Part shown: in pieces, positions 1-64,000 of the stretch | Layout of the letters: each line of letters begins with the position of its first letter | Numbering within the stretch: position 1 is the first letter of the stretch | Source: Bdellovibrionales bacterium | Lineage (GTDB): Bacteria > Bdellovibrionota > Bdellovibrionia > Bdellovibrionales > UBA1609 | Assembly: GCA_965242515.1 (NCBI GenBank) | Contig: OZ251448.1 | Coordinates: forward strand, 1,300,692-1,364,691 | Length of the DNA stretch: 64,000 bases | Reading direction: 5' to 3' | Translations under genes and position numbers: made by a program | The notes under the pieces: model-generated | Told to the model about the DNA's origin: nothing | The model's database searches: none | The model's input: only the letters and a program-made list of their open reading frames with translations

Positions 1-1
1 T

Positions 2-508
2 TATCAATTAGATTTTATTGAAGAATATAATGATAGTTATATATTAAATAATGTAAGTGAAACAAAATATCCTACACATAAAGAAGGTAATAAATGGGAA
101 TGTCCTTCTGAATTACAATTTGTTGTAAGAAGACATCATGATTATATTAAAAACTTTATTCCAGATGATGGTGAAAACGATGATGTTCAGCAATTAGGGG
201 ATAAAGAAAAAGGTTGTAAAGATTCTTCGGCGGATGAAGATAAGCTACAAATTGTTAAACAAGTATTACCTACTGGTTGGAATATTAATATTGAAAAAAA
301 ATGTATTTCTCCTCAAAAAACTAATTATATATGTTACGATGATCTCACACGCATATTAAGAGGTCAAATTGATAATCTCCATAAAACAGGTAAGTATCCT
401 CGGGTACTGAAAAATTCAGGTTGTACAGCTAGGGGTGAGGGAAGTAATGAGAATCAGTATCAAATATGCCCTCGTTATTTATCTATTTGTGTAAGAAAAC
501 AGTCTTAA
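2..508 (+). CDS. C-terminal part of a hypothetical Cys-containing protein (5' end outside window)
   Basis: Frame 2 is open from the window edge to TAA at 506-508 (...NQYQICPRYLSICVRKQS*). It is absent from the ORF track only because no start codon lies inside the window. No family recognised. Confidence 0.4.
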   Translation, partial: YQLDFIEEYNDSYILNNVSETKYPTHKEGNKWECPSELQFVVRRHHDYIKNFIPDDGENDDVQQLGDKEKGCKDSSADEDKLQIVKQVLPTGWNINIEKKCISPQKTNYICYDDLTRILRGQIDNLHKTGKYPRVLKNSGCTARGEGSNENQYQICPRYLSICVRKQS

Positions 509-652
509 TAAGGTCATAACAATAGTTTGAGATAACTTAAAAAAGCTTTTTTAGTATTTTTAGCTATAACTAATCTATTATTAATTTATCATTAAACACT
601 TGTTTTTATCATATTTATTGTGCATAACTCAAAAGGGTTAAGTGGGGATGGT

Positions 653-1453
653 ATGATTCGATATATTTTTTTAAAGCTTATTTTTTTAAGCCCTTTGTTT
701 TCTGTGGCTTCCCTTTTACCTCTTGGACCTTTAAGCCTATCTCAAGGAGGTGGGGGAAGAGCTGTTAGCACAAGTGGTGTGGAATATCATTTGTTAAACC
801 CTGCCGTGGTAGCTGACTTTAAAAATACAAAAACTCAGGCTTTTTATGTGTTTAGTGATGACTCTCAATTAAACTATATAGGCTTATCTGTTGGCGAAAA
901 CAATGTAACCCCTATTGCTTTAAGTTTTCTTAAATCTTTACATAGTTCAGAACATCTATTGGCTATAAGTACGGCAGGAGTGATAGTACCCGGGTGGAGC
1001 TTAGGGGTAAGCTTTGACAGATGGCAGGTGGAAAGTAATACTCATTGGAATGTACAAACAGGTTTGTTGATAAAACCCCCGGGTCAAAAAAAAATATCTT
1101 TTGCGGCTACTTGGGATTTTCTTCTCCCCTTAAAAGGGGCTTTTAAAAAAGCAGGTCAAAAAGGAGCTTTAGCTATAATGTACCAACTTAACCAAAGGTT
1201 AAGGGTTAAAATAGATGGCTTGTATGTGTTCACTCTCAAGACCAATCCCTATTGGGTGATGATAGGGGCTTTAGAAAGTGTACTTGCTCAATTTTTAGTT
1301 TTACGGGGAGCTACCAGTTGGAATCAGTTGACAGGCAAGTTTTTATTTTCTGGAGGCTTGGGCTTAAAAGGCAAAACTTTTCATTTTGACTATGGGGTAA
1401 GCCAAAGGCTTGAGGGCTGGACTCAAGCTATCAATGTGAGAGCTTTATTTTGA
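653..1453 (+). CDS. hypothetical outer-membrane beta-barrel-like protein
   Basis: ORF 620-1453. The internal ATG at 653 gives a signal-like N-terminus MIRYIFLKLIFLSPLFSVASL. C-terminus ...INVRALF ends in Phe, as is typical of OMPs. Confidence 0.5.
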   Translation: MIRYIFLKLIFLSPLFSVASLLPLGPLSLSQGGGGRAVSTSGVEYHLLNPAVVADFKNTKTQAFYVFSDDSQLNYIGLSVGENNVTPIALSFLKSLHSSEHLLAISTAGVIVPGWSLGVSFDRWQVESNTHWNVQTGLLIKPPGQKKISFAATWDFLLPLKGAFKKAGQKGALAIMYQLNQRLRVKIDGLYVFTLKTNPYWVMIGALESVLAQFLVLRGATSWNQLTGKFLFSGGLGLKGKTFHFDYGVSQRLEGWTQAINVRALF

Positions 1454-2476
1454 ATTGGCAGGGGTTCTGATAGGTTTTACCCTAAGGGCAATACCTTGTT
1501 TAATTTCTTTGGTTTTGTCTAATGTAAAATTCACAGGGTGTCTCACCCAACCTTCTTGTCCGGGGTAATAGTGGTAACGAGCTAAAGTCCTAATAGCTGC
1601 ATTGTCTAAAACAGTATGACCTGAAGTTTTATGCACCCGGATTTTTTCAACCTCGCCATAAGTATTAACATAGTAGATAAGCTCTACTTCCCCTTCCCAT
1701 TTATTTTCTAAAGCTTGCTCGGGGTAATGGGGGAGAGGGTTACCCTCTTGTTGCCTTAACTGAATGTAATCTCTAGCTATTAAGGTGTGAGTATTATCTA
1801 CTAATTTCTCTGTTGGTAATTTGTCTATTGGGTCTGGTACTTCTTTTGCAGTTTGTACTTGCTTTTTTTGTAAAGCACTGGGGAGAGTGGGAGTTGGTGG
1901 TAGTATCGGGGGTGTTTTATTAGAGCTTTGAGGGTTTATTTTTGCAAGGGCATTATCTTGAAGCTTTGTAAAATCAGATTTTTTTAATTTTTTAAGAGGA
2001 AGTGGAGCTTTTGGTTTTTGGGTGGCAAGGTTTAAGGGGCTTTTAACTTTTGATTTTTTTACTGGTTTTTTTGCTATTTTGTTTGCTGGTTTGTGTATTG
2101 GTTTGTGTATTGGTTTTTTGAGTGGTTTTTTTACTGGTTTTTGTACTATAGCTTTTTTTACAGGGCCAGGAGAAGCCAGTGTGGGTTTTATCGCAACAGG
2201 TTTTGTAGTTTGGGCTTTTACAACATTTTTTGTAGCCTTAGGTACTGGTTTTTTTTTGTTAGGGTTTGTATTTGCAGTTTCTATAATAGTTTTTGCAGGA
2301 TTTTTGGCAGGGGTTTCTACAGGAGTTTCTATAGGGAGTGTATGAGTACTGCCATCTTTTTGCATGGTATTTTGCAACATATTTTGTTGAAGTAGAGGGT
2401 TTTTAGCAAGTATGACCATCCCTAATGCCACATGTAAGACAAAAGAACAGCAAATAAAAAACAAAATTCTGCTCAT
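1445..2476 (-). CDS. tonB: TonB-family energy transducer
   Basis: N-terminal TM (ILFFICCSFVLHVALGMVILA), long Pro/Lys-rich spacer (KKPVKKPLKKPIHKPIHKPANK...) and C-terminal TonB-type domain (WEGEVELIYYVNTYGEVEKIRVHKTSGHTVLDNAAIRTLARYHYYP). Confidence 0.75.
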   Translation of the reverse strand: MSRILFFICCSFVLHVALGMVILAKNPLLQQNMLQNTMQKDGSTHTLPIETPVETPAKNPAKTIIETANTNPNKKKPVPKATKNVVKAQTTKPVAIKPTLASPGPVKKAIVQKPVKKPLKKPIHKPIHKPANKIAKKPVKKSKVKSPLNLATQKPKAPLPLKKLKKSDFTKLQDNALAKINPQSSNKTPPILPPTPTLPSALQKKQVQTAKEVPDPIDKLPTEKLVDNTHTLIARDYIQLRQQEGNPLPHYPEQALENKWEGEVELIYYVNTYGEVEKIRVHKTSGHTVLDNAAIRTLARYHYYPGQEGWVRHPVNFTLDKTKEIKQGIALRVKPIRTPANSK

Positions 2477-2545
2477 AGTTTCATATCCTATTTCATATCC
2501 TATAGTTTCATATCTTATAGTTTTATATCCTGTTTCATATCCTTT
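2477..2545. repeat. five short direct repeats TTTCATATCCT directly 5' of the tonB start
   Basis: Copies at about 2479, 2491, 2506, 2521 and 2533. On the coding (minus) strand each reads AGGATATGAAA, i.e. SD-like AGGA plus ATG. Confidence 0.6.
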
Positions 2546-2583
2546 TTAAAGCCCCCTACCTTTAGTTTATCGGATACATAGTT

Positions 2584-3675
2584 TTAAAACTTTAAAGTTT
2601 GTAAGTAAAATTTACGAGCTTTTTTTATAGCCATATTAGCGGATTTCAGAGAGGTTTTTTTTCTTTTACTTAAAATTTTGGTCTTTAAGTGCTGAGCTCT
2701 TTGGACTTTAGTAGGAAAATCTTTTATTTTTTTAAAGTTTTTTCTTAAAAAACCCGGCAGAGTAAAAGGCGGGTTTTCACCATATAGTAAAATATCCACC
2801 CCGGCTTTAAGAGCTTTTACAGCAGCTACCATTCTACTTTCTTTAGAGCTATTGTTAGAAGATTTAAAAAAACTAGATACAGCTTTCATATTCATATCGT
2901 CTGAAATAATAAGACCTTTAAATTTCATCGTTTTTCTTAAAAGTTTATCTAAAATTTTTTTTGAAAAAGTAGCAGGATAATGAGCATCTAAATAAGTATA
3001 AAGCACATGAGCTGTCATTATACATTCTGTATTTAAATTAATGGCTGATTGAAAAACCTCTAGTTGTTGGTAAATATCTTTAAAAGACCTATTATCAACA
3101 GGTAGTGTGTGGTGCGAATCAGCCTTAACCCCCCCATGCCCTGGAAAATGCTTTACACAAGAGATGATTTGAGCTTTTTTTGCTCCGCTTAAAAAACTCC
3201 TTCCCCTGCTCATTACCTCTTTAGGAGTTTTAGCAAAAAGGCGAGATTGAAACAATGTGCTTTTTACCGTTTCCACATCTAAACATGGGGCAAAATTAAT
3301 ATCCACGCCTAAGTGATAAAGCTCACGGTGGTAAAAATAAGCACTTTGTTTTATTTCTTCTAAAGTCAAAAAAGATAGATCACAAGCTGAAGGTCTAACC
3401 CCTATTTGTGTGATATGTTTTAGCCTATCTACTGTGCCTCCTTCTCGATCGATAGTGATAAGGGGGGAGGGTTTGAGGCTTTTTATTTCACAACATAGTT
3501 CGTAACATTGAGTAATAGATACAATGTTTCTTTTAAATAAAATAATGCCAAAAATTTCTTCTTCTTCAATAAATTGCTTTTCTTGTTGTGATAGATAAGG
3601 ACCTTTAAGCCCTATACATAATAGTTGTCCTGGTTTTTGTCCATGTTTTTGTCCGGGCTTTTTTATTTGCACCAT
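2584..3675 (-). CDS. nagZ: beta-N-acetylhexosaminidase (GH3, NagZ-type)
   Basis: KHFPGHGGVKADSHHTLPVD motif and IISDDMNMKA nucleophile region. Size 363 aa. 1-bp overlap with the upstream permease gene. Confidence 0.85.
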   Translation of the reverse strand: MVQIKKPGQKHGQKPGQLLCIGLKGPYLSQQEKQFIEEEEIFGIILFKRNIVSITQCYELCCEIKSLKPSPLITIDREGGTVDRLKHITQIGVRPSACDLSFLTLEEIKQSAYFYHRELYHLGVDINFAPCLDVETVKSTLFQSRLFAKTPKEVMSRGRSFLSGAKKAQIISCVKHFPGHGGVKADSHHTLPVDNRSFKDIYQQLEVFQSAINLNTECIMTAHVLYTYLDAHYPATFSKKILDKLLRKTMKFKGLIISDDMNMKAVSSFFKSSNNSSKESRMVAAVKALKAGVDILLYGENPPFTLPGFLRKNFKKIKDFPTKVQRAQHLKTKILSKRKKTSLKSANMAIKKARKFYLQTLKF

Positions 3676-4526
3676 TAGGACACCACTTTATTGACAGGTA
3701 GGAAGTATTTTCTTAAAGCTTCGGCAAATAATTGAAAGCTTAAAGTCAGGGTGAAAAGGGCAAGCCCCGGAAATAATGCAATATGAGGGGCTGTTATAAG
3801 TGTTGTTCTGCCTTGGCTCATAAGCCTTCCCCAACTGGGTATATTTTGTGGTAATCCCAAACCTAAAAAGCTTAAGCCCGCTTCAGCAATAACCACAGCA
3901 CTTAGAGAAAACATCACTTGCACTAATATCACTCCCAGTACATTAGGTGTTATGTGTTTTACCAAAAGCCTTATACTGCTTGCTCCATAAGAAAAAGCTG
4001 CTAAAACATAATCTTGTTTTTTTAAATAAAGCACTTCTGCTCTTAAAACTCTGGCAAACCCCGCCCAACCTGTTACACACAAAGCAAAAATTAAATGATA
4101 TAATCCAGCCCCCCACATAGCAAGTACCGCTAAGGCTAATAAAAACTTAGGGAAAGCAAATACTAAATCCACACACCTCATAAGTATTTGATCCACTATC
4201 CCTTCATACCAAGCAGCTATTCCTCCAATAATGACACCTATAAGTAAATTAATACACACCACACTCAAAGCAACTGTTAAAGATATTCTGGCTCCTAAAA
4301 GCATTTGTATACCTAAATCCACTCCATTTTCATCTAAACCAAAGGGGTGTTGCAAGCTTGGAGCTTCAAAAGCTTTGCTTAAATCCATAGGTAACATGTA
4401 TTGGGATAAAATGTGTTGTGATGGGATAAAAAAAGGACCAAGAAAAGAAATAGCAACCATCGTGCAAAACAGGCTTACCCCCCATTTCATCTCAGTGTTA
4501 AAAAATCTTTTTTGTGTCATAGTCAA
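3675..4526 (-). CDS. ABC transporter permease, DppC/OppC type
   Basis: Six-TM binding-protein-dependent permease fold. Conserved loop region AAFSYGASSIRLLVKHITPNVLGVILV. Confidence 0.85.
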   Translation of the reverse strand: MTMTQKRFFNTEMKWGVSLFCTMVAISFLGPFFIPSQHILSQYMLPMDLSKAFEAPSLQHPFGLDENGVDLGIQMLLGARISLTVALSVVCINLLIGVIIGGIAAWYEGIVDQILMRCVDLVFAFPKFLLALAVLAMWGAGLYHLIFALCVTGWAGFARVLRAEVLYLKKQDYVLAAFSYGASSIRLLVKHITPNVLGVILVQVMFSLSAVVIAEAGLSFLGLGLPQNIPSWGRLMSQGRTTLITAPHIALFPGLALFTLTLSFQLFAEALRKYFLPVNKVVS

Positions 4527-4535
4527 TAAAAAAAA

Positions 4536-5477
4536 TTACGAGGTTTTAAATTTTGGTTGAAGTATCTGATACAAGCTATCTGTTATAAGGTTTATGAGTA
4601 CATAAATAACAGCAATAAGGAGAACGACCCCTTGTACCACAGGGTAATCTCTTTTTTGGATGGATTCTAAAAGTAAAAGCCCAAGTCCTGGCCAATCAAA
4701 AATACTTTCTACGATGACTGTACCCGTTAATAAAGCACTTAATTGCAAACCTAAAACAGTCACTATAGGGATCACTGCGTTTTTAAATGCATGTATGAGA
4801 TAAATGTTTTTAGGTGATACCCCTTTAGCATGGGCTGTGCGTATATAGTCTAAATGCCATACTTCCCATAAAGAGGCTCTGCTTATTTTTAATAATACTC
4901 CCCCCAGAGGCAAGCTTAAGCTCATAGCTGGTAATATAATGTGGCGAAAATCCCAGTGAAAAAAAAAGCTGTTTTCCACCACATTTTCTCCCATGCCACT
5001 TACAGGTAGTAGTTGCCACTTAACGGCAAAAAGCCAAATGAAGAAGGGGGCTGAAAAAAAAACAGGCACGGATAGGCATATAAGAGAAAATACAGATAAC
5101 AACATATCCCAGCTTCCTTGTTTGTGAACGCAAAATATACCAGCTCCAATTCCCCAAACCCCAGCCCAAAAAAAAGCAACCAGGGCTAAAATTATGGTGG
5201 CAGGTAAGGCACGCCATAACTCGTCCACTACAGTTTTTTTAGAATAAACAGATCTACCTAAATCACCAGCTATAAGTTTTTTTAAAAACAAGCCATATTG
5301 AGTGATAAGGCTTTGGTCTAGGGAAAGCTGTTGAGTAATACGCCTTTTATCTTCTACGGAGGCTTTATCACCTAAAATAAGATCGACTGGATCTCCGGGT
5401 ACGATATGGATTAGAAAAAAACTAAAACTACAGACGGCAAAAAGTACTAAAACACTAAACAATAAGCGATGGAACAT
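4536..5477 (-). CDS. ABC transporter permease, DppB/OppB type
   Basis: N-terminal HIVPGDPVDLILG motif and EAA-type loop YIRTAHAKGVSPKNIYLIHAFKNAVIPIVT. Confidence 0.85.
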   Translation of the reverse strand: MFHRLLFSVLVLFAVCSFSFFLIHIVPGDPVDLILGDKASVEDKRRITQQLSLDQSLITQYGLFLKKLIAGDLGRSVYSKKTVVDELWRALPATIILALVAFFWAGVWGIGAGIFCVHKQGSWDMLLSVFSLICLSVPVFFSAPFFIWLFAVKWQLLPVSGMGENVVENSFFFHWDFRHIILPAMSLSLPLGGVLLKISRASLWEVWHLDYIRTAHAKGVSPKNIYLIHAFKNAVIPIVTVLGLQLSALLTGTVIVESIFDWPGLGLLLLESIQKRDYPVVQGVVLLIAVIYVLINLITDSLYQILQPKFKTS

Positions 5478-5591
5478 AAAGTATTATTCTCCTTAAAATT
5501 TTAGCTTTTTTTAAGTTTTTTTTATAAACTTTAAAGGAAGTTAAGAAAAAAACTTTGTTTTAAAAGCTTTAATGATTTTAAAATATACTAT

Positions 5592-7610
5592 ATGAACTGT
5601 AAAAACACTTGTAAATATTTAAAATCTCAAGGTCAACTATCTATCTTTGCAGCCTTGGTGTTTCAAACTTTATTTGTGCTATTTGCTATGTCTTTAAATG
5701 TGGCTTTAGTAGTGCATGATAAAATTAACTTACAAAATTCTGTGGACTTAGCTGCTTATTACGGAGCGATGAAGCAAGCAGAACTCTTAAACACTGTAGC
5801 TCATATTAATTATCAGATTCGTCAATCCTGGAAACTGCTTGTGTGGAGAAATATCATATTAGGTAGTCTACAAAAAGATTTAGGTACACCATTAAGTAGC
5901 ACACATGATGGTCGGTTTGTACCTTATACTTATAGAGGAAATCCTCTGTATGTTACTTGTATGTCTCATCAACAATGGGGACAGTTACTTGGTGAACATA
6001 TTTCGAACCCAGACAGAGATGCTGTATGTAATCGAGCTGGGTTCCCATTACCTTTTCATAGAGTGCCATCAAGCGGGGGGGGTGGGAGTTGGAGTGGTTT
6101 AGGAGCTTTCATTGCGGGAGTGCAAACCGCTAATGACAACTTAGAGAAGACATGTAACAGATATGGTTTTAACTCTTGGTTTTTTGCTTTTCAGTCTTTA
6201 ATGCTCTTTCAAAGAGATCAAAGCAAGAGAAAAAAGCTTATCTATAAAATTGTGAACCTGCTTATGGACAAAGACTTAGACTTAGACGGTGAGCTTATTG
6301 AAAAGGGTGCCAGAAAAACCTTATACCACAATCTTACCTATATTAATCAGAAATCTATAAGTGATGAGAATGATCCTGCATTTGAGTTTCATAATTCTTT
6401 AAAAGACTTAAGAACAGATTGGTTGAAAGACCCATGGTTTAAACCTTATCTTTATTATTTACACAGTAAAGGAGACTTAGACTCACGCAACAACAATTGC
6501 CCATATCATCCGGCAAATGTGTTAACTAAACCTCATGAGTTAATATGCCCTGGTGGGGTTTGTCCGCATTTTATAAACGAGGCTATGAATAATTTTCGCT
6601 TGCAAGGAGATGGTACTTTCAAAGATAGTAATATTTACCCTATGTCAGCAGGGTTATATAAAGATCAAACAAAAATAATTTTTTATGCTGTTAAGGCAAC
6701 ATTACCTTATAAAGGGCAGATTTTTTTACCAGCTAATCTTAAACTTCAGGCTTATGCTGTAGCAAAGCCTTTTGGTGGTCGTATTGGTCCACCATTAAAT
6801 GTAGATAAATTGTTACCTAAACATGGTAGGAGTCCTTCATCCCTCACAGATGCTTATACGCATTATGGGCTTAATTATTCTCGTTATCCAAATGATCAAT
6901 TTGGACTTAAATCTCAAATATCTCATTTTGTGTGGAAAACTCATTTATGGAAAGTACATCTAAACCATCAAAAAAACATGCATTATTATTATAGAGGTGC
7001 TACTACTGATGATATTTTAGTTAGGAAAAGTATAGGTTCCAATCAACTGGATACCGAAGCTCGCAAATGGGAGATTTTAGCCATTGCCCCTGATTTATTT
7101 GATGTTACCTATTTTAGTATTATGCCAGAGTTTATGAGTACTTATTATAAAAGATTAGAGAAAACATCGATAAAAAACTTTGTCGTAGCAGATTTAGGTT
7201 GGGAAGGTAATCACCGTGACTACAAAAATATTTTTCATTATCAAATAGAGAAAGTTAAAGGGGATTTACGAGGCATGGCTCCACTTTTTTATAAAATTAC
7301 AAAGATGACACAGCTTTTAACGGGTTGGAATCCTCCCCGAGAAAAATACAAAGATACTGATGTCTATACCCCTAATGACTATAGTGATTTTACTTTTAGT
7401 GAATGCGATAATGCTGCAGTTACATGGAAACCATCTTTTCCAGTAGATCGAAAAGTAGCTACAGGATGTAAGAGTGGGAGCAAACAAAATGGTAGATTTT
7501 TAAGTGGTAGATCCGGCTATTCTGTAAAACTGATTTCTCCTTGTCTTGTAAAAACAGAAGACACCGGGGATTTGTTAGCTGGTATTGATTGCCAGCCCGT
7601 CGGACCTTAA
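5592..7610 (+). CDS. membrane-anchored protein with TadE/TadG-like N-terminal motif
   Basis: N-terminal TM and motif LSIFAALVFQTLFVLFAMSLNVALVVHDKINLQNSVDLAAYYGA resemble the Tad (Flp-pilus TadG-like) N-domain. The remaining 600 aa are unrecognised. Confidence 0.5.
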   Translation: MNCKNTCKYLKSQGQLSIFAALVFQTLFVLFAMSLNVALVVHDKINLQNSVDLAAYYGAMKQAELLNTVAHINYQIRQSWKLLVWRNIILGSLQKDLGTPLSSTHDGRFVPYTYRGNPLYVTCMSHQQWGQLLGEHISNPDRDAVCNRAGFPLPFHRVPSSGGGGSWSGLGAFIAGVQTANDNLEKTCNRYGFNSWFFAFQSLMLFQRDQSKRKKLIYKIVNLLMDKDLDLDGELIEKGARKTLYHNLTYINQKSISDENDPAFEFHNSLKDLRTDWLKDPWFKPYLYYLHSKGDLDSRNNNCPYHPANVLTKPHELICPGGVCPHFINEAMNNFRLQGDGTFKDSNIYPMSAGLYKDQTKIIFYAVKATLPYKGQIFLPANLKLQAYAVAKPFGGRIGPPLNVDKLLPKHGRSPSSLTDAYTHYGLNYSRYPNDQFGLKSQISHFVWKTHLWKVHLNHQKNMHYYYRGATTDDILVRKSIGSNQLDTEARKWEILAIAPDLFDVTYFSIMPEFMSTYYKRLEKTSIKNFVVADLGWEGNHRDYKNIFHYQIEKVKGDLRGMAPLFYKITKMTQLLTGWNPPREKYKDTDVYTPNDYSDFTFSECDNAAVTWKPSFPVDRKVATGCKSGSKQNGRFLSGRSGYSVKLISPCLVKTEDTGDLLAGIDCQPVGP

Positions 7611-7627
7611 TGTTATACTAAAGTATT

Positions 7628-7825
7628 TTACACTAAAGTACTGGGCCATATAATAGGTACATCTGTATCTAAAATGATAGTGTTTTGATTATATGTAGTA
7701 GTGATTGTTTGGTATAAATTAGTAAATCGCCACATATTAGCCTTGCTATGTATTGGGTTTTTTAGTGTGACAAAAAAACTACTAAAAAATAAAAAAATAA
7801 AAAAATACGCTTTAAGTGTTTTCAT
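7628..7825 (-). CDS. small secreted peptide precursor (65 aa), hypothetical
   Basis: Signal-like MKTLKAYFFIFLFFSSFFVTL...HSKA. G-rich SD (AAAGGGGGGAAG) ends 6 nt before the ATG. The ORF starts 18 nt after the stop of the regulator gene upstream. Confidence 0.45.
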   Translation of the reverse strand: MKTLKAYFFIFLFFSSFFVTLKNPIHSKANMWRFTNLYQTITTTYNQNTIILDTDVPIIWPSTLV

Positions 7826-7843
7826 TATTATCTTCCCCCCTTT

Positions 7844-9121
7844 TTATTTTAATAGGATTTTTGTTGCTTTATTCATATAATAACCTTCTTTTTTTCTAAA
7901 AATGTATTGTGGCTTTTCTTGGTTAGGTTCTATCATTTTGCGTAATCTTTTAATGGTGACATAAATTTTATTATCATGGACTAAAGGGTCATAATCTTGT
8001 TTCCACACTTTGGTCACTAAATCTTCTTTAGAATAAATAGTACCTGGTTGTGTAACAAATAGTTTTAATAAATCTAACAAAACAAACTGATTTTTAAAAT
8101 TAACATTTCCTTTTTGTTTTTCCACAATAAGTTTATTGTTGAAGTTCACTACCATATCGTAACTTACGATATTTTCGTTTAATTTTTGTAATGTGTGATT
8201 GATATTTCTGGAAAGCTTTTTAAACACATCCGGGCGAGCTGATTTTTGAGCAAGCTTTAAAAACACAATGGCTTGGTTGTAATCTTTTTTTTCCATATAA
8301 TTAAAGCCCATGCAATAAAATAAATAAGGGCATATATATTGTTTTTCGCAAGATTTTTGAGACTGTTCAAAACACATCCAATACAGGTTTTCAGCAGATG
8401 TGTACTTTTGTTCTTTCCTTAAAATGTTGGCTTTTAAAATAAGACTTGCTAGGTGAAGTTTATCTAAATCTTGTCTAATAGTGGTGAGCTGGTATCTTTC
8501 ATAAAAAGTGGGACTTGGGTCTTCGTTGGTGGATTTTTCTTTTTTTACTTTAGCTTCTAAATGCAGACATTGGTTTAATAAATGCTCTAAATTGTTTAAT
8601 TCTTGTACAGCTTCCGGGATGCGATGGGCTGTGTGTTGCAGTAAATAAGTCAAGCCATAAGAAATAAAACACATATTTACCTTAGCACTCAGTAAAGCTA
8701 AAGAATCACTTTGTTGCAGTGCCGATGCTTGATCTCTTCCTGCTCGCATGGTCCCTTGGTTAAAATAATTTTGAGCTTGTTCGTATTCGTTTCTTCTACA
8801 GTAATACATGCCTAAAGTATAATAAAAAATAGCTTCATCTTTAGTGGTGTTTTTTTGTTTCCATAGCACATCAGTTATTTCTTGCCGTACAGTTTTGATT
8901 TGATCAAATTGCTCCATCTCCGTATAAATCACCATTAAAAAAGTTTGAATTTTAAGATATGTTTTGTATTGAGCTGTTTGTAGAAAATAATGACGAGCTG
9001 ATTTAAACGATTCGGTCGCAGAAATAAAATCACCCACTGCCATATAACTTACACCTAGCTTAAACAAATACTCCGCTTGTGCGGGGGATGAGCTATGAAG
9101 ATTTGAGCGTGTAAGATCCAT
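7844..9121 (-). CDS. transcriptional regulator: N-terminal TPR-like repeats plus C-terminal OmpR/PhoB-type winged helix
   Basis: TPR-like units include AEYLFKLGVSYMAVGDFISATESFKSA, YYTLGMYYCRRNEYEQAQNYFNQG and YCMGFNYMEKKDYNQAIVFLKLA. C-terminal Trans_reg_C-like segment: LLDLLKLFVTQPGTIYSKEDLVTKVWKQDYDP..KIYVTIKRLRKMIE..YIFRKKEGYYM. Confidence 0.7.
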   Translation of the reverse strand: MDLTRSNLHSSSPAQAEYLFKLGVSYMAVGDFISATESFKSARHYFLQTAQYKTYLKIQTFLMVIYTEMEQFDQIKTVRQEITDVLWKQKNTTKDEAIFYYTLGMYYCRRNEYEQAQNYFNQGTMRAGRDQASALQQSDSLALLSAKVNMCFISYGLTYLLQHTAHRIPEAVQELNNLEHLLNQCLHLEAKVKKEKSTNEDPSPTFYERYQLTTIRQDLDKLHLASLILKANILRKEQKYTSAENLYWMCFEQSQKSCEKQYICPYLFYCMGFNYMEKKDYNQAIVFLKLAQKSARPDVFKKLSRNINHTLQKLNENIVSYDMVVNFNNKLIVEKQKGNVNFKNQFVLLDLLKLFVTQPGTIYSKEDLVTKVWKQDYDPLVHDNKIYVTIKRLRKMIEPNQEKPQYIFRKKEGYYMNKATKILLK

Positions 9122-9253
9122 TTATCCTATACCTTTAATATTCTTATTCAATATTTTTAGTACTTTTTTTAGTACTATTTTTGGTACTAATATTTTAGCA
9201 CTCACATTTTTTTACACTTTATATATGATAGCTGTATGGCTTTTAAGCATCTA

Positions 9254-9310
9254 ATGTATAGTACTTATGTATAGTACTTATATATAGTACTTATATGCAC
9301 TTATATAGCA
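9254..9310. repeat. about 4 copies of a 13-bp tandem repeat (ATGTATAGTACTT)
   Basis: atgtatagtactt atgtatagtactt atatatagtactt atatgcactt atatagca, in the lon/regulator intergenic region. Confidence 0.7.
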
Positions 9311-9322
9311 TCTCATATATAT

Positions 9323-9349
9323 AGCACGCTGATGATTTTTCATCGTGCT
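9323..9349 (-). terminator. possible hairpin terminator downstream of lon
   Basis: agcacgctgatga-tttt-tcatcgtgct imperfect hairpin, about 80-100 nt 3' of the lon stop. No clean U-tract. Confidence 0.3.
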
Positions 9350-9425
9350 TATGCCAGCTCAAGGTGTAAGAGTATTGTCGTGCTGTGTCAAGAGTTTTTT
9401 TAAAAAAATAATATATGAGTATATA

Positions 9426-11960
9426 TTAGTGTTTTTGTAGAGATACATTTTGTGAATAATGGGCTTTTAAGCCAGATATTTTTTCAAACCGACGCTTAAA
9501 CAGGTCTTGAGCCACTTTAATTTCCAAGGCTTTTACTAGTATTTGATCAATATGTTGCACGGTGATGATCTCTAATTTTTTTAAGATATCGGCGGGAAGG
9601 TCTTTTTCTTTATCTTTTAAATCCTTTGCATTCTCTTGTGGGATAATGATGGTTTTTATACCTTCTCTGTGAGCGGCTAAAATTTTTTCTTTTAAGCCCC
9701 CAATAGCTAGTACGCGACCCCTAAGGGTTATTTCGCCTGTCATGGCGATGGTTTTTCTTACGGGGAATCGAGTAATAGCAGACACTAAAGAAGTTGTGAT
9801 AGCCACCCCCGCAGATGGTCCATCTTTTGGGACTGCACCTTCTGGCACATGGATATGAAAATCATGTTTTTCAAAAAATTCTGGAGGTAGTCCAAATAAA
9901 GGACCACGGGAGCGTACATAGCTTAAAGCTGCGGAACAAGATTCTTTCATCACATCCCCTAACTGCCCGGTGATAATAAATTTACCTTTGCCCGGCACAG
10001 CAATGGCTTCAATAATAAGTAAGTCCCCGCCTGTTTCTGTCCAAGCCAACCCATTGGTAAGACCTATTTCACTGCGTTTTTCTGCTTTACCGTATTTAAA
10101 TTTTTGTATACCTAAGTAGTGTTTAATTTTAGGGTGGGTGATGGTGCAATCATAAGCTTTTTTGCCTTCTTCTTTTGCGGAGATGATGTCTCGCACAAGC
10201 TTCCTGCAAATTTTAGCAATTTGTCGCTCCAACTCCCTTACTCCTGCCTCTCTGGTGTAATAACGGATAATGGTTTTTAAAATATCTTTGCTAAAATTTA
10301 TGGAGTATTTTTCTAACCCATGTTTTTTAATTTGCTTACAAACTAAGTACTTATCTGCAATATCTAATTTTTCTGCCTCTGTGTAGCCTTCGATAGGGAT
10401 TTTTTCCATACGATCTAATAAAGCTCTAGGAATATTGTGTGCTGAATTAGCTGTGGTAATAAATAAAATAGAAGATAGGTCATAGTTGACTTCTAAATAA
10501 TGATCTTGAAAGGCTTCGTTTTGCTCCGGATCTAATACCTCTAATAAAGCACTGGAAGGGTCTCCTCTAAAATTGGTGCTAATTTTATCCACTTCATCTA
10601 ATAAAAATAAAGGGTTTCCGTATTTTACTTTTCTTAAAGCTTGTATGATTTTACCGGGCATAGCCCCTACATAAGTGCGTCTGTGACCTCTGATTTCCGC
10701 TTCATCTTGCACCCCTCCCATGGAAATACTAGCAAATGGTCGCCCTAATGCTCTGGCAATAGAACGAGCCAAAGAAGTTTTACCCACCCCCGGGGGACCT
10801 ACAAAACATAAAATAGGGCTTTTAGGTTGGTCCGTCATGGTTCGAACAGCTAAGTACTCTAAAATTCTTTCCTTCACTTGCTTTAAACCCCAATGATCTT
10901 TGTTCAGTACATCTTGAGCTTTTTTAATATGGCACTTTTCTTTAATATAATGAGCCCAAGGTAAGTCAATCATCCAGTCTATGTAGTTTCTAATAATGCC
11001 TGTTTCTGCACTCATAGGGGACATGATTTTTAGTTTTTTTATCTCTCTGGTAGCTTTTTCTTGAGCTTCTTTAGACCATTTTTTTTTGCGAGCTTTTTCT
11101 TCTAATTCTTTTACTTCTTTTTGAAAATCATCTTTTTCTCCTAGCTCTTTTTGGATAGCTTGCAATTGTTCATTTAAATAATACTCCTTGTGTGTACGCT
11201 CCATTTGTTCTTTAACATTGCTACGCAACTTTTTTTCTACTTTTAAAACCTCTATTTCTCGTGTGATATGCTTTAATATCATTCTTAATCTATCTACGGC
11301 GTTAAAGCTTTCTAAAATAGCTTGTTGATCTTCCAGTTTTAGTGTCATTTGAGAGGCAATGTTGTCCGCTAATTCGTTAAAATTATCTATGGTAGCCACC
11401 CGGGCTAATACTTCTGGTGGGATTTGTCTGTTTAGTTTCACATAAGTTTCAAAGGTAGAACATACCATACGGGCTAAAGCTTTAGCCTCTGTGGGTTTTT
11501 TAGTGTTTTCTACAATAGGTAATACCTGTATTTTAAAATAAGGCTCAAGCCCCAGGTATTTTTTAATATGCACTCGCCCTTTTCCCTCTACTAAGGCTTT
11601 TACTGTACCATCCGGTAGCCTCAAATGTTGAATGATAGTGCATAAAGTACCAACTGTATGAATGTCATCTGGTCCGGGGTTAGAGCGTCTGGCATCTTTT
11701 TGAGCAGCTAATATAATATCTCTTTGGTCGTCCATAGCGGCTTGTAAAGCTTGAATGCTTTTGTCACGCCCTACAAAAAGGGGCATCATCATTTGTGGAA
11801 AAATTACTAAATCTCTTAAAGATAACAAAGGTAAAGTAAGATAAGATTTTTCATCTGCTGGTGTTTCATCTGCTGGTGTTTTATCTGCTGGTGTTTTATT
11901 TGCTGGTGTTTTGTCTGCTGGCACAGCTTGTGGTTTTCGTTTTGTTTGTTTTTTAGGCAC
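9426..11960 (-). CDS. lon: ATP-dependent Lon protease
   Basis: 844 aa. Lon N-domain, Walker [10 protein letters not shown] and protease domain with [12 protein letters not shown]-terminal repeat extension [23 protein letters not shown]. Confidence 0.95.
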
Positions 11961-13248
11961 TTTCTGTATCAGCTCCTCGTGTTTTACTTTTTACCTTTCT
12001 ATTACTATATACAATATGAGGTTCTTTATTTTTTGCAATAACATCTTTTGTAATAATGCACTTTTTAATAGAAGGGTCGGATGGAGCATTGTACATCACA
12101 TTGAGCATAGCTTGTTCAATAACACCTCTTAAGCCTCTTGCCCCTGTTTTTTTGCTCATTGCTTGATGAGCAATCGCTTTTAAAGCTTGGGGTTCAAACT
12201 TTAACTCCACTCCACTTTCCTTTAACATGTGTGTGTACTGCTTTACTAAGGCGTTTTTAGGTTTTTGTAAAATATCTACTAAAGATTTTTCATCTAAAGG
12301 GTCTAACACAGCTACCACAGGGAGGCGACCAATAAATTCTGGAATGAGACCATAACGAAACAAGTCATTTGGCTCTGCTTTTTTTAATACATTGTTTTTA
12401 AAAGATAGTTTTTCTCTTTCTGTTTTAATGTCTGCAGCAATCCCCATGGATTTATTAGAAATGCGATTTTCTATAATATTTTCTAAACCAATAAAAGCTC
12501 CCCCTACAATAAATAAAATATTAGAGGTGTTGACTTGAATAAATTCTTGCTGAGGGTGCTTTCTGCCCCCTTTAGGAGGTAAATTCGCTACAGTGCCTTC
12601 TAAAATTTTGAGCAAGGCTTGCTGTACACCTTCCCCACTTACATCTCTTGTAATAGAAGGGCTTTCTGATTTACGAGTGATTTTATCTATTTCATCAATG
12701 TAAATAATACCTTTTTGGGCTTTGTTCACATCGTAATTGGCAGCTTGTAAGAGGTTTAAAATAACATTTTCTACATCTTCTCCGACATAACCTGCCTCTG
12801 TGAGTGCTGTAGCATCCGAAATAGCAAAAGGTACATCTAAAATTCTAGCAATCGTTTGTGCTAAAAGAGTTTTGCCCGAGCCTGTTGGACCAATAAGTAA
12901 AACATTACTTTTAGCAATTTCTATTTTCTCTTCCCCCCTTTTTTTGGAAGTAAAGCGAGTCGTAGCCTGATTAATCCTTTTATAATGATTGTACACAGCC
13001 ACTGATAAGGTTTTTTTAGCTAATTCTTGACCAATAATGTAGGAATCTAAGTGTTTGTGAATTTCTAAAGGGGTGGGAATGGATAGCTTAATATCTTCAG
13101 GTTGTTTTTCACTACTGGTTTCTTCTTCAATTAAATCAACACATAACTCCACACAATCATTGCAGATGTATACTCCGTCTGGTCCAGAAATAAGATGCTT
13201 AACATCTTTTTTGTGCTTGGTGCAAAAACTACAGATATTTCTGTTCAT
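11953..13248 (-). CDS. clpX: ATP-dependent Clp protease ATP-binding subunit ClpX
   Basis: Zinc-ribbon CSFC...CNDC and Walker [12 protein letters not shown]. 8-bp overlap with lon. Confidence 0.95.
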
Positions 13249-13850
13249 AAAGCCACTTTCTTTCTGCTAGACACAATGTGATCAATGAGATTAAAATCTT
13301 TGGCTTCTTCAGCACTCATATAATAGTCCCTATCCATAGCTTCGTTTAATTTTTTAGTGGATTGACCTGTGTGTTTAGAGTAAATCTGTGCTAATTTCTT
13401 TTTGGTTACACTCATTTCTCGAGCTTGAATTTCAATATCACTTACCTGCCCTGATAAACCAGACCCCGCTACATGAGGCTGATGAATCATAATCCTTGCA
13501 TGAGGTAAAGCATACCTCTTACCCGTCGTGCCAGACGCTAATAATAAAGACCCCATACTGGCTGCTTGCCCAATGCAGTAAGTGCTAATATCACATTTAA
13601 CAAATTGCATAATGTCGTAAAGGGCTATTCCTGCTGTTACACTGCCTCCGGGAGAGTTAATGTATAATTGTATGTCTTTTTCAGGGTTTTCCATTTCTAA
13701 ATAAAAAATTTGAGCAATAATACTGTTTACCACCTCTGCTGTTACAGCAGTGCCTAACATAATAATGCGATCTTTTAAAAGCCTAGAGTAAATATCATAG
13801 CTTCTTTCCCCTTTAGGGGTGTGTTCAATAACAAAAGGTATGAGAGACAA
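13245..13850 (-). CDS. clpP: ATP-dependent Clp protease proteolytic subunit ClpP
   Basis: TTG start preceded by [31 protein letters not shown], catalytic Ser region GQAASMGS, and MIHQP. 4-bp overlap with clpX. Confidence 0.95.
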
Positions 13851-14074
13851 AATCTTTTCTCCTTGGTTTTTTAATTTTTTATTCTTTTTTAAAACTTTCT
13901 ATATTACATGTCGGGTTTATTTTATACCTACTTAAAAAAGAATAAACAAGAATCTTAGTCAAAAGACCTAAAACTTACACTTAAAAGTGGTAAAATTTGT
14001 CCTTATTTTTAAAATATGTTACAAAATACCCCTTTACCATATAAAATTTCAATCATTAAAGGGGGTTTTTTACC

Positions 14075-15616
14075 ATGAAAATATCTATTTTGCAAAAATC
14101 AACTCTTAAAGAAAAAAACAGCTTAGTCGTCATGCTAGCTCAAAAACCAGAGCAAAAAGAGGCTAAAAAGGCAGATTCTTTGGATTATTCTAAAATTTAT
14201 AAGTCCTTTTCTGCATCACAAAAGCTTATGGTACAAAAACTTATAAAAGATAAGGTTTTTCAAGCACGCACAGGGGAGAGCTTATTTTTGCCAGAATGTG
14301 GCTCTTCTAACTCTCAGCATCTACTTTTAGTAGGCTTAGGTCCTGTTAAAAAAATAACAGTGGAATCCATAAGGCAAGCTACAGCTTATACTGTACGGTG
14401 TTTAGAGCAAAAAAATCAAACACATGTTGTGTGTGATTTTTCCTCACTTCTTTATTTTATAAAAAACCCTTTGGAGTTAGCGTCTACCCTTTGCGAGGGC
14501 TTTATTTTATCCAATTATCTTTTTAATCATCTTAAAAAACATAAGGATAAGAAAATCACCCCTTTAAAACAAGTGTTTTTGAAAAATGTAAGCAATCCAA
14601 AAATGGTTAATCTCGGGATAACACAAGGTCAATGCTTAGCTGAAAGTATTAATTTTGCAAGAACCCTAAGCGACTATCCTTCTAATTTAATGACTCCCAG
14701 TATATTAGCCTCTTCTGTACAAAAACAAAGCAAGGGGTTAAAAGACTTAAAAGTAAGTGTGTGGAATAAAGCTCGTATTGTAAAAGAAAAAATGGGAGGT
14801 GTTTTAGGTGTATCTTCTGGAAGCAATCAAGAACCTAGAGTGATTATCATGGAGTACAAACCTAAAAAAGCTAAAAATAAACACCCTTATTGTTTTGTGG
14901 GTAAAGGGCTTACTTTCGACTCAGGAGGCATTAGCCTAAAACCTGCAAAAAACATGGATGAGATGAAATTTGATATGTGCGGATCAGCCGCTGTGATTGG
15001 GGCTTTAATGGCTGTGGCTCGTTTAAAGCTCAATGTATCGGTTATAGGACTTGTGGGTTCTAGTGAAAATATGCCAGGGGCTGCGGCTACTAAACCCTCT
15101 GATATTTTAAAAGCTAGAAATGGCAAAACCATGGAAGTGCTCAACACCGATGCAGAAGGTAGACTAGTACTAGCAGATATACTTTCTTACGCATGTGAGA
15201 AACAGCCAGAATTTATCGTAGATGCAGCTACCTTAACAGGAGCTATTGTGGTGGCTTTAGGAAATATTTATACAGGGCTTTTTACTCGCCACAAATCTTT
15301 GAGAGAAAAAATCCAAAAAGCAGCCTTAAAAGCTGGAGAAAAAATGTGGCCCATGCCTTTAGATGATTTTCATGTAAAAGACATTAAAAGCCATGTGGGG
15401 GATGTGGCAAATATTTCTTCTACGGGTGGGGCAGGTAGCTCTACAGCAGCCGCTTTTTTAGAGCATTTTGTGGATAAAAAAATACCTTGGGCCCACTTAG
15501 ATATTGCAGGTACGGCCTGGAATGTGGAAAATCGCCTTCCTTATTGTCGTCCTAAATCGGCATCTGGAGTGATGGTCAGAACTTTTGTTGAACTTTGTAA
15601 AATCTATAGATCATAA
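14075..15616 (+). CDS. pepA: leucyl aminopeptidase (M17)
   Basis: VGKGLTFDSGGISLKP and the M17 signature NTDAEGRLVLAD. Confidence 0.9.
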   Translation: MKISILQKSTLKEKNSLVVMLAQKPEQKEAKKADSLDYSKIYKSFSASQKLMVQKLIKDKVFQARTGESLFLPECGSSNSQHLLLVGLGPVKKITVESIRQATAYTVRCLEQKNQTHVVCDFSSLLYFIKNPLELASTLCEGFILSNYLFNHLKKHKDKKITPLKQVFLKNVSNPKMVNLGITQGQCLAESINFARTLSDYPSNLMTPSILASSVQKQSKGLKDLKVSVWNKARIVKEKMGGVLGVSSGSNQEPRVIIMEYKPKKAKNKHPYCFVGKGLTFDSGGISLKPAKNMDEMKFDMCGSAAVIGALMAVARLKLNVSVIGLVGSSENMPGAAATKPSDILKARNGKTMEVLNTDAEGRLVLADILSYACEKQPEFIVDAATLTGAIVVALGNIYTGLFTRHKSLREKIQKAALKAGEKMWPMPLDDFHVKDIKSHVGDVANISSTGGAGSSTAAAFLEHFVDKKIPWAHLDIAGTAWNVENRLPYCRPKSASGVMVRTFVELCKIYRS

Positions 15617-15627
15617 TAAGAGGGTAT

Positions 15628-16329
15628 ATGAGATTTAACATATCTAAAAAACACTTAAAAAAAATATCACTCGGGTTTTTAATTTTATTTTTTCCGTTAG
15701 GATTTTTTATAGCTAAAAAATTAAATAATGATGATGTAGTTATGTACTTAACCCCCGGGAAACCTCATAGCTCTTTTAGAAATATCGCAAGTGTTGGTCA
15801 AAAAAATATCGCTATCCCTTCTTCTTTAATACTGCAACCTGGTAAATTAAGTGATAAATCACAACATGATTTTGTCAAAGCTTCTGCTTTAATATCTTCT
15901 GCGGGAGATAATATTCAGTTTTATTTAGCGAGATTTTTAGTATCCTCTACCGCTGGGGAAGCCACTTTAGTTTGTCAAAAATATAATCAAGTGGATATTG
16001 TGTTTAAAGCTTACAGTCATGCCATCCATGGGCATGTTCCGCAAATGATTTTAAAAGCTCGTTGTAAAGCTTCTGCCTCACGCTCCACTCAACTAGGTCC
16101 CTTTAATATACCTAAGAAACAAATATTAAATTCTCCTATTTCTGAGCAATTGTTTTCTTCACCTTCTTCTATCGGAAGACAAGTGCTACTTTTTAGTAAT
16201 GTGGGTATTGCATGGCCTGGTGAATGGGTGCTGTCAGAATTAAAATTTGGTAATAATCAAAACCAAAATTTTTCTATTTATTTTACCTCTCAAAACCCTA
16301 AAGATTATTTTATCGTTTATCTAAAGTAA
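15628..16329 (+). CDS. hypothetical membrane-anchored protein
   Basis: N-terminal TM ISLGFLILFFPLGFFIA. 11-nt gap after pepA. No family recognised. Confidence 0.5.
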   Translation: MRFNISKKHLKKISLGFLILFFPLGFFIAKKLNNDDVVMYLTPGKPHSSFRNIASVGQKNIAIPSSLILQPGKLSDKSQHDFVKASALISSAGDNIQFYLARFLVSSTAGEATLVCQKYNQVDIVFKAYSHAIHGHVPQMILKARCKASASRSTQLGPFNIPKKQILNSPISEQLFSSPSSIGRQVLLFSNVGIAWPGEWVLSELKFGNNQNQNFSIYFTSQNPKDYFIVYLK

Positions 16330-16348
16330 TTAAAAAAATAATTTTTTT

Positions 16349-17533
16349 TTATGATATTTCAAAAGTAACAGCTAAAGCACTTAAATGAGCTATCCACCCA
16401 TAAACATTTTCTAACACTTTGCCTTCTACTTCAATTTCTAAATCAGAAATGCAAAGTGTCCGGTACACAGCCCCCGGGCTATTTAGGTTGTCAGTAGCAC
16501 CTTTGTGTTTGTGTGCTCTTAAAAACCCCCCAATGACTTTTTCTCCAATAAAGTACAGCACAGGTTCAGACACCAACCCTTCCGTTTTTAAATGCGATAC
16601 AATGCCTTCTTGTAAAATAAGCTCTGTGAGTTTCCTTCCCCCTTTAGAGGCTTTCATTTTTTTTCTTATCTTGTAATTCCAATGATCTATATCTTCTGCA
16701 CAACTAATACGAGTAATACCTAAACCATAAGTGCCAGAATTGTTTTTTAAAAACACAAAAGGCTTGGTTTTTTTATAAAAAGGTTTTAATTTTTTTATAA
16801 AGCTTGTAACTTGGTTTTTTAATTTTTTTAGACAGTCAGGGTTGTTAATGTCAAAATTAGTAAAACATTCCGTTTGGATACTGAGTATAAAAGGGTCTAT
16901 TTCTATAAGTTTTGCAAAGCTTTGAGCTAATAAGTTGTACTGATTAAAAAAATGATGCTTTTTTCTATAACGCCAACCCTCCAAAGGAGAAGGTATTGCT
17001 AATAAACTTTCTGGTAATTGGTAATCAGTAGAAAAATCATTATTACTAACAATAAGGTTAGCTTCTTTTTGTTTTTGTTTTAATGTAAATACTTCTATAG
17101 GATACCCTTTGGCACTAATGATAGTTTGATTTTTTAAAATATTTTTCCCCGGCACACACACCCATACAGAAGATAAATGCGTGTTTTCTAATAACACCTT
17201 TAAAGTATAGATATTATCCCAATAAAATGGATTATGGGTGTGTTCTTCTGCTAGTAAAATAACATTTTTTACTTTTGGATGATGTTTTTTTAAATAAGTT
17301 TTACAAAAAAGTGGAGCAAGGTGTTTATCTATATCACAAATATTGTTAAAACCGGCTGGAAATAAATTAGCATCTACAGGGGCTATCTTCCCACCCCCTG
17401 ATCGCATATCAAAACTAGAATAAAACGGGAAAACTCTACCTTGACTTTTTTTTTGAAACCAGTTTTTTACCTTATCATAATGAGTGATAATTTGACGATG
17501 AATATGATCTTCTAACTGCGAACAAGAATCCAT
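16349..17533 (-). CDS. probable glutamate-cysteine ligase of the ATP-grasp-like GshA family
   Basis: FPFYSSFDMRSGGGKIAPVDANLFPAGFNNI and NSGTYGLGI resemble motifs I recall from the bacterial GshA family. This is an assignment from memory only. Confidence 0.5.
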   Translation of the reverse strand: MDSCSQLEDHIHRQIITHYDKVKNWFQKKSQGRVFPFYSSFDMRSGGGKIAPVDANLFPAGFNNICDIDKHLAPLFCKTYLKKHHPKVKNVILLAEEHTHNPFYWDNIYTLKVLLENTHLSSVWVCVPGKNILKNQTIISAKGYPIEVFTLKQKQKEANLIVSNNDFSTDYQLPESLLAIPSPLEGWRYRKKHHFFNQYNLLAQSFAKLIEIDPFILSIQTECFTNFDINNPDCLKKLKNQVTSFIKKLKPFYKKTKPFVFLKNNSGTYGLGITRISCAEDIDHWNYKIRKKMKASKGGRKLTELILQEGIVSHLKTEGLVSEPVLYFIGEKVIGGFLRAHKHKGATDNLNSPGAVYRTLCISDLEIEVEGKVLENVYGWIAHLSALAVTFEIS

Positions 17534-17571
17534 TTATTTTACCTCTTAAAATAATAAAATAACTAACTGTT

Positions 17572-19068
17572 TCATTTTGAAGGGGAGGATTTAAAGTGAG
17601 GAAATAAAATAACATCTTTAAGACTTTTTTGGTTAGTAAGTAGCAGTACTAACCTTTCTACTCCTAAGCCTACACCTCCTGTGGGTGGCATACCTACATC
17701 GATAGCCCCAGCAAAGTCTTCGTCCATGGGGTGGTGGTATTCATTGTTGACATTTCTTTTCCCTGCTTGGGTTTTCAGCCTACTTCTTTGCTCTACAGGG
17801 TCGTTGAGTTCAGTGTAGGCATTACCACATTCCATACCCGCTATAAAAGGCTCAAACCGCTCTACTAAATGTTTGTGCTTTCTATGTGTTTTGGTTAAAG
17901 GGGATACTTCTTTCGGAAAATCAGTAATAAATACAGGCTTCCATAAATGAGGCTCTACTATTTTGTCAAAAAGTGCCATAATTATTTCCCCTCGAGAAGA
18001 ATCTTTCGTCAATAAACAAGTGGTAGAATCTTTTTTGCTTAATTCTTGTATTTTAGAATATAGCTCTTTTTGAGTTTTATTTTCTACATTAAAATTGCCA
18101 TATTGTTTAATGGCATCTGTGACACTAAGCCTTTTCCAAGGGGGAGTAAAGTTAAGGGGCTTTCCTTGATAAGAAATATTTAAAGTGCCTTTTATTTTTT
18201 TAACAATATGACACACCAATTCTTCAAATTGTGCCATTTGATATAAGTAGTCCGTGTAGGTTTCATAATATTCTAATAAAGTAAATTCTGGGCTGTGGAG
18301 CCTGTCTACCCCCTCGTTTCTAAAATTCTTACCTAATTCATAAACTTTTTCAAAACCTCCTACAATAAGCCTTTTTAAATAAAGCTCCGGGGAGATTTTA
18401 AGATATAATTTACAATCTAAAGCTCGGTGATGAGTTGTAAAAGGCTCTGCCACAGCCCCTCCATAAAGAGCTTGCAGTACCGGGGTTTCTACCTCCATAA
18501 AACCTTTGTTGTTAAGAAAAAAGCGTATTTCTTGCATAATGCGAGACCTTATTTGAAAAATTTCTTTCACTTCTGGTTTCATAATAAGTTGTAAATATCG
18601 CCTTCGGTATTGTAGCTGTTTGTCTTCTAATCCATGGTACTTTTCTGGTAAAGGCTCAAGACTTTTACAAATAATTTGAAATTGTTTGCACCTTAAGGTT
18701 AATTCCCCTTTTTTTGTTCGAAACACCACTCCCTTAACCCCTACAATATCGCCAATATCTACTAATTCGAAAAACTGTAAAGATTGCGGGTCTAACTCTT
18801 TAAGCTTAATGTAACATTGAAAACTGCCTTTTTCGTCTTGCACATTGAAAAAAGCGGCTTTTCCCATGTTTCGCATAAGCATCAACCTTCCAGCAGTTTG
18901 TAGCAAAGTAGAAGAAGATTCTCCTGCCTTTAATTGTTGGTAATCAGTAGATATATCAGTACTAAAATGTAATCTGGAAAAATGATGAGGGTAAGGATTG
19001 AGCTTACAAGATAAAAGCTTGTCTCGTTTTTTTGCTTTTTCTTCTTTTAAAATATTACTGCTTGTCAT
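17572..19068 (-). CDS. lysS: lysine-tRNA ligase (class II)
   Basis: OB-fold N-domain, FRNEGVDRLHSPEFTLLEYY (motif 2 region) and GGVGLGVERLVLLL (motif 3). Confidence 0.95.
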   Translation of the reverse strand: MTSSNILKEEKAKKRDKLLSCKLNPYPHHFSRLHFSTDISTDYQQLKAGESSSTLLQTAGRLMLMRNMGKAAFFNVQDEKGSFQCYIKLKELDPQSLQFFELVDIGDIVGVKGVVFRTKKGELTLRCKQFQIICKSLEPLPEKYHGLEDKQLQYRRRYLQLIMKPEVKEIFQIRSRIMQEIRFFLNNKGFMEVETPVLQALYGGAVAEPFTTHHRALDCKLYLKISPELYLKRLIVGGFEKVYELGKNFRNEGVDRLHSPEFTLLEYYETYTDYLYQMAQFEELVCHIVKKIKGTLNISYQGKPLNFTPPWKRLSVTDAIKQYGNFNVENKTQKELYSKIQELSKKDSTTCLLTKDSSRGEIIMALFDKIVEPHLWKPVFITDFPKEVSPLTKTHRKHKHLVERFEPFIAGMECGNAYTELNDPVEQRSRLKTQAGKRNVNNEYHHPMDEDFAGAIDVGMPPTGGVGLGVERLVLLLTNQKSLKDVILFPHFKSSPSK

Positions 19069-19982
19069 GTTTGATTTTTATAAATGTCCATAATGTCTTT
19101 TAGTAAAGTGAGAGCCTCATTAAAGGGGCGTTGAAAAGCATTTCGCCCTACAATACTGCCAAAAGCCCCCCCCTTTGCTAAAGCTGTTATTTCTTTAAGA
19201 AGGGCTGATTTTTCTTTTGCCACTCCTCCACTAAAAATAACAATTCTTTTACCATTAAAAGCGGATTGAATAACCCATTTCACCCTTTCAGATAAAGTAC
19301 TTTTAGCCCCAAATGGTTTCATGTTTTTTACCTTTAAATTGTGGATATGCTCTGAAGGGGGTTTGACTTTTATAATATGAGCCCCTAATTGTGCTGCAAT
19401 ATGTGCTGCATAAGCTATCACATCTAATGCTGTTTCTGATAACGAACTAAGCCCCTTACCCCTTGGGTAAGACCATATCACCACCACTAAGCCTTTGCTT
19501 TTTGCCTTTTTTGCTATAGTGGTAATTTGTTCGTACATTTTAAAGCTATTTTCGCCACCTGGGTAAATAGTAAAACCTATGCCTACACAACCCAGTTGTA
19601 AGGCATCTTCTACACATGAGGTAATAGCAGGCAGAGGAGCTGTGCTACTTTTATACAAAGAATCCGCATTGTTGACTTTTAAAATAAGGGGGATTTGCCC
19701 TATAAATTTTTTAGCCCCTGCACTTAAAAAACCAAAAGGTGCGGTATAGGCCGAGCATTTTGCTTCTATGGCAAGTTGAAAATGATAAGAAGGGTCAAAA
19801 GCTTGCCTGTGAGAGGCAAAACTGGGTAAAGGACCATGCTCAAAACCTTGATCCACAGGTAAAATCACCATTTTCCCCGTGCCAGATAAGTAACCATGGT
19901 TTAAAATACGGGCTAAATTGTTTAAAACTCCGACATTTTCCGTATCGTAGTGTTTAAGTATTTCTTGTATTTGTTTTGTCAT
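19065..19982 (-). CDS. class I aldolase of the DhnA/FbaB (DeoC/LacD) family
   Basis: 305 aa. LPVDQGFEHGP, and the Schiff-base Lys region AHIIKVKPP. 4-bp overlap with lysS. Confidence 0.7.
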   Translation of the reverse strand: MTKQIQEILKHYDTENVGVLNNLARILNHGYLSGTGKMVILPVDQGFEHGPLPSFASHRQAFDPSYHFQLAIEAKCSAYTAPFGFLSAGAKKFIGQIPLILKVNNADSLYKSSTAPLPAITSCVEDALQLGCVGIGFTIYPGGENSFKMYEQITTIAKKAKSKGLVVVIWSYPRGKGLSSLSETALDVIAYAAHIAAQLGAHIIKVKPPSEHIHNLKVKNMKPFGAKSTLSERVKWVIQSAFNGKRIVIFSGGVAKEKSALLKEITALAKGGAFGSIVGRNAFQRPFNEALTLLKDIMDIYKNQT

Positions 19983-20082
19983 AAAAGCTTTTATAATCTA
20001 TACCTTATAAATTAAGTAATCAAATAAAAAACTAATAAGATTTTTTTACCATGTTATTTGTAGGCATGTTATAATAATTTTA

Positions 20083-20775
20083 ATGACAACAAAAAATGCA
20101 CCTTCTTACAAAGAGGCGGATAAAGATGTAAATCACAATGATGTACATCACAATAATGATGTACATCACAATATTGCTGTGGTGATTGAAAAAACCCCGC
20201 ATCCTCAAGCTTTAAAATTTGCCTTCAGCCGTAACATGGTGGAGTATTCATTAGAAATTAGTTCTTTAGAGCAAGCCACTCGCTCTCCTTTAGCACAAAA
20301 GATTTTAGGCTTCCCCTGGGTAGAAAAAGTTTTTATTGGCTTAAACTTTATCACAGTGACTAAAGAAGACTGGGTGGAGTGGGATATTGTAAGTCGCCCC
20401 CTTTGCACACTTATTGAAGAGCATATTAAAAATGGCGAGGCTATTTTACACACTTTTAAGACTTCTGATTTAGCAAACAATGATTCTACTAAAGATAGTA
20501 CTAAAAATAACACTAAAGATAAAATTGAAACTTATGATGAACATGCTTTAGAAACTGTGCAAAAAATTAAACAAATTTTAGAAAAAGACATTCAACCCGC
20601 AGTCGCACAAGATGGGGGTTTTATTGCCTTTGCCGGGTACGAACAAGGCAAAGTGTTTTTAAAAATGCAAGGGGCATGTTCGGGATGCCCCAGTGCCTCG
20701 CTTACCTTAAAACAAGGGATAGAAAACCACCTTAAAACCCAACTTTCAGAAGTTAAAGAAGTAGTGGCTGTATGA
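20083..20775 (+). CDS. Nfu/NifU-like Fe-S cluster scaffold protein
   Basis: Nfu_N-like segment (HPQALKFAFS...GFPWVEKVFIGLNFITVTK) and NifU C-domain CxxC (GACSGCPSASLTLK). His/Asn-rich N-terminal repeat DVNHNDVHHNNDVHHN. Confidence 0.8.
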   Translation: MTTKNAPSYKEADKDVNHNDVHHNNDVHHNIAVVIEKTPHPQALKFAFSRNMVEYSLEISSLEQATRSPLAQKILGFPWVEKVFIGLNFITVTKEDWVEWDIVSRPLCTLIEEHIKNGEAILHTFKTSDLANNDSTKDSTKNNTKDKIETYDEHALETVQKIKQILEKDIQPAVAQDGGFIAFAGYEQGKVFLKMQGACSGCPSASLTLKQGIENHLKTQLSEVKEVVAV

Positions 20776-20877
20776 ATTTTTTTACATAGAGTGTAAAATT
20801 TAGCTGTTATATAGTATCATTGATTGGCATTAGATGGATAAAGTTAAGAAGCACATCAAAAGTAACCCCCTTTGGGG

Positions 20878-20892
20878 GTGTAAAATTTACAC
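20878..20892. promoter_or_regulatory. palindromic motif GTGTAAA-A-TTTACAC, candidate operator
   Basis: Perfect 7-bp inverted repeat with 1-nt spacer, 100 bp upstream of the ATG at 20992. The same 17-mer GGGTGTAAAATTTACAC recurs at 38986-39002. Confidence 0.3.
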
Positions 20893-20991
20893 AGGTTAAA
20901 ATAAATATTTGAGGTTTTTAACCTCTGTGTGGTAATTTTTGTTTATATATTTTTTTTAAGGTGTAATAAATCAATCAAGGAGAATAAAAAA

Positions 20992-22107
20992 ATGAAAAAG
21001 CTAATTTTTATAATGTGTTTAATATATTTGCCTTTTGTTGCAGTTGGTGGGGTGGATGAAGACTTTGAAGATTTAGGTAATGAGCCTAAAAAAACTATAA
21101 TGCAAAAAGTTATCGCGGTATTTCAAGGAATGACTATTTCAAACTGGATAAATTATAAAAAAACTAAAAGAGCAAAAAATAAAGCTTTTAAGCAGATGAA
21201 TAGGTTAGTAGATAGCTGGTTAGATGATGGTTTATCAGGTAATGCGGTAGACATAGAGCTTGCGGGCGGTAAACAATCTGAAATAAAGATTGCGGGCGGT
21301 AAACAATTGGAAATAAAGATTGCAGTTGGCAAAGCTCCGTCTAAAGGGAATGCGACAGAAATAAAGCCTGCTAGAGCAGAGCCCTCTGTCGCTGGTAATG
21401 CGGTAGACATAGAGCTTGCGGGTGGTAAAGCACAATCTAAAAATGCGACAGAAATAAAGCCTGCTAGAGCAGAGCCCTCTGCCGCTGGTAATGCAGTAGA
21501 CACAGAGCTTGCCGGTGGATCTGTCGAGTCATTAAGTCCTAGAGGTAATGTTCCTGCTAGAGTAGAGTCCTCTGCCTCGGATAATGCAGTAGACACAGAG
21601 CTTGCCGGTGGATCTGTCGAGTCATTAAGTCCTAAAGGAAAGCAATTTACTCAAGAGGTTATGGATTATATGAAGCAGGTATCAGAAGGCTTTTCTTTAA
21701 ACTCATTAGAAGAAGATAGAGCTTTTATTGACCGTATGAATAAACAGCTTGAACCAGACAAAAGATATTATTTAATAGATAGTTGGGATTTTTTAAGCTT
21801 ACATTCTAGTCTAACGGATGCACTTTCTAAAGAAGCTGATAGTGCAAAAATTAAAGATATTTTTAAAATACTTTTAACCCCAGCGATAGAGGCTAAGAAC
21901 GAAGAACTTGTAGCTTATAAAGGAGCATTAATACTCCTTAAATTATTTAAGGGTGATTCTAAGCATAATTTTCTTTTGGAAAAGCATAAAGTAAAAGTCA
22001 TTAGTGCGATGTACAAAGTTATTAATGATACTATGAATAAAACAGCTGATAGTTGTCAAAGAAGCTTTAAAAAACCAGGCAATGCCATAGATCCAGAGCT
22101 TGCTTAA
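20992..22107 (+). CDS. secreted repeat protein (GNAVD[IT]ELAGG repeats), hypothetical
   Basis: ATG at 20992 preceded by AAGGAG. Signal peptide MKKLIFIMCLIYLPFVAVGG. Four GNAVD(I/T)ELAGG-type units (one starting DNAVD) and a related motif GNAIDPELA at the extreme C-terminus. Confidence 0.55.
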   Translation: MKKLIFIMCLIYLPFVAVGGVDEDFEDLGNEPKKTIMQKVIAVFQGMTISNWINYKKTKRAKNKAFKQMNRLVDSWLDDGLSGNAVDIELAGGKQSEIKIAGGKQLEIKIAVGKAPSKGNATEIKPARAEPSVAGNAVDIELAGGKAQSKNATEIKPARAEPSAAGNAVDTELAGGSVESLSPRGNVPARVESSASDNAVDTELAGGSVESLSPKGKQFTQEVMDYMKQVSEGFSLNSLEEDRAFIDRMNKQLEPDKRYYLIDSWDFLSLHSSLTDALSKEADSAKIKDIFKILLTPAIEAKNEELVAYKGALILLKLFKGDSKHNFLLEKHKVKVISAMYKVINDTMNKTADSCQRSFKKPGNAIDPELA

Positions 22108-22184
22108 AGTATGTATTTATAATTACTTTTGGTTTTTTTAAGGTTTAAGGTGCTTAAAGATATAAAAAAAATCCGTGAATAAGA

Positions 22185-23867
22185 TTATGGGGGATATATA
22201 ATATCCCCTATAATGTTGTTTGTGTGCCTTAGCCAATCAGCCCCTACATTAATAAGCCAATCGTACTCTCCATGTGGCTTTATTTGTAGCACTGGGTGAG
22301 TATTATTGCCATAAGTTTTATTTTTTTTAGGGTAGTTTTTATCGTAACCATAAGGTGTTTTTTTACAAGCTCTATCGGTATCAGAATACATAATATGCAA
22401 TGCCCCTATTTTATTTAGGGCAGTTTTTAAAGTAGAATCTATAGCAAGTGTTTTTTTAAATATTCTTTTTTTAAAAAGAATATTATCTTTTTTAAGAAGA
22501 ATTTTTATTTCTGGCGATAGTAAATGGTACATTGTGATTATTGGTGTTTTCAAAAGAAAGCCTTTGAGCCAAGTTACATGTTCATCATAATCTAAAGGGA
22601 TAGAACAAGGTTGATAAATATTTTTTTTTGTAAGCACTGCTAAAGTTAGTGTTTTTTTAGCTGGTAAGGTTATAATGTTATAATTTTTAACTTTTTGTAA
22701 AGAAGTGTTTTTTGTATTTACTTTCCAATAAACAGGATAACGCATGTGAGAGTAAAATATATTTTTTGTATAATGTATCTTATAAAAATGTACCATACTT
22801 TTCTTTTTAGAAAAGCCCTTAATAAGTACATGTATAGGAAAAGGGTTGGGGTTTTTGATTAAATAAGAATAAAGCGGAACTCCTTGATGTTTTTTCACTA
22901 ATGGGTATTGATTTTTTAAAGCTAACCAATCGTCTACACTATTAAAAAACATCTTTAATGTTACTTTAAAAGCTTTAATAGGATGCACTAATAAATTAAA
23001 AGTAAGTGACACAGCTATGATAGTATTTTTATGATAAGCCAGAATCCGACAGGCTTGAAGGGGGGTATTTTGAGAAAACAAATAGTTACTTAACACACTT
23101 TGAAACAAAACGGATAAAGGTATATTGTTTATTTGATCTTCCCCTTGTACCTTATAACTAGATACAGTAACATCTTTACAATGTAGTTTTAAAGAATCTA
23201 TGCTTTTATCCAAAAAGTTATTTTTTAATATATCAATGGAAGTAAAAGGTATTTTATCTAATAAAATATAAGGAAAGTCTTTTGTAACTTCTTTTCTTTT
23301 TAACAAAGGAGTGTTTGGTAAATATGTTTTTATTTTAATAAGATGTTTGTTTTCAATATTTGAAATAAGAGATTCTATATGAAATATGTGAGAACTCCCT
23401 TGAGGATTATGGCGGTACATAGCCTTAAAATTAAATCGGCATCTAACTAAGTTGTTTTTGTAGTTAGCTAATAGAACTTTTTTTGGTAGTAACTCTATAA
23501 GAGGTATAAATGTGGTTAAAGGCTTTTTGGTGACATAAATAATAGAATCTTTAAGAAGAGTGTTTGTTAAGGTGCAATTTGTGTGCACTTCCAACATAAT
23601 ATCTTTAAAATGAGGTATTTGAGAGTTTTTAAATACAATAACATCGTTAATAGATAAAGCTCTTTTTTTTTGTGCGAGCTGAGTAATAGGTATGGCAGAG
23701 TGTTTGTGTGTGGAATCTGTTAATACAGGCTCTGGTAAAGAAAGCACCTCATGGGTAAGTAAGTCTTCATCTTTTGGTAAGTAAGCCTTTATGAAAAGCC
23801 CCATATCCTTGCACGAAACTGAAAAAATCCCCACCAAAACCCATAAATATAAGCTCATTTTCTTCAT
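22185..23867 (-). CDS. hypothetical lipoprotein
   Basis: ORF 22185-23936. The internal starts M24/M27 give MKKMSLYLWVLVGIFSVSC (lipobox-like). No family recognised. Confidence 0.5.
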   Translation of the reverse strand: MKKMSLYLWVLVGIFSVSCKDMGLFIKAYLPKDEDLLTHEVLSLPEPVLTDSTHKHSAIPITQLAQKKRALSINDVIVFKNSQIPHFKDIMLEVHTNCTLTNTLLKDSIIYVTKKPLTTFIPLIELLPKKVLLANYKNNLVRCRFNFKAMYRHNPQGSSHIFHIESLISNIENKHLIKIKTYLPNTPLLKRKEVTKDFPYILLDKIPFTSIDILKNNFLDKSIDSLKLHCKDVTVSSYKVQGEDQINNIPLSVLFQSVLSNYLFSQNTPLQACRILAYHKNTIIAVSLTFNLLVHPIKAFKVTLKMFFNSVDDWLALKNQYPLVKKHQGVPLYSYLIKNPNPFPIHVLIKGFSKKKSMVHFYKIHYTKNIFYSHMRYPVYWKVNTKNTSLQKVKNYNIITLPAKKTLTLAVLTKKNIYQPCSIPLDYDEHVTWLKGFLLKTPIITMYHLLSPEIKILLKKDNILFKKRIFKKTLAIDSTLKTALNKIGALHIMYSDTDRACKKTPYGYDKNYPKKNKTYGNNTHPVLQIKPHGEYDWLINVGADWLRHTNNIIGDIIYPP

Positions 23868-23956
23868 AACAATAAGCTTTAAAGCAAAATCACATACCAC
23901 ATTTTTATAGGGCTTGTGTACCAAACCTCTCCACACCTTTTTTTGCTTTTTTTATC

Positions 23957-24142
23957 GGGTTGCAATGGCTTTTTAGGCACTCTAAAAGCCTTTTAAAAAG
24001 GGGTTGCATGGGCTTTTAGGCACTCTAAAAGCCTTTTAAAAAAGGGTGCATGGGCTTTTAGGCACTCTAAAAGCCTTTTAAAAAGGGGTTGCATGGGCTT
24101 TTAGGCACTCTAAAAGCCTTTTAAAAAAAGGGTGCATGGGTC
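23957..24142. repeat. 4.3 tandem copies of a 42-44 bp hairpin-containing unit
   Basis: The unit is GGGTTGCATGGGCTTTTAGGCACTCTAAAAGCCTTTTAAAAAG. Each copy carries a 9-bp stem GGCTTTTAG/CTAAAAGCC followed by TTTT on the plus strand. Confidence 0.85.
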
Positions 24143-24172
24143 TATTAATAGTGTTGTAATGTGACCGTTTTA

Positions 24173-24224
24173 TGTACAAAAAAGTGTCTTGTTTGTGTAC
24201 AAAAAAGTGTCCATTTTTTGTACA
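24173..24224. repeat. two direct copies of TGTACAAAAAAGTGTC plus an inverted partial copy
   Basis: Copies at 24173-24188 and 24196-24211, then ATTTTTTGTACA. Related GTACAAAA/TGTCCAAAA motifs occur in the leaders of both Rpn genes. Confidence 0.6.
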
Positions 24225-24249
24225 TTATGAATAATGGTGTTGGTTTTTT

Positions 24250-25179
24250 TTACGAAAGCTTAAAAAACTTGCGAGGTTTATAATGTATGAGTACTACTAA
24301 TGGGGTTGCCACATAAATAGATGAATAAGTACCAATCACCACTCCTACCCCTAAAGTAAAAGCAAAATCTTTAATCACACCATCGGTAAAAAACCACATC
24401 ACTCCCACTGCTAAAAGGGTGGTTAAAGAAGTTAAAAGTGTTCGAGAGAGTACATCGTTAATCGACCTATTGCAAATAGCTAAAAAAGATTCTCTTTTAT
24501 TATAAAAGTCGTTATTTTCTCTAATACGATCAAAAGTGACGATCGTATCGTTTAATGAATAACCAATAATGGCAAGTAGTGCAGCTAAAGTTTGTACATT
24601 AACTACTAAATCAAAAATAGTAAAAATCCACATAGTCCATACCGCATCGTGAAATAAACATATTACAGAAGCCGGGGCATACTTATAATCAAACCTTAAA
24701 CCAACATAAATTAAAATCATAATTAAACTGTAAAGAATGGCTAATAACCCCTTTTTTCTTAACTCTTTTCCAATTTGAGGGCCTACCGAATCTACCCTTC
24801 TTATTTCAACCCCTTGGTCTTTATAATCCTTTTTTAAAGAACTCACTAATTTCTCTACAGCTTGAAAGCGGTTTTTTTGATGAGAAGAGTTTTGTTTTTT
24901 TGAGCTAGAATCTACTAAAATTAAAAATTCATTTTCTGCACCAAAAGTTTGAACCGAAGGTTTTAAAAATCCATGGCTTCCCACATAAGCTCTTAAATCT
25001 TCTACCGCTGGGGGGTGTTGAAAACGGATTTGGATTTCATTCCCACCTGCAAAATCAATACCATAGTTAAAACCCTTAAAGACAATCCAAACAAATGCCA
25101 TTCCTGCTAGTAATAACGATAATGTCACCACCCACGGAGCAGATGATAAAAAATCAAATTGTTTTTTTTGTGCATTCAT
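24250..25179 (-). CDS. secF: protein translocase subunit SecF
   Basis: 309 aa, six TM, and NDTIVTFDRIRENN motif. Confidence 0.9.
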   Translation of the reverse strand: MNAQKKQFDFLSSAPWVVTLSLLLAGMAFVWIVFKGFNYGIDFAGGNEIQIRFQHPPAVEDLRAYVGSHGFLKPSVQTFGAENEFLILVDSSSKKQNSSHQKNRFQAVEKLVSSLKKDYKDQGVEIRRVDSVGPQIGKELRKKGLLAILYSLIMILIYVGLRFDYKYAPASVICLFHDAVWTMWIFTIFDLVVNVQTLAALLAIIGYSLNDTIVTFDRIRENNDFYNKRESFLAICNRSINDVLSRTLLTSLTTLLAVGVMWFFTDGVIKDFAFTLGVGVVIGTYSSIYVATPLVVLIHYKPRKFFKLS

Positions 25180-25182
25180 AAG

Positions 25183-26880
25183 CTATAAACTCTTGATCGA
25201 AAAACGATTGATTAAAGATGTTAAAAAAGTGCGAGAGACAAATACCGCTGTAAAAAGTGAAGTAACAATACCACAAAATAAAGTAACGGCAAAACCCCTA
25301 ATAGGTCCTGTTCCAAAAGACATTAAAATCACACACACAATAGCTGTTGTAATATTGGCATCTAAAATAGCAGATAAGGCATACCTGTAACCATCCTTAA
25401 CCGCAAGCAGAAGGGACGAGCCTTTTTTTAATTCTTCTTTTAACCTTTCGTAAATAATAACATTAGCATCTACTGCCATACCAATAGTCAATATAATACC
25501 AGCCACACCCGGTAAAGTAAGTACTGCCCCTAAAGAAGTAAGAATAGCTAATAAAAATAATATATTTAATCCTAAAGCAAGGTTAGCCACTAAGCCTAAT
25601 AGGCGGTAATAAAAAAACATAAAAATAACCACCACTAAGCCCGCAATCCAACCTGCCATTTTTCCTTTTTGAATAGAGTCTCTTCCTAAAGTAGGACCCA
25701 CAGTACGCTCTTCCATTTTAAATAATTGAGCGGGTAATGCCCCTGCTCGTAAAATGGTGGCAATGGTTTCAGCCTCTTGCCTAATGTCCGGGCTTCTACC
25801 TAAATCAATACTGCCTCTATCAGATATGCGACTTTTAATCACTGGCATGGATTTTAACTCTTTATCTAAAATAATAGCTAAAGGTTTGCCAATATTACTG
25901 CCTGTGAGTTCTGAAAATACTTTGCGACCTGCTACATCAATATGAAATAACACTTCTGGATTACCAAAATCATTTACCCCGACAAAGGCTGTTTGTAAAA
26001 TATCGCCCGTGGTACCACTATCTGTACGCACTAATACTGGCACTTTCCCCGCTCTTAAGCTATTGCTACCACCTGCTTTTTGAAACACCAGAGTGTGCCC
26101 TGCCGGTATTTTGTCTTTTAAATCAGCATTAATTTTTTTTACATAGCTAAGGTAAGATAATTGGTCGTTAAGTAAATATTGACCTTTTTTTTCGGCATCA
26201 CTTACCCATTTTATTAAATCAGGGGTTTTAACTTCTGTGTTGACAAGGCGAAACTCTAATTGAGCTGTGCGTTGTATAATATCTCTGGCAGAAGTGGCAT
26301 CTTTCACTCCCGGTAGTTGCACCAAAACCCTATCTTCTCCCTGGGCTGTAATAATAGGCTCGCTTACTCCAAACTCATCAATACGGCGTCTAATAACCTC
26401 TACCACTTGAGCAATAATGCTTTTTCTAAGACGAATAAGCTCTAACTCATTATAACCTAATACGATTTTATGATCCGAGCTACTTAATACCCTTAACGGC
26501 ACTCCCCCTAGTAGGGTACCTGTATATTGTTTTTGAAGTACTTTTTGAGCTTTTAAAGTGTCTGATTGCTTGAGATTTAAAATCATCTGCCCTTGGGCTT
26601 TTTTTGAGATGGTAAGAGATTCAACTTCTATTTGGTGTTTTTTTAAAACTTTTTTTAAATCGGTGGTAAAGCTTGATAGTTTATCGTAAATGGCTTCATT
26701 TACTTTTACCCCCATAACTAAGTGTAAGCCTCCTTGAATATCTAAGCCGTAAATAAGCCGATTTTTAGAAAACCACCACTCATCTTTTTGAAATCTGTAA
26801 AAATTAGGCATCATCCATATCATGGCTATTAAAAAAGTAACCACAACTAAAGATAAGCGAATGTTGTTATTTTCAAACAT
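25183..26880 (-). CDS. secD: protein translocase subunit SecD
   Basis: 565 aa. Large periplasmic loop and GIILTIGMAVDANVIIYERLKEE motif. 3-nt gap to secF. Confidence 0.9.
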   Translation of the reverse strand: MFENNNIRLSLVVVTFLIAMIWMMPNFYRFQKDEWWFSKNRLIYGLDIQGGLHLVMGVKVNEAIYDKLSSFTTDLKKVLKKHQIEVESLTISKKAQGQMILNLKQSDTLKAQKVLQKQYTGTLLGGVPLRVLSSSDHKIVLGYNELELIRLRKSIIAQVVEVIRRRIDEFGVSEPIITAQGEDRVLVQLPGVKDATSARDIIQRTAQLEFRLVNTEVKTPDLIKWVSDAEKKGQYLLNDQLSYLSYVKKINADLKDKIPAGHTLVFQKAGGSNSLRAGKVPVLVRTDSGTTGDILQTAFVGVNDFGNPEVLFHIDVAGRKVFSELTGSNIGKPLAIILDKELKSMPVIKSRISDRGSIDLGRSPDIRQEAETIATILRAGALPAQLFKMEERTVGPTLGRDSIQKGKMAGWIAGLVVVIFMFFYYRLLGLVANLALGLNILFLLAILTSLGAVLTLPGVAGIILTIGMAVDANVIIYERLKEELKKGSSLLLAVKDGYRYALSAILDANITTAIVCVILMSFGTGPIRGFAVTLFCGIVTSLFTAVFVSRTFLTSLINRFSIKSL

Positions 26881-26947
26881 AAAAATATCCCTAACATTAT
26901 TTAATCAAATAGTCTATAAAATAAGACATTTTAAGGATTATGAGAAA

Positions 26948-28132
26948 ATGTTTTATTTTTTAGGTAAAGCTCCTCCATCAAAATCGCTTTTTTTGAGGGG
27001 CTTAATAACGCAAAGTTACTTTTCCGATTTCCAAATCCTCTCTCAATCTCAGGCTCAAGATGTGCTCAACCTTCAAAAAGCTCTGCAACATATCCAAAAC
27101 CCCTCCCTCGCAGGTGCTATAGATTGTCAGAATGGAGCTGCTGTTTTCCGGTTTTTAGCCCTGCGTGCAAGTAGAGTGAAAGGGTGTTTTGTACTTACAG
27201 GCTCACCCCTGCTTTTTGAAAGACCTATTTCAGAACTCCTATCCATATTAAGGCAATTAGGAGCAAAGGTAAAAGTACAAAATAACCAACTTATTATAGA
27301 TAGTAGCGGGTGGAAGCCTGCAGGTGATGCCTTGACTGTTTCTACCCACAGATCCAGTCAATTTGCCAGTGCTGTAATACTTAATTGCTGGGGTTTAAAT
27401 AAAGATATTTTTATCAGCTTAGAAGGGGGGACTACTCCATCTTATGCTTACTTTCAGATGACACTTTCTTTTTTACGATTGATGGGTATGGATATTCAAG
27501 GGGGAGATAAAGAATTTTACATCCCAGCAGGACAAAAGCTTAAAAAAAAACACTATACAGTAGAACAAGATATGAGCTGTTTGTTTGCTGTATCTGCCTT
27601 GTGTGCCACGGGTGGGCAGGTGTTGTTGCAAGACTTCCCAGACGAAAGCTTGCAACCGGACTTTTTATTTCCTCAAATATTAAAAGATATGGGATTTTTA
27701 ATAGAAAAAAAACAATCTACTTTAAAAATTCAAGCTGGAAAACTTTTACAAGCGATAAATGTTAATTTAAAAAATACACCCGATTTGTTTCCTGTTTTAA
27801 GTGTTCTTTGTGCTTTAGCCAAAGGGCAAAGCCGGCTTTCCGGGGCTTACCATTTACATTATAAAGAATCCGATCGTATTAAAGAAACAGCAAAGCTTTT
27901 AAAAAGCATTAACTGCCCTGTAAAAGTATTAAAAGATGGTCTGGGCATCACAGGTCCTGTTGATTTAAAACACTTAGCAAAACCCTCTCAAACTATTGTA
28001 TGTGACCCTAAAGAAGATCATCGGATAGCCATGGCGGCTGGGGTTTTACAAAAAATAGGGGTGGCAGTAAAAATACTTAAACCAGAAGTGGTTAATAAAA
28101 GCTTTCCTAATTTTTGGCAGATTTGTAGGTAA
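26948..28132 (+). CDS. aroA: 3-phosphoshikimate 1-carboxyvinyltransferase (EPSP synthase)
   Basis: GKAPPSKSLFLRGLI (PGSKS-type N-terminal motif) and KEDHRIAMAAGV. Start moved from 26822 to the ATG at 26948 to avoid overlap with secD. Confidence 0.85.
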   Translation: MFYFLGKAPPSKSLFLRGLITQSYFSDFQILSQSQAQDVLNLQKALQHIQNPSLAGAIDCQNGAAVFRFLALRASRVKGCFVLTGSPLLFERPISELLSILRQLGAKVKVQNNQLIIDSSGWKPAGDALTVSTHRSSQFASAVILNCWGLNKDIFISLEGGTTPSYAYFQMTLSFLRLMGMDIQGGDKEFYIPAGQKLKKKHYTVEQDMSCLFAVSALCATGGQVLLQDFPDESLQPDFLFPQILKDMGFLIEKKQSTLKIQAGKLLQAINVNLKNTPDLFPVLSVLCALAKGQSRLSGAYHLHYKESDRIKETAKLLKSINCPVKVLKDGLGITGPVDLKHLAKPSQTIVCDPKEDHRIAMAAGVLQKIGVAVKILKPEVVNKSFPNFWQICR

Positions 28133-28141
28133 TGTAACATT

Positions 28142-30088
28142 ATGATTTATCTTATTATAGGGCAAAAAGGAGTGGGTAAAACCCACTGGTTAAAAAAAAT
28201 AGCAAAACTTAAAGATCAAACACTAGTGACGAATAGCCATTACATAGATTTAGATGAATATATTACACAATATACAAAAAAACCACTTCATAAGTTAATA
28301 GATAACACAGCTCAAAAACAAAAACGCTTTAGACAAATAGAAAAAAAACTACTTTATCAACTGATTAAAAAATATCAAGGGCTTAAAAACCCCGTGTTTA
28401 TTGCAATTGGAGCAGGTTGGAGGCAAAAACTTCATAAAAAAATACTATCTTTTTGCCATGTTATTCACTTGGAAAGAGAAACAGACCCTAAGGGCAGAGT
28501 GTTTTTAAATAAACCCCGTTTATCTCAAAACCCCCCTTTTTTAGAATACCAAAACCTTTATAAAAAAAGAAATGCTTTTTATCGTTCCATAAAAGATGAA
28601 AGCTTAGTTCTACCTGAATACGACTTTACGACGGATTTAGAAAAGGTTTTTTTTAACACTAACAAGTTATCTTTAAAAGCATCTATTACTTTAAACAGAG
28701 GTACTTTACCTAAAGCTTCAAACAAATGGTCTGGTTTTATTAATAAAAGGCTTAACTGGGGCTTAAGATTTTTTGAACTACGAGATGATGAGTGGTCTAA
28801 AAACTCTTTTCTTTTAAATAAATTGCTTCATATCATCCCTAAAAAAAATCAATTACTTAGCTTAAGAGGAGGAAGTGGGTTTTTAACCAAGTGCTATAAA
28901 GGGGTTGTGTGGGATTGGGCTTTAGAGGAGTCCCCTCCCTCGCTAGATTTAACCCCTCCTGTGGTGTCTTTACATCAAAGGGGGAGTGATAGCTTTTATC
29001 AGTGCTGTAAAAAACTTTCTTCTTTTAAAGCCTGCCATTTGAAATTAGCCGTACCTGTTGATAATTTTACAGAGCTTTTGCAAGGTCATAAGTGGTTTTT
29101 AAAAGATCCAAAAAATAGATCTTTTTTACCCCTATCAGATGGTGGTGGTAAGAGGCACTCTTTGACAGGTGCTTGGCGGTGGTACCGGCAAATATTTGGG
29201 GCTAAAATGTATCTTAATTTTATAAGAGAATCTTTAAATGATGTAGCTGATAAACCTTTTCTTCATGAAGTTATTGTACCCTATCGACAAACAAAATCTT
29301 TTTCTTATGGAGCTGTGTTAGGCTACCCTATCAATCATTCTGCAAGTCCTGCTTTTTATAACCGGCAAACTTTTTTAAACCGCAAAATGTTTTTTACGAA
29401 AATTCCGGTGTTAGAAAAAGCATTCACAAAAAAAACTTTAAATATTTTAAAACAATTAAATTTTAAGTGCTTGGCTATTACTTCTCCGTTAAAGAAAAAA
29501 GCTTTTTTGTTATGCGATAAAAACAAATATTCTCAGATCTTTCAATCCATAAATACTCTTGTGTTACATAACAAACAAATCATAGGATATAATACAGATG
29601 CAGTTGGAGTAAAAAAATTATTTAAAATAGCAGATATAAAATCTCATCCACCTATCGCTGTTTGGGGAGGAGGGGGGATGAAAAGTATTTTAAAACACAC
29701 ATTAAAAGCTGATTTTTATTCTGCAAGAACAGGTCGCTACACTAATAGTCGCACTGATAATCGCACTGATAATCGCACTGGTAGTCGCACTGGTAATTGC
29801 ATTGGCAATTCATCTGATAAGTATGACAAGCACCTCCCCCAGCAGCATTACTATGCCGTGGTGTGGGCTGTGGGAAGGGGGCGAATGGGGCAGTGCTTGT
29901 TTCCCCCCAGCTCTTGGAAGCCTCAAATAGTGGTGGATTTGAATTATACAGCAGATTCTCCAGGTTTAGAGTATGCTCTTTTAACAGGGGCTAAATATAT
30001 TTCAGGTAGTGTGATGTTTCAAGCACAGGCTCTTCGCCAAAAAGAGATTTTTTTGAAGTTTTTAAAAAACAGCTGGAAAAACTTTTAA
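28142..30088 (+). CDS. fused shikimate kinase / type I 3-dehydroquinate dehydratase / shikimate dehydrogenase
   Basis: N-terminal P-loop IIGQKGVGKTH (AroK-like). Middle segment FFELRDDEW...CHLKLAVPVDNFTELL (AroD type I-like). C-terminal GAVLGYPINHSASPAFYN, ITSPLKKKAF and INTLV..GYNTDAVGV (AroE). Confidence 0.75.
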   Translation: MIYLIIGQKGVGKTHWLKKIAKLKDQTLVTNSHYIDLDEYITQYTKKPLHKLIDNTAQKQKRFRQIEKKLLYQLIKKYQGLKNPVFIAIGAGWRQKLHKKILSFCHVIHLERETDPKGRVFLNKPRLSQNPPFLEYQNLYKKRNAFYRSIKDESLVLPEYDFTTDLEKVFFNTNKLSLKASITLNRGTLPKASNKWSGFINKRLNWGLRFFELRDDEWSKNSFLLNKLLHIIPKKNQLLSLRGGSGFLTKCYKGVVWDWALEESPPSLDLTPPVVSLHQRGSDSFYQCCKKLSSFKACHLKLAVPVDNFTELLQGHKWFLKDPKNRSFLPLSDGGGKRHSLTGAWRWYRQIFGAKMYLNFIRESLNDVADKPFLHEVIVPYRQTKSFSYGAVLGYPINHSASPAFYNRQTFLNRKMFFTKIPVLEKAFTKKTLNILKQLNFKCLAITSPLKKKAFLLCDKNKYSQIFQSINTLVLHNKQIIGYNTDAVGVKKLFKIADIKSHPPIAVWGGGGMKSILKHTLKADFYSARTGRYTNSRTDNRTDNRTGSRTGNCIGNSSDKYDKHLPQQHYYAVVWAVGRGRMGQCLFPPSSWKPQIVVDLNYTADSPGLEYALLTGAKYISGSVMFQAQALRQKEIFLKFLKNSWKNF

Positions 30089-30112
30089 AAACACGGCATT
30101 TTAAAACATACT

Positions 30113-31186
30113 ATGGGAGCTAATACTTTTGGAACGCATTTTCAAATAAGCACTTTTGGTGAAAGCCATGGTCGGGCTTTAGGCGTGGTGATTGAGGGTT
30201 GCCCTGCGGGTGTGCCTTTTTCTTGGAAACTACTCAATCAAAAAATGCTTTTAAGACGACCTGGTAGATTTGCTTGGATGTCCGCTAGAAAAGAGCCTGA
30301 TAAACCAGAACTATTAAGTGGTGTGTTTGAAGGTAAAACCTTAGGCACTCCACTTGCTTTAATTGTGCGTAATCAAGACCAAAAAGAAAAAGACTATGAT
30401 CTTATTAAAAATAAAAGTCGCACGGGACATGCCGATGATGTATGGAAACAAAAATTTCAGCACACAGATCATAGAGGCGGGGGAAGGGCTTCTGGTAGAG
30501 AAACTGTTAGTCGCGTTATGGGTGGAGCTGTGGCACAAATGTTTGTAGAACAAGTGGCAAAAATTCAAGTACAGGGTTTTCCTTTGCAAATAGGACCTTT
30601 TCAAAACGAAGATAAAGATTTATCTGTTATTTCAAAAAAAAATTGGTTTGGCTCTCAAACAAAAAAAATAGAGCAGTTTCTCATAAAAGCTAAAAAAAAA
30701 GGCGAAAGCTATGGAGGTACAATAAAGCTTGTGATTAAAAATGTAACAGCAGGATTGGGGCAGCCTGTATTTCGTAAATTAAAATCCGATTTTACCGCAG
30801 GCTTTATGAGTATTGGTGCATGCTACGGAGTATCTTTAGGAGAAAAAGAAGAAGAAGAAGAAGAAGTAAAACAGGTACCAACCCCCCAAACCCTTGGTGC
30901 AAAAAATCAAAATACTATTGATATAAGCTTAAAAGAAGGAAGCATGTTTCACACACACAATGACAGCCCAGTTTATGGAGGTATTAGAGGGGGTATTTCT
31001 ACCGGTCAAGATATTGTGTTGACACTAAAATTTAAACCTCCATCTAGTGTGAAAAAAATAGCTCAAACAGGTCGCCATGACCCTTGTATTGTACCACGAG
31101 CTGTGAGTGTGGTAGAGGCTACGGCTTGGCTCATACTGGCAGATCATATTTTGTGGTCACGGTTAGATTGTGTATCATCATCTTAA
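30113..31186 (+). CDS. aroC: chorismate synthase
   Basis: FGESHGRALGVVIEGCPAG, RTGHAD and GRHDPCIVPRA motifs. Poly-Glu insertion GEKEEEEEEVKQ. Confidence 0.9.
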   Translation: MGANTFGTHFQISTFGESHGRALGVVIEGCPAGVPFSWKLLNQKMLLRRPGRFAWMSARKEPDKPELLSGVFEGKTLGTPLALIVRNQDQKEKDYDLIKNKSRTGHADDVWKQKFQHTDHRGGGRASGRETVSRVMGGAVAQMFVEQVAKIQVQGFPLQIGPFQNEDKDLSVISKKNWFGSQTKKIEQFLIKAKKKGESYGGTIKLVIKNVTAGLGQPVFRKLKSDFTAGFMSIGACYGVSLGEKEEEEEEVKQVPTPQTLGAKNQNTIDISLKEGSMFHTHNDSPVYGGIRGGISTGQDIVLTLKFKPPSSVKKIAQTGRHDPCIVPRAVSVVEATAWLILADHILWSRLDCVSSS

Positions 31187-31267
31187 AAAAACTAGACTAA
31201 ATGCTTAATTTAGTTAAAAATTTATATAGATTTTAAAACTTTTTTAAAATATTATTAAAGCTTAGCA

Positions 31268-31933
31268 ATGAACGATTTAAAACAATTTTATTGTGTGATT
31301 TTGTTTGCAAGTTTAAGTGTGTTTTGTCTTAGTGCTTGCAATAGGGCTTGGATGAGACCTCCACCGGGAGGCTATCCTCCAGCAACTCCACAAAACCCAC
31401 CCATCGGAGTGCAGGCTCAACCTATGAACTTAGGTGCTTATACTACTTGTAACTTGTACGCACAACGAGTAAGAAGCCTCGGAGGGCAGGTAGGTGCTGG
31501 GCAGCAATTTCAACAAGGGCAGCAATTTCAACAGGGGCAACAACCCTTTCAACAAGGGCAAAGGCAGTGGTTTGCTTCAGGGTTTAGTGTATTTAATTTA
31601 TCCTTAGGATCTTTAGGTAGAGATAGTTTTGTGCTGAATCAGGTGCCTCCTGGAGGGCGAAACATAGGTGTAGGAACATTGCAACCACCTGTTGGGCAAC
31701 AACCTTTCGCAGGTCTTCAAGCAGGGCTTGGAAGAACCGTTGTGTGTAACAATCCTCATACTTGTTTATGTGCTAATAATCAGTTTTTTATTGATAGGAT
31801 GCCTAACGGGCAAGTGCTTTATAGCTGTATAGAGCTACCAACAGCCAGAATAGAAAATCAAAATGTTTATCTCCAGGGTGGGGGTGGAGTTATTAAATTT
31901 GCCCTTCCTGCTACTATTTGTAATCAACGATAA
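31268..31933 (+). CDS. hypothetical Gln-rich lipoprotein
   Basis: Lipobox-like LSVFCLSAC. Repeat GQQFQQGQQFQQGQQPFQQGQ. Cys-containing C-terminal half. Confidence 0.5.
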   Translation: MNDLKQFYCVILFASLSVFCLSACNRAWMRPPPGGYPPATPQNPPIGVQAQPMNLGAYTTCNLYAQRVRSLGGQVGAGQQFQQGQQFQQGQQPFQQGQRQWFASGFSVFNLSLGSLGRDSFVLNQVPPGGRNIGVGTLQPPVGQQPFAGLQAGLGRTVVCNNPHTCLCANNQFFIDRMPNGQVLYSCIELPTARIENQNVYLQGGGGVIKFALPATICNQR

Positions 31934-32011
31934 TTAAGTTCTTAAACTTTTTTTGTTCACTCGTTGTTTTTCAATCATTTGAGTTATTTTTTTAGTGTAT
32001 GAGCCAAAAAA

Positions 32012-32614
32012 TTAGCCAGCAGATAAAATAGCAATCAATACAGCTATAAATGATTTTTTAACATACCCCCAGTAGCTTAATGAGTGGCAATAGTACTTGT
32101 TTTTAATAAAAGCAATAGATATTTGCTTAGGAGAGCTTTTTGGAGGTAAGTATTTAATAAGCTCTGGATTGCGGTTAATGGTTTTAAGGTTATCTTTAGT
32201 AAAAGGCATTTGATAAGCACTTTCAAACCTTTTAGGTGTTATATGTAAAGCATAGCCAGAATGTAAAAATACCTCTTTTTTGTTTGTAGAATAAGAATGA
32301 TTTGTAGACTGAGATAAATCTAATTTAAAAAATTCATAATTAAAGTCTCTATTGTGTTCTTTATAAACAGTGAGTATGTGATGACCTTCATCATAAGTTT
32401 TATAAAGTGTGTTGTGATAGCCAAGGTCCACTTTACGCCCCTTTTGGGTTTGGATAATAACCGGCATTGTATCAAAACTGGAAGTTCTTTTATCTTCGTA
32501 AAAATGGCAATAATATCTTTTTATTATGTTCTCATTAGCACTACAGGCTATAAAGTTAAAAAGACAAATAACACTTAGTAAAAAAAATAAGTGTGTGTTG
32601 TTAAAATATTTCAT
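32012..32614 (-). CDS. hypothetical lipoprotein with C-terminal TM
   Basis: Lipobox-like LFNFIACS. C-terminal hydrophobic FIAVLIAILSAG. Confidence 0.5.
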   Translation of the reverse strand: MKYFNNTHLFFLLSVICLFNFIACSANENIIKRYYCHFYEDKRTSSFDTMPVIIQTQKGRKVDLGYHNTLYKTYDEGHHILTVYKEHNRDFNYEFFKLDLSQSTNHSYSTNKKEVFLHSGYALHITPKRFESAYQMPFTKDNLKTINRNPELIKYLPPKSSPKQISIAFIKNKYYCHSLSYWGYVKKSFIAVLIAILSAG

Positions 32615-32842
32615 CCTTATTGCATCCTTATAATAATATCCCTAATAATAACATATTACTATAAGTAAGACTTAAAAAATTATTATTAGATTTTTTTTAA
32701 CTTTCTCACTATTTTTCGGATTATTTAACTATAAACTTAAATTTTTTTAGCCCTTGAGGGGTTTTTTGTAAAATTATAAGGCTTTAGTTAAATAGGTAAT
32801 TTAAAATAAGTTATTTTAATGCGATTTTTAGAAAGCTTGTGA

Positions 32843-32857
32843 GTGTAAAAATTACAT
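32843..32857. promoter_or_regulatory. degenerate copy of the GTGTAAA..TTTACAC motif
   Basis: GTGTAAAAATTACAT, 112 bp upstream of the ATG at 32969. Confidence 0.2.
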
Positions 32858-32968
32858 CAATAAAAGCTTTAATAAGTAAAAACTTGAATATTTTTTTAGT
32901 TTTTGGTAAGTATAATTCGTAAAATTTGTAATTTTTTGTAAAAAATTTAAAAAAAAGGAGGATTTAAG

Positions 32969-33460
32969 ATGTTTAATTTTAGATTTATTATAAAATACAT
33001 TATTGTTTTTATTACTTTCGGCTATGGTTTGTGTGCCACAGCTCACCATTTTGCAGACCCTTACCTTGAGCTTTGTGCGTCTATTCGTAGGCTTTCTAGA
33101 AATACGATACCGCTTGATATTTTTATCTCTGGTCTTTCTAATAGGCAAAGAAAAATGGTGTTTGGGGTATCTATTAATGATGATGAAGCAGTAGTTCAAG
33201 TTCCAGGTAAAAGCAAGGTTTATCTTAATGGTAGATCGGGGCAAGAGACTTTTGTTGAAGAGTATTTTAAAGGTCATGTCATTTTGGCTTATTATTATTG
33301 GAAGGAAGTTTTATCTGAAAAAGAATTTACTGCGTTAGGCTGGCAAGAGCCAAGTGAAGAAGAAATGAATAAAAATAACGATTCTAAACAAGCTGTACAA
33401 GAAAGATTGCGTAAACACTTAACGAAACTTATTATTGATAAAAATAAAGGTTGTTTTTAG
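32969..33460 (+). CDS. hypothetical secreted protein
   Basis: Strong SD AAAGGAGG 7 nt before the ATG. Hydrophobic N-terminus IIVFITFGYGLCATA. Confidence 0.5.
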   Translation: MFNFRFIIKYIIVFITFGYGLCATAHHFADPYLELCASIRRLSRNTIPLDIFISGLSNRQRKMVFGVSINDDEAVVQVPGKSKVYLNGRSGQETFVEEYFKGHVILAYYYWKEVLSEKEFTALGWQEPSEEEMNKNNDSKQAVQERLRKHLTKLIIDKNKGCF

Positions 33461-33510
33461 TTATTCGTATATTTAGATGGCATAAACTTTAAAAAAGTAA
33501 AAAAATGCTT

Positions 33511-33551
33511 GACCATACTCCTAATTTATTGAATAAATTAGGAGTATGGTC
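33511..33551. promoter_or_regulatory. perfect 41-bp palindrome (20-bp arms) covering SD and ATG of the ATPase gene
   Basis: GACCATACTCCTAATTTATT-G-AATAAATTAGGAGTATGGTC. The right arm contains AGGAG and the ATG at 33546. The left arm contains the complementary CTCCT. Confidence 0.6.
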
Positions 33552-34709
33552 CAGAGGTATCAAAATTTAAAAACTCGCCAAAGCTTTTTTTTATTTGGTG
33601 CAAGGGGTACGGGCAAATCTACTTTGTTAAAGCATATTAGCCCTAAAAAACATGTTTTATGGGTGGATTTATTAAATTACCGTCAAGAGAAAGTCCTTTT
33701 AAAAAACCCTGATCAATTATCTTATTTTATTGCTTCAGGTAACTATAAAACAGTTGTGATTGATGAGGTTCAAAAAGTCCCTAAATTGTTAGACATTATT
33801 CATAAAGAAATAGCTCATAATCCTAAGCTACAATTTATGATAACTGGTTCTAGTGCCAGAAAGTTAAAAAGAGGGAAAGCTAATTTATTAGCGGGCAGGG
33901 CTGTTACTTATTATTTATATCCTTTATCATTTTTTGAGTGGGGTAAAAACTTTTGTTTGACAGAGTATCTGCAATTTGGAGGTCTGCCTCGGTTATTATC
34001 GTTAAAGTCTAGAAAAGAAAAAACACTTTTTTTAGAAAGTTATGTGCAAACCTATTTAAAAGAGGAAATCTTACAGGAACAAGTAATAAGACAAGTTCCT
34101 CCTTTTAAGAATTTTTTAGAGATTGTAGCTCAACTGAATGGGGATACGATTAACTACTCTAAATTTTCAAGAGAAATAGGAGTGGATTATAAAACAATTC
34201 AAAATTATTTTTTTATTTTGGAAGATACTTTAGTAGGATTTTTTTTACCAGCTTTTGCTTTATCTATTAGAAAACAATATCAAAAAGCACCTAAATTTTA
34301 CTTATTTGACTTAGGGGTTAAAAAAGCATTAGAAAATACTATTCATATACCTGTTAGAAGTAGCACTTTTGCTTTCGGTAAAGCGTTTGAACATTTTATT
34401 TTATTAGAATGTTATAAACTTAATCATTATTTGAGAAAACGGCAAAAGTTTTTTTATTATAAAACATCAAATGGTTTAGAAATTGATTTAATTATCACGC
34501 AAGCTAAGAAAAAAGATATTTTAGTAGAAATTAAATCCACAGATGAAATAAGAACAGAACACATTAAAACAATTAAAAACTTAAGTCGTAATTGGAACAG
34601 ACCTTATCAAGCACAAATTTGGTCATTAGATGAAGATGAAAAAACCATTCAAGGTGTAAGATGTATGTACTGGCAAACAGCTCTTAAGAAATTATACAAT
34701 TTAAGGTAA
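33546..34709 (+). CDS. AAA+ ATPase (AAA_14 + DUF4143 architecture)
   Basis: Walker A GARGTGKSTLL and Walker B VVIDEVQK. Size and C-terminal half are typical of COG1373-type ATPases. Confidence 0.8.
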   Translation: MVQRYQNLKTRQSFFLFGARGTGKSTLLKHISPKKHVLWVDLLNYRQEKVLLKNPDQLSYFIASGNYKTVVIDEVQKVPKLLDIIHKEIAHNPKLQFMITGSSARKLKRGKANLLAGRAVTYYLYPLSFFEWGKNFCLTEYLQFGGLPRLLSLKSRKEKTLFLESYVQTYLKEEILQEQVIRQVPPFKNFLEIVAQLNGDTINYSKFSREIGVDYKTIQNYFFILEDTLVGFFLPAFALSIRKQYQKAPKFYLFDLGVKKALENTIHIPVRSSTFAFGKAFEHFILLECYKLNHYLRKRQKFFYYKTSNGLEIDLIITQAKKKDILVEIKSTDEIRTEHIKTIKNLSRNWNRPYQAQIWSLDEDEKTIQGVRCMYWQTALKKLYNLR

Positions 34710-34957
34710 TGGATTATCTCAAAAATAACCTTCTATTGAGATGGAGCATTTGCATAAAGGTTATAGAGGAGTTAAACTTATATGTTTTAGAAATAGCTAT
34801 TTCATTTCTGATAATCTTTTTATCCCAAAGACTTTATTGAGTATCACTATCATGGACACCCATATCACCACTAGCAGATACTATCTCTAAAGAACTTTTT
34901 GTTTTTACATTGTATCTTGATCTTGAGGTTCACCATCAGGAGCAGGAACAAAAAAAC

Positions 34958-35031
34958 TACATGGTATGGACATATTTTTGTCCAAAAGTGGGCATTTTTA
35001 TTATCAGCATTGTTTCTATAGCCGTTTTTGC
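34958..35031. repeat. orphan fragment of the Rpn-gene leader
   Basis: ctacatggtatggacatatttttgtccaaaagtgggcatttttattatcagcattgtttctatagccgtttttgc matches the leaders at 38181-38329 (reverse complement) and 58657-58805. Confidence 0.7.
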
Positions 35032-35135
35032 AAAGTCTCTTCTTATATAGTGAGAAAACCAAGTGGGAAAAATTTTATTTGAGAGGCACGAAGCAGGAGG
35101 GGTAATTTTTTTGTGAGATAATTAAACTTCTTTTA

Positions 35136-35247
35136 GGGAAAAACCAAGCTCAAAAGCTCGGGACTCCGCGGTTTGCTACAAAGCGTTAAGCTTTCAGCTT
35201 ACCGCATTGTATCAAATCCGAACTCGTTTTGAGCATGGTTTTTCCCC
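35136..35247. repeat. hairpin element family H (about 105-112 bp, terminal inverted repeats), inverted copy
   Basis: GGGAAAAACCAAGCTCAAAAGCTCG...CGAACTCGTTTTGAGCATGGTTTTTCCCC. It is the reverse complement of the copies at 44092 and 45753. It is nested inside further inverted repeats (35049-35113 versus 35322-35415). Confidence 0.75.
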
Positions 35248-35503
35248 TTTAAAGTATGTAATTCTCAGTTTGAGAAATTATATAGTAATATTGATAAGCA
35301 TAAGAGATCAAATTGGTTTTCTCACTATTTAACAAAGGAGGGAAAGGGAATTTTTTTTGGGTCCAAGCCCCCAAAGGGGGTCGCAGGCGTCCCACAAAAA
35401 AATTACCACTCCTGCTTTATTAAATACTAATATATTGTGGTAAATCGCAGTCCAAAACTTCCCGTATGGGAAAAAGCCTTCTCGTGACGGGCTTATGATG
35501 TGT

Positions 35504-35568
35504 GCCGAACAAACCAGCATATTAAGGGCTGGTAGTCTTTACCCCAAGACTTTAACCAGCTCTTTTTT
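35504..35568. repeat. 65-bp module shared by the 3' flanks of two genes
   Basis: gccgaacaaaccagcatattaagggctggtagtctttaccccaagactttaaccagctctttttt ends 5 nt from the stop of 35573-36169. A near-identical copy lies at 38458-38523. Confidence 0.8.
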
Positions 35569-35572
35569 ATTT

Positions 35573-36169
35573 TTAGTGGACACTGCCAGAGCCACCTTGC
35601 CGAACCCGTCTAGGAGTATTTTCAATATAATCAGGTGAGGATAAACTTCGCCCTATAGCTTGGCTAGTTAAGCGTGCTTCTGCTTTTTTTAACTGCTTAT
35701 TTATTTCTTTATCTTCAAAGACTTTTGTACTACTTGCTTGTTGTATCTTAGAAAAACCTAGCTGGTGAGCCTTATCTTTTATTTCTTGTAAGCTCATCTT
35801 CTCTATACCGTTCGCAAGGTTCATTATCTTTTTTCTTCTGATATTCAATCTATTTCTATTGTAACTATCTAAAGCGGATTTTTTTGATAGGTTGCTTGCC
35901 TCTATTAAAAAACCTACTGCTCTTTGTTTAGCATCCCTACTGTTTTCATTCATAAGCTCTGTATATCTTGTAGTCAAAGACAAAGACCTTTTAGAGCTTT
36001 TATTTGAACTTACCCACAATTTTTCAGATTCTCTTCCTAGTCTTGCTATTTCTACTTGCAAAATCTTATAAGCTTCTTTTTTATCTCTAGCTTTATCAAT
36101 AAAACTCCCTAGTGCAGGGTTTCCATACAAAACAGCAAAACAAGTTGCTAAATAAATAAGATTTTTCAT
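35573..36169 (-). CDS. hypothetical secreted helical protein
   Basis: Signal peptide MKNLIYLATCFAVLYGNPALG. Charged helical remainder. Confidence 0.5.
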   Translation of the reverse strand: MKNLIYLATCFAVLYGNPALGSFIDKARDKKEAYKILQVEIARLGRESEKLWVSSNKSSKRSLSLTTRYTELMNENSRDAKQRAVGFLIEASNLSKKSALDSYNRNRLNIRRKKIMNLANGIEKMSLQEIKDKAHQLGFSKIQQASSTKVFEDKEINKQLKKAEARLTSQAIGRSLSSPDYIENTPRRVRQGGSGSVH

Positions 36170-36333
36170 TTTAAACTCCTTTGTTAAGGGTTAATAAAAG
36201 GGGCAATATACAAAAGGTATCGGCAGACTCAAAAAAACCTTTAGCCTTTTTTTATTCTTTTTTTTTAAGTGTCTAAAAATCATACAGTTTAGTTTATTAG
36301 TGATGGTAAAGCCTCGCAAAACAAGGTTTAAAG

Positions 36334-36397
36334 GCAAAAAAAAGCCTTCTCGTGACGGGCTTTTAAGAAATATGAGGTAGTTTAAGAAAGCCCGAAT
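36334..36397. repeat. 64-bp block identical to 39114-39177
   Basis: ggcaaaaaaaagccttctcgtgacgggcttttaagaaatatgaggtagtttaagaaagcccgaa. It contains the small hairpin AGCC-N10-GGGCT, also seen at 35474-35494. Confidence 0.8.
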
Positions 36398-36623
36398 GTT
36401 TGAGGGGTTTTTACACCAACTCTTTTCAGGCTATTAAATAAAAAGATTGAAAGCCTGAATGTAGAGAAGATATAACTTTTTTACCCTTGGCTTGAAGATC
36501 TATACATATACTGCATATCAGCCTCTAGCTGGTTTAATTCTTTGTCACTAAGAATGTTTTTGGCATTAGTACTGTATTGTCAAAATAAAAGTATGAGCAG
36601 AAAAAGTACAAGGTTATGACAAC

Positions 36624-37007
36624 TTAAGCGGTTTTGTTTTGTAAAAGTAATAAAATAATACCAATCATTTTATCTTTATCTTTTGGGTTACTTTCTGCTA
36701 TCAAAAGTGTTAAACTTGTTAGAGCATTAGGTGTAAGGCTTGAGGGCAAACAGTTTGCTTTCTTTAAAAACCACACAAAAGCAAAGGCACCGCTTCGCTT
36801 ATTGCCATCTGTGAAGGGATGATTTTTAACCATAAAGTATAAAAGGTGAGCTACTTTATCTTCCAAAGATGGATACAGGTCTTGGTTATTAAAAGATTGA
36901 AAAATATTACTTGTAATAGCTACTACAGCATCTTTTGTTCTTTCTTGTCCGAATAAGTTGGTGGCTTGTTTTTTGGCTAAAAGATTTTGTTTTAATTTAA
37001 GGTTCAA
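36624..37007 (-). CDS. Fic/Doc-family protein fragment (Doc/RhuM-like C-terminal domain)
   Basis: Motif HPFTDGNKRSG (HxFxDGNKR, Doc-type). Only a TTG start, no partner ORF upstream, and probably 5'-truncated. Confidence 0.55.
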   Translation of the reverse strand: MNLKLKQNLLAKKQATNLFGQERTKDAVVAITSNIFQSFNNQDLYPSLEDKVAHLLYFMVKNHPFTDGNKRSGAFAFVWFLKKANCLPSSLTPNALTSLTLLIAESNPKDKDKMIGIILLLLQNKTA

Positions 37008-37053
37008 AATAACTTTAGTTGACTCTGGATGGATTTAACTTATTGTTATTATT

Positions 37054-37146
37054 ATGAAAAATAAGTATTTTGTTCGTTCCCATATTTCTGAGAAGAAATT
37101 TCGCCAAATTATTAAGTTTTTTTCAAGTTTTTGCTGGTTTTTGTAA
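37054..37146 (+). pseudogene. possible N-terminal remnant of an IS1595-like transposase
   Basis: The 30-aa ORF MKNKYFVRSHISEKKFRQIIKFF... resembles N-termini I recall for ISXO2/IS1595-type transposases. From memory only. Confidence 0.25.
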
Positions 37147-37175
37147 GAACATACCTTCTCGGGTCGGGCTGAAAC

Positions 37176-38180
37176 TTATAAGTGCTTTTTTTGTAGCTTT
37201 TTGATTTCTGCTTCTGAAAGCCCAGTCACCTCTGAAATAAGCGGAATATCTAGGTTTTTTTGAAACATGTTCGCAATCACCTGTCGTTCTCTTTCTTGCC
37301 TGCCTTTTAGCTCGCCCTCTTGCCTGCCTTCTTCTTTGCCTTTTTGCATGCCAGCAAGCATACCTTCTGCTTTTGCCTCATCTAATGAATATTGTAATAA
37401 AGGTGTCATAATTCTTTCCTCCTTATCTGTTATTGTTTTAGCCTCTATTTCTCGTGCTACATTAAAACTAAAATTCGGATCATATTTTCTCATATAATCC
37501 GCAGCTCGCCCTACTAACTCTCCCCTCTCCTCATAACTTAACTCCTGCCCTAATGTAAATAACTCCCGAACTTTAAGCTCATCTAACCTCCATATATGCT
37601 TTAATATATACAAAATAGGACGAGTTAGCAACCCTTTTGCCTCTTTTTCTATATCTAAAGCTTGTATGTTTAATAACCGTGGAGTGAAATTTAATACATT
37701 TTGCTTAAAATGCTTATTTAATACAGAAGTCCAGTGTAAAAACTTATGAAAGCTTAAAGGTCCTGTGTACTCCTTGTGCTTACCCTGGTACACTAATACT
37801 GGGATAATAGGACAGTTATTACTCTCATACATACTGGCTTGGTACATTAACATCTGTTGCATAACTTTAGGATCTTGCCAGCTTTTATGCTCTAACAAAA
37901 AAAGAAGCTTTATTTTTTCATCAGAGCCTTTAGTTTGTACTGAAAAGGTTAAGTCCATGCGGTTTTCTCTTCCTTGTTTGTTAAAAAAGGTAGTTTGTTC
38001 ACAAGTGAGGGTATCCCAGTTAAAAAGATTGTATTCTGATTTAGTTAAAATCAGACGGAATATGTCCAAAGCATACTTAGTGTGAGAATACACTTCTCTA
38101 AAGAACAGATCATGTATAAATTGCTTAATTTGCTTAAATTTAGTTTTCATAATGTTATCTCCATCATAGATATTACTCAT
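37176..38180 (-). CDS. Rpn-family (YhgA-like) PD-(D/E)XK recombination-promoting nuclease / putative transposase
   Basis: RMDLTFSV...KIKLLFLLEHKSWQD core. C-terminal EGRQEGELKGRQERE repeat and LSEAEIKKLQ helix. A paralogous copy lies at 58806-59802. Confidence 0.8.
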   Translation of the reverse strand: MSNIYDGDNIMKTKFKQIKQFIHDLFFREVYSHTKYALDIFRLILTKSEYNLFNWDTLTCEQTTFFNKQGRENRMDLTFSVQTKGSDEKIKLLFLLEHKSWQDPKVMQQMLMYQASMYESNNCPIIPVLVYQGKHKEYTGPLSFHKFLHWTSVLNKHFKQNVLNFTPRLLNIQALDIEKEAKGLLTRPILYILKHIWRLDELKVRELFTLGQELSYEERGELVGRAADYMRKYDPNFSFNVAREIEAKTITDKEERIMTPLLQYSLDEAKAEGMLAGMQKGKEEGRQEGELKGRQERERQVIANMFQKNLDIPLISEVTGLSEAEIKKLQKKHL

Positions 38181-38329
38181 TTTGTACCATTAAAAAATGG
38201 TATCTGCATAAGTTACATGCAAAATAGAGTCCACCCTAAAAGTAAGCTTTTGAGTTAGTGCTTGAGGCAAAAATAGCTATAAAAACAACCCTGATACTAA
38301 AAAAGCCCACTTTTGGACAAAAATGTGTA
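38181..38329 (-). repeat. conserved leader of Rpn gene copy A
   Basis: The reverse complement matches 58657-58805 almost base for base (acacatttttgtccaaaagtggg...ccattttttaatggtacaaaATG). Confidence 0.8.
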
Positions 38330-38457
38330 CATACCATGTACATTTTTTTGTACACTTTTTCATAAATGCACATTTTTGGCATAAAACATGAGATTGGTAT
38401 AAAGTAAAAAAAATCTTAAGCACAAGGCTTTTTAACTCAAAGTTTGTGTGGGAGTAC

Positions 38458-38523
38458 GCCGAACAAATCAGCATATTAAGGGCTGGTAGTCTTTACCCCG
38501 AGACTTTAACCAGCTCTTTTTTT
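38458..38523. repeat. second copy of the 65-bp 3'-flank module
   Basis: gccgaacaaatcagcatattaagggctggtagtctttaccccgagactttaaccagctcttttttt ends 2 nt from the stop of 38525-38893. Confidence 0.8.
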
Positions 38524-38524
38524 A

Positions 38525-38893
38525 TTATTCTTTTATGGCTTGATTGTTAGTATCATTATTTTTTTTAAATATTCTTCTACATAAACTAATCGGTTTTAAT
38601 GCATCTTTGACTGATATTCCTTTTTTCTTTGCAACATATTTAGCTAAAACTATACCTCCAACTACTGCCCCACCTACTGCCCCACCTATCCCTAACATTT
38701 TTAGGTCTCTTTCTATTTCTTTGTCTTCTTGATTTTGTGGTTTTCTGTTTTCTTCGTTTTCGTCACTTTCGTCGCTTTCCTCTATTATTACAGTGCGGGC
38801 AGTTAATCTTGCAAGTAGTGTCCAAAAAAGAGCATGTGCGTTTTTAGGAATATTTAAACTCACGATTAAAAATAAACTAAGTAAGTATTTCAT
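38525..38893 (-). CDS. small hypothetical membrane/secreted protein
   Basis: Signal-like MKYLLSLFLIVSLNIPKNAHA, an acidic stretch, and a Gly-rich TM GIGGAVGGAVVGGIVLAKYV. Confidence 0.5.
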   Translation of the reverse strand: MKYLLSLFLIVSLNIPKNAHALFWTLLARLTARTVIIEESDESDENEENRKPQNQEDKEIERDLKMLGIGGAVGGAVVGGIVLAKYVAKKKGISVKDALKPISLCRRIFKKNNDTNNQAIKE

Positions 38894-38987
38894 AATAACC
38901 TCCTCCTTTTTTTATTAATACCTTATTTTTCTATATCCTAGGGTTAAAAATGTAGCAAATTTATTTTCAATTTAAGCCTTTTGGTGG

Positions 38988-39002
38988 GTGTAAAATTTAC
39001 AC
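38988..39002. promoter_or_regulatory. palindromic motif GTGTAAA-A-TTTACAC, candidate operator
   Basis: Identical to 20878-20892. It lies 95 bp upstream of the minus-strand ATG at 38893. Confidence 0.3.
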
Positions 39003-39057
39003 TAAATTTTTAAATCCAGCTATTTTGCGTACATAGCCATTACCAGCGTACATAGTC

Positions 39058-39077
39058 ATTCCTGCGGAAGCAGGAAT
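39058..39077. repeat. ATTCC-N10-GGAAT palindrome (family P)
   Basis: attcctgcggaagcaggaat, preceded by gtc. Confidence 0.7.
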
Positions 39078-39113
39078 CCAGTAAAGCTAACATTTCTTTT
39101 GGGGAGGTTTAAT

Positions 39114-39177
39114 GGCAAAAAAAAGCCTTCTCGTGACGGGCTTTTAAGAAATATGAGGTAGTTTAAGAAAGCCCGAA
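39114..39177. repeat. 64-bp block identical to 36334-36397
   Basis: Same sequence as listed for 36334-36397. Confidence 0.8.
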
Positions 39178-39259
39178 CATTGAGAAGGTAGCCCTCTCGG
39201 GACAGGCTTGTTAGTTATTAGGACATTTAAAGAACCACAGCCCGAACATTGAGAAGGTA
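39170..39259. repeat. 21-bp direct repeat AGCCCGAACATTGAGAAGGTA x2
   Basis: Copies at 39170-39190 and 39239-39259. Confidence 0.8.
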
Positions 39260-39307
39260 AATAAAGAGCAAAACGAGGTTAGTTAAGATGTTTCGCCCCT
39301 TATAACT

Positions 39308-39814
39308 TTATTCCATAAACTTTTGCCCTCCTTTTAAATTGTTTTGTTTGTTACTAATATAAAGTGCGTATAGATATGCAATGTTACACATTCCAACACA
39401 ACACAGGAAAAATATTATAAAGTCTTTTAATCCCGATAATGTGCTTTGATAAAAAGACAAGCTATTAAACATGGTAGATGTGGGTAGGTTTATTATATAA
39501 ACCCCCGTAAAAATAATAAGAATCCATAGGAACATATTTATCATAAAACCTAATTTGTTAGGCTTTTCTTTTAAAAACCATTTTTCGTTTTTAGTTTTAA
39601 ACTTTCTATAAAGAATAATAAAAGTAAGTAATAGAAAGCACAACACAGCCCATATAAAACTAATTTTAACAAGGTAGCTAATTACCCGCATGCTGGTATC
39701 TATATCAACATAAGAAATACTATGTAAATAATTCAAGCCACTTACGCTTGCTATTGTAGTCAATAACAAAGCTCCTAAAAGCACTAAGTGCCAGTGTTTT
39801 AAATATCCTTTCAT
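39308..39814 (-). CDS. hypothetical 4-TM membrane protein (third gene of the fibre operon)
   Basis: Four hydrophobic segments (LVLLGALLLTTIASV, ISFIWAVLCFLLLTFIIL, MINMFLWILIIFTGVYII, FIIFFLCCVGMCNIAYLYALYI). 62-nt gap after the upstream gene. Confidence 0.55.
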   Translation of the reverse strand: MKGYLKHWHLVLLGALLLTTIASVSGLNYLHSISYVDIDTSMRVISYLVKISFIWAVLCFLLLTFIILYRKFKTKNEKWFLKEKPNKLGFMINMFLWILIIFTGVYIINLPTSTMFNSLSFYQSTLSGLKDFIIFFLCCVGMCNIAYLYALYISNKQNNLKGGQKFME

Positions 39815-39876
39815 TTTCTTACTCCTTTATTTAATAATTCCGTCAAACTCATATTTTTTATTTGTTACTTTTCCTG

Positions 39877-41373
39877 TTACCTTGTTATACCAACTTCAGA
39901 ACAGCTTTTTCCTTCAGTCCAATGGGTTAATCCTCCGGGACCGTTCCAACCATGGCTAGTACCACTACCAATAGGATCATCTAAATATGACCCATAACAT
40001 CTGTATCGGATTTTATAACAACACTTTCTTGTGTTTGTATGTTCCGAACAGTCATAGTACCAAGCTGTGGGGTGGATATATCCAACATTTGCATTAGGTA
40101 AGCGTATTGGTTCTGAATTCCATGCAATAACAAACTCATAAGAACCTCCTACACATTTTTTCCTAGTGTTAATTTTTGCCCATGTGCCATTTTGACATTT
40201 AAAGCGATTATAATCAGGAATAGGCTCATTTGTTATTCGTAAGTTAGTTTGTATATGCCCTTTTATACAGGTAACTGTATCGTTATTTCTAACAGTATCT
40301 GATTTTCCATAACCAGTCTTATACAACCACCTCCTATTATTAGATTTTTGTACTAGGTAGTTGCTGGATCCACTAGTATAGTCTTTGGCAAAGGACAAAG
40401 GACACTGTGAATTTGTTAAATCACTTACCATGCAAGCCCCTGTTTCTTTATTACATCCGGTGCGTCTTTCTAAATTTCCTCTGTTACAATAATAAGAACA
40501 TCTACGCCCAGAACGGTGCCAGCCATAATCACACTTACCTCTTCCTGTTCTTCCTCCTGTTGTGTAGTATGATAGTCTGCAACGGGATATTGTTTGAGCA
40601 GGGCAGTTTTTATGGTTACATTGGTCTGTAACTGTCATATCCCCATTCCTACAATTCTTATAGTTACAATAACCTTTATAACCTGTTTTGCATTGTCGCT
40701 GGCTATAATATGACCTACCATGTGGAACGCTGATAGCATTACATCGGGAATTTCCTTTATTACACCCTATCGGAGGACCGCAAGTGTTTCTTTCTTTTAC
40801 CCAATCCCCGTCATTACAATAATATCTGCATTCGCCGTTAGGGTACCCTGCCTTACAGCTACCAGACCAATTTGTGTTTGCATTATACCCTCCTACATCG
40901 TGGTTTCTGGCAGTGACCGCACAATTCCCCTCAATAGTGGCACTACTACAACTTGCATTACAATCATTTGTCTTTTTGTGCCATACCCCACCATAGCATT
41001 CATAATTACAAACGCCTGTGTAACCACTTGAGCATGTATTAGATGTTAAGTGTGTACCATGAGCGTATGTTCCTGCGGGTAAAACACAATTTTCTATAGT
41101 TTTTCCTGTGCAACTAATAGAAGTATCAGGTTGGCAAGTGTTTTTAGTACTTAAGCTTGAATGCTTATCTGTTACCCATGTACATTGTGAATTTGCATTA
41201 CAGCATGTTGCATTACCAACCCCTACCTGACTACAATCTAACAAAGTACTAGCACAACACCCTGGATCGCCTCTTTGTAAATCAGCATTAGTACAAACCT
41301 GCCCTCTTTTATTGTGAGTGTCTGCATGCCCTATTGAAATAAAAAATAAAATTATAAATAAAATTACTTTCAT
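39877..41373 (-). CDS. secreted Cys-rich modular protein
   Basis: Signal peptide MKVILFIILFFISIGHA. Four modules of about 55-60 aa with six Cys each, e.g. C..GY.G.C.Y.C..G.W......C. The start overlaps the stop of the fibre gene (ATGA). Confidence 0.6.
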   Translation of the reverse strand: MKVILFIILFFISIGHADTHNKRGQVCTNADLQRGDPGCCASTLLDCSQVGVGNATCCNANSQCTWVTDKHSSLSTKNTCQPDTSISCTGKTIENCVLPAGTYAHGTHLTSNTCSSGYTGVCNYECYGGVWHKKTNDCNASCSSATIEGNCAVTARNHDVGGYNANTNWSGSCKAGYPNGECRYYCNDGDWVKERNTCGPPIGCNKGNSRCNAISVPHGRSYYSQRQCKTGYKGYCNYKNCRNGDMTVTDQCNHKNCPAQTISRCRLSYYTTGGRTGRGKCDYGWHRSGRRCSYYCNRGNLERRTGCNKETGACMVSDLTNSQCPLSFAKDYTSGSSNYLVQKSNNRRWLYKTGYGKSDTVRNNDTVTCIKGHIQTNLRITNEPIPDYNRFKCQNGTWAKINTRKKCVGGSYEFVIAWNSEPIRLPNANVGYIHPTAWYYDCSEHTNTRKCCYKIRYRCYGSYLDDPIGSGTSHGWNGPGGLTHWTEGKSCSEVGITR

Positions 41374-43997
41374 TTTGACACCCCCGTTTTATTAAGTGAT
41401 TTTATTTGTTCTTTAAAAAAAATATTCTCTTTTTTTAATGCTTTATTTTCTTTTTCTAAAGCCTCAAGTCTTTTACCTATATCTAAAATAGTAATTTTTA
41501 GCTTATGTATTTTATCTAATACTTCTTTTTTAAAGTCCATAAACCTGTTATAAAGTGCTTTTATCCCAGCCCATAGTGTGCCGTATATTGAAACCCAATC
41601 GGGCTGTATAGGCTTACCATTATCTTGTATTTGCAAGTGTTTAGGTAAGTCTTCTGAAATAATACCCATTCGTTTATGCTTTGGGTGGTCTTTGTTGTAG
41701 TAATAAGTAAAAAGTGGGGTGTTATTTATTACACTTAATGCATATTGATAATTTTTAAATAAGGTAATGTTGTTTTTAAACACTCTACTTGATGCAGGGG
41801 CTACCGCTTGCTGACAAGTAGTTCCTGTATTTCCACAATTTAAATAAATCTTATTTTTTACATACAGGTTGCCGTTTATAGCAAAGTGTCCTTCTTCACT
41901 TGCTGTTAAGCTATCTGCTTTATAGTTTGTAGCAAAAAAATCAGCACCCGTTGGCGGAGTCCCAGTTGGTGTTGTACCAAAAAGTAAATTACCTATATTC
42001 ATCTGGTGACTTCCTGTTTCAGTTATTCCGCCCGCTGTGGTTTTTGAGGCTTCGTGACCGATAAATATATTATTATTTGCAGGTGTAGTTTTATCAGTAC
42101 CAGAGTTTAAAACATTCCCTGCTTCTTTACCTATTATTACATTATTACTCCCTCTGTTACTTTGACCTGCCAGAGGTCCTATTATTACATTAAACCCACT
42201 TGCAGTGTTATCACGCCCCGCCGTATCGCCAATAAAAATATTCCTATTACCTGAAGTGGTTTCTTTACCTGCACTTACCCCTATAAAAACATTTTTCGCA
42301 CCTGTGGTGTTTTTTTCACCTGCTACATTTCCAATAAAAATGTTTTGTATCCCTTGTTGCCCAGTCCCACCTTCTGTTTTGTTACCTGCTTTGTTACCGA
42401 TAAAAGTATTACCTCTACCATTTGTAAGGTTAACCCCCGCTTCATTTCCAATAGCTATATTGTTACGACCTGTTACTGGTTTTGATGTTGCGTCATTAGT
42501 CCACCTCCCTTTACCTGCCTGATAGCCGATAAATAAGTTTTTTGCACCTGTGGTGTTTCCGAATCCTGCTTCTCGCCCAATAAACACATTATCCCCAGCT
42601 GTGGTCTTATTTCCCGCATTGTGTCCTACAAAAGTATTATTTGACGCTGATACATTATCCGCTCCAGCTCCAGCACCAATAAATACATGATTCCCACCTG
42701 TGTTTTTATTTCCTGCATAAGCTCCTATAAAAGTATTCCCATTTGTGGTTGTGTTTGCCATTCCTGTTTGTACTCCAATAAAGGTGTTTTCAGACCCACT
42801 ATTAGCACGACCTGCACTTGGTCCTACAAAGGTGTTGCTTTGCCCTCCTTCGCTATTTTGTCCTGCTAGTTCGCCAATAAATACATGATTCCTTCCTGAA
42901 GTATTGTTTTCCCCAGCATAAGCCCCTATGAAAGTATTTCTAGAGGCTTCTATTTCGTGAGTTCTTGTGGTTGCAGTGTCATCTTTTAAGTTTTCTTTTC
43001 CAGCTTGATAACCGATAAAAACATTCTCGAACCCTGTAGTGGTTTTCCTGCCTGCATTGTTGCCGACAAAAGTATTGCGAATGCTTGTGGTGTCCCTGCC
43101 TGCATTGCGACCGATAAAAGTATTTTTTCCTCCAGCCCCAGAATTACCTGCATTTAATCCGTAAGCAGTAGTAGAAACATCTGTGTTACCTTTTGTAGTA
43201 CCACAGCCGACATAAATAGCCTTGTCTGGACCTGACTGATATTCTGTGTAACAATCAACACTGCCCCCCGTACCGCCAGAGGCTTGTATAATACCCCCAC
43301 AAGTGGGACTTTCGCATGTTTCAACTGCTGTACCCCCAGCATTTAACTTATATTTAAAATCGCAATACTCATAATAGCAGTTATTTATATTCGCACTTGT
43401 GGCATCACAATCTTTACCAGCTATACCTTTACCTAAACCCTCTTTTTTGTAATAAACCACAAAGCGTCTGGTAACAGGGTCACTAATGGGGCTTGTAGTG
43501 CTAACAGTAGGGCTTGCCGTACTACTATCACCTGGTACTTTTTTTAATTCCATTTTTACAATGTGTAAAGAGCTTTTAAATACCTCCCCAGATTCTAAAA
43601 CCTTATAATTTTCTGTGTATGGTTGGGTAGTCCCTGTATAAGTACTAAGTTTTTTAACTTCGCCTGTGTACTTATTTGCACTATTTGCTCCCTCTAACCG
43701 ACCTATTAAAGGTTTAAAACTACCTTTACAATGTTGTTCGGTTCTTAAAATATCTAATATAGAGGCATGTAAGTCTTGTATTCCAATCCCCGCCATAGCT
43801 TTGCTTGTAATTCTACTGCTTAAGTCGTTCAGCTGTAATAGCCCCAAAAGTACGAATGGTAACGCCCCCATAGTCGCAATTAAACCTATTAGCGACACAC
43901 CTCGGGCATTGCGAAAATAATAAAAAATGGATTTTTCTCGTTTTTCCATGCCCTTACTTGAGGCTGTGCTGAAAAAGTGTTTTTTTAATCTAAGCAT
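41370..43997 (-). CDS. tail-fibre-like surface protein: pilin-like N-terminus, NxFIGxxAG repeat shaft, C-terminal peptidase-S74-type intramolecular chaperone domain
   Basis: ARG|VSLIGLIATMGALPFVLL. About 20 units of N[TVI]F[IV]GxxAGxxNTxG. C-terminal SSRVFKNNITLF...RMGIISEDLPKHL...DWVSIYGTLWAGIKAL followed by a coiled coil. An alternative start M17 lies at 43949. Confidence 0.7.
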   Translation of the reverse strand: MLRLKKHFFSTASSKGMEKREKSIFYYFRNARGVSLIGLIATMGALPFVLLGLLQLNDLSSRITSKAMAGIGIQDLHASILDILRTEQHCKGSFKPLIGRLEGANSANKYTGEVKKLSTYTGTTQPYTENYKVLESGEVFKSSLHIVKMELKKVPGDSSTASPTVSTTSPISDPVTRRFVVYYKKEGLGKGIAGKDCDATSANINNCYYEYCDFKYKLNAGGTAVETCESPTCGGIIQASGGTGGSVDCYTEYQSGPDKAIYVGCGTTKGNTDVSTTAYGLNAGNSGAGGKNTFIGRNAGRDTTSIRNTFVGNNAGRKTTTGFENVFIGYQAGKENLKDDTATTRTHEIEASRNTFIGAYAGENNTSGRNHVFIGELAGQNSEGGQSNTFVGPSAGRANSGSENTFIGVQTGMANTTTNGNTFIGAYAGNKNTGGNHVFIGAGAGADNVSASNNTFVGHNAGNKTTAGDNVFIGREAGFGNTTGAKNLFIGYQAGKGRWTNDATSKPVTGRNNIAIGNEAGVNLTNGRGNTFIGNKAGNKTEGGTGQQGIQNIFIGNVAGEKNTTGAKNVFIGVSAGKETTSGNRNIFIGDTAGRDNTASGFNVIIGPLAGQSNRGSNNVIIGKEAGNVLNSGTDKTTPANNNIFIGHEASKTTAGGITETGSHQMNIGNLLFGTTPTGTPPTGADFFATNYKADSLTASEEGHFAINGNLYVKNKIYLNCGNTGTTCQQAVAPASSRVFKNNITLFKNYQYALSVINNTPLFTYYYNKDHPKHKRMGIISEDLPKHLQIQDNGKPIQPDWVSIYGTLWAGIKALYNRFMDFKKEVLDKIHKLKITILDIGKRLEALEKENKALKKENIFFKEQIKSLNKTGVSK

Positions 43998-44091
43998 AAA
44001 GTAGCCTCACTTTTATGTTAAGAGTTAAAAGAAGATATTTTAAAGGAGGCAAGGGTGATTTTTTAATCAATGCTTTATTATTCAGGCAGGT

Positions 44092-44196
44092 GAAAAAACC
44101 ATGCTCAAAACGAGTTCGGATTTGACACAAAGTGGTAAGCTGACAGCTTACGCTTTGTGGCAAAACGCAGTCCAAAGCTTTTGAGCTCGGTTTTCC
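44092..44196. repeat. hairpin element family H
   Basis: GAAAAAACCATGCTCAAAACGAGTTCGGATTTGA...GCTTTTGAGCTCGGTTTTCC. Together with its 3' flank it is duplicated at 45753-45916. Confidence 0.8.
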
Positions 44197-44237
44197 TCTC
44201 TGCAAAAAAAGACTTTTTAAACAGTAAGCATGCGTGG

Positions 44238-44257
44238 ATTCCCGCCTTCGTGGGAAT
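44238..44257. repeat. ATTCC-N10-GGAAT palindrome (family P)
   Basis: attcccgccttcgtgggaat followed by gacaactgacg. Confidence 0.75.
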
Positions 44258-44385
44258 GACAACTGACGAAGAAATAACGAGCGATGAAATAAATAAAAAA
44301 GATAACTAATGTAATTCTTTAGTGCTACTCTGGAATAGTAAAATACTGTTCTGGAATAGTGAGAAAACCAATTCAAAACGAGTTC

Positions 44386-44407
44386 GCACCCAAAGGGTGC
44401 TTTTTTT
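44386..44407 (+). terminator. intrinsic-terminator-like hairpin inside repeat family T
   Basis: GCACCC-AAA-GGGTGC followed by TTTTTTT. There is no ORF upstream. Duplicated at 45557-45578. Confidence 0.45.
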
Positions 44408-44475
44408 GATACACTCCTTGCACACTCAATATTATTCCCGTCAATACCACTTAATAAACTATTGCTTTGGTATAA

Positions 44476-44582
44476 GGGGAAAAACCAAGTCAAAACGAGT
44501 TCGGATTTAACGCAAAGTAGTAGCCTTTGGCTAACACTTTGCGGTAAACCGCATGTTTGAGCTTTTGACTTGGTTTTTCCCC
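44476..44582. repeat. hairpin element family H (diverged copy with near-perfect termini)
   Basis: GGGGAAAAACCAAGTCAAAA...TTTTGACTTGGTTTTTCCCC. Confidence 0.8.
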
Positions 44583-44625
44583 TATACGCACAAAGTAGTA
44601 ACAGGCTAATAATCCTCTCTGCGAA

Positions 44626-44693
44626 AGAATGTCTGAAACAATAAAGAGCGTTAGCTCTTTTACTCCCCCCGTGCAAACGGGGGGCTGGGGGGG
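44626..44693. repeat. structured module family G (two hairpins, one with GCAA loop)
   Basis: agaatgtctgaaacaat-AAAGAGC-gtta-GCTCTTT-tact-CCCCCCGT-gcaa-ACGGGGGG-ctggggggg. The second copy at 47142-47208 sits right after a gene stop. Confidence 0.8.
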
Positions 44694-44711
44694 TGATTAA
44701 ATTAATTAATA

Positions 44712-44952
44712 GATGGTAACGATGTAACGATGTAACGATGTAACGATGTAACGATGTAACGATGTAACGATGTAACGATGTAACGATGTAACGATGTAAC
44801 GATGTAACGATGTAACGATGTAACGATGTAACGATGTAACGATGTAACGATGTAACGATGTAACGATGTAACGATGTAACGATGTAACGATGTAACGATG
44901 TAACGATGTAACGATGTAACGATGTAACGATGTAACGATGTAACGATGTAAC
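44712..44952. repeat. 8-bp microsatellite (GATGTAAC)29, perfect, plus one imperfect leading unit
   Basis: Counted directly: 44721-44952 is 232 bp, which is 29 uninterrupted copies. It is preceded by gatggtaac. Confidence 0.95.
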
Positions 44953-45348
44953 CAGTATAGCACATTAGCTTCATACTGTCAAGCCCTTGTGGTAAAAATA
45001 ATCTGTTTAAAAGTAAGTTTAAAATCCTCATATTTGCCGTATCGGCTGATTGGAAAAATACTTTAGCTTTTTTTTATTTTTTTTAAATTTTTGCTATTTT
45101 TTCTAAAAAATCACCATTAGTGTCTCATTTTGAGACACTTTGGCGGACTCTAGCCTGCTATATAAGTCTGGTAAACCATTCAAAAGTTTGGTTTTGTGAT
45201 GTTTTATTTACAGTTTAGCCAACCATTTACTAGAAGGAAGGATTGTGTGTCGGTGCAGGCAAGGGCCCCACGGACGGCTGTCCTGCACAAGACATACAAT
45301 CCTTCCTTAAATTTTGCTTGTCATTTTTTGTCAAAAGGGGCTTTCTGG

Positions 45349-45368
45349 ATTCCCGCCTCCGCGGGAAT
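45349..45368. repeat. ATTCC-N10-GGAAT palindrome (family P)
   Basis: attcccgcctccgcgggaat followed by reiterated ggaatgacNN..gacg sub-repeats up to about 45440. Confidence 0.75.
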
Positions 45369-45556
45369 GACGGCTGACGATGGAATGACAATAGAGACAG
45401 GAATGACGACAGTTGACGCAGGAATGATGGTTGAGGAAGAAATGATGAGCGATGGAAAAAATAAAACAGATAACTACTAATGTAATTCTTTAGTGCTACT
45501 CTGGAATAGTGAAATACTGTTCTTGAATAGTGAGAAAACCAATTCAAAACGAGTTC

Positions 45557-45578
45557 GCACCCAAAGGGTGCTTTTTTT
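45557..45578 (+). terminator. intrinsic-terminator-like hairpin inside repeat family T (second copy)
   Basis: GCACCC-AAA-GGGTGC followed by TTTTTTT. Confidence 0.45.
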
Positions 45579-45635
45579 GACACACTCCTTGCACCCACAA
45601 CTTAATAGCTGTCAATGACACAAAGTACATGCTGG

Positions 45636-45655
45636 ATTCCTGTTTCCGCAGGAAT
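45636..45655. repeat. ATTCC-N10-GGAAT palindrome (family P)
   Basis: attcctgtttccgcaggaat followed by gatggttgacg. Confidence 0.7.
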
Positions 45656-45752
45656 GATGGTTGACGAAGGAGTGACGATTGACGAAGGAATAATTTTTGA
45701 TAGAAAAATAAAAATGAACACATATAATGATATATATGCTTCATTGCAGAGA

Positions 45753-45855
45753 GGGAAACCATGCTCAAAACGAGTTCGGATTTGATACAATGCGGAAGTC
45801 GAAGACTTACGCTTTGTGGCAAAACGCAGTCCAAAGCTTTTGAGCTCGGTTTTCC
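45753..45855. repeat. hairpin element family H
   Basis: GGGAAACCATGCTCAAAACGAGTTCGGATTTGATACAA...GCTTTTGAGCTCGGTTTTCC. Confidence 0.8.
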
Positions 45856-45896
45856 TCTCTGCGAAAACAGACTTTTTAAACAGTAAGCATGCGTGG

Positions 45897-45916
45897 ATTC
45901 CCGCCTTCGCGGGAAT
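45897..45916. repeat. ATTCC-N10-GGAAT palindrome (family P) used as the IS insertion site
   Basis: attcccgccttcgcgggaat. The IS left end starts at the next base. Confidence 0.8.
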
Positions 45917-47098
45917 TGTATGTGTTCACTAATTTGGTGACAGAATCAAGTTTTATTATCTTTCATTTTTTTTGTTTTTACATCTTGTGCTTTTATACAC
46001 ATTTTGTTCACCTCCAACGGCACTTTGTTACCTAAACCCTGGTGTGGTCTTAACTCATTATAATATATCAAATACTCCTCCAACTCAGACTTAAACTTCT
46101 CTATTGTATCAAAAGTCGTACCATCTATTAAATCCTCATTCATTGTCCTCCAAAACCTCTCAATCTTACCATTTGTCTGTGGCCTGTAAGGTCTCGTATA
46201 TCTATGCCTTACCCCTAACTCCAATAACATCCTCTCAAAAGGATGCTCCAACTTATTGTTACGAGAACTAAACTCCGAACCATTATCACTCATCACCTCC
46301 TCAAACTGTATCTCATACCTTCTCTTTAATACATTAAATAACCTTAAGGTAGAAAACATCACTGTTAAACTCCTAATATCCTCTACCACCTCAGCCCAGG
46401 CTATACGCGTACAATCATCTATCACACACACTAAATAATACCTCTTGCTTTTTTTCTTACTACTACCTCTTTCAGAAGAAGAAGATACAACTATATCCCT
46501 GCCCAAATGATGGCAATCTATATGAGCTAACTCCCCAGCCCTTTGTTTTATGATCTTTTGCTTGTTTTCCTTCATCTTTGGCTTTAACCTATTAACCCCA
46601 TTCTTCTTAAAAATACGATACACCTTACTTGCTGATAATGGCTTATAACCTCTTTTTTTTAAAAGAGGGTTAAGTATATAACACATCTCATACCTATTCA
46701 CACCATATCTGCGATGCTTTAACACCTCTTGCTCTATATAAACACTCTCATCACTCCTCCTATGCTTCCACTTAGGACCTCTCCTTTGTGGCACTAAACT
46801 ACTAATATCTTTATTACTACTCAAATAACGATGATAATACTTAAAAAAAGTCTGACGATTAGTATTATGATACTTATAAAAATCACTCGCAAACCTAAAC
46901 TTAGGATGCTTCTTGCTCTTTACTAACTCATAATCCTTCATCAAATACCTCCACTTACTAATGTAACTCCTATAAATCGTCTTGTCTTGTGTATTATTTC
47001 TCATAACTTATCCCTCCCTTTTTATTTGTTTATGTTTTATACATATTGTTATGCTTAAACTAACATAAATTCTGTCACCAAATTAGTGAACATTTACA
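45917..47098 (-). mobile_element. intact IS481-like insertion sequence (1182 bp)
   Basis: 30-bp terminal inverted repeats TGTATGTGTTCACTAATTTGGTGACAGAAT and TGTAAATGTTCACTAATTTGGTGACAGAAT (28/30). 5-bp direct duplication GGAAT at 45912-45916 and 47099-47103. A single transposase ORF fills the element. Confidence 0.85.
45946..47004 (-). CDS. DDE transposase (HTH + rve integrase core; IS481-family-like)
   Basis: AHIDCHHLG (D), VMSDNGSEF (D) and YRPQTNGKIERFWRT (E). A 352-aa single ORF. Confidence 0.85.
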   Translation of the reverse strand: MRNNTQDKTIYRSYISKWRYLMKDYELVKSKKHPKFRFASDFYKYHNTNRQTFFKYYHRYLSSNKDISSLVPQRRGPKWKHRRSDESVYIEQEVLKHRRYGVNRYEMCYILNPLLKKRGYKPLSASKVYRIFKKNGVNRLKPKMKENKQKIIKQRAGELAHIDCHHLGRDIVVSSSSERGSSKKKSKRYYLVCVIDDCTRIAWAEVVEDIRSLTVMFSTLRLFNVLKRRYEIQFEEVMSDNGSEFSSRNNKLEHPFERMLLELGVRHRYTRPYRPQTNGKIERFWRTMNEDLIDGTTFDTIEKFKSELEEYLIYYNELRPHQGLGNKVPLEVNKMCIKAQDVKTKKMKDNKT

Positions 47099-47141
47099 GG
47101 AATGACAGTGGTAGACGCGGGAATAACAGCTGACGCAGAAA

Positions 47142-47208
47142 AGAATGTCTTAAACAATAAAGAGCTTTAGCTCTTTTGCTCCCCCCGTGCAAACGGGGGG
47201 CTGGGGGG
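47142..47208 (-). terminator. family G double hairpin acting as a probable terminator of 47221-49044
   Basis: It begins 12 nt after the stop codon. The minus strand reads CCCCCCGT-TTGC-ACGGGGGG, then AAAGAGC-loop-GCTCTTT, then ATTGTTT. Confidence 0.45.
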
Positions 47209-47220
47209 TATATTAACAGA

Positions 47221-49044
47221 TTAACAACTGCCACTTAAAAAACATTGTGCTAATTGTTGAATATTCTGATTTCTATGAATGTTTAACCTCCGTCTCACAA
47301 TTGCTTGCCTTAAGACACGAAGTGGAGGATTTCTTATCTGATATAAAGCTTGCAAAGCTGATAATAAAATTTCTGCATCGGTGCTGGTTTGCACCACCCG
47401 CACTAATTGCTGACCCACCTCTGGCTCTTGTGCTTGTAAAAAATGTAAAGTTTTAATAGCTTGTAATTGCACCCACTGACCATTATCAGTATGACTTTGA
47501 CTATTATAAACATAATGAGCAATTAAACGATTAATGGAAGAATCTTTTACTCGCGAATACGCTAACCCATATAAAGCGTACCACACCAGCCCGTAATGCT
47601 CTGGTGTATTCTTTAAAAAATAAACCATTCTATTAATAATAGCAGAATCGCTAACATTGAGATGCCCAAGGCTTTTCATTACCTGATAACACACTACAGG
47701 GTCTTGAGACACTTTAGATATACAAATGTTCATAAGCCTACGATGAGCACGATAATCTGTTATATTAAATATCTCTAAAATGAGAGCACTCCATATATTT
47801 TGATAAAACCGAGTTTGAAAATCATCTGAAGTTAAACCCAAACCCGGAAGTGGCACATGCTCATTATACATTAAAGCACTTAAAAAGTCATACGACTCAG
47901 AAGTAGACTGCATGACTGTATGTAGCGTGTGCTTGCGTAATTCAGACCAGTAAAAATTGTTCGTTACCCAATCAAAAGAATGTAAAAAATTTAAAAACTG
48001 AATTTTTATATAAGGTAAAAAAGGGCTAATCCTATTATACAACCCAGTGAACTCTGACTTAAATGTGTTATTATTTTTAATATCGTTAAAAATACCAAGG
48101 GCTGTACCTTTAAAAGGGCGATGCTCTAATACAAAACTTTTAATAGCTGTATAGGCTTTTGCACCATCACCTGCATGTAATAAACTCTCTATAGTACGCA
48201 AACCATCCGTATCAGATAAAGAAGATACATAAAGCGGACATATTTTTTGAAATTTTTTAAAATTAGGATGACTAGAAGATAAACTTTTTATCTCTTTAGC
48301 AGAACCACCTAAAGCATAACGATAAAATGGATTAAATGCATTGGGATCTCTTTGATCTAAATAATTTTTGTAACTTCCATATTGCTGGTTGATAGATTGA
48401 AAGTAACTATGTAACAAAGAGTGTATATTCTCACCTAAGGGGCTTAAAGAGTTAAAACCATAAATAGTGGTTTGCGGACCAGAAAACACCATCTGCATTT
48501 GCTCTTCAAAAGATAAACCAAAAGGTAAGTATTTAGCAGCTGATACCATTTGTGCCATGTCGGTAATCATGTGATATTCGTTTATTAAAATGCTGGCATA
48601 CTGTTCTGGAGTACGAGTGCCTGGACTTTTATCAGCTAAAGTATTGCAACCAAATAAAAATACTTCTTTTACCCGCGATAAAATCCCTTGGCAAGATCGA
48701 GTGCAAGATTGCCGTTGCATCATACTCACCGGTAAAATGTAATTATGTTTTTTGCCAAAAAACAACCCTCCAAAATGCCCTGAAATGACTAACACATCAC
48801 ACTGATACTGCCTCTGACAAGCTGACATAAACCAATGCGTGTTGTTAGGAAGACTTTTTACAGATAAAGGCACTAATTCTATAAAATCAAAATCTTGTGG
48901 ACTTAAGTACTGTTTAAAAATATCAATCTCGTCTGAAGAATTAATGGTGACAGCACATAATTTATACTTAGCCATAACCATACATGGCCAATACATCAGC
49001 AATAAAAAACATACCCATAACTTGATACGAACTAAACTAAACAT
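47221..49044 (-). CDS. hypothetical secreted protein with caspase-like His/Cys dyad pattern in the N-terminal domain
   Basis: Signal-like N-terminus. Strand-plus-residue patterns CDVLVISGH(90)FGG and EVFLFGC(133)NTLA lie 43 aa apart. The C-terminal about 350 aa are helical-repeat-like. Confidence 0.5.
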   Translation of the reverse strand: MFSLVRIKLWVCFLLLMYWPCMVMAKYKLCAVTINSSDEIDIFKQYLSPQDFDFIELVPLSVKSLPNNTHWFMSACQRQYQCDVLVISGHFGGLFFGKKHNYILPVSMMQRQSCTRSCQGILSRVKEVFLFGCNTLADKSPGTRTPEQYASILINEYHMITDMAQMVSAAKYLPFGLSFEEQMQMVFSGPQTTIYGFNSLSPLGENIHSLLHSYFQSINQQYGSYKNYLDQRDPNAFNPFYRYALGGSAKEIKSLSSSHPNFKKFQKICPLYVSSLSDTDGLRTIESLLHAGDGAKAYTAIKSFVLEHRPFKGTALGIFNDIKNNNTFKSEFTGLYNRISPFLPYIKIQFLNFLHSFDWVTNNFYWSELRKHTLHTVMQSTSESYDFLSALMYNEHVPLPGLGLTSDDFQTRFYQNIWSALILEIFNITDYRAHRRLMNICISKVSQDPVVCYQVMKSLGHLNVSDSAIINRMVYFLKNTPEHYGLVWYALYGLAYSRVKDSSINRLIAHYVYNSQSHTDNGQWVQLQAIKTLHFLQAQEPEVGQQLVRVVQTSTDAEILLSALQALYQIRNPPLRVLRQAIVRRRLNIHRNQNIQQLAQCFLSGSC

Positions 49045-49343
49045 TAAATATAATGCTAAACACTGACCCGCAATAAGACCAACAATAAAACTAAAGATAA
49101 GTATTAAAAACCAACCTTATGTCTAGCCACCAAAGGGGGATTCATTTGATGCACTACTTAGCCCTCACCACCTAATACTAATCAATGCCCCTCAAAGTGG
49201 CTTCACTGCCAGTGCCTCCCAATCATGTTCTCAACTAAAGCATGCCTCCATTTTAAAAAATGGTTTTTATGCACTGTATAAAAAATAGTCTTTTATTTTG
49301 ACAAAGGGGCTTATGTTTGAAAGCATTTTAAAAAGAGGTAAGA

Positions 49344-51320
49344 ATGGATTCTCAAGAAACACACAAAAACCAAAACATAGCTAGAAACAGTATAAGCAGA
49401 AACAGTGCAGACAGAAACACAGGTTGGGATACAGCCAGCAACACTGAGTTACCCAATGTTACTTCTACTTCTGCGGGAGTTTGGAGGAAAGCTCAATTAC
49501 AAAGGCGTTTTTCTAACACACTAAGAGAAAATGCTTTTATGGAAACACAAATCCAGTTTTTGAAAAAAAAAAATCGGCTCATGTCCGATAAAAATATTTT
49601 TTTACAAGACCAATTTCTTATTTTAAAAGAAAAATATCATATCCTACAAACCAAGAATAAACAAGCACAGTTCACCAATAATTCACCTACTCTACCCTCT
49701 TCTCGCACTACTTTTACAAAGCGTAAACCAACCATACCTGCCTCTCATACCACGACCTACAATAATATAACCGATAGTGATAGCAAGCAAGGTGTATCAC
49801 TTACCAAACAACAAAATACCAATAATAATCATATTACTAATAGCACTCATAGTATGCACCAGCAAATAACAACAAAAATATCAACAAATAACATAGCAGA
49901 AGATAACATAGCAGAAGATAAAACAACAGAGACAAAAAAGCTTTCCCTTGCTCTGTTTTCTGCAGGGGTTGTGATTAACAAACAAAGAATGGCTTTACAA
50001 GCTATATCGAAGCTCATACAGGCTCATAAAAAGCACAACTGGTTATTTTTTAAAAAACAAAAAAAACGGCAAAATACGATACAACATTTAAATATACAAT
50101 TACAAAATTACTTACAGCAAATTACTCGTAAAGGGAATGTTTTTCATCAATGGCAGAAAATGGTTATTCAAAAACAAATTTTAAAACACAATAAAAAAAT
50201 GCAAAAAACAATAAAACACTTAAGCAGTGAAAAAAACAAAGTGCAACAAAAATACACACAATTAAAAGCCAAGTGGGAAGATCGCATCTCTATTATTACA
50301 CAACATAAAAAACATTGTTTTCAACAAGCTATTTTGCAACATAAAGAGCAGAAAAAACAAATTATTGCACAGTTTAACAATAAAATAACAACCATGGAGG
50401 ATAAACAAAATAATGATATTAAAAGCATCCAACATAAGCATCAAGAGCTTTTATCTCAAAAAGAATTAGAATACAAAAAACAATTATCCGAAAACGAAAA
50501 AAGCTACGAGCAACTATTAAATAAAAAAACAGCACAAGTTGCACGATTAAATAATGATGTAGCTAACCTTCAAAAACAAAAAATGAATAGTGAAAAACAA
50601 GGAGTAGAAAAAGCCACCACACAACTGAAAAAAGAACATGAGTTATTGTTAAAAGAAAAAACCACTGAATGGCAAAAAATAAAAACCCGTTATGAAGAAA
50701 CATTAGCTGACATAAAAAACAATCGTGAAAAAGAAATACAAAATTTAAAAAATACTTATAATAAAAAAATTAACAAAAACCAACAAGCTTTAGATGAGCG
50801 TATGATAGAGCTTAAAGAAGAGCATGATAACCAACTGCATCTTTTGCGTACAGAAATGGAGCATGAATTATTAGCAGAAAGAAGAAAATTCATTAAAGCA
50901 GAAAAAACCTACAATGATGATATTAATAAGCTACAAAAAGATTTTAGAGAATTACAATCAGAATTGGAGTTAAAAAAATTTCATCACAAAAAACAAGAAA
51001 TAAAAGAAAATGAATTAGAAGGTTTGAGGGTTTTAAACACCACATTACAAAAAGAAAATAAAAAATTAAAAACTCTTTGGGAAAATCAACGCCCTAATAT
51101 GGAAAAGCAACAACAGCAAATAATATGCTTGCAAAAACTTAATTCAGAATTAAGTCACACTTTACAAAATCAGTATATCAAAAAAGAAGACACAATTTAT
51201 GAGCAAAACAGCGAAAATCATCAACAAGTAATAGATAAACTTTCATCGTCAGCTTCTCGCATTCAACCTGTACCTAATATTCAGTCTGTTTTTAAAGATA
51301 TTCACATTCACAATCCTTAA
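49344..51320 (+). CDS. hypothetical long coiled-coil protein
   Basis: 658 aa. Asn/Ser/Thr-rich N-terminal third, then a K/Q/E-rich heptad-like sequence. No signal peptide. Confidence 0.5.
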   Translation: MDSQETHKNQNIARNSISRNSADRNTGWDTASNTELPNVTSTSAGVWRKAQLQRRFSNTLRENAFMETQIQFLKKKNRLMSDKNIFLQDQFLILKEKYHILQTKNKQAQFTNNSPTLPSSRTTFTKRKPTIPASHTTTYNNITDSDSKQGVSLTKQQNTNNNHITNSTHSMHQQITTKISTNNIAEDNIAEDKTTETKKLSLALFSAGVVINKQRMALQAISKLIQAHKKHNWLFFKKQKKRQNTIQHLNIQLQNYLQQITRKGNVFHQWQKMVIQKQILKHNKKMQKTIKHLSSEKNKVQQKYTQLKAKWEDRISIITQHKKHCFQQAILQHKEQKKQIIAQFNNKITTMEDKQNNDIKSIQHKHQELLSQKELEYKKQLSENEKSYEQLLNKKTAQVARLNNDVANLQKQKMNSEKQGVEKATTQLKKEHELLLKEKTTEWQKIKTRYEETLADIKNNREKEIQNLKNTYNKKINKNQQALDERMIELKEEHDNQLHLLRTEMEHELLAERRKFIKAEKTYNDDINKLQKDFRELQSELELKKFHHKKQEIKENELEGLRVLNTTLQKENKKLKTLWENQRPNMEKQQQQIICLQKLNSELSHTLQNQYIKKEDTIYEQNSENHQQVIDKLSSSASRIQPVPNIQSVFKDIHIHNP

Positions 51321-51398
51321 TCATTTTTAAGCATAATTCATAAATTTGATATTGAAAAATATATTTTTTTATTATAAAAATGTTAATCATGCAAAAAA

Positions 51399-51722
51399 TT
51401 AACATTCTATTTGTGTTAACGATGCGAGTTTTTTTTCTAACTCGCCGGAGGCGTATTGTTCTTGCACAATGTCGCACCCGCCAATAAACTCTTTGTTAAT
51501 ATAGAGCTGGGGGATAGTGGGCCAATCAGAGTATTTCTTAACCTCTTCACGAATGGTGTTATCCGATAACACATCAAAATAGCCAAACGGGGCGTTTAGG
51601 GCTTGCAGAATCTGCACCACCCGGGCTGAAAAACCACATTGTGGCTGATCTGGTGAGCCTTTCATAAACAACATCACTTTATGATCGGCAATCATACGAG
51701 CAATTTCTTCTTTTATTTCCAT
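51399..51722 (-). CDS. grxD: monothiol glutaredoxin (Grx4 type)
   Basis: 107 aa with CGFS active site (PQCGFSARVV) and WPTIPQLYI. Confidence 0.9.
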   Translation of the reverse strand: MEIKEEIARMIADHKVMLFMKGSPDQPQCGFSARVVQILQALNAPFGYFDVLSDNTIREEVKKYSDWPTIPQLYINKEFIGGCDIVQEQYASGELEKKLASLTQIEC

Positions 51723-52041
51723 TTTTCAAGACCTCCCTCAATTTTTTTACAGTTTTTCCACATAGTTTAAACACTCATTATAACCTCTAGCCTAGGCTTT
51801 AGTGCAGTCTTAAAACCACAAATTTAAGGATTTTTACACCTACAAGACCTATTTTGCACTTATTATTTGTTTATTTTTGCTTATTTAATGTGAAAATTTT
51901 ACAATCTGCATAATAAACCATATAATTAAAGCTCCTTATATGGTAACTTTGAACTATTGTTTTGCAATTTTTATGCAAAAGCTTAAAAAAAGGGCTTTAA
52001 AACAAATTTTAGGTAAATGCAGACAAAAAAGTAGGTTAAGA

Positions 52042-53229
52042 ATGAATTTTTTAAAAATACTATTTCAAGCTATTATATTTCTTGCATTCATTGCACTAGC
52101 TACTAATGTATGGGCTGATTCTAGTTACGATGAAGACGACATCATTGTAGAAGAAACCATTATACACCAAAAACCAGCACCTAAAAAATCTAAAAAAGTT
52201 GTTACATGGAAAAAAACTACCCCAAAAGTATCCGTACAACCTCCTGTTAAAGTAAAAGGTATTCCTGTCTCTAAAACTTACGCCACTGAACTACAAAAAT
52301 CTCGGCAAGATGCTGAAATACAAACAGAGCAAAAAATTGTAGAAAAATTAGAAGCCAACCGATTACGAGACGAACAAGAAAGGTTTAATAGATTATTTGG
52401 CAGAAAAAACTCTAAAAAAACTGTTGTATTCAATACACCTAATAAGTCTCATATCACTAGTGGTATGTATTCTTCAGCCCGCACAAGTAGCAAGGGTGGT
52501 AGTACTGCTTCCTACAGAAGAGACCGCACTTATGCAGGTGCTAGTGCAGGGCAAATTACTAACCTTAGGCAACAGATAGTTAATTTGCAGTCTTTTGGTA
52601 GTTTTGGTGCCGTATTTGGTGCTTATGATACTAGTGGTCTTATGATGGAAGGCTCTTTTTATTACTCTACCCATCAATTATCACCTCAAAACAACTTTTT
52701 TGCTAATCAGGGTATGTTTGGTAATCAATTTTTAGCTAATAATATTAACTTTAATAATTTTAATAATTTGTTTTTCTCTACCATAAGGCAGTTGACATCA
52801 GCATTATCTATAAAATTCACTCCTTTTTCTGGTCGTTTTAAACCTTATATAGGTATATCTGCTATGTATAACTGGTGGTTTTACAACCATAATACTTCAT
52901 TTAATAATAACTTGAATTTTAACTGTCACATGAGTTATCAGTTTTGTGCCAATGGTTTTTACCGCACTCACTCTATTGATATTGGTTTAAATGTAGGTGT
53001 AGATTTAAGTTTAACTCACAAAGTAGATTTAGGTTTTCAAGTTTTAGTTAGCACGATGAATATATACAATAACCATAACAATGTGTTTTATAATCAATAC
53101 TACACAAATAGCCCATTTTTCGGACTCAATGCTTTTAACAATGTAAATGCCTTAGGGGGAGTGAACCCCATTACTTTAGAATCCACCAACTGGGTTATTG
53201 CAGCAGTGAATGTTAAATTCTATTTTTAA
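52042..53229 (+). CDS. hypothetical outer-membrane beta-barrel-like protein
   Basis: The ATG at 52042 gives the signal peptide MNFLKILFQAIIFLAFIALATNVWA. Asn/Phe/Tyr-rich C-terminal half ending VNVKFYF. Confidence 0.55.
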   Translation: MNFLKILFQAIIFLAFIALATNVWADSSYDEDDIIVEETIIHQKPAPKKSKKVVTWKKTTPKVSVQPPVKVKGIPVSKTYATELQKSRQDAEIQTEQKIVEKLEANRLRDEQERFNRLFGRKNSKKTVVFNTPNKSHITSGMYSSARTSSKGGSTASYRRDRTYAGASAGQITNLRQQIVNLQSFGSFGAVFGAYDTSGLMMEGSFYYSTHQLSPQNNFFANQGMFGNQFLANNINFNNFNNLFFSTIRQLTSALSIKFTPFSGRFKPYIGISAMYNWWFYNHNTSFNNNLNFNCHMSYQFCANGFYRTHSIDIGLNVGVDLSLTHKVDLGFQVLVSTMNIYNNHNNVFYNQYYTNSPFFGLNAFNNVNALGGVNPITLESTNWVIAAVNVKFYF

Positions 53230-53231
53230 TA

Positions 53232-54983
53232 GTGCTGGCTTTTCTATTAAAATTATTTAACTACAAAACACATCATCTAACAAAACAACATATTTTTGTT
53301 ATTACTTTTTGTGTGTGGGCTTGTATGGTTTCTGCACAACCTTTTAAAGCACAAAATTTTATTGTGGCGGGTCCTTCTCCTTATATGGTGCAAACAGCAA
53401 AAGATATTATCCAAAAAGGTGGGAATATTTTTGATTCTGCCATTGCCAGTGCTTTTGTTTTAAGTGTAACAACTCCTTATTTTGTGTCTTTAGGTTGTGG
53501 TGGGTTTGCGTTGCTGAAAAAAAATACTTCAAACATAGTGGCATTAGATTTTCGCGAAACAGCTCCGCACAAAACCACAGCAAACTTTTTTACAAAAAAC
53601 AATTTATCTTCTAGAATAAGTGGAACGGCGGTTGCCACACCAGGGTTTGTAGCAGGCATGTGGGCTATCCACAAAAAATATGGGAAATTACCATGGTCTA
53701 AGTTACTTAAACCAGCCATAAGGCTTGCAGAAAAGGGGTTTTTAGTTTCTGGAGACCACTTTCATCGCACTCAAAATCAACAATCAAAGTTTAATCTTTC
53801 AGGTAAAAGAATCTTTTTTCACTCTGACACTTCCCCTTACCTCCCCGGAGAAACTTTAAAACAAACTAAGCTCGCCCGAGCTTTACGACTGCTTAGCCGT
53901 CAAGGTAGACATGCTTTTTATAAAGGCTCTATCGGCAAAGATGTAATTCATAGTGTAACACATGCCAAAGGGGTTATAAGTGCTACTGACTTACATCATT
54001 ATAAAGTACATTGGAGAACTCCTATCAAATGGAACTTTCGCGAATACCAATTACATAGTATGCCACTGCCAAGCTCTGGGGGTATTATTTTAGCCCGAGC
54101 TTTAAAACTGATAGAGCATTTTAAAAAAAGGTATAATCAGGTTATCCCATTCCAAAGCATTAACGAAAATCACCTTTTTGCAACATCATTAGCTTTAGCT
54201 TTTAAACCTAGATTCAATATGGGGGCAAAAATCATCAGTACCGTATCAAAACATAACTTAGCTTTAAAAAAATGGCTGTCAGATGCACAGCTTAAAAAAT
54301 TAGCTGATAAAATCTCTTTACATTCTGTTATATCTCATAGTGCAAAACCATCTCATGCTGATGTCAAAAAACCTGATACTCAACCTAAGGCAGTCAAAAA
54401 AGAAACCACACATTTTTCTATGATGAATAACAAGGGTCAAGCAGTATCTATGACTCTTACTTTAAATAGTAATTATGGCTCTTTTGTAGTGACCAAAAAA
54501 TACGGTATTGTATTAAATAATCAAATGGATGATTTTAATACTCGCCCGGGCAAAGCTAACCAATTTGGTCTCATTCAAGGTAGTAACAATAATGTGCAAG
54601 GGGGCAAAGCACCTTTAAGCTCAATGAGTCCTACTATTGTGGAAAAAAAAGGTCGCACTGTTTTAGTATTAGGGGCTGCCGGAGGACCTATGATTATTAG
54701 TGCTGTGTTTCAAACTTTATATCATTATTTAATCCATCGCTTAGATTTGGATTTAGCAGTGCAAGCACCACGCCTGCATCATCAATTTCTACCTAACATA
54801 TTATATGTAGATAAAAACCGATTTACCCCTATCATAATCCGCTCACTTAAACGCAAAGGGCATAATGTAAGAACACGAAAATCTATTGCCACAGTGCAAG
54901 CTGTTGGTGCATTAAATGATACACACAAGCTTTTAGAAGGGGCTTTTGATGCACGCGGAGTTGGTATGGCTGGAGGATTTTAA
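53232..54983 (+). CDS. ggt: gamma-glutamyltranspeptidase
   Basis: GTG start. Autoprocessing Thr context KKETTHFSMMN. LSSMSPTIV and GAAGGPMII motifs. Confidence 0.9.
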   Translation: MLAFLLKLFNYKTHHLTKQHIFVITFCVWACMVSAQPFKAQNFIVAGPSPYMVQTAKDIIQKGGNIFDSAIASAFVLSVTTPYFVSLGCGGFALLKKNTSNIVALDFRETAPHKTTANFFTKNNLSSRISGTAVATPGFVAGMWAIHKKYGKLPWSKLLKPAIRLAEKGFLVSGDHFHRTQNQQSKFNLSGKRIFFHSDTSPYLPGETLKQTKLARALRLLSRQGRHAFYKGSIGKDVIHSVTHAKGVISATDLHHYKVHWRTPIKWNFREYQLHSMPLPSSGGIILARALKLIEHFKKRYNQVIPFQSINENHLFATSLALAFKPRFNMGAKIISTVSKHNLALKKWLSDAQLKKLADKISLHSVISHSAKPSHADVKKPDTQPKAVKKETTHFSMMNNKGQAVSMTLTLNSNYGSFVVTKKYGIVLNNQMDDFNTRPGKANQFGLIQGSNNNVQGGKAPLSSMSPTIVEKKGRTVLVLGAAGGPMIISAVFQTLYHYLIHRLDLDLAVQAPRLHHQFLPNILYVDKNRFTPIIIRSLKRKGHNVRTRKSIATVQAVGALNDTHKLLEGAFDARGVGMAGGF

Positions 54984-55013
54984 AATCTTAAAAATGCTGA
55001 TAAGTTAAATACT

Positions 55014-55697
55014 ATGATAAAAAAGCGATTTAAATTCATTTTATTTACACTGATTATAGTGTGTGTGGGGTATTATGCTTTCACTAATCATTATTTGAAT
55101 CATCATCCGGCAGATACTCAAACAGCTAAAAAACCTAATGATACAGAAAGTTCATCTCTTACTTTAAGCGAAAGGATTGAAAAACGAAGTCTTGCTATCA
55201 AAGAAAGTCAAAAAGAACATCAAACAAAAGAACAAGAATTTATTGATGCCCAAAACAAACAAACACCTACTGCACCTTACAAAGATTTATCGCTAAAAAA
55301 AGATGATATAGATAACACACAACAACAATACGACAACCCACCACAAAACGAAGACCGCTTGCAAGTTATTGTAGAAGAGCTAAAAAGACCTTTTTTTGAA
55401 AATCCAGATGAAGAAGATTTAAATAACTCTATTCGTCGTCGCTTAGCCAATAGAGAATGGTTAGAAGAAAACCTACAAAACACTAACAAATTAGAAAAAC
55501 AAAATTTTATTAAACGGTTTGTGCAAATCGCCAAAGAACAAGGCTATAGAGTGCATTTTCCCAAAAAAGGGTGGAAAGTTATTTTAGAACCTATAGAAGA
55601 TGCACCAAAAAATAAAAATCAAAATAAAACAACAGATAAAATCATCTCTAAAGAAGGAGAAGAAATAGAATTAGAAAACCCCACCATCCGCTGGTAA
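55014..55697 (+). CDS. hypothetical membrane-anchored protein
   Basis: N-terminal TM FKFILFTLIIVCVGYYAF. Charged remainder. Confidence 0.5.
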   Translation: MIKKRFKFILFTLIIVCVGYYAFTNHYLNHHPADTQTAKKPNDTESSSLTLSERIEKRSLAIKESQKEHQTKEQEFIDAQNKQTPTAPYKDLSLKKDDIDNTQQQYDNPPQNEDRLQVIVEELKRPFFENPDEEDLNNSIRRRLANREWLEENLQNTNKLEKQNFIKRFVQIAKEQGYRVHFPKKGWKVILEPIEDAPKNKNQNKTTDKIISKEGEEIELENPTIRW

Positions 55698-55734
55698 TTA
55701 CTTAAATCGTTTTTTAAACGATGCTGAAAATCCG

Positions 55735-55787
55735 CACCTTAGTTGTTAAAAATAATGAAAATCAACACCTTAGTTGTTAAAAATAAT
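55735..55787. repeat. 22-bp direct repeat CACCTTAGTTGTTAAAAATAAT x2
   Basis: Copies at 55735-55756 and 55766-55787. Confidence 0.8.
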
Positions 55788-55812
55788 CAAAAACTATGAT
55801 AAAAATCATATT

Positions 55813-55954
55813 ATGTTTTATAAACGAAAGCTAAATTTACTTAAACTAATAGCAAAAAAGTCTTTTTTCGCTTGGTCCTCGTTCTACGGGGAAAACCACT
55901 CTTATTCATCAGTATTTTCCCAAAGCTAAAATTTATATATTGCACGAACAGTAG
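55813..55954 (+). pseudogene. remnant of an AAA_14-type ATPase gene (N-terminus only, frameshifted)
   Basis: MFYKRKLNLLKLIAKKS in one frame continues as LFSLGPRSTGKTTLIHQYFPKAKIYIL (Walker A) in another, then stops. Same family as 33546-34709. Confidence 0.55.
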
Positions 55955-56103
55955 CCAAAAAATACTATATATAACACAATACATTAAAAATAACCTAAAA
56001 TATTATTAAATATTTAGTTGATTTTTTCATAAAAACTGTATAAAAAGTAGATGATTATATGTATTTGTAATATTATAACCAATTTAATGAGGAGGTATTT
56101 ATC

Positions 56104-57321
56104 ATGAAACAAAAAATTTTTACCCAACCCTTTGTGTTGGTGGCATTAGCCCTGTGTTTGGTAAGTCAAGGGGCTTTTAGCTCTCAAGAGCATCATCCTA
56201 TTGTTGATAGTATGATTACTAAGAATTTAACTCAACAATTACTCTATGCTGCAAAAAATGGTAAAGCAGAGGTAGTTAGAGAGATTTTATCATCAAAGCT
56301 TGTTGATGTTAATGCTTATGATGTTAATCGTCATGAGTCGCGTTATAAAAAAACAGCACTACATTATGCTTTAGAGCAGTTCACTGTTTATGAGTATTTA
56401 ATTCATGCTCCTGAAATAATAAGCATACTTGTTGAAGATTATGGAGCTGATGTGAATGCTAAAGATAATAAAGGACGAACACCTCTTCATTATGCTATAC
56501 GTGCAACTAATTATCAGTATAATGAGCATTTGTTTAGCAATATTATACCACATCATACTTATTCGTATATGTTACACTTAGCAAAAGTATTTATTGAAGA
56601 TTATGGAGCTGATGTAAATGCTAAAGATAATGAAGGAAAAACACCTCTTCATTATGCTACTAAAACTATAGAAGCTCCTAGTTTTTATGGTCTTGCACCG
56701 TGGGTTCGTGATGGAAGTATACGGGTTAAGATGTACAGACGTGATGTTTCACCAGACATGGTAAGAATGCTAATTAACAACGGAGCTGATGTGAATGCTA
56801 AAGATAATAACGGACAAACTCCTCTTCATAGTGTCGCTCAAACTAATTATATCTATCCAGAAGAGATGAACATCCATAGTATTGTATCTATATTAGTTAA
56901 AAATGGAGCTAATATTAATTCTAAAGATAATGAAGGAAAAACACCTCTTCATTATACTGCTCATCACGGATTCCGTAATATGCAAGCACTTGTTATGTAC
57001 GGAGCTGATGTGAATGCTAAAGATAATGACGGACGAACACTTTTTTATTACTTATTTCAAAAATACTCTTCGGATGATATGTATGCTAACTTCGACTTAG
57101 ATGAAAAATACGATAATGGGCAATATCTATTTTCCATAGAGCTAAGAAAACCACACCCTAGGGATAGTGCAATGCTATTTCTTATATCTAAAGGTGCTGA
57201 TATTCCAAAAGATATTCCTTATGAAACTAGCATAAGACTATATTGCACAACAAAAAATAAAAACCTAAAAATACAACTGTCTAAACAACATAGTTGGTTG
57301 GCAAAACAATGTCTTAACTAA
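56104..57321 (+). CDS. ankyrin-repeat protein with signal peptide
   Basis: Signal-like FVLVALALCLVSQGAFS. At least five G(A)DVNAKDN.G.TPLHY(A) repeats, nearly identical at the DNA level. Confidence 0.85.
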   Translation: MKQKIFTQPFVLVALALCLVSQGAFSSQEHHPIVDSMITKNLTQQLLYAAKNGKAEVVREILSSKLVDVNAYDVNRHESRYKKTALHYALEQFTVYEYLIHAPEIISILVEDYGADVNAKDNKGRTPLHYAIRATNYQYNEHLFSNIIPHHTYSYMLHLAKVFIEDYGADVNAKDNEGKTPLHYATKTIEAPSFYGLAPWVRDGSIRVKMYRRDVSPDMVRMLINNGADVNAKDNNGQTPLHSVAQTNYIYPEEMNIHSIVSILVKNGANINSKDNEGKTPLHYTAHHGFRNMQALVMYGADVNAKDNDGRTLFYYLFQKYSSDDMYANFDLDEKYDNGQYLFSIELRKPHPRDSAMLFLISKGADIPKDIPYETSIRLYCTTKNKNLKIQLSKQHSWLAKQCLN

Positions 57322-57403
57322 TATAAACCACCACATTTCGGTTTATAAACCGGGTGTAAAGTCAGATGGAGGGGTAGTTAAGACTCCACTACTCTTCCGG
57401 TTG

Positions 57404-58183
57404 TCAGTAACCAACAATAAAGTCAGCGGGTGGAGTGGTCAAAATCTCATACCCCTCGTTGGTTACTAATACCGTGTGTTCAAATTGTGCTGATAAAGAT
57501 CTATCACCTGTTTCATAGTATTTAATCTCCGAGTTTGCGATAGGAAACTCTTTAATCGCACAAGAGGTCTCATTCACCATAGGCTCTATGGTAATGCATT
57601 GCCCAGCTTTTAGCACTACACCTTTGCCTTTTTTGCCAACGGAAGGTACGAATGGCTCTTCATGAAAGCCCCGTCCAATACCGTGCCCGCCAATTTCTTG
57701 CACAGGGTAGAAGCCTTTTCTTGTTACATATTTATCTATTGCAAAGCCAATATCACCTGTTGTGCCACCTGCTTTCACTTGTAAGATACCCTTTAACATC
57801 GCTTGATAGGCACATTGCACTACTGACTTAGTACTCTCTGACACTTCGCCCACATAAAAAGTCCGAGAGGTATCCCCATGAAAGCCATCTTTTATACAAG
57901 TAATGTCAATGTTCACAATATCCCCATCCTGCAGTACATAATCCCCGGGTACTCCGTGGCAAATGCAGTGGTTAATAGAGGTGCAGATGGACTTAGGGTA
58001 CCCCTTATAACCTAAAGGTGCTGATTGTGCTTTCTCTTTGCGGGTCAACTCACAGGCAATATCGTCTAATTCGCATGTACGCATACCTGCTCGCACTTGG
58101 CTACCAGTACCAGCTAAAACACGAGCTGCAATACGCCCTGCCTGACGCATCAGTACCAACTCCTCTTTAGATAAAACTGCCAT
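57404..58183 (-). CDS. map: type I methionine aminopeptidase
   Basis: DIVNIDIT, GHGIGRGFHEEP, ITIEPM and FEHTVLVT metal-ligand motifs. Confidence 0.95.
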   Translation of the reverse strand: MAVLSKEELVLMRQAGRIAARVLAGTGSQVRAGMRTCELDDIACELTRKEKAQSAPLGYKGYPKSICTSINHCICHGVPGDYVLQDGDIVNIDITCIKDGFHGDTSRTFYVGEVSESTKSVVQCAYQAMLKGILQVKAGGTTGDIGFAIDKYVTRKGFYPVQEIGGHGIGRGFHEEPFVPSVGKKGKGVVLKAGQCITIEPMVNETSCAIKEFPIANSEIKYYETGDRSLSAQFEHTVLVTNEGYEILTTPPADFIVGY

Positions 58184-58337
58184 AAAAAACCTTAAACCTT
58201 TCTTATATTATATTATATTATTACTATTACTTACTTAGTGCAAAATTTTTAATTTTCTCTGAGCTTGTTATGTTTCAGCCTCCTAACCCTTCTTATTTAA
58301 AAATCTATAAAAAATCATTTTGAATGTAGCTGTTCTG

Positions 58338-58512
58338 TTTAATTTTTAAACAGCTTGTTACAAGCTTACTTTAGCTAAACTAAAATCTTAAGAAATATCT
58401 ATAAGACTTTTATCATATTTTAATAACAAGTATTAGCTTAAGTTGTCTCATCAAAACCCAAAAGCAATAGTATCTTGTATTTTTTGTCTTTAAAAGAGTA
58501 AGCTTTTTCTGG
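58338..58512. repeat. about 172-bp direct repeat, left copy (brackets the Rpn pseudogene cassette)
   Basis: atttttaaacagcttgttacaagcttactttagctaaact...ttttttgtctttaaaag...ctgg matches 59809-59980 with a few substitutions. Confidence 0.8.
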
Positions 58513-58513
58513 A

Positions 58514-58535
58514 TTCCTGCTCTTATTCAGGAATT
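58514..58535. repeat. ATTCC-N12-GGAAT palindrome (family P)
   Basis: attcctgctcttattcaggaat, immediately followed by an IS-end-like sequence. Confidence 0.7.
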
Positions 58536-58566
58536 ATAAATGTGAACTCCATTCGGTGGCAGAATT
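58536..58566. mobile_element. solo terminal inverted repeat of an IS related to the one at 45917-47098
   Basis: TATAAATGTGAACTCCATTCGGTGGCAGAAT versus TGTAAATGTTCACTAATTTGGTGACAGAAT (about 24 of 31 positions). Same position relative to GGAAT. Confidence 0.5.
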
Positions 58567-58805
58567 CATGTTATAAGCAGGTGGTAAAATCTGTTTAAAA
58601 AGCACTCCAAAATGATTTTGTGCAAACAATGTACAAAATAATGTGCAGTTTTTGGACACATTTTTGTCCAAAAAGTGGACATTTTTATTATCAATGCTCT
58701 TTTTATAGCCGTTTTTGCCTCAAGCACTAACTCAAAAGCTTACTTTTAAGGGTGGTCTCTATTTTGCATATAACTTATGCAGATACCATTTTTTAATGGT
58801 ACAAA

Positions 58806-59802
58806 ATGAGTAATATCTATGATGGAGATAACATTATGAAAACTAAATTTAAGCAAATCAAACAATTTATACATGATCTTTTTTTTAGAGAAGTGTATTT
58901 TCACACCAAGTATGCCTTGGACATATTCCGTCTTATACTTACTCAAGAAGAATACGATCTTTTTAACTGGGATACCTTAACTTGTGAACAAACTACCTTT
59001 TTTAACAAACAAGGAAGAGAAAAACGCATGGACTTAGCCTTCTCAGTACAAACTAAAAACTCTGATGAAAAAATAAAGCTTCTTTTTTTATTAGAACACA
59101 AAAGCTGGCAAGATCCTAAAGTTATGCAACAGATGTTAATGTACCAAGCCAGTATGTATGAGAGTACTAACTGTCCTATTATCCCAGTATTAGTGTACCA
59201 GGGTAAGCACAAGGAGTATAAAGGACCTTTAAGCTTTCATAAGTTTTTACACTGGACTTCTGTATTGAATAAGCATTTTAAGCAAAATGTATTAAATTTC
59301 ACTCCACGGTTATTAAACATACAAGCTTTAGATATAGAAAAGGAGGCAAAGGGGTTGCTAACTCGTCCTATTTTGTATATATTAAAATATATGGAGGTTA
59401 GATGAGCTTAAGGTTCGTGAATTATTTACATTAGGGCAGGAGTTAAGTTATGAGGAGCGAGGGGAGTTAGTAGGGCGAGCTGCGGATTATATGAGGAAAT
59501 ATGATCCGAATTTTAGTTTTAATGTAGCACGAGAAATAGAGGCTAAAACAATAACAGATAAGGAGGAAAGAATTATGACACCTTTATTACAATATTCATT
59601 AGATGAGGCAAAAGCAGAAGGTATGCATATTGGCAGGCTGGAAGGCAAGGAAGAAGGAAGAGAAGAAGGAAGAGAAGAAGAAAGACGACAGGTGATTGCG
59701 AACATGTTTCGGAAAAATGTAGATATTCCATTTATTGCAAAGGTCACTGGGGTTTCGGAAGCAGAGATCAAAAAGCTACAAAAAGACAATCCTCATAAGT
59801 AG
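58806..59802 (+). pseudogene. Rpn-family gene copy B, disrupted by a 2-nt deletion
   Basis: ORFs 58806-59405 and 59491-59802 together align to the 334-aa copy A. B reads attaaaatatatgg where A reads attaaagcatatatgg (about 59383). The conserved leader is at 58657-58805. Confidence 0.7.
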
Positions 59803-59808
59803 GTCTTT

Positions 59809-59980
59809 TTGTTATTTTTAAACAGCTTGTTACAAGCTTACTTTAGCTAAACTCAAATCTTAAGAAATATCTACAAGACTTTTATTATATTGTTAATAAC
59901 AAGTATTAGCTTAAGTTGTCTTGTCATGACCCAAAAACAATAGTATTTTATATTTTTTGTCTTTAAAAGGGGCTTTCTGG
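59809..59980. repeat. about 172-bp direct repeat, right copy
   Basis: See 58338-58512. It starts 7 nt after the Rpn pseudogene stop. Confidence 0.8.
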
Positions 59981-60189
59981 CTTACTTTTTCGCAAGGTAT
60001 AATGCTTTTTCAGAGGCTCAAACAAGGGGGACGAGAAGCTAATAAAGCTTAGCTTTGTAGACGGGCTTTTAGTAAAAACCATATAGTCACAAAACCTTAG
60101 GCTGACTTCATCCAGACTTTTCTCTAGATTTTCCCGCCAACACTTAAAAATTTTACAGAAACACACTTTATTTTCACGAAAAGTTTTTT

Positions 60190-62283
60190 ATGAAAACAAA
60201 CTTATCAGTAGCTGAAAAAAGAGATATTATTAAGTGCCTTGATGAAGATAAGCCACTTAGTGATAAATACAGGTTTTTACTTTTTGAAGATAAAAAAGAA
60301 GTAGAGTTGGTGTGGAATGGTAAAACTCCCGAGGTAAGCAATATTGTACTCCCTTTTCAAACTATTGAAGCAGTAGATGAGCCAAGAGTTGCTAACAGTC
60401 AATTAACCCTTGTTAGTGCTGATGAGAGAGGAAGGCAAAGTAATGGTTGGACAAATAAGTTAATATGGGGTGATAATAAACTAATTTTATCAAGCCTAAG
60501 AGATGGACCTATGAGAAAAGAAATTGAAGAAGCTGGAGGTTTAAAGCTTATTTACATTGACCCTCCTTTTGATGTAGGGGCTGATTTTACTATGAAAGTA
60601 GATATTGGCGATGAGAAACTAACAAAAAACCCTAATGTGTTAGAAGAGCTTGCTTACAGAGATACTTGGCAAAAAGGAAAAGACTCTTTTATTGCTATGA
60701 TTTATGAAAGGCTTTCGCTTATGCGAGATTTACTTGCCGATGATGGAAGTATTTATGTCCATTGTGACTGGAGGGTTAATAGCCATATTCGCTTAATAAT
60801 GGATGAAATTTTTGGAAAAGATAATTTTAAAAATGAAATAATAGCACATTATACTGCTGTTGGTTTAAAAGCTAAAGCGAAGAAATTTCATCAAAATACA
60901 GAAAATATCTATTATTATGTTAAGGATCAAAAAAGGGCTTTATATAATGAAGTTTTTGAGAAATTAGATAAACCAAGAACTGCCAGTAAGCATGTATTTG
61001 ATTCAGCTTCTGGTAAGGCAAGTAGGGTTCGTGATGAAAATGGGAAAATAAAATATTTTAAAGTATGGAAAAATAAAGTAGATAACTTTATTTCAATGCC
61101 AGCTTTAAGAGGAGAAGAGAAATTAAACTACCCAACTCAAAAACCAAAAGCTTTGCTTGAGAGAATTATTAAAGCATCTTCCAATGAGGGCGACCTTGTA
61201 GCTGACTTTTTTTGTGGCTCTGGTACTACTTGTGAAGTGGCTGAAAGGCTTGGTAGAAAATGGATAGGATCAGACCTTGGTAAATTTGCTATCCACACAA
61301 CCCGTAAAAGAATGATTGATGTCCAAAAAGAATTAAAAAAAGAAGGTAAAGACTTCCTATCTTTTGAGCTACTTAACCTTGGTAAATACGAAAGGCAACA
61401 TTACTTTGGAGTAAATGTAAATTTAAGAAAAAAAGAACAAGAAAAACAACTTGCCAGCAAAGAAAAAGATTATCGTAACCTTATTATTAAAGCGTATAAA
61501 GCTCAATTTGTTAAAGGGTTTAAAACTTTTGTAGCAAAAAAAGCAGGAAGATTTGTTTCAGTAGGACCTATCAATTTACCTGCCTCAAGGCTTTTTATAG
61601 AAGCTATTGTAAAAGAAGCTAAAAAGAAACACATTACTAAAGTAGATGTACTATCTTTTGAATATGAAATGGGCTTGTTCCCAAAAATCCAAGAAGAGGC
61701 GAAAGCTAAAGGGGTTAATCTAAACCTTAAATATATTCCAAAATCAGTTTTTGACACGCAAGCAGTAGCAAAAAATCAAGTGCGGTTTCATGATGTCTCT
61801 TATATTGAAGTAAAACCATATATAAAAAATAATAAAATAGCTGTAAAATTAACTGATTTTAGTGTTTATTATAACCAAGGTATTGTAGATAATGTAGTAG
61901 ATTCTTTAAAAAATGGTAGCCACAAAGTTTTAGTCAAAGAAGGGAATATTTATAAATACTATAAAGATAAAAGTGGTGTTATTAAATACGATCTCTTAAC
62001 AAAAAACTGGAAAGATTGGGTAGATTACTGGGCAGTGGATTTTGACTTTGAAAGCAAAAAAGAAATTATACGAATAAAAAACGGCAGAGGCATTGAAGAA
62101 AAATGGACTGGGGATTATGTTTTTGAAAATGAATGGCAGTCTTTTAGAACAAAAAGCAATCGCTCGCTTGAGTTAAAAAGTGCTTTTCATAAATGTGAGA
62201 AAAAAGGATCAAGAAAAGTGGCTATTAAAGTTGTAGATATTTTTGGTAATGATACAATGAAAGTAATGAAGGTCGCAGTATGA
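60190..62283 (+). CDS. beta-class N6/N4 DNA methyltransferase (Type III Mod-like) with a long C-terminal extension
   Basis: LVWNGK N-terminal motif. Motif [12 protein letters not shown] precedes motif [10 protein letters not shown] (beta permutation). About 330 extra C-terminal residues of unknown function. Confidence 0.85.
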
Positions 62284-63461
62284 ACATTGTACATTCTAAT
62301 CCAGCAGTTTTAAAATGGGCTAGGGAGCAGTCTGGTTTTAAATTAGAAGAAGTTGCAAATAAACTTAGAAGAAGGACCATCACAGCTAAAACAATAACAG
62401 CATGGGAAAATGGCGAAGCATTTCCTTCCTATGCTCAATTAGAAGATTTAGCTTATAAAATATATAAAAGACCTTTAGCTTTGTTCTTTTTCCCTGAACC
62501 ACCTGATGAGAGCGATATTAAACAATCCTTTAGGACATTATCAGAACCAATTAACAATCTTAATCCTAAAATGAGATTTATGATTCGTAAAGCTCGTGTT
62601 ATGCAATTAAACTTGATAGAATTATATGAAAATCAAAAGCAAGAGAAACAAATATTTCAAGATATAAAATTTAATACTCATTTGTCTATTAACAGTTTAT
62701 CACAAAAAGTAAGAGAGTATTTAGGTATAGACTTAAATGAACAAAAAAAATGGAAAAATACTGATAAAGCTTTATTAAAATGGCGATCAGTATTAGAATC
62801 TTGTGGTATTTTTATTTTTAAAGATTCTTTTAAAGAATCTAAGTTTTCTGGGTTTTGTTTGTATGATTCTAATTTTCCGGTGATTTATCTTAATAGCAAA
62901 GAAACCAGTTCTCGTCAGATATTTACTCTTTTTCATGAATTAGCACATATATTATTTCAAACTAGTGGATTTGACCCTTTGGATAAAACCTACTTTAGAA
63001 GTCAATTAAATGAGGATAATAAAAAAATAGAAATTATGTGTAATGAATTTGCTGGTGTTTTTTTAGTTCCAGAAGACTCTTTACCTGCAGTGGTTGCTGG
63101 TAAAAATGTTACTATAGATAATGTAATTAAGTGGGCAAAAGGATATTCAGTTAGCCCAGAGGTTTTTTTAAGAAGATTAAAAGAAAAGAAATTTATTTCT
63201 CAAACAGCATATAATAACTTAGTACAACAAGCTAAATTAAATTACCAACAAATATCTAAAAACAGAAAAAAAATAGTTGACCCTTATATAGTGCGGGAAT
63301 CTCAATTAGGTAAAAAATATATATCTCTTGTATATAGTAAATATTATAAAGATCAAATTTCTATAGAGAAACTTGCAGATTTTTTAGGTGTGAAACCTGA
63401 TTTTGCTCTTAGGCTTGAACCTTACAGCCGTATCAAAAAAAGACAGAAAGATTCGGTGTAA
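62280..63461 (+). CDS. XRE-type HTH fused to an ImmA/IrrE (COG2856) zinc metallopeptidase domain
   Basis: N-terminal HTH ([19 protein letters not shown]...[20 protein letters not shown]). HExxH in [16 protein letters not shown] overlap with the mod stop. Confidence 0.8.
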
Positions 63462-63462
63462 T

Positions 63463-63939
63463 ATGAAATATGTTTTTGATACAAGTTCTTTAAAAATTTT
63501 ATTTAATAATTTTTACCCTGATAATTTTCCTACTTTGTGGAATAGATTTAATAAATTTGTTTCTCAAAAACGATACTTTTCTGTAAAAGAGGTTAGACGA
63601 GAATTTGATTACTTTTATGGAATGGAATATTTGATTATATGGTCAAAAAAGCACAGCTATTTTTTTTTAAAACCTGATGAGTATGAAGATAATTTTATGT
63701 CACATATTTTTACTAAAAAACCTCATTTTAGAGGTTTAGTTAAAAACAAAAATATACTTAGTGGTAAGCCAGTAGCAGACCCTTTTGTAATTGCTAAGGC
63801 GAAAGCACTTAAAGGCTGTGTTGTAACTGAAGAAAAATATAAAGAGAATTCCGCTAAAATACCTAATGTATGTGAGTACTTTAACATTTCTTGTACAAAT
63901 TTAAAGGGCTTTATGAAAAAGGAAAAGTGGAAGTTTTAA
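63463..63939 (+). CDS. DUF4411-like (PIN-like fold) protein
   Basis: MKYVFDTSSLKILFNNFYPDNFPTLWNRF...VKEVRREF and ADPFVIAKAKA resemble the DUF4411 family as I recall it. The start at 63463 is 1 nt after the ImmA stop. Confidence 0.6.
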   Translation: MKYVFDTSSLKILFNNFYPDNFPTLWNRFNKFVSQKRYFSVKEVRREFDYFYGMEYLIIWSKKHSYFFLKPDEYEDNFMSHIFTKKPHFRGLVKNKNILSGKPVADPFVIAKAKALKGCVVTEEKYKENSAKIPNVCEYFNISCTNLKGFMKKEKWKF

Positions 63940-64000
63940 ATGGCGTTACACAAAAACTTTCCAAAATCACCTTATGAAGTGCTTAATCCTGATATACGCT
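63940..64000 (+). CDS. 5' end of the next operon gene (unknown; possibly the restriction/helicase partner)
   Basis: The ATG directly abuts the previous stop (TAAATG). Only MALHKNFPKSPYEVLNPDIR is visible. Confidence 0.35.
   Translation, partial: MALHKNFPKSPYEVLNPDIR

Follow-up and report, generated by a model that had tools for sequence, protein, structure and literature searches.

In Bdellovibrio, the MAT (mosaic adhesive trimer) fibres are surface-exposed, some of them end in a self-cleaving S74 domain, and the paper that describes them assigns no anchor (PMC10769870). The S74 subgroup of these fibres in Bdellovibrio bacteriovorus (Caulton et al. 2024) resembles the fibre protein encoded in the window, that is, the whole 64-kb stretch of DNA analysed here. 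Both are large, cell-encoded fibres of phage-like beta-helical parts, both combine a beta-rich N-terminal domain without a PDB homologue with a C-terminal S74 chaperone (self-cleaving in MAT fibres and predicted to be so here), and both belong to many-paralogue families in Bdellovibrionota. The window fibre differs in having a prepilin-type signal and an alpha-1 helix, where the MAT paper gives only a 'signal peptide', in carrying SSxxxK instead of SDxxxK, and in its translationally coupled Cys-rich partner. The organisms studied here also differ, being small-genome MAGs (1.2-2.2 Mb) with ankyrin and LRR proteins, and none of the solved MAT fragments was matched in sequence.

In the CofB/CofJ system of ETEC and the TcpB/TcpF system of V. 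cholerae, a homotrimeric pilus-tip minor pilin with a long leader is encoded alongside a Sec-exported partner, the N terminus of which docks on the trimer (PMC6048534, PMC9565799). The window fibre recalls CofB and TcpB in its 33-aa leader, its non-Phe residue at +1 and the secreted protein encoded by the next gene, and the conserved N-terminal head of that protein recalls CofJ and TcpF. However, the fibre has no sequence or fold similarity to CofB or TcpB, its operon lacks pilus assembly genes, and its trimerisation is predicted to depend on a shaft of phage type together with an S74 chaperone rather than on the lectin/beta-repeat domain of CofB and TcpB.

In phage S16, S74 cleavage exposes the docking site for the separately encoded tip adhesin gp38 (PMC7917993; PDB 6f45), and the cut in gp37 precedes the Ser of S-D-R-R-I-K (PMC7917993). 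Fibres of the S16/T2 gp37 type end in a self-cleaving S74 domain, and the equivalent motif in the window is S-S-R-V-F-K. In contrast to gp37, the window fibre has a pilin N terminus, is probably cell-borne and has no phage around it; the partner, unlike gp38, to which it shows no similarity, is Cys-rich and has a signal peptide. A pilin module is also fused to a functional adhesive module in the modular type IV pilins, of which Streptococcus sanguinis PilB is an example (PMC8179133); these are monomeric with a grafted globular domain, whereas a trimeric phage-fibre module is predicted here. The literature searched contains no description of a pilin fused to a trimeric phage-fibre shaft with a self-removing chaperone, and this fusion could account for the attachment of such fibres to the cell. 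The view taken in the initial annotation that this is 'not a textbook system' holds for the pilin fusion, while the fibre itself falls within the Bdellovibrio MAT concept (PMC10769870).

Layout, surroundings and distribution of the cassette

The locus consists of three minus-strand open reading frames at 41370-43997 (875 aa), 39877-41373 (498 aa) and 39308-39814 (168 aa). The stop codon of the fibre gene and the start codon of the partner gene share 4 nt (...GTG TCA AAA TGA / ATG AAA GTA), and the third gene lies 62 nt past the partner stop, its ATG preceded at a distance of 8 nt by the ribosome-binding site AAGGAG. The coordinates, ATGA overlap and gap of the initial annotation were all borne out by the sequence.

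The middle gene (39877..41373, minus strand) encodes a putatively secreted partner of 498 aa with 42 Cys, recognised by the ATGA overlap and by homologues located after fibre genes. A signal peptide, seen as a hydrophobic N-terminal sequence, is followed by a conserved N-terminal head, repeated C-x2-G-Y-x-G-x-C-x-Y-x-C-x2-G-x-W modules and a variable C terminus. Homologues directly follow fibre genes at loci L001, L003, L005, L010, L026/27, L028 and L029. The claimed coupling of the partner to the fibre is upheld by the co-conservation of the same 4-nt overlap at eight places, or at nine with the duplicated L027 copy. These are spread over the genome that contains the window, a second MAG (OZ241911.1) and four contigs of two metagenome samples. 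A search of 5.8 billion proteins gave only 4 relatives of the partner, none of the Pfam, NCBIfam or PHROG families could be assigned to it, and similarity to gp38, CofJ or TcpF was not detectable; its AF2 model was unusable (pLDDT 44). Distant family members have other downstream genes, encoding pentapeptide-repeat lipoproteins or further fibres, and thus the partner is clade-specific and not intrinsic to the fibre.

The 168-aa product (39308..39814, minus strand) has four hydrophobic segments, detected as hydrophobic 19-aa segments, and is lineage-restricted, with only 2 relatives among 1.84 billion representatives. A small membrane protein of either of two unrelated families follows the fibre-partner pair at six of the eight places. 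Of the three genes, the pair is syntenic, but the 4-TM gene recurs at only one other element (L026/L027, 63% identical and at the equivalent position) and an unrelated 2-TM family stands elsewhere. A secreted 198-aa protein (35573..36169, minus strand) is probably the product of a displaced fourth cassette gene, since in L026 the next gene of at least 100 aa after the 4-TM gene (15153-15836, 227 aa) encodes a similar protein, with an overall identity of 36% that rises to 71% at the C terminus. Around an Rpn/Fic insertion, the flanks at 35504-35568 and 36324-36396 have duplicates at 38458-38522 and 39105-39177.

The operon is surrounded by housekeeping genes (among them lon, clpXP, secDF, several aro genes, lysS, ggt and map), and the window also contains an IS, a transposase of the Rpn type, one Fic and one ankyrin protein, with a methylase and an ImmA/IrrE-HTH pair near the fibre operon. 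Searches with Pfam and PHROGs detected no phage structural genes in the 64 kb, and the earlier statement that capsid, portal, baseplate or other phage genes are lacking nearby holds for this stretch. In the operon neighbourhood, no prepilin peptidase, pilus ATPase or secretin gene adjoins the fibre operon.

All 23 related genome loci belong to small-genome Bdellovibrionales MAGs, in keeping with the suggested resemblance to Bdellovibrio, and there are several paralogues per genome, with four fibre copies in the window's genome and at least ten in one MAG. The 875-aa protein is, by homology, a member of a fibre-adhesin subfamily known so far only in Bdellovibrionales. The operon had been described as stand-alone, which is correct in the window but not in relatives, where the cassette sits on mobile-looking contigs with a resolvase, a VapE-like primase/helicase and methylases. 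On these contigs, the cassette comprises fibre, partner and small membrane protein, and in L026 also the next secreted protein. One contig of 46 kb, taken as circular from the suffix '_c' of its name, carries two cassette copies together with a VapE-like primase/helicase (PHROG DNA helicase, 9e-56), N6/N4 methylases, resolvases and HNH endonucleases. It has many small open reading frames, all on one strand.

Domain organisation of the fibre protein

The basic leader of the fibre (aa 1-33; 43899..43997, minus strand, as are all fibre segments below) ends in Gly33 and is of prepilin type, as seen from the sequence and an alignment with relatives. In the G|FSLxE motif of the relatives the Gly is invariant, and G33 aligns with it; the predicted cut is G33|V34. 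The N terminus reads ...NARG|VSLIGLIATMGALPFVLL with Gly at +5, so that the initial description of a Gly-preceded hydrophobic N terminus without Glu at +5 was accurate. Residues 34-85 (43743..43898) make up a hydrophobic alpha-1N and a long alpha-1 helix of a V+1, G+5 variant, supported by AF2 and by profile. The AF2 model (pLDDT 77.7) contains a 50-residue helix at 36-85 followed by a beta sheet, and the 10-residue block-mean pLDDT over aa 34-85 was about 71-94.

The fibre family profile matched solved type IV pilins (7tgg with E 1e-4, 8tob and 8pfb). A pilin or transmembrane call had been expected at the N terminus: Pfam N_methyl was matched by 13 of 19 close homologues but not by the window fibre alone, in which V+1 and G+5 replace Phe+1 and Glu+5. 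The canonical KGFSL(V/I)E is present in paralogues and relatives, and the prepilin motif G|[FLV][ST]xx[EGSA] was found in 51 of the top 120 homologues, with E (33), G (12), S (4) or A (2) at +5. It was accompanied by SSxxxK in 49 of the 120, with a median leader of 27 aa. By these comparisons, which also sustain the earlier reading of a pilin-like leader, the N terminus is a degenerate type IV prepilin signal. The following beta-rich, Cys-stabilised domain (aa 86-275; 43173..43742) has AF2 strands at 112-235 and three Cys, C90, C228 and C249, that are invariant in the alignment of relatives; its model gave no pilin or other significant fold match with Foldseek against PDB and BFVD.

The shaft (aa 276-660; 42018..43172) contains 20 tandem N-x-F-I-G-x-x-A-G-x-x-N-T-x-G repeats, identified by motif count, PHROG and tblastn. 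The estimate of about 20 units was reproduced with a loosened N-x-F-I-G-x-x-A-G pattern (20 occurrences at aa 292-651, spaced mostly 16-17 aa apart, against a mean of 0.05 in shuffled sequence), but the strict N-[TVI]-F-[IV]-G-x-x-A-G fits only 12 of the 20. The repeats match phage tail-fibre/tail-spike families (PHROG 4636, E 1e-30) and, in tblastn, phage tail fibres at 31-38% identity. The tip region (aa 661-735; 41793..42017), with a Cys pair, is marked by the motifs Q-x-N-I-G-N-L-x-F-G and I-N-G-x-L-Y-V and by nearly invariant columns from Q665 to P677 and at C721. It would form the distal end of the fibre once the chaperone had been cleaved off.

Residues 736-830 (41508..41792) form a divergent S74 intramolecular chaperone/protease domain with the motif SSRVFK, identified by Pfam, hhalign and PDB profile. 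The predicted Peptidase_S74 match fell below the Pfam cut-off for the window fibre (19.2 bits, E 0.0015; cut-off 22), and the assignment therefore needs profile evidence; the family was matched by 15 of 19 relatives, and hhalign against canonical S74 domains gave 97.3% probability (E 1.8e-11). PDB profile matches of this part were the T5 pb1 chaperone (8hqz, E 4e-4) and, weakly, S16 gp37 (6f45, E 0.66). Together with the phage-fibre homology of the repeats, the hhalign result corroborates the S74-plus-shaft architecture first proposed. S736, S737 and K741 align with the S, D and K of SDxxxK and are invariant in relatives, and SS[RKQE]xxK occurs in 56 of 57 clade members. Since S736 is the aligned catalytic Ser, the cut is predicted at A735|S736 (APA|SSRVFK) and not near PASS|RVFK, where it had been placed. 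The protein ends in a coiled coil (aa 831-875; 41370..41507) that matched coiled-coil proteins only.

Upstream region and simple-sequence repeats

A near-consensus sigma-70 promoter aimed at the fibre gene was found at 44954..44982 (minus strand; TTGACA, 17 nt, TATACT, with a TG extension), which with 11 of 12 matches was the best in the scanned region. L001 and L026 share this promoter and the region upstream of it. About 2 nt past the -10 box begins a perfect octanucleotide microsatellite (44716..44952, minus strand; TRF, 100% matches), which reads (GTTACATC)x29.6 on the gene strand and is also written (GTAACGAT)x29.6. At the orthologous place, L001 has about 90 copies of the identical unit, and L026 has a (TTACAGCG)x8 microsatellite about 130 nt before the fibre ATG.

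Right after the window microsatellite lies a 77-nt hairpin and terminator-like element (44624..44700, minus strand; terminator-like site 44660-44643), a second copy of which, 92% identical, occurs at 47140-47216 just past the stop of a 607-aa gene. From there to the fibre start stretches a gene-free mosaic of dispersed repeats of families D5, D6 and D10 (43998..44623, minus strand), which includes an ATTCCC-N8-GGGAAT hairpin at 44238-44257 and is absent from L026. The gene-free mosaic with microsatellite reported initially was thus confirmed. Because the terminator-like element and mosaic are inserted between promoter/array and gene, the window copy may be weakly expressed or silent. Elsewhere in the family, (CAAC)34 at L010 is in frame and gives an 870-aa open reading frame, while at L003, in the same genome, (CAAC)26 shifts the frame, which closes at a stop after 43 codons; judged by reading frame, these two paralogues are ON and OFF.

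Proposed assembly of the fibre and alternative explanations

From this architecture we infer, with a probability of roughly 0.55, a trimeric, pilin-anchored fibre in which self-cleavage of the chaperone would expose the tip for the secreted partner. The hydrophobic alpha-1N would insert the fibre into the inner membrane, leaving the remainder periplasmic, and prepilin peptidase would cut after the leader. The three S74 domains and coiled coil would associate and template the folding of the repeat shaft, and S736 with K741 would cut and free the chaperone, as motif and homology suggest. The freed tip would be the docking site for the Sec-exported product of the coupled next gene, whose conserved head would dock while its variable modules and C terminus bind ligand, much as gp38 docks on gp37 in phage S16. 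By means of the three pilin-like helices, a machine of the type IV pilus or type II secretion kind may carry the trimer and its passenger through the outer membrane, with the trimer acting as a tip 'minor pilin' in the manner of CofB with CofJ and TcpB with TcpF. The downstream small membrane protein would be an accessory, and expression of the family may be switched by the simple-sequence repeats.

Instead, the cassette could serve a mobile element for receptor binding, be it a defective phage, a phage-plasmid or some unrecognised virus-like particle; the fibre would then sit on the particle and not on the cell, and the window would contain a decayed integrated copy. Close relatives of the whole cassette do occur on mobile-looking contigs, the IS, Rpn transposase, Fic, methylase and ImmA/IrrE-HTH genes of the window fit such an origin, and small 2-4 TM proteins past a tail-fibre gene recall holins. 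However, neither the window nor the larger proteins of the elements gave a match to a capsid, portal, terminase, tail or baseplate family, no relatives of the fibre clade were found in 2.9 million viral contigs, and the N terminus is of the prepilin type, unlike the attachment domain of a phage fibre. The several chromosomal copies per genome, and an ordinary 223-227 aa pilin encoded on the same mobile-looking contigs, also make this origin unlikely. Another interpretation is that the pilin segment is a signal-anchor and that the partner and membrane protein are a toxin/effector and immunity pair resembling a polymorphic-toxin cassette, linked to the fibre by co-expression only. This would suit the conserved N-terminal part and variable C terminus of the partner, the Hint domains at its end in L003 and L005 (Pfam PT-HINT and Vint, E 1e-8 to 1e-6) and L028 (read from sequence), the two unrelated membrane protein families, as expected of swappable immunity genes, and the missing Glu+5. 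We consider it improbable, as the strict overlap, kept at each of the eight places, speaks for partners made in stoichiometric amounts, the Hint domains stand at the extreme C terminus with no toxin domain beyond, and no toxin family was detected. Moreover, the class of membrane protein is not tied to the partner C terminus (Hint is present at L005 and L028 and lacking at L010 and L029, yet all four loci have the 2-TM class), and a plain anchor would not need the Glu+5 present in 33 of the 51 homologues with a prepilin motif.

A further possibility, which bears on this copy, is that it is a silent or decaying paralogue with a degenerate V+1, G+5 signal and a promoter cut off by inserted repeats. 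The promoter and microsatellite lie about 720 nt from the fibre ATG, compared with the much shorter distance in L026, and the intervening terminator-like element (which also ends another gene) and MITE-like repeats, the disruption of the downstream cassette part by the Rpn/Fic insertion and duplication, and the GF[ST]L[VI]E retained by three paralogues of the same genome all point this way. Decay is nevertheless doubtful, because the three open reading frames are intact and have good ribosome-binding sites, and the residues that do not vary within the family, S736 and K741 among them, are retained. Gly+5 occurs in 12 other homologues and Val+1 in five, which argues for a recurring subtype and not damage, and L001 has the same inserted mosaic together with an intact cassette.

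Domain architecture of the fibre and its conservation

The three-gene operon of the initial annotation was confirmed, with all three ORFs lying on the minus strand of the window. The fibre gene (41370-43997) encodes 875 amino acids and its stop codon shares the sequence ATGA with the start of the gene for the Cys-rich partner (39877-41373; 498 amino acids, 42 of them Cys). The gene for a 168-amino-acid protein with four hydrophobic segments of 19 residues, the 4-TM protein (39308-39814), starts 62 nt past the partner gene with an AAGGAG ribosome-binding site ahead of it.

The fibre protein begins with a basic leader that has Gly at position -1 and is followed by a hydrophobic stretch of the approximately 20 residues looked for (...FRNARG followed by VSLIGLIATMGALPFVLLGLL; the junction reads ...NARG then VSLIGLIATMG). 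G33 at this junction aligned with a Gly that is nearly invariant in the family. The protein carries Val at +1, where Phe, Met or Leu was the criterion, and Gly at +5, in line with the original observation that the usual Glu is missing. K-G-F-[ST]-L-[VIL]-E, the canonical type IV prepilin motif, is found in most relatives and in the three paralogues that the 1.76-Mb source genome also encodes. The pilin-like call for this N terminus held for the family, with Pfam N_methyl (PF07963) matching 13 of 19 close relatives and the family profile aligning with the leader and alpha-1 of solved type IV pilins (7tgg, E = 1e-4; 9egp, 8tob, 8pfb, and 3sok), but N_methyl did not match the window fibre itself. 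The prepilin motif was present in 51 of the top 120 homologues, with a median leader of 27 amino acids, and 49 of those also had the SSxxxK chaperone described below. The residue at +5 in these 51 proteins was Glu in 33, Gly in 12, Ser in four, and Ala in two, and the residue at +1 was Phe in 38, Leu in seven, Val in five, and Ile in one. The window fibre therefore belongs to a recurring non-Glu5 subtype and is no isolated exception.

An AF2 model of residues 1-285, built from 30 sequences, had a mean pLDDT of 77.7 and displayed a continuous helix at residues 36-85, corresponding to mature residues 3-52, together with seven strands within residues 112-235. A helix of that extent is roughly the usual length of pilin alpha-1. 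Foldseek searches with the N-terminal model returned no pilin and nothing significant (best E = 0.4 in the PDB and 0.08 in BFVD), and a pilin head fold was therefore not confirmed for this domain. A homologue search using a profile of the N-terminal domain recovered 2 proteins only, the word-based candidate list having probably been swamped. No pilus assembly genes were found beside the cassette of fibre, partner and small membrane protein at any locus examined.

The shaft had been described as about 20 tandem units. A loosened N-x-F-I-G-x-x-A-G unit occurred 20 times between residues 292 and 651, spaced mostly 16-17 amino acids apart (0.05 occurrences in shuffled sequences); the stricter pattern originally given fitted 12 of these 20. 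The shaft repeats matched PHROGs 4636 ('tail spike protein', 1e-30) and 6002 (2e-24), and in tblastn they aligned with tail-fibre genes from phages, marine ones among them, with identities of 31-38%. The tblastn alignments took in ~45% of the protein and in no case reached the N- or C-terminal parts of the fibre.

The S74 chaperone domain, predicted to be self-cleaving, lies at the C terminus, after the 20-repeat shaft and a tip region. Its proposal was upheld by profile comparison and by the relatives, but not by Pfam for the fibre alone, which scored 19.2 bits against Peptidase_S74 (PF13884; E = 0.0015, residues 736-786), below the 22-bit gathering score used as the criterion of membership. 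A match to S74 was obtained for 15 of the 19 close relatives at E < 0.01 (best 3.5e-6). A profile of the C terminus of the clade aligned by hhalign with canonical SDxRxK S74 domains at a probability of 97.3% (E = 1.8e-11, 95 columns); in this alignment, S736 falls on the catalytic Ser and K741 on the Lys. PDB matches of the same profile were the chaperone portion of pb1 from phage T5 (8hqz, E = 4e-4) and, more weakly, the tail fibre 8jov and S16 gp37 (6f45, E = 0.66). Residues S736, S737, and K741 were invariant, S736 and K741 in 19 of 19 sequences and with the Ser-Lys spacing of S-D-x-x-x-K. Taken together, these results make the S74 assignment sound. The Asp of SDxxxK is replaced by Ser in the fibre (SSRVFK), the pattern SS[RKQE]xxK was found in 56 of the 57 homologues having this C terminus, and SSxxxK is an S74 subtype of its own. 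In S16 gp37 the cut falls ahead of the Ser of SDRRIK (PMC7917993), and the analogous site predicted for autoproteolysis of the fibre lies between A735 and S736. The final ~45 residues of the fibre gave coiled coils as their sole matches. At the level of the family, this architecture is regarded as near certain.

The coupled Cys-rich partner and the genes that follow

The Cys-rich partner has four relatives among 5.8 billion proteins and matched no family in Pfam, NCBIfam or PHROGs. A partner homologue was encoded right after the fibre gene, with a constant 4-nt overlap, in the window and at the related loci L001, L003, L005, L010, L026/L027 (one contig), L028, and L029. This amounts to eight places, or nine with the duplicated L027 copy. 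Besides the genome that contains the window, they come from another MAG (OZ241911.1) and from two metagenome samples, which contributed four contigs. The anticipated co-conservation of fibre and partner was thus borne out. Synteny of all three genes was only partly so, as the 4-TM gene was found elsewhere at L026/L027 alone.

The conserved parts of the partner were a signal peptide, an N-terminal head (G-Q-x-C-T-x-x-D-L...D-P-G-C-C...C-C-N-A-N-x-Q-C-T-W-V-T) and modules of the type C-x2-G-Y-x-G-x-C-x-Y-x-C-x2-G-x-W; the C terminus and the number of modules varied. The alignment was too variable for search patterns to be derived, and an AF2 model of the partner from 4 sequences reached a pLDDT of 44 and was left out of the fold search. 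A Sushi/CCP-like reading of the Cys modules is not claimed, the resemblance being one of motif alone. At L003 (10568-12130), L005 (10511-12133), and L028 (12403-13677), the partner ends in a Hint domain with the motif C-F-x-x-D-T...Y-Y-A-D-G-Y-L-V-H-N, beyond which nothing follows. The L003 and L005 partners matched PT-HINT (1.6e-8 and 7.8e-5) and Vint in Pfam, and the L028 domain was assigned by reading its sequence. This suggests that Hint-ended partners may undergo self-cleavage or Hedgehog-like C-terminal processing. In the window, the partner carries no such domain.

Among 1.84 billion representatives, two relatives of the 4-TM protein were found. BLAST against the loci collected first had cast it as an unconserved orphan, a reading overturned by a gene 63% identical to it and at the same position in L026/L027. 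The corresponding position at L005, L010, L028, and L029 is taken by an unrelated protein of 86-106 amino acids that starts MDLRxK; at three of these loci it contains two hydrophobic segments. Neither type of protein follows the partner gene at L001 and L003. At L026, the next gene of at least 100 amino acids past the 4-TM gene encodes a 227-amino-acid secreted protein that matches window gene 35573-36169, which in the window has probably been displaced by an Rpn/Fic insertion with flanking 65- and 73-nt duplications. These 65-nt and 73-nt direct repeats (window 35504-39177; 97-99% identical) flank two small genes for secreted proteins that differ from one another (35573-36169 and 38525-38893). 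Between these genes lie the Rpn/YhgA transposase and a truncated-looking Fic gene, and the region looks like a cassette duplication around an insertion.

More distant fibre genes had other neighbours, namely pentapeptide-repeat proteins with lipoprotein-like N termini, long tandem fibre arrays, and overlapping fibre triplets. In genome OZ241877.1, each fibre gene is trailed at 2-28 nt by a gene for 175-213 amino acids with a lipoprotein-like signal peptide (L014, 9902-10456; L017, 9898-10452; L022, 10087-10728; L023; and L024). Pfam identified the L014 and L022 products as pentapeptide-repeat proteins (E = 2e-30 and 2e-48), and the genes at L017, L023, and L024 are similar by position. The pentapeptide-repeat gene is a different dedicated partner of a different fibre clade. 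Overlapping, translationally coupled triplets of fibre genes were observed at L012 (2413-9809) and L016 (4816-11824). Their N termini are prepilin-like and lack Glu5 (GFTLIS, GISLIS/GVTLIS, and GFAMVS/GFAMLS), and the triplets are candidates for a heterotrimeric fibre.

Repeat switches and the cellular, mobile and non-phage context

A conserved upstream region of ~210 nt precedes the fibre gene in the window, at L001, and at L026, the shared unit lying at 44643-45170 (minus strand), 4850-5830, and 9620-9870, respectively. The unit contains the inverted repeat GTGTCTCA-N-TGAGACA, an A-tract, and a predicted near-consensus sigma-70 promoter (TTGACA, 17 nt, TATACT) with 11 of 12 consensus matches. 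An octanucleotide array sets in ~2 nt past the -10 box, with 29.6 perfect copies in the window, ~90 at L001, and 8 of a unit with a one-base variant at L026. The microsatellite previously noticed in a gene-free repeat mosaic upstream of the operon was accordingly recovered, and its length differs among the three loci. The array ends ~130 nt ahead of the fibre ATG at L026. In the window and at L001, extra sequence lies between array and fibre gene, consisting of a 77-nt hairpin/terminator-like element and 0.6-1 kb of a mosaic of dispersed repeats with ATTCCC-N8-GGGAAT hairpins. Since in these two loci the array runs directly into the hairpin and terminator-like element, the shared unit could also be a self-contained transcript made nearly entirely of GUUACAUC repeats.

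The mosaic occupies 43998-45945 and 47083-47216 of the window, comprises repeat families of 146, 111, and 40 nt, three ATTCCC-N8-GGGAAT hairpins, and two copies of the 77-nt element, and encloses an rve-family IS (45946-47004). The 77-nt element also terminates a 607-amino-acid gene, at 47221. The form of the hairpin may resemble the Neisseria dRS3 consensus, and an Rfam search over 38000-47500 gave no match. An equivalence between the 607-amino-acid upstream gene and the ORF before the L001 fibre was rejected, as the L001 'ORF' is repeat mosaic read through.

Repeats also occur within fibre genes. The paralogues L003 (7874-8010) and L010 (7830-8010) of OZ241911.1 share the 5' end ATG-AAA-CAT-TCT-(CAAC)n in the leader-coding region. 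At L010, n is 34 and an ORF of 870 amino acids is open in frame; at L003, n is 26, the frame is shifted, and a stop follows after 43 codons. This is textbook tetranucleotide phase variation in a Bdellovibrionales MAG. Another genome has (TTCA)23 and (TCAT)10 arrays ~240 nt upstream of two fibre genes. Contig CBDBBW010000007.1 (L006-L009 and L020) carries arrays of at least five fibre genes. Imperfect tandem repeats of 54, 108 or 162 nt precede the prepilin motif of each gene at a distance of 90-250 nt, and 21-nt repeats lie ~1 kb upstream.

The fibre homologue search returned 2255 proteins, among them the three paralogues that bring the source genome to four members. A genome scan located 23 loci, every one in a Bdellovibrionales MAG, in agreement with the resemblance to Bdellovibrio adhesins first suggested. 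The source organism is presumably a bacterium of this kind. These assemblies are ~1.2-2.2 Mb, and copies per genome reach 10 or more; on one contig, a stretch of 75 kb accommodates five loci, each with several fibre genes in tandem. Some members bear the automatic database name 'prepilin-type N-terminal cleavage/methylation domain-containing protein'. Ankyrin and LRR proteins are encoded near fibre loci, which suggests that the carriers may be associated with a eukaryote. At locus L002 (ERZ26050464 contig_2), a noisy assembly seems to represent the same organism or one that is almost identical, with a partner 100% identical over 381 amino acids and a fibre gene split into many short ORFs.

Outside the fibre region, the window is chromosomal in content. 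Its G+C is ~35%, and it encodes TonB, an ABC permease pair, Lon, ClpX, ClpP, leucyl aminopeptidase, GshA, LysRS, DeoC, NifU, SecDF, gamma-glutamyltranspeptidase, methionine aminopeptidase, and three shikimate-pathway genes. Also encoded are an ankyrin-repeat protein, an AAA_14/DUF4143 ATPase, Fic, an Rpn/YhgA-type transposase, the rve-family IS, an N6/N4 methylase, and an ImmA/IrrE-HTH protein. Pfam and PHROGs, applied also to proteins without a Pfam match, detected no capsid, portal, terminase, tail or baseplate protein in the 64 kb, so the early statement that phage genes are absent nearby still holds. No tRNA marking an integration site was found in the window.

L026 and L027 are parts of one 46.4-kb contig (ERZ26050812 ctg26003_4x_c, the '_c' ending being taken as circular), on which the cassette is present twice. 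Contigs L028 (59.6 kb) and L029 (18.4 kb) look similar. These mobile-looking contigs carry numerous small ORFs on the same strand, resolvases, HNH endonucleases, SocA, restriction-modification genes, N6/N4 methylases, and a VapE-like primase/helicase, together with an ordinary pilin of 223-227 amino acids. Tests of larger uncharacterized proteins from L026, L028, and L029 turned up no phage structural family, and no relatives of the clade were found in IMG/VR viral contigs. The cassette therefore travels on mobile DNA, and nothing marks that DNA as tailed phage. Metagenome contigs scanned with the partner alone, then with the fibre profile, gave no relatives.

A proposed pilin-anchored fibre and its relation to known systems

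We propose that the product of the fibre gene is a trimeric, pilin-anchored fibre that cleaves itself and carries the partner out of the cell, a model given a probability of roughly 0.55. In it, alpha-1N would insert the fibre into the inner membrane and prepilin peptidase would cut between G33 and V34. The C-terminal S74 domains and coiled coil would then drive trimerization and folding of the shaft, after which the fibre would cut itself between A735 and S736. The Sec-exported partner may dock on the newly formed tip through its conserved N-terminal head, as in S16, where removal of the gp37 chaperone exposes the gp38 site (PMC7917993). The loaded trimer would finally be exported by a pilus or T2SS-type machine; the bacterial precedent is the homotrimeric tip minor pilins CofB and TcpB, which carry out the secreted CofJ and TcpF, proteins that bind through their N termini (PMC6048534, PMC9565799). 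The export route and the role of the partner are put at about even odds.

The fibre could instead be the particle-borne receptor-binding module of an unrecognized mobile element. Close relatives of the cassette are found on mobile-looking contigs; unlike a prophage tail-fibre module, however, it adjoins no tail, baseplate, capsid or packaging genes, in the window or among the larger L026, L028, and L029 proteins, and we consider this improbable. It is just as unlikely, in our view, that the N terminus is a mere signal-anchor followed by an unrelated downstream effector/immunity pair: the window protein lacks Glu+5 and two unrelated families of small membrane protein follow the partner, but against this stand the prepilin motif in 51 of 120 homologues and the fixed overlap of fibre and partner. 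A similarly low weight is given to the window copy being silent and decaying, a reading favoured by the mosaic between the conserved promoter and the fibre gene and opposed by the intact state of all three ORFs.

The pilin-anchored model has its nearest described counterpart in the mosaic adhesive trimer (MAT) family of Bdellovibrio, described in 2024 as recognition proteins made of phage parts (PMC10769870). MAT fibres are chimeric, 13 of 21 end in S74 (SDxxxK), and they share a conserved beta-rich N-terminal domain of ~130 amino acids after the signal sequence that has no PDB homologues; they are surface exposed, and their cell anchor was left open, with type IV pili remarked on as possible (PMC10769870). 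A review covers these fibres and notes that Bdellovibrio type IV pili cannot be inactivated (PMC12428579). Like them, the present fibre belongs to a family with several paralogues per genome in the Bdellovibrionota (four in the source genome). Its model has a beta-rich domain (residues ~110-235) for which no PDB homologue was found, which agrees with the published account of the MAT N-terminal domain, and the fibre has an S74 end of the SSxxxK variant and a putative trimeric state. It differs in its prepilin-type N terminus, its SSxxxK chaperone subtype, its coupled Cys-rich partner and small membrane protein, and its repeat switches and mobile context. The solved MAT fragments matched neither the family nor the C-terminus profile. 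As with CofB and CofJ, an adjacent gene encodes a Sec-exported and co-conserved partner (signal peptide, 4-nt overlap, eight places); unlike CofB and TcpB, the cassette lies outside a pilus biogenesis operon, and no sequence or fold match to them was found.

No paper in the literature searched joins a prepilin or type IV pilin with S74 or an intramolecular chaperone. A fibre that begins like a pilin offers, in relatives, a concrete and testable answer to the question of MAT anchoring, and if MAT fibres have the same N terminus, their surface anchor would be identified and linked to type IV pili. Three known principles would then be combined in a single protein: a phage fibre folded by a chaperone that removes itself, a trimeric pilin at the tip carrying a secreted partner, and phase variation driven by repeats. 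More tentatively, and with doubt outweighing confidence, the family may be a class of homotrimeric 'tip pilins', built out of phage components and not described before, that plug into a type IV pilus or T2SS, are folded by an S74 chaperone that then departs, and export a co-secreted Cys-rich adhesin, as a phase-variable, mobile-element-borne repertoire of host-associated Bdellovibrionales. Among the surface-protein families seen in the small-genome MAGs, that of the fibres is the most expanded, and the ankyrin and LRR proteins point to a possible eukaryotic host. The tip, the partner, and the on/off switches accordingly offer obvious starting points for finding the attachment target of these bacteria.

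Three further features of the window were recorded. A 672-amino-acid protein (5592-7610) has a TadE/TadG-like N terminus (Pfam Tad, E = 2e-5) and is another large pilin-like protein. Direct repeats of ~155 nt, 91-96% identical, at 58342-58496 and 59814-59969 flank a 199-amino-acid transposase-like gene (PHROG transposase, 8e-16). Finally, the N6/N4 DNA methylase and the ImmA/IrrE-HTH gene, fused or overlapping, follow at 60190-63461.

Follow-up and report, generated by a model that had tools for sequence, protein, structure and literature searches.

With a probability that we put at about 0.6, an octamer array upstream of a fibre operon in a Bdellovibrio-like bacterium is the variable element of a slipped-strand switch that sets a reading frame, that of a long leader lying between the array and the pilin or fibre genes. 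The broader claim, that the array is a contingency-type repeat tied to a pilin/fibre gene family, is very likely to hold. The array lies in a window of 64 kb (G000:C1:1300692-1364691), which is the whole stretch of DNA under consideration and which belongs to a single-contig genome of 1.76 Mb with a G+C content of 34.7%.

The array and its module

Tandem Repeats Finder reports (GATGTAAC)n at window 44716..44952 with period 8, 29.6 copies, 100% matches, no indels and a score of 474. An exact regular expression resolves this region into 29 whole GATGTAAC units or 232 bp (44721..44952), and the two methods thus agree on the 29 perfect copies that had been read from the letters alone. Exact matching shows that the degenerate 9-mer GATGGTAAC (44712..44720) precedes these units in the order of the + strand. 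The window array, a perfect tandem repeat with a unit that is not a multiple of three, is far beyond chance. Read on the fibre strand it is free of stops in all three sense frames and translates as (VTSLHRYI)n. Its distance to the start codon of the fibre gene at 43997 is exactly 715 bp, the value that had been given as an approximation. The features of the locus are collected in Table 1.

Table 1. Features of the array locus in window coordinates, ordered along the fibre strand.
Feature	Position	Strand	Remarks
Palindrome GTGTCTCATTTTGAGACAC	45120..45138		Upstream edge of the conserved module; in all paralogues; candidate terminator or operator
Candidate leader start codons	44963..45031	-	ATGs at 45031, 44974 and 44965 in one common frame
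Sigma-70-like promoter-like site TTGACA-17-TATACT + TG	44954..44982	-	11/12 matches; ends 1 nt before the array
Octamer array	44721..44952	-	(GTTACATC)29 on the fibre strand, (GATGTAAC)29 on the + strand
Degenerate junction unit GTTACCATC	44712..44720	-	9 nt; found in most paralogous modules
Stop trap TATTAATTAATTTAATCA	44694..44711	-	TAA in two frames, third open
GC hairpin C7-AG-CCCCCCG/loop/CGGGGGG	44665..44693	-	11-21 nt past the predicted OFF-frame stop codons
Second hairpin AAAGAGC-TAAC-GCTCTTT, then ATTGTTTC	44633..44660	-	Flagged terminator-like
Open leader frame	43990..44964	-	324 codons stop to stop, without ATG
Fibre gene	41370..43997	-	875 aa; degenerate pilin-like N-terminus, NxFIGxxAG shaft repeats, weak Peptidase_S74 chaperone match
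Gene for Cys-rich secreted protein	39877-41373	-	498 aa; downstream, same operon
Gene for membrane protein	39308-39814	-	168 aa; downstream, same operon

Thirteen arrays of G(A/C)TGTAAC were found genome-wide, each of them perfect and all placed in one conserved module. Ten consist of GATGTAAC (4, 6, 7, 10, 19, 22, 29, 35, 76 and 86 copies) and three of the one-letter variant GCTGTAAC (7, 8 and 9 copies). Since the arrays are internally perfect and nevertheless differ in length and once in unit, they bear the signature of ongoing local slippage. An orphan module contains a single unit, is not accompanied by a pilin gene, and has an open frame that closes after 229 nt. Loss of mismatch repair was considered as cause of the repeat richness and is ruled out because both MutS and MutL are intact in this genome.

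Each locus was oriented by its array and the neighbouring ORFs were clustered. Twelve of the 13 arrays are found 0.55-1.2 kb upstream of a gene with a prepilin N-terminus (KG|FSL(I/L)E) in the same orientation, whereas the 13th, at genome 48806, precedes a different secreted protein. Arrays front all six fibre genes (855-898 aa), each with a Cys-rich partner downstream, as well as six of the eight cassettes that combine orf103, a short pilin (197-223 aa) and a 118-aa basic protein; two short-pilin cassettes have no array. The original prediction had proposed a link to the fibre gene and a contingency-locus interpretation while calling that link unproven, and both are corroborated by this distribution of arrays, with their range of 4 to 86 copies, and by the other simple repeats found in six sister species, described below.

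Judged by its sequence, the gene downstream of the array can be counted as encoding a surface-exposed structure. The N-terminus of the window fibre, ARG|VSLIGLIATMG, gives no PF07963 match and does not show the prepilin signature G|F(S/T)L(I/L)E plus hydrophobic helix. The N-terminal methylation motif PF07963 was detected by Pfam in a short pilin and in the paralogous fibre n76; the predicted type IV pilin assignment holds for the paralogues, of which the window copy appears as a degenerate member. Prepilin peptidase genes are encoded in the genome, as is a gene for Rho.

The upstream edge of the module is formed by the palindrome, with arms GTGTCTCA-N4-TGAGACAC. Of the candidate start codons that follow, the ATG at 44974 has AAGGG 9 nt before it. 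The ORF at 44702..45031 (- strand, 109 aa) starts with an ATG, crosses the array and at n=29 stops just past it. There, the sequence TATTAATTAATTTAA closes two of the three frames. The stop trap occurs in two sequence variants among the paralogues, both of which keep the two-frame closure, with the two closed frames stopping 3-23 nt after the array in either variant; the terminator-like hairpins are conserved with it in these two variants. The hairpin pair has a predicted fold of -25 kcal/mol (z = -2.8), and folding of 44620-44740 (- strand) leaves the repeat units unpaired while the hairpins pair within themselves. The ATTGTTTC tail of the second hairpin is an interrupted U-tract. An identical two-hairpin module is present at window 47152-47216, 20 nt past the stop of an ordinary 607-aa gene (47221..49044), which is a terminator position.

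Leader frame and copy number

It had been predicted that the region holds no credible ORF and that any effect of the repeat would therefore be exerted on a regulatory region or a transcript rather than on a reading frame. The comparison of loci does not support this, and a reading-frame effect is the most likely one: the array is in frame with conserved ATGs, one frame is open from the array to the next start at 13 of 13 loci, and the repeats of relatives are located inside a prepilin leader. The three repeat-derived ORFs do exist, but the description of these as just the repeat fails for one of them, the 324-codon frame of Table 1. This frame runs from the array through the hairpins and through palindromic and REP-like mobile repeats to a TAG 5-7 nt past the fibre ATG, with its end at 43990, 8 nt beyond that start codon.

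Each of the 13 loci has just one sense frame that remains free of stops between the end of the array and the start of the next gene, a distance of 548-1166 nt. Pooled over the loci, the open leader frames have 0 stops in 3548 codons, as compared to 157-274 in any one of the remaining five frames. Counted from the first base of the start codon downstream, the leader frame stops at a position between 6 nt before and some 28 nt after it, and the stop/start overlaps include ATGCTTAG, ATGCATAA, ATGTCTGA and TAATG. The leaders have a G+C content of 35-44% and consist of chains of the palindromic and REP-like mobile repeats of this genome. These 0.7-1.3-kb stretches upstream of the operons, which look like gene-free mosaics, are probably translated leaders.

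Since mobile repeats are partly stop-free by nature, the raw open-frame statistic overstates the case. A set of 29 repeat-dense control regions elsewhere in the genome (240-674 nt) contains 15 in which some frame is open over 95% or more of the length; six of these 15 are themselves leaders, five of the decamer family described below and one from an array-less pilin locus at genome 517k. The array leaders are unlike the controls in that the frame is open at 13 of 13 loci, is two to four times longer, has the right strand and phase, and ends at a start codon. In the repeat mosaic that adjoins the array on the right, only 57% is open. Indel lengths modulo 3 in pairwise global alignments of the 13 leaders are distributed as 529/512/492, in alignments that the mosaic repeats make unreliable. 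In our reading the leader must remain translatable while its sequence itself is irrelevant, and this would account for the accumulation of frame-compatible mobile repeats only. The large distance between array and fibre gene is then due to a translated leader into which mobile repeats have been packed.

The ATGs upstream of the array share one frame at 13 of 13 loci. At the short-pilin loci a GGAGA ribosome-binding site precedes the far ATG. The two align with their counterparts in front of orf103 at genome 847k, a locus that lacks an array and in which the conserved upstream region continues straight into orf103. For the frame of the ATGs to meet that of the open leader, n has to be divisible by three. 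This is the case for the array of 6 copies at genome 963390 and that of 9 copies at genome 622226, two fibre loci, which are predicted to be ON. The arrays with n mod 3 = 1 (4, 7, 7, 10, 19, 22 and 76 copies) and those with n mod 3 = 2 (8, 29, 35 and 86 copies) are predicted to be OFF. One of the n=7 loci (genome 983152) may also be ON, since an alternative ATG at -11 provides the matching frame there.

When copy number was varied in silico for the window locus, 27, 30 and 33 copies gave a leader of 341-357 aa with its stop at +5 nt from the fibre ATG, and all other values of n within 26-33 gave a stop about 707-711 nt upstream of the fibre ATG. With 29 copies, not a multiple of three, and with its in silico stop at the trap, the window locus is predicted to be OFF and one unit from ON. 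What is toggled is the leader frame and not the structural gene itself.

The mechanism that we propose is as follows. Translation would begin 13-91 nt ahead of the array, at a conserved ATG, and would read through (VTSLHRYI)n. If n is not a multiple of three, the ribosome would meet a TAA in the stretch directly past the array, the GC and terminator-like hairpins 11-21 nt further on would fold, and the 0.55-1.2 kb of untranslated leader would be terminated, intrinsically or by Rho, or uncoupled, by which the fibre operon would be OFF. If n is a multiple of three, the ribosome would keep to the open frame through the hairpins and the mobile-repeat leader and would end atop the start codon of the first structural gene, such that transcription would be sustained, translation coupled and the operon ON. 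At the window locus 27, 30 or 33 copies would correspond to ON. The anatomy of the module, its conservation in 13 paralogues, its association with pilin genes and the in-frame repeats of relatives are observations, and leader translation, termination at the hairpins, dependence of the downstream genes on leader translation and a useful rate of copy-number change are the steps that we infer.

Relatives and alternative explanations

In order to search 14 congeners the N-terminal 260 aa of a paralogous fibre were used as query, which matches in 12 of them. A perfect simple repeat is present 0-400 nt before the matched region in 12 of the 26 loci fetched, spread over six species: (CAAC)27 and (CAAC)38 in G007, poly-C of 16-22 in G006 and G004, (ATGT)14 in G008, (TGAA)10 and (TCACCAA)29 in G011, (ATGA)15 in G004 and (CACCCAA)29 in G003. 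At 11 of the 12 loci the repeat shares an open frame with the G|FSLIE prepilin motif. G007, for instance, reads ATG AAA CAT TCT (CAAC)n ... RAG|FSLIE, and of its paralogues one has the repeat in frame with the ATG and the other out of frame. Between the repeat and the cleavage site, the leaders of G003, G004 and G011 already carry in-frame mobile repeats and extend to about 250 codons. As far as these sequences indicate, the repeat unit turns over genus-wide (1, 4, 7 or 8 nt) while its place in a translated, later-cleaved prepilin leader is kept. This turnover of the unit at a kept position is the strongest argument for a functional association with a reading frame.

The octamer itself appears confined to this genome in the searches made. 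The triple-unit pattern of GATGTAAC was not found among 40 relatives, the module DNA has no real homologue among the 14 congeners, and the junction pattern gave only chance matches, without arrays, in two public collections (genome contigs and metagenome contigs). An exact look-up of the fibre protein identified no other assembly with an identical protein, and Rfam recognises no known RNA family anywhere within the 64-kb window. The orf103 loci of relatives have no conserved repeat design, with nearby only 12-mers inside a transposase gene and weak AT-rich arrays.

An array of this kind could also be part of a 5' leader that is transcribed and remains untranslated, as a volume control comparable to that of the HMW adhesins of Haemophilus influenzae. 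TTGACA-17-TATACT would then be the operon promoter, transcription would start in the first unit, and the length of (GUUACAUC)n would tune mRNA stability, processing or hairpin read-through, the frame being irrelevant. The promoter-like site is the best of the 2.1-kb region, and its hexamers and 17-nt spacing are kept in 12 of 14 modules despite a variable spacer sequence. It overlaps the candidate start codons and, if it is the main promoter, leaves the ATGs outside the transcript, which counts against a frame switch. There are precedents in that the (ATCTTTC)n of hmw1A is transcribed in the 5'-UTR and sets the expression level (PMC12721329), and H. influenzae biogroup aegyptius has an octanucleotide, (GCATCATC)12-15, upstream of hmwA (PMC3309571). 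The wide copy range suits a graded device better than a three-state one, and the latter is also disfavoured by the arrays of 76 and 86 units, since classical switches have much shorter ones. The volume control nevertheless leaves unexplained the two-frame stop trap with its single frame open to the next start, the conserved in-frame ATGs and the clearly coding repeats of the six sister species. Furthermore, the counterpart of the promoter-like site in G007, TTGACA-17-CATTCT, contains the start codon of the MKHS(QPTN)n...G|FSLIE prepilin ORF, and therefore cannot be the sole promoter there. The array RNA, predicted to be unpaired, lacks a G-rich partner such as that of the HMW hairpin and hence does not resemble an RNase III substrate. 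On balance we regard a volume control as rather unlikely. A stand-alone small RNA, composed of promoter, repeat and terminator, was rejected as a candidate of its own: it could be a by-product of the promoter-like site, leaves the frame architecture unexplained, and was folded into the 5'-UTR explanation.

It is quite improbable, in our estimation, that array and leader are the relic of an ancestral in-frame prepilin-leader switch, in which the structural genes gained their own starts and perhaps promoters and the arrays now drift without effect on expression. The fibre and orf103 genes do have their own ribosome-binding sites, GAGG in the case of the fibre gene, and their own ATGs, in another frame than the leader, and the fibre genes might be expressed without it. 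Two short-pilin cassettes manage without an array, the prepilin motif of the window fibre is degenerate and the leader has become a dumping ground of mobile repeats, all of which would fit a relic. An unselected frame of 550-1170 nt in DNA with a G+C content of 35-44% should, however, close fast, as seen in the orphan module and in the 57%-open neighbouring mosaic, whereas the leader frame is open at every locus and always ends at the next start codon. Conservation of the stop trap and the terminator-like hairpins in two sequence variants is likewise hard to reconcile with drift.

At 1 kb from the array with 19 copies there is a gene for a Schlafen/AlbA_2-HATPase-HTH protein, and this gene has paired CCATGTAAC...GCATGTAACTGGA motifs on its flanks. 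The heptamer ATGTAAC is common to these motifs and to the arrays, such that the units could form binding sites for this protein, with silencing, titration or a roadblock past the promoter as result. Only one of the 13 arrays lies near this Schlafen-like gene though, three arrays and the orphan module use CTGTAAC, and outside the arrays ATGTAAC is not enriched (259 occurrences versus a median of 230 for heptamers of the same composition). As the paired sites are spaced by 11-12 bp instead of 8 and nothing of the frame architecture is explained, we consider a protein-binding array very improbable. The G6/G7 runs prompted us to consider a G-quadruplex/sRNA recombination device like that of Neisseria pilE; this was rejected, given that there are only two or three G-tracts and that these are on the template strand of a transcript in the direction of the fibre gene.

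Known systems and other repeat families

Repeat-based phase variation is textbook knowledge where pathogens adapted to a host are concerned, among them Neisseria, Haemophilus, Campylobacter and Mycoplasma. The frame switch proposed here is closest in logic to the opa family of Neisseria and closest in layout to the HMW adhesins of H. influenzae. The opa genes, about 11 copies at dispersed sites, have a coding repeat, (CTCTT)n, in the part that encodes the leader peptide (PMC3745409). Both are multigene families of surface adhesins with a perfect, non-multiple-of-three repeat per copy, in which copy number sets the frame and only a subset of the gene copies is in frame at a time. The opa repeat is part of a translated N-terminal leader that is later removed, as in the prepilin leaders of the sister species, whereas the octamer array is part of a separate 550-1170-nt leader frame made largely of mobile repeats, which ends on the start codon of the structural gene. 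Further differences from opa are the stop trap and terminator-like hairpin pair, a unit of 8 nt in arrays that reach 86 copies, and the organism, which is Bdellovibrio-like and not a host-restricted pathogen.

With the HMW system our locus shares a repeat of 7-8 nt upstream of a large fibre-like adhesin gene and a nearby G/C-rich, hairpin-forming stretch. The HMW repeat is transcribed in a leader, and transcription of the leader across the array is what we propose here. The control of HMW is graded and involves an RNA hairpin cut by RNase III, whereas the ATGs, trap and open frame described here, together with array RNA predicted to be unpaired, point to a three-phase switch.

Many surface-protein paralogues that each have their own upstream repeat are also known from vlhA (pMGA) of Mycoplasma gallisepticum, where each copy lies behind a variable (GAA)n and only the copy with the right length is expressed. 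There the tract precedes the promoter and affects transcription, with a unit that is a multiple of three and no involvement of a leader frame, in contrast to the octamer and its leader frame. In leader attenuation of the trp/his type the ribosome that translates the leader halts ahead of a terminator hairpin or continues across it, and operons with overlapping stop and start codons are likewise known. The input proposed here differs from that of attenuation leaders in that it is a heritable and reversible frameshift in a DNA repeat instead of amino-acid supply, and the leader has hundreds of codons.

The MAT chimeric fibre proteins of B. bacteriovorus are a paralogous family of adhesins that resemble phage tail fibres and mediate prey recognition (PMC10769870). 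Like these, the fibres studied here form a paralogous family of phage-tail-fibre-like adhesins in a Bdellovibrio relative; they differ in having a pilin-type N-terminus. In the literature we found no repeat-based switching described for MAT fibres, for Bdellovibrio-like bacteria and their fibre adhesins, or for prepilin leaders. As compared to the known systems, the distinguishing elements are the separate long leader frame built from repeats, the stop trap with terminator-like hairpins, the hand-over at stop and start codons, the unit of 8 nt repeated as many as 86 times, and the organism. No earlier description was found of the leader gating that we propose for the octamer and decamer arrays.

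Should the switch operate as we infer, a population would display a shifting subset of six fibres and six or more pilins, and the diversification of attachment specificity in predators or epibionts with a small genome would become directly testable. It would also constitute a new mechanism, in which a repeat-gated, translated "junk" leader is coupled to a terminator and to reinitiation, and it would provide a selective reason for the build-up of in-frame-compatible mobile repeats in this genome. For annotation it means that calling a fibre or pilin gene present or intact says nothing about its expression.

Many other perfect arrays were detected genome-wide by Tandem Repeats Finder. A more general scheme, which we advance tentatively and hold to be somewhat less than an even bet, is that this genome runs a large phasome of 13 octamer, at least nine decamer and several tetramer switches. 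The octamer and decamer repeats would gate a long functionless leader frame, free to fill with mobile palindromic repeats that keep the frame; passage of the ribosome would override the terminator behind the two-frame stop trap and would hand over at the overlapping stop and start. The result would be stochastic switching of the fibre adhesin repertoire, possibly as bet-hedging for prey or host range.

The decamer, (AAGTCTTATC)n, forms arrays at at least nine loci with a common layout: TTGTAA-16-TATAAT, an ATG 7 nt past the -10 box, the array, a two-frame stop, the leader and GGAGGaagttATGA. The leaders are open, repeat-built and 400-720 nt long, and GGAGGaagttATGA corresponds to GGAGG-ATGA, the start of small secreted proteins. 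As with the octamer, a frame match is confined to the decamer loci that have n=6 or n=9. Tetramer arrays are found at the 5' ends of long ORFs.

A second family of perfect arrays

Outside the window the genome holds a second family of perfect arrays, the decamer arrays (AAGTCTTATC)6-13, whose loci share their design with the octamer loci, where a perfect 8-nt array lies upstream of a structural gene. In their 5' part TTGTAA-16-TATAAT is followed 7 nt on by an ATG, in a leaderless-like arrangement, and then by the array; in their 3' part a two-frame stop and a repeat-built open leader of 400-720 nt precede GGAGG..ATGA, the start of a small secreted protein. Only loci with n=6 and n=9 are in frame. 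Perfect tetramer and 7-mer arrays occur as well, and two of these are located immediately at the 5' end of secreted-protein-like ORFs of about 290-360 codons. Candidate contingency loci seem unusually numerous for a genome of this size.

Positions of arrays and associated features (genome, position on contig C1 of G000, this Bdellovibrionales genome)
Feature	Reference	Position	Strand
(AAGTCTTATC)n arrays	genome	19632, 23532, 26523, 68518, 339645, 346238, 979962, 1683283, 1705657	
Variant (AAGTCTTATC)n arrays	genome	11049, 653478, 1511076	
ATTC x16.5	genome	1578769	
ATGT x12	genome	1691138	
ATCT x33.5	genome	1708467	
ATAG x15.8	genome	649490	
Perfect 7-mer arrays	genome	567808, 630300	
Cassettes without array	genome	847677-848000, 517651-518300	
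Orphan module	genome	1378010-1378330	
Region of the Schlafen/AlbA_2-like gene	genome	745500-747300	
Further motif pair	genome	594773	
Fibre protein	window	41370-43997	
Leader palindromes (example)	window	43990-44640	
Second repeat mosaic	window	45200-45920	
Transposase ORF	window	45946-47004	minus
Recurring hairpin module	window	47152-47216	minus
607-aa HEAT-like gene	window	47221..49044	

Leader repeats and the hairpin module

Within the leader frames of all 13 octamer loci, the ATTCCC-N8-GGGAAT palindromes, which have 18-nt sub-repeats, invariably encode ...SFLRQ(L/P)SFPRRRES.... The palindromic element of about 110 bp has one and the same 3' arm in two reading frames, giving either KSELVLNWF or IRTRFEHGF. 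In the second repeat mosaic of the window no frame is kept open. Past this mosaic, on the right-hand side of the octamer array and 1 kb from it, lies a 352-aa transposase ORF with an integrase-core (rve) domain, which we take to be IS481-like.

The module found 3' of the octamer array (GC hairpin, AAAGAGC..GCTCTTT and ATTGTTT) recurs in the window 20 nt past the stop codon of a 607-aa HEAT-like gene, and because of this siting it is probably an ordinary terminator there. An orphan octamer-type module contains just one GCTGTAAC unit, and both its GC hairpin and the extra run carry C-to-T and G-to-A substitutions that are compensatory; no pilin gene lies downstream and its frame is shut after 229 nt.

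The fibre copy of the window and cassettes without an array

In the fibre protein of the window the canonical prepilin motif has been lost, with ARG|VSLIG in place of KG|FSLIE, and in contrast to its five paralogues it is not matched by PF07963, the N-terminal methylation motif of prepilins. Since this motif is lost and the frame is predicted OFF, this copy may be decaying.

Two of the cassettes combining orf103 with a short pilin lack the array. In the 847k cassette the ribosome-binding site and ATG of orf103 directly abut the conserved upstream region; in the 517k cassette a 217-codon repeat-built frame, starting immediately 3' of a XerC/D-like recombinase gene, remains open as far as orf103.

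Located 1 kb from the 19-copy octamer array, a Schlafen/AlbA_2-like gene is flanked by near-identical blocks that contain paired CCATGTAAC-N3-4-GCATGTAACTGGA motifs whose core heptamer is identical to that of the octamer; one further such pair is present in the genome.
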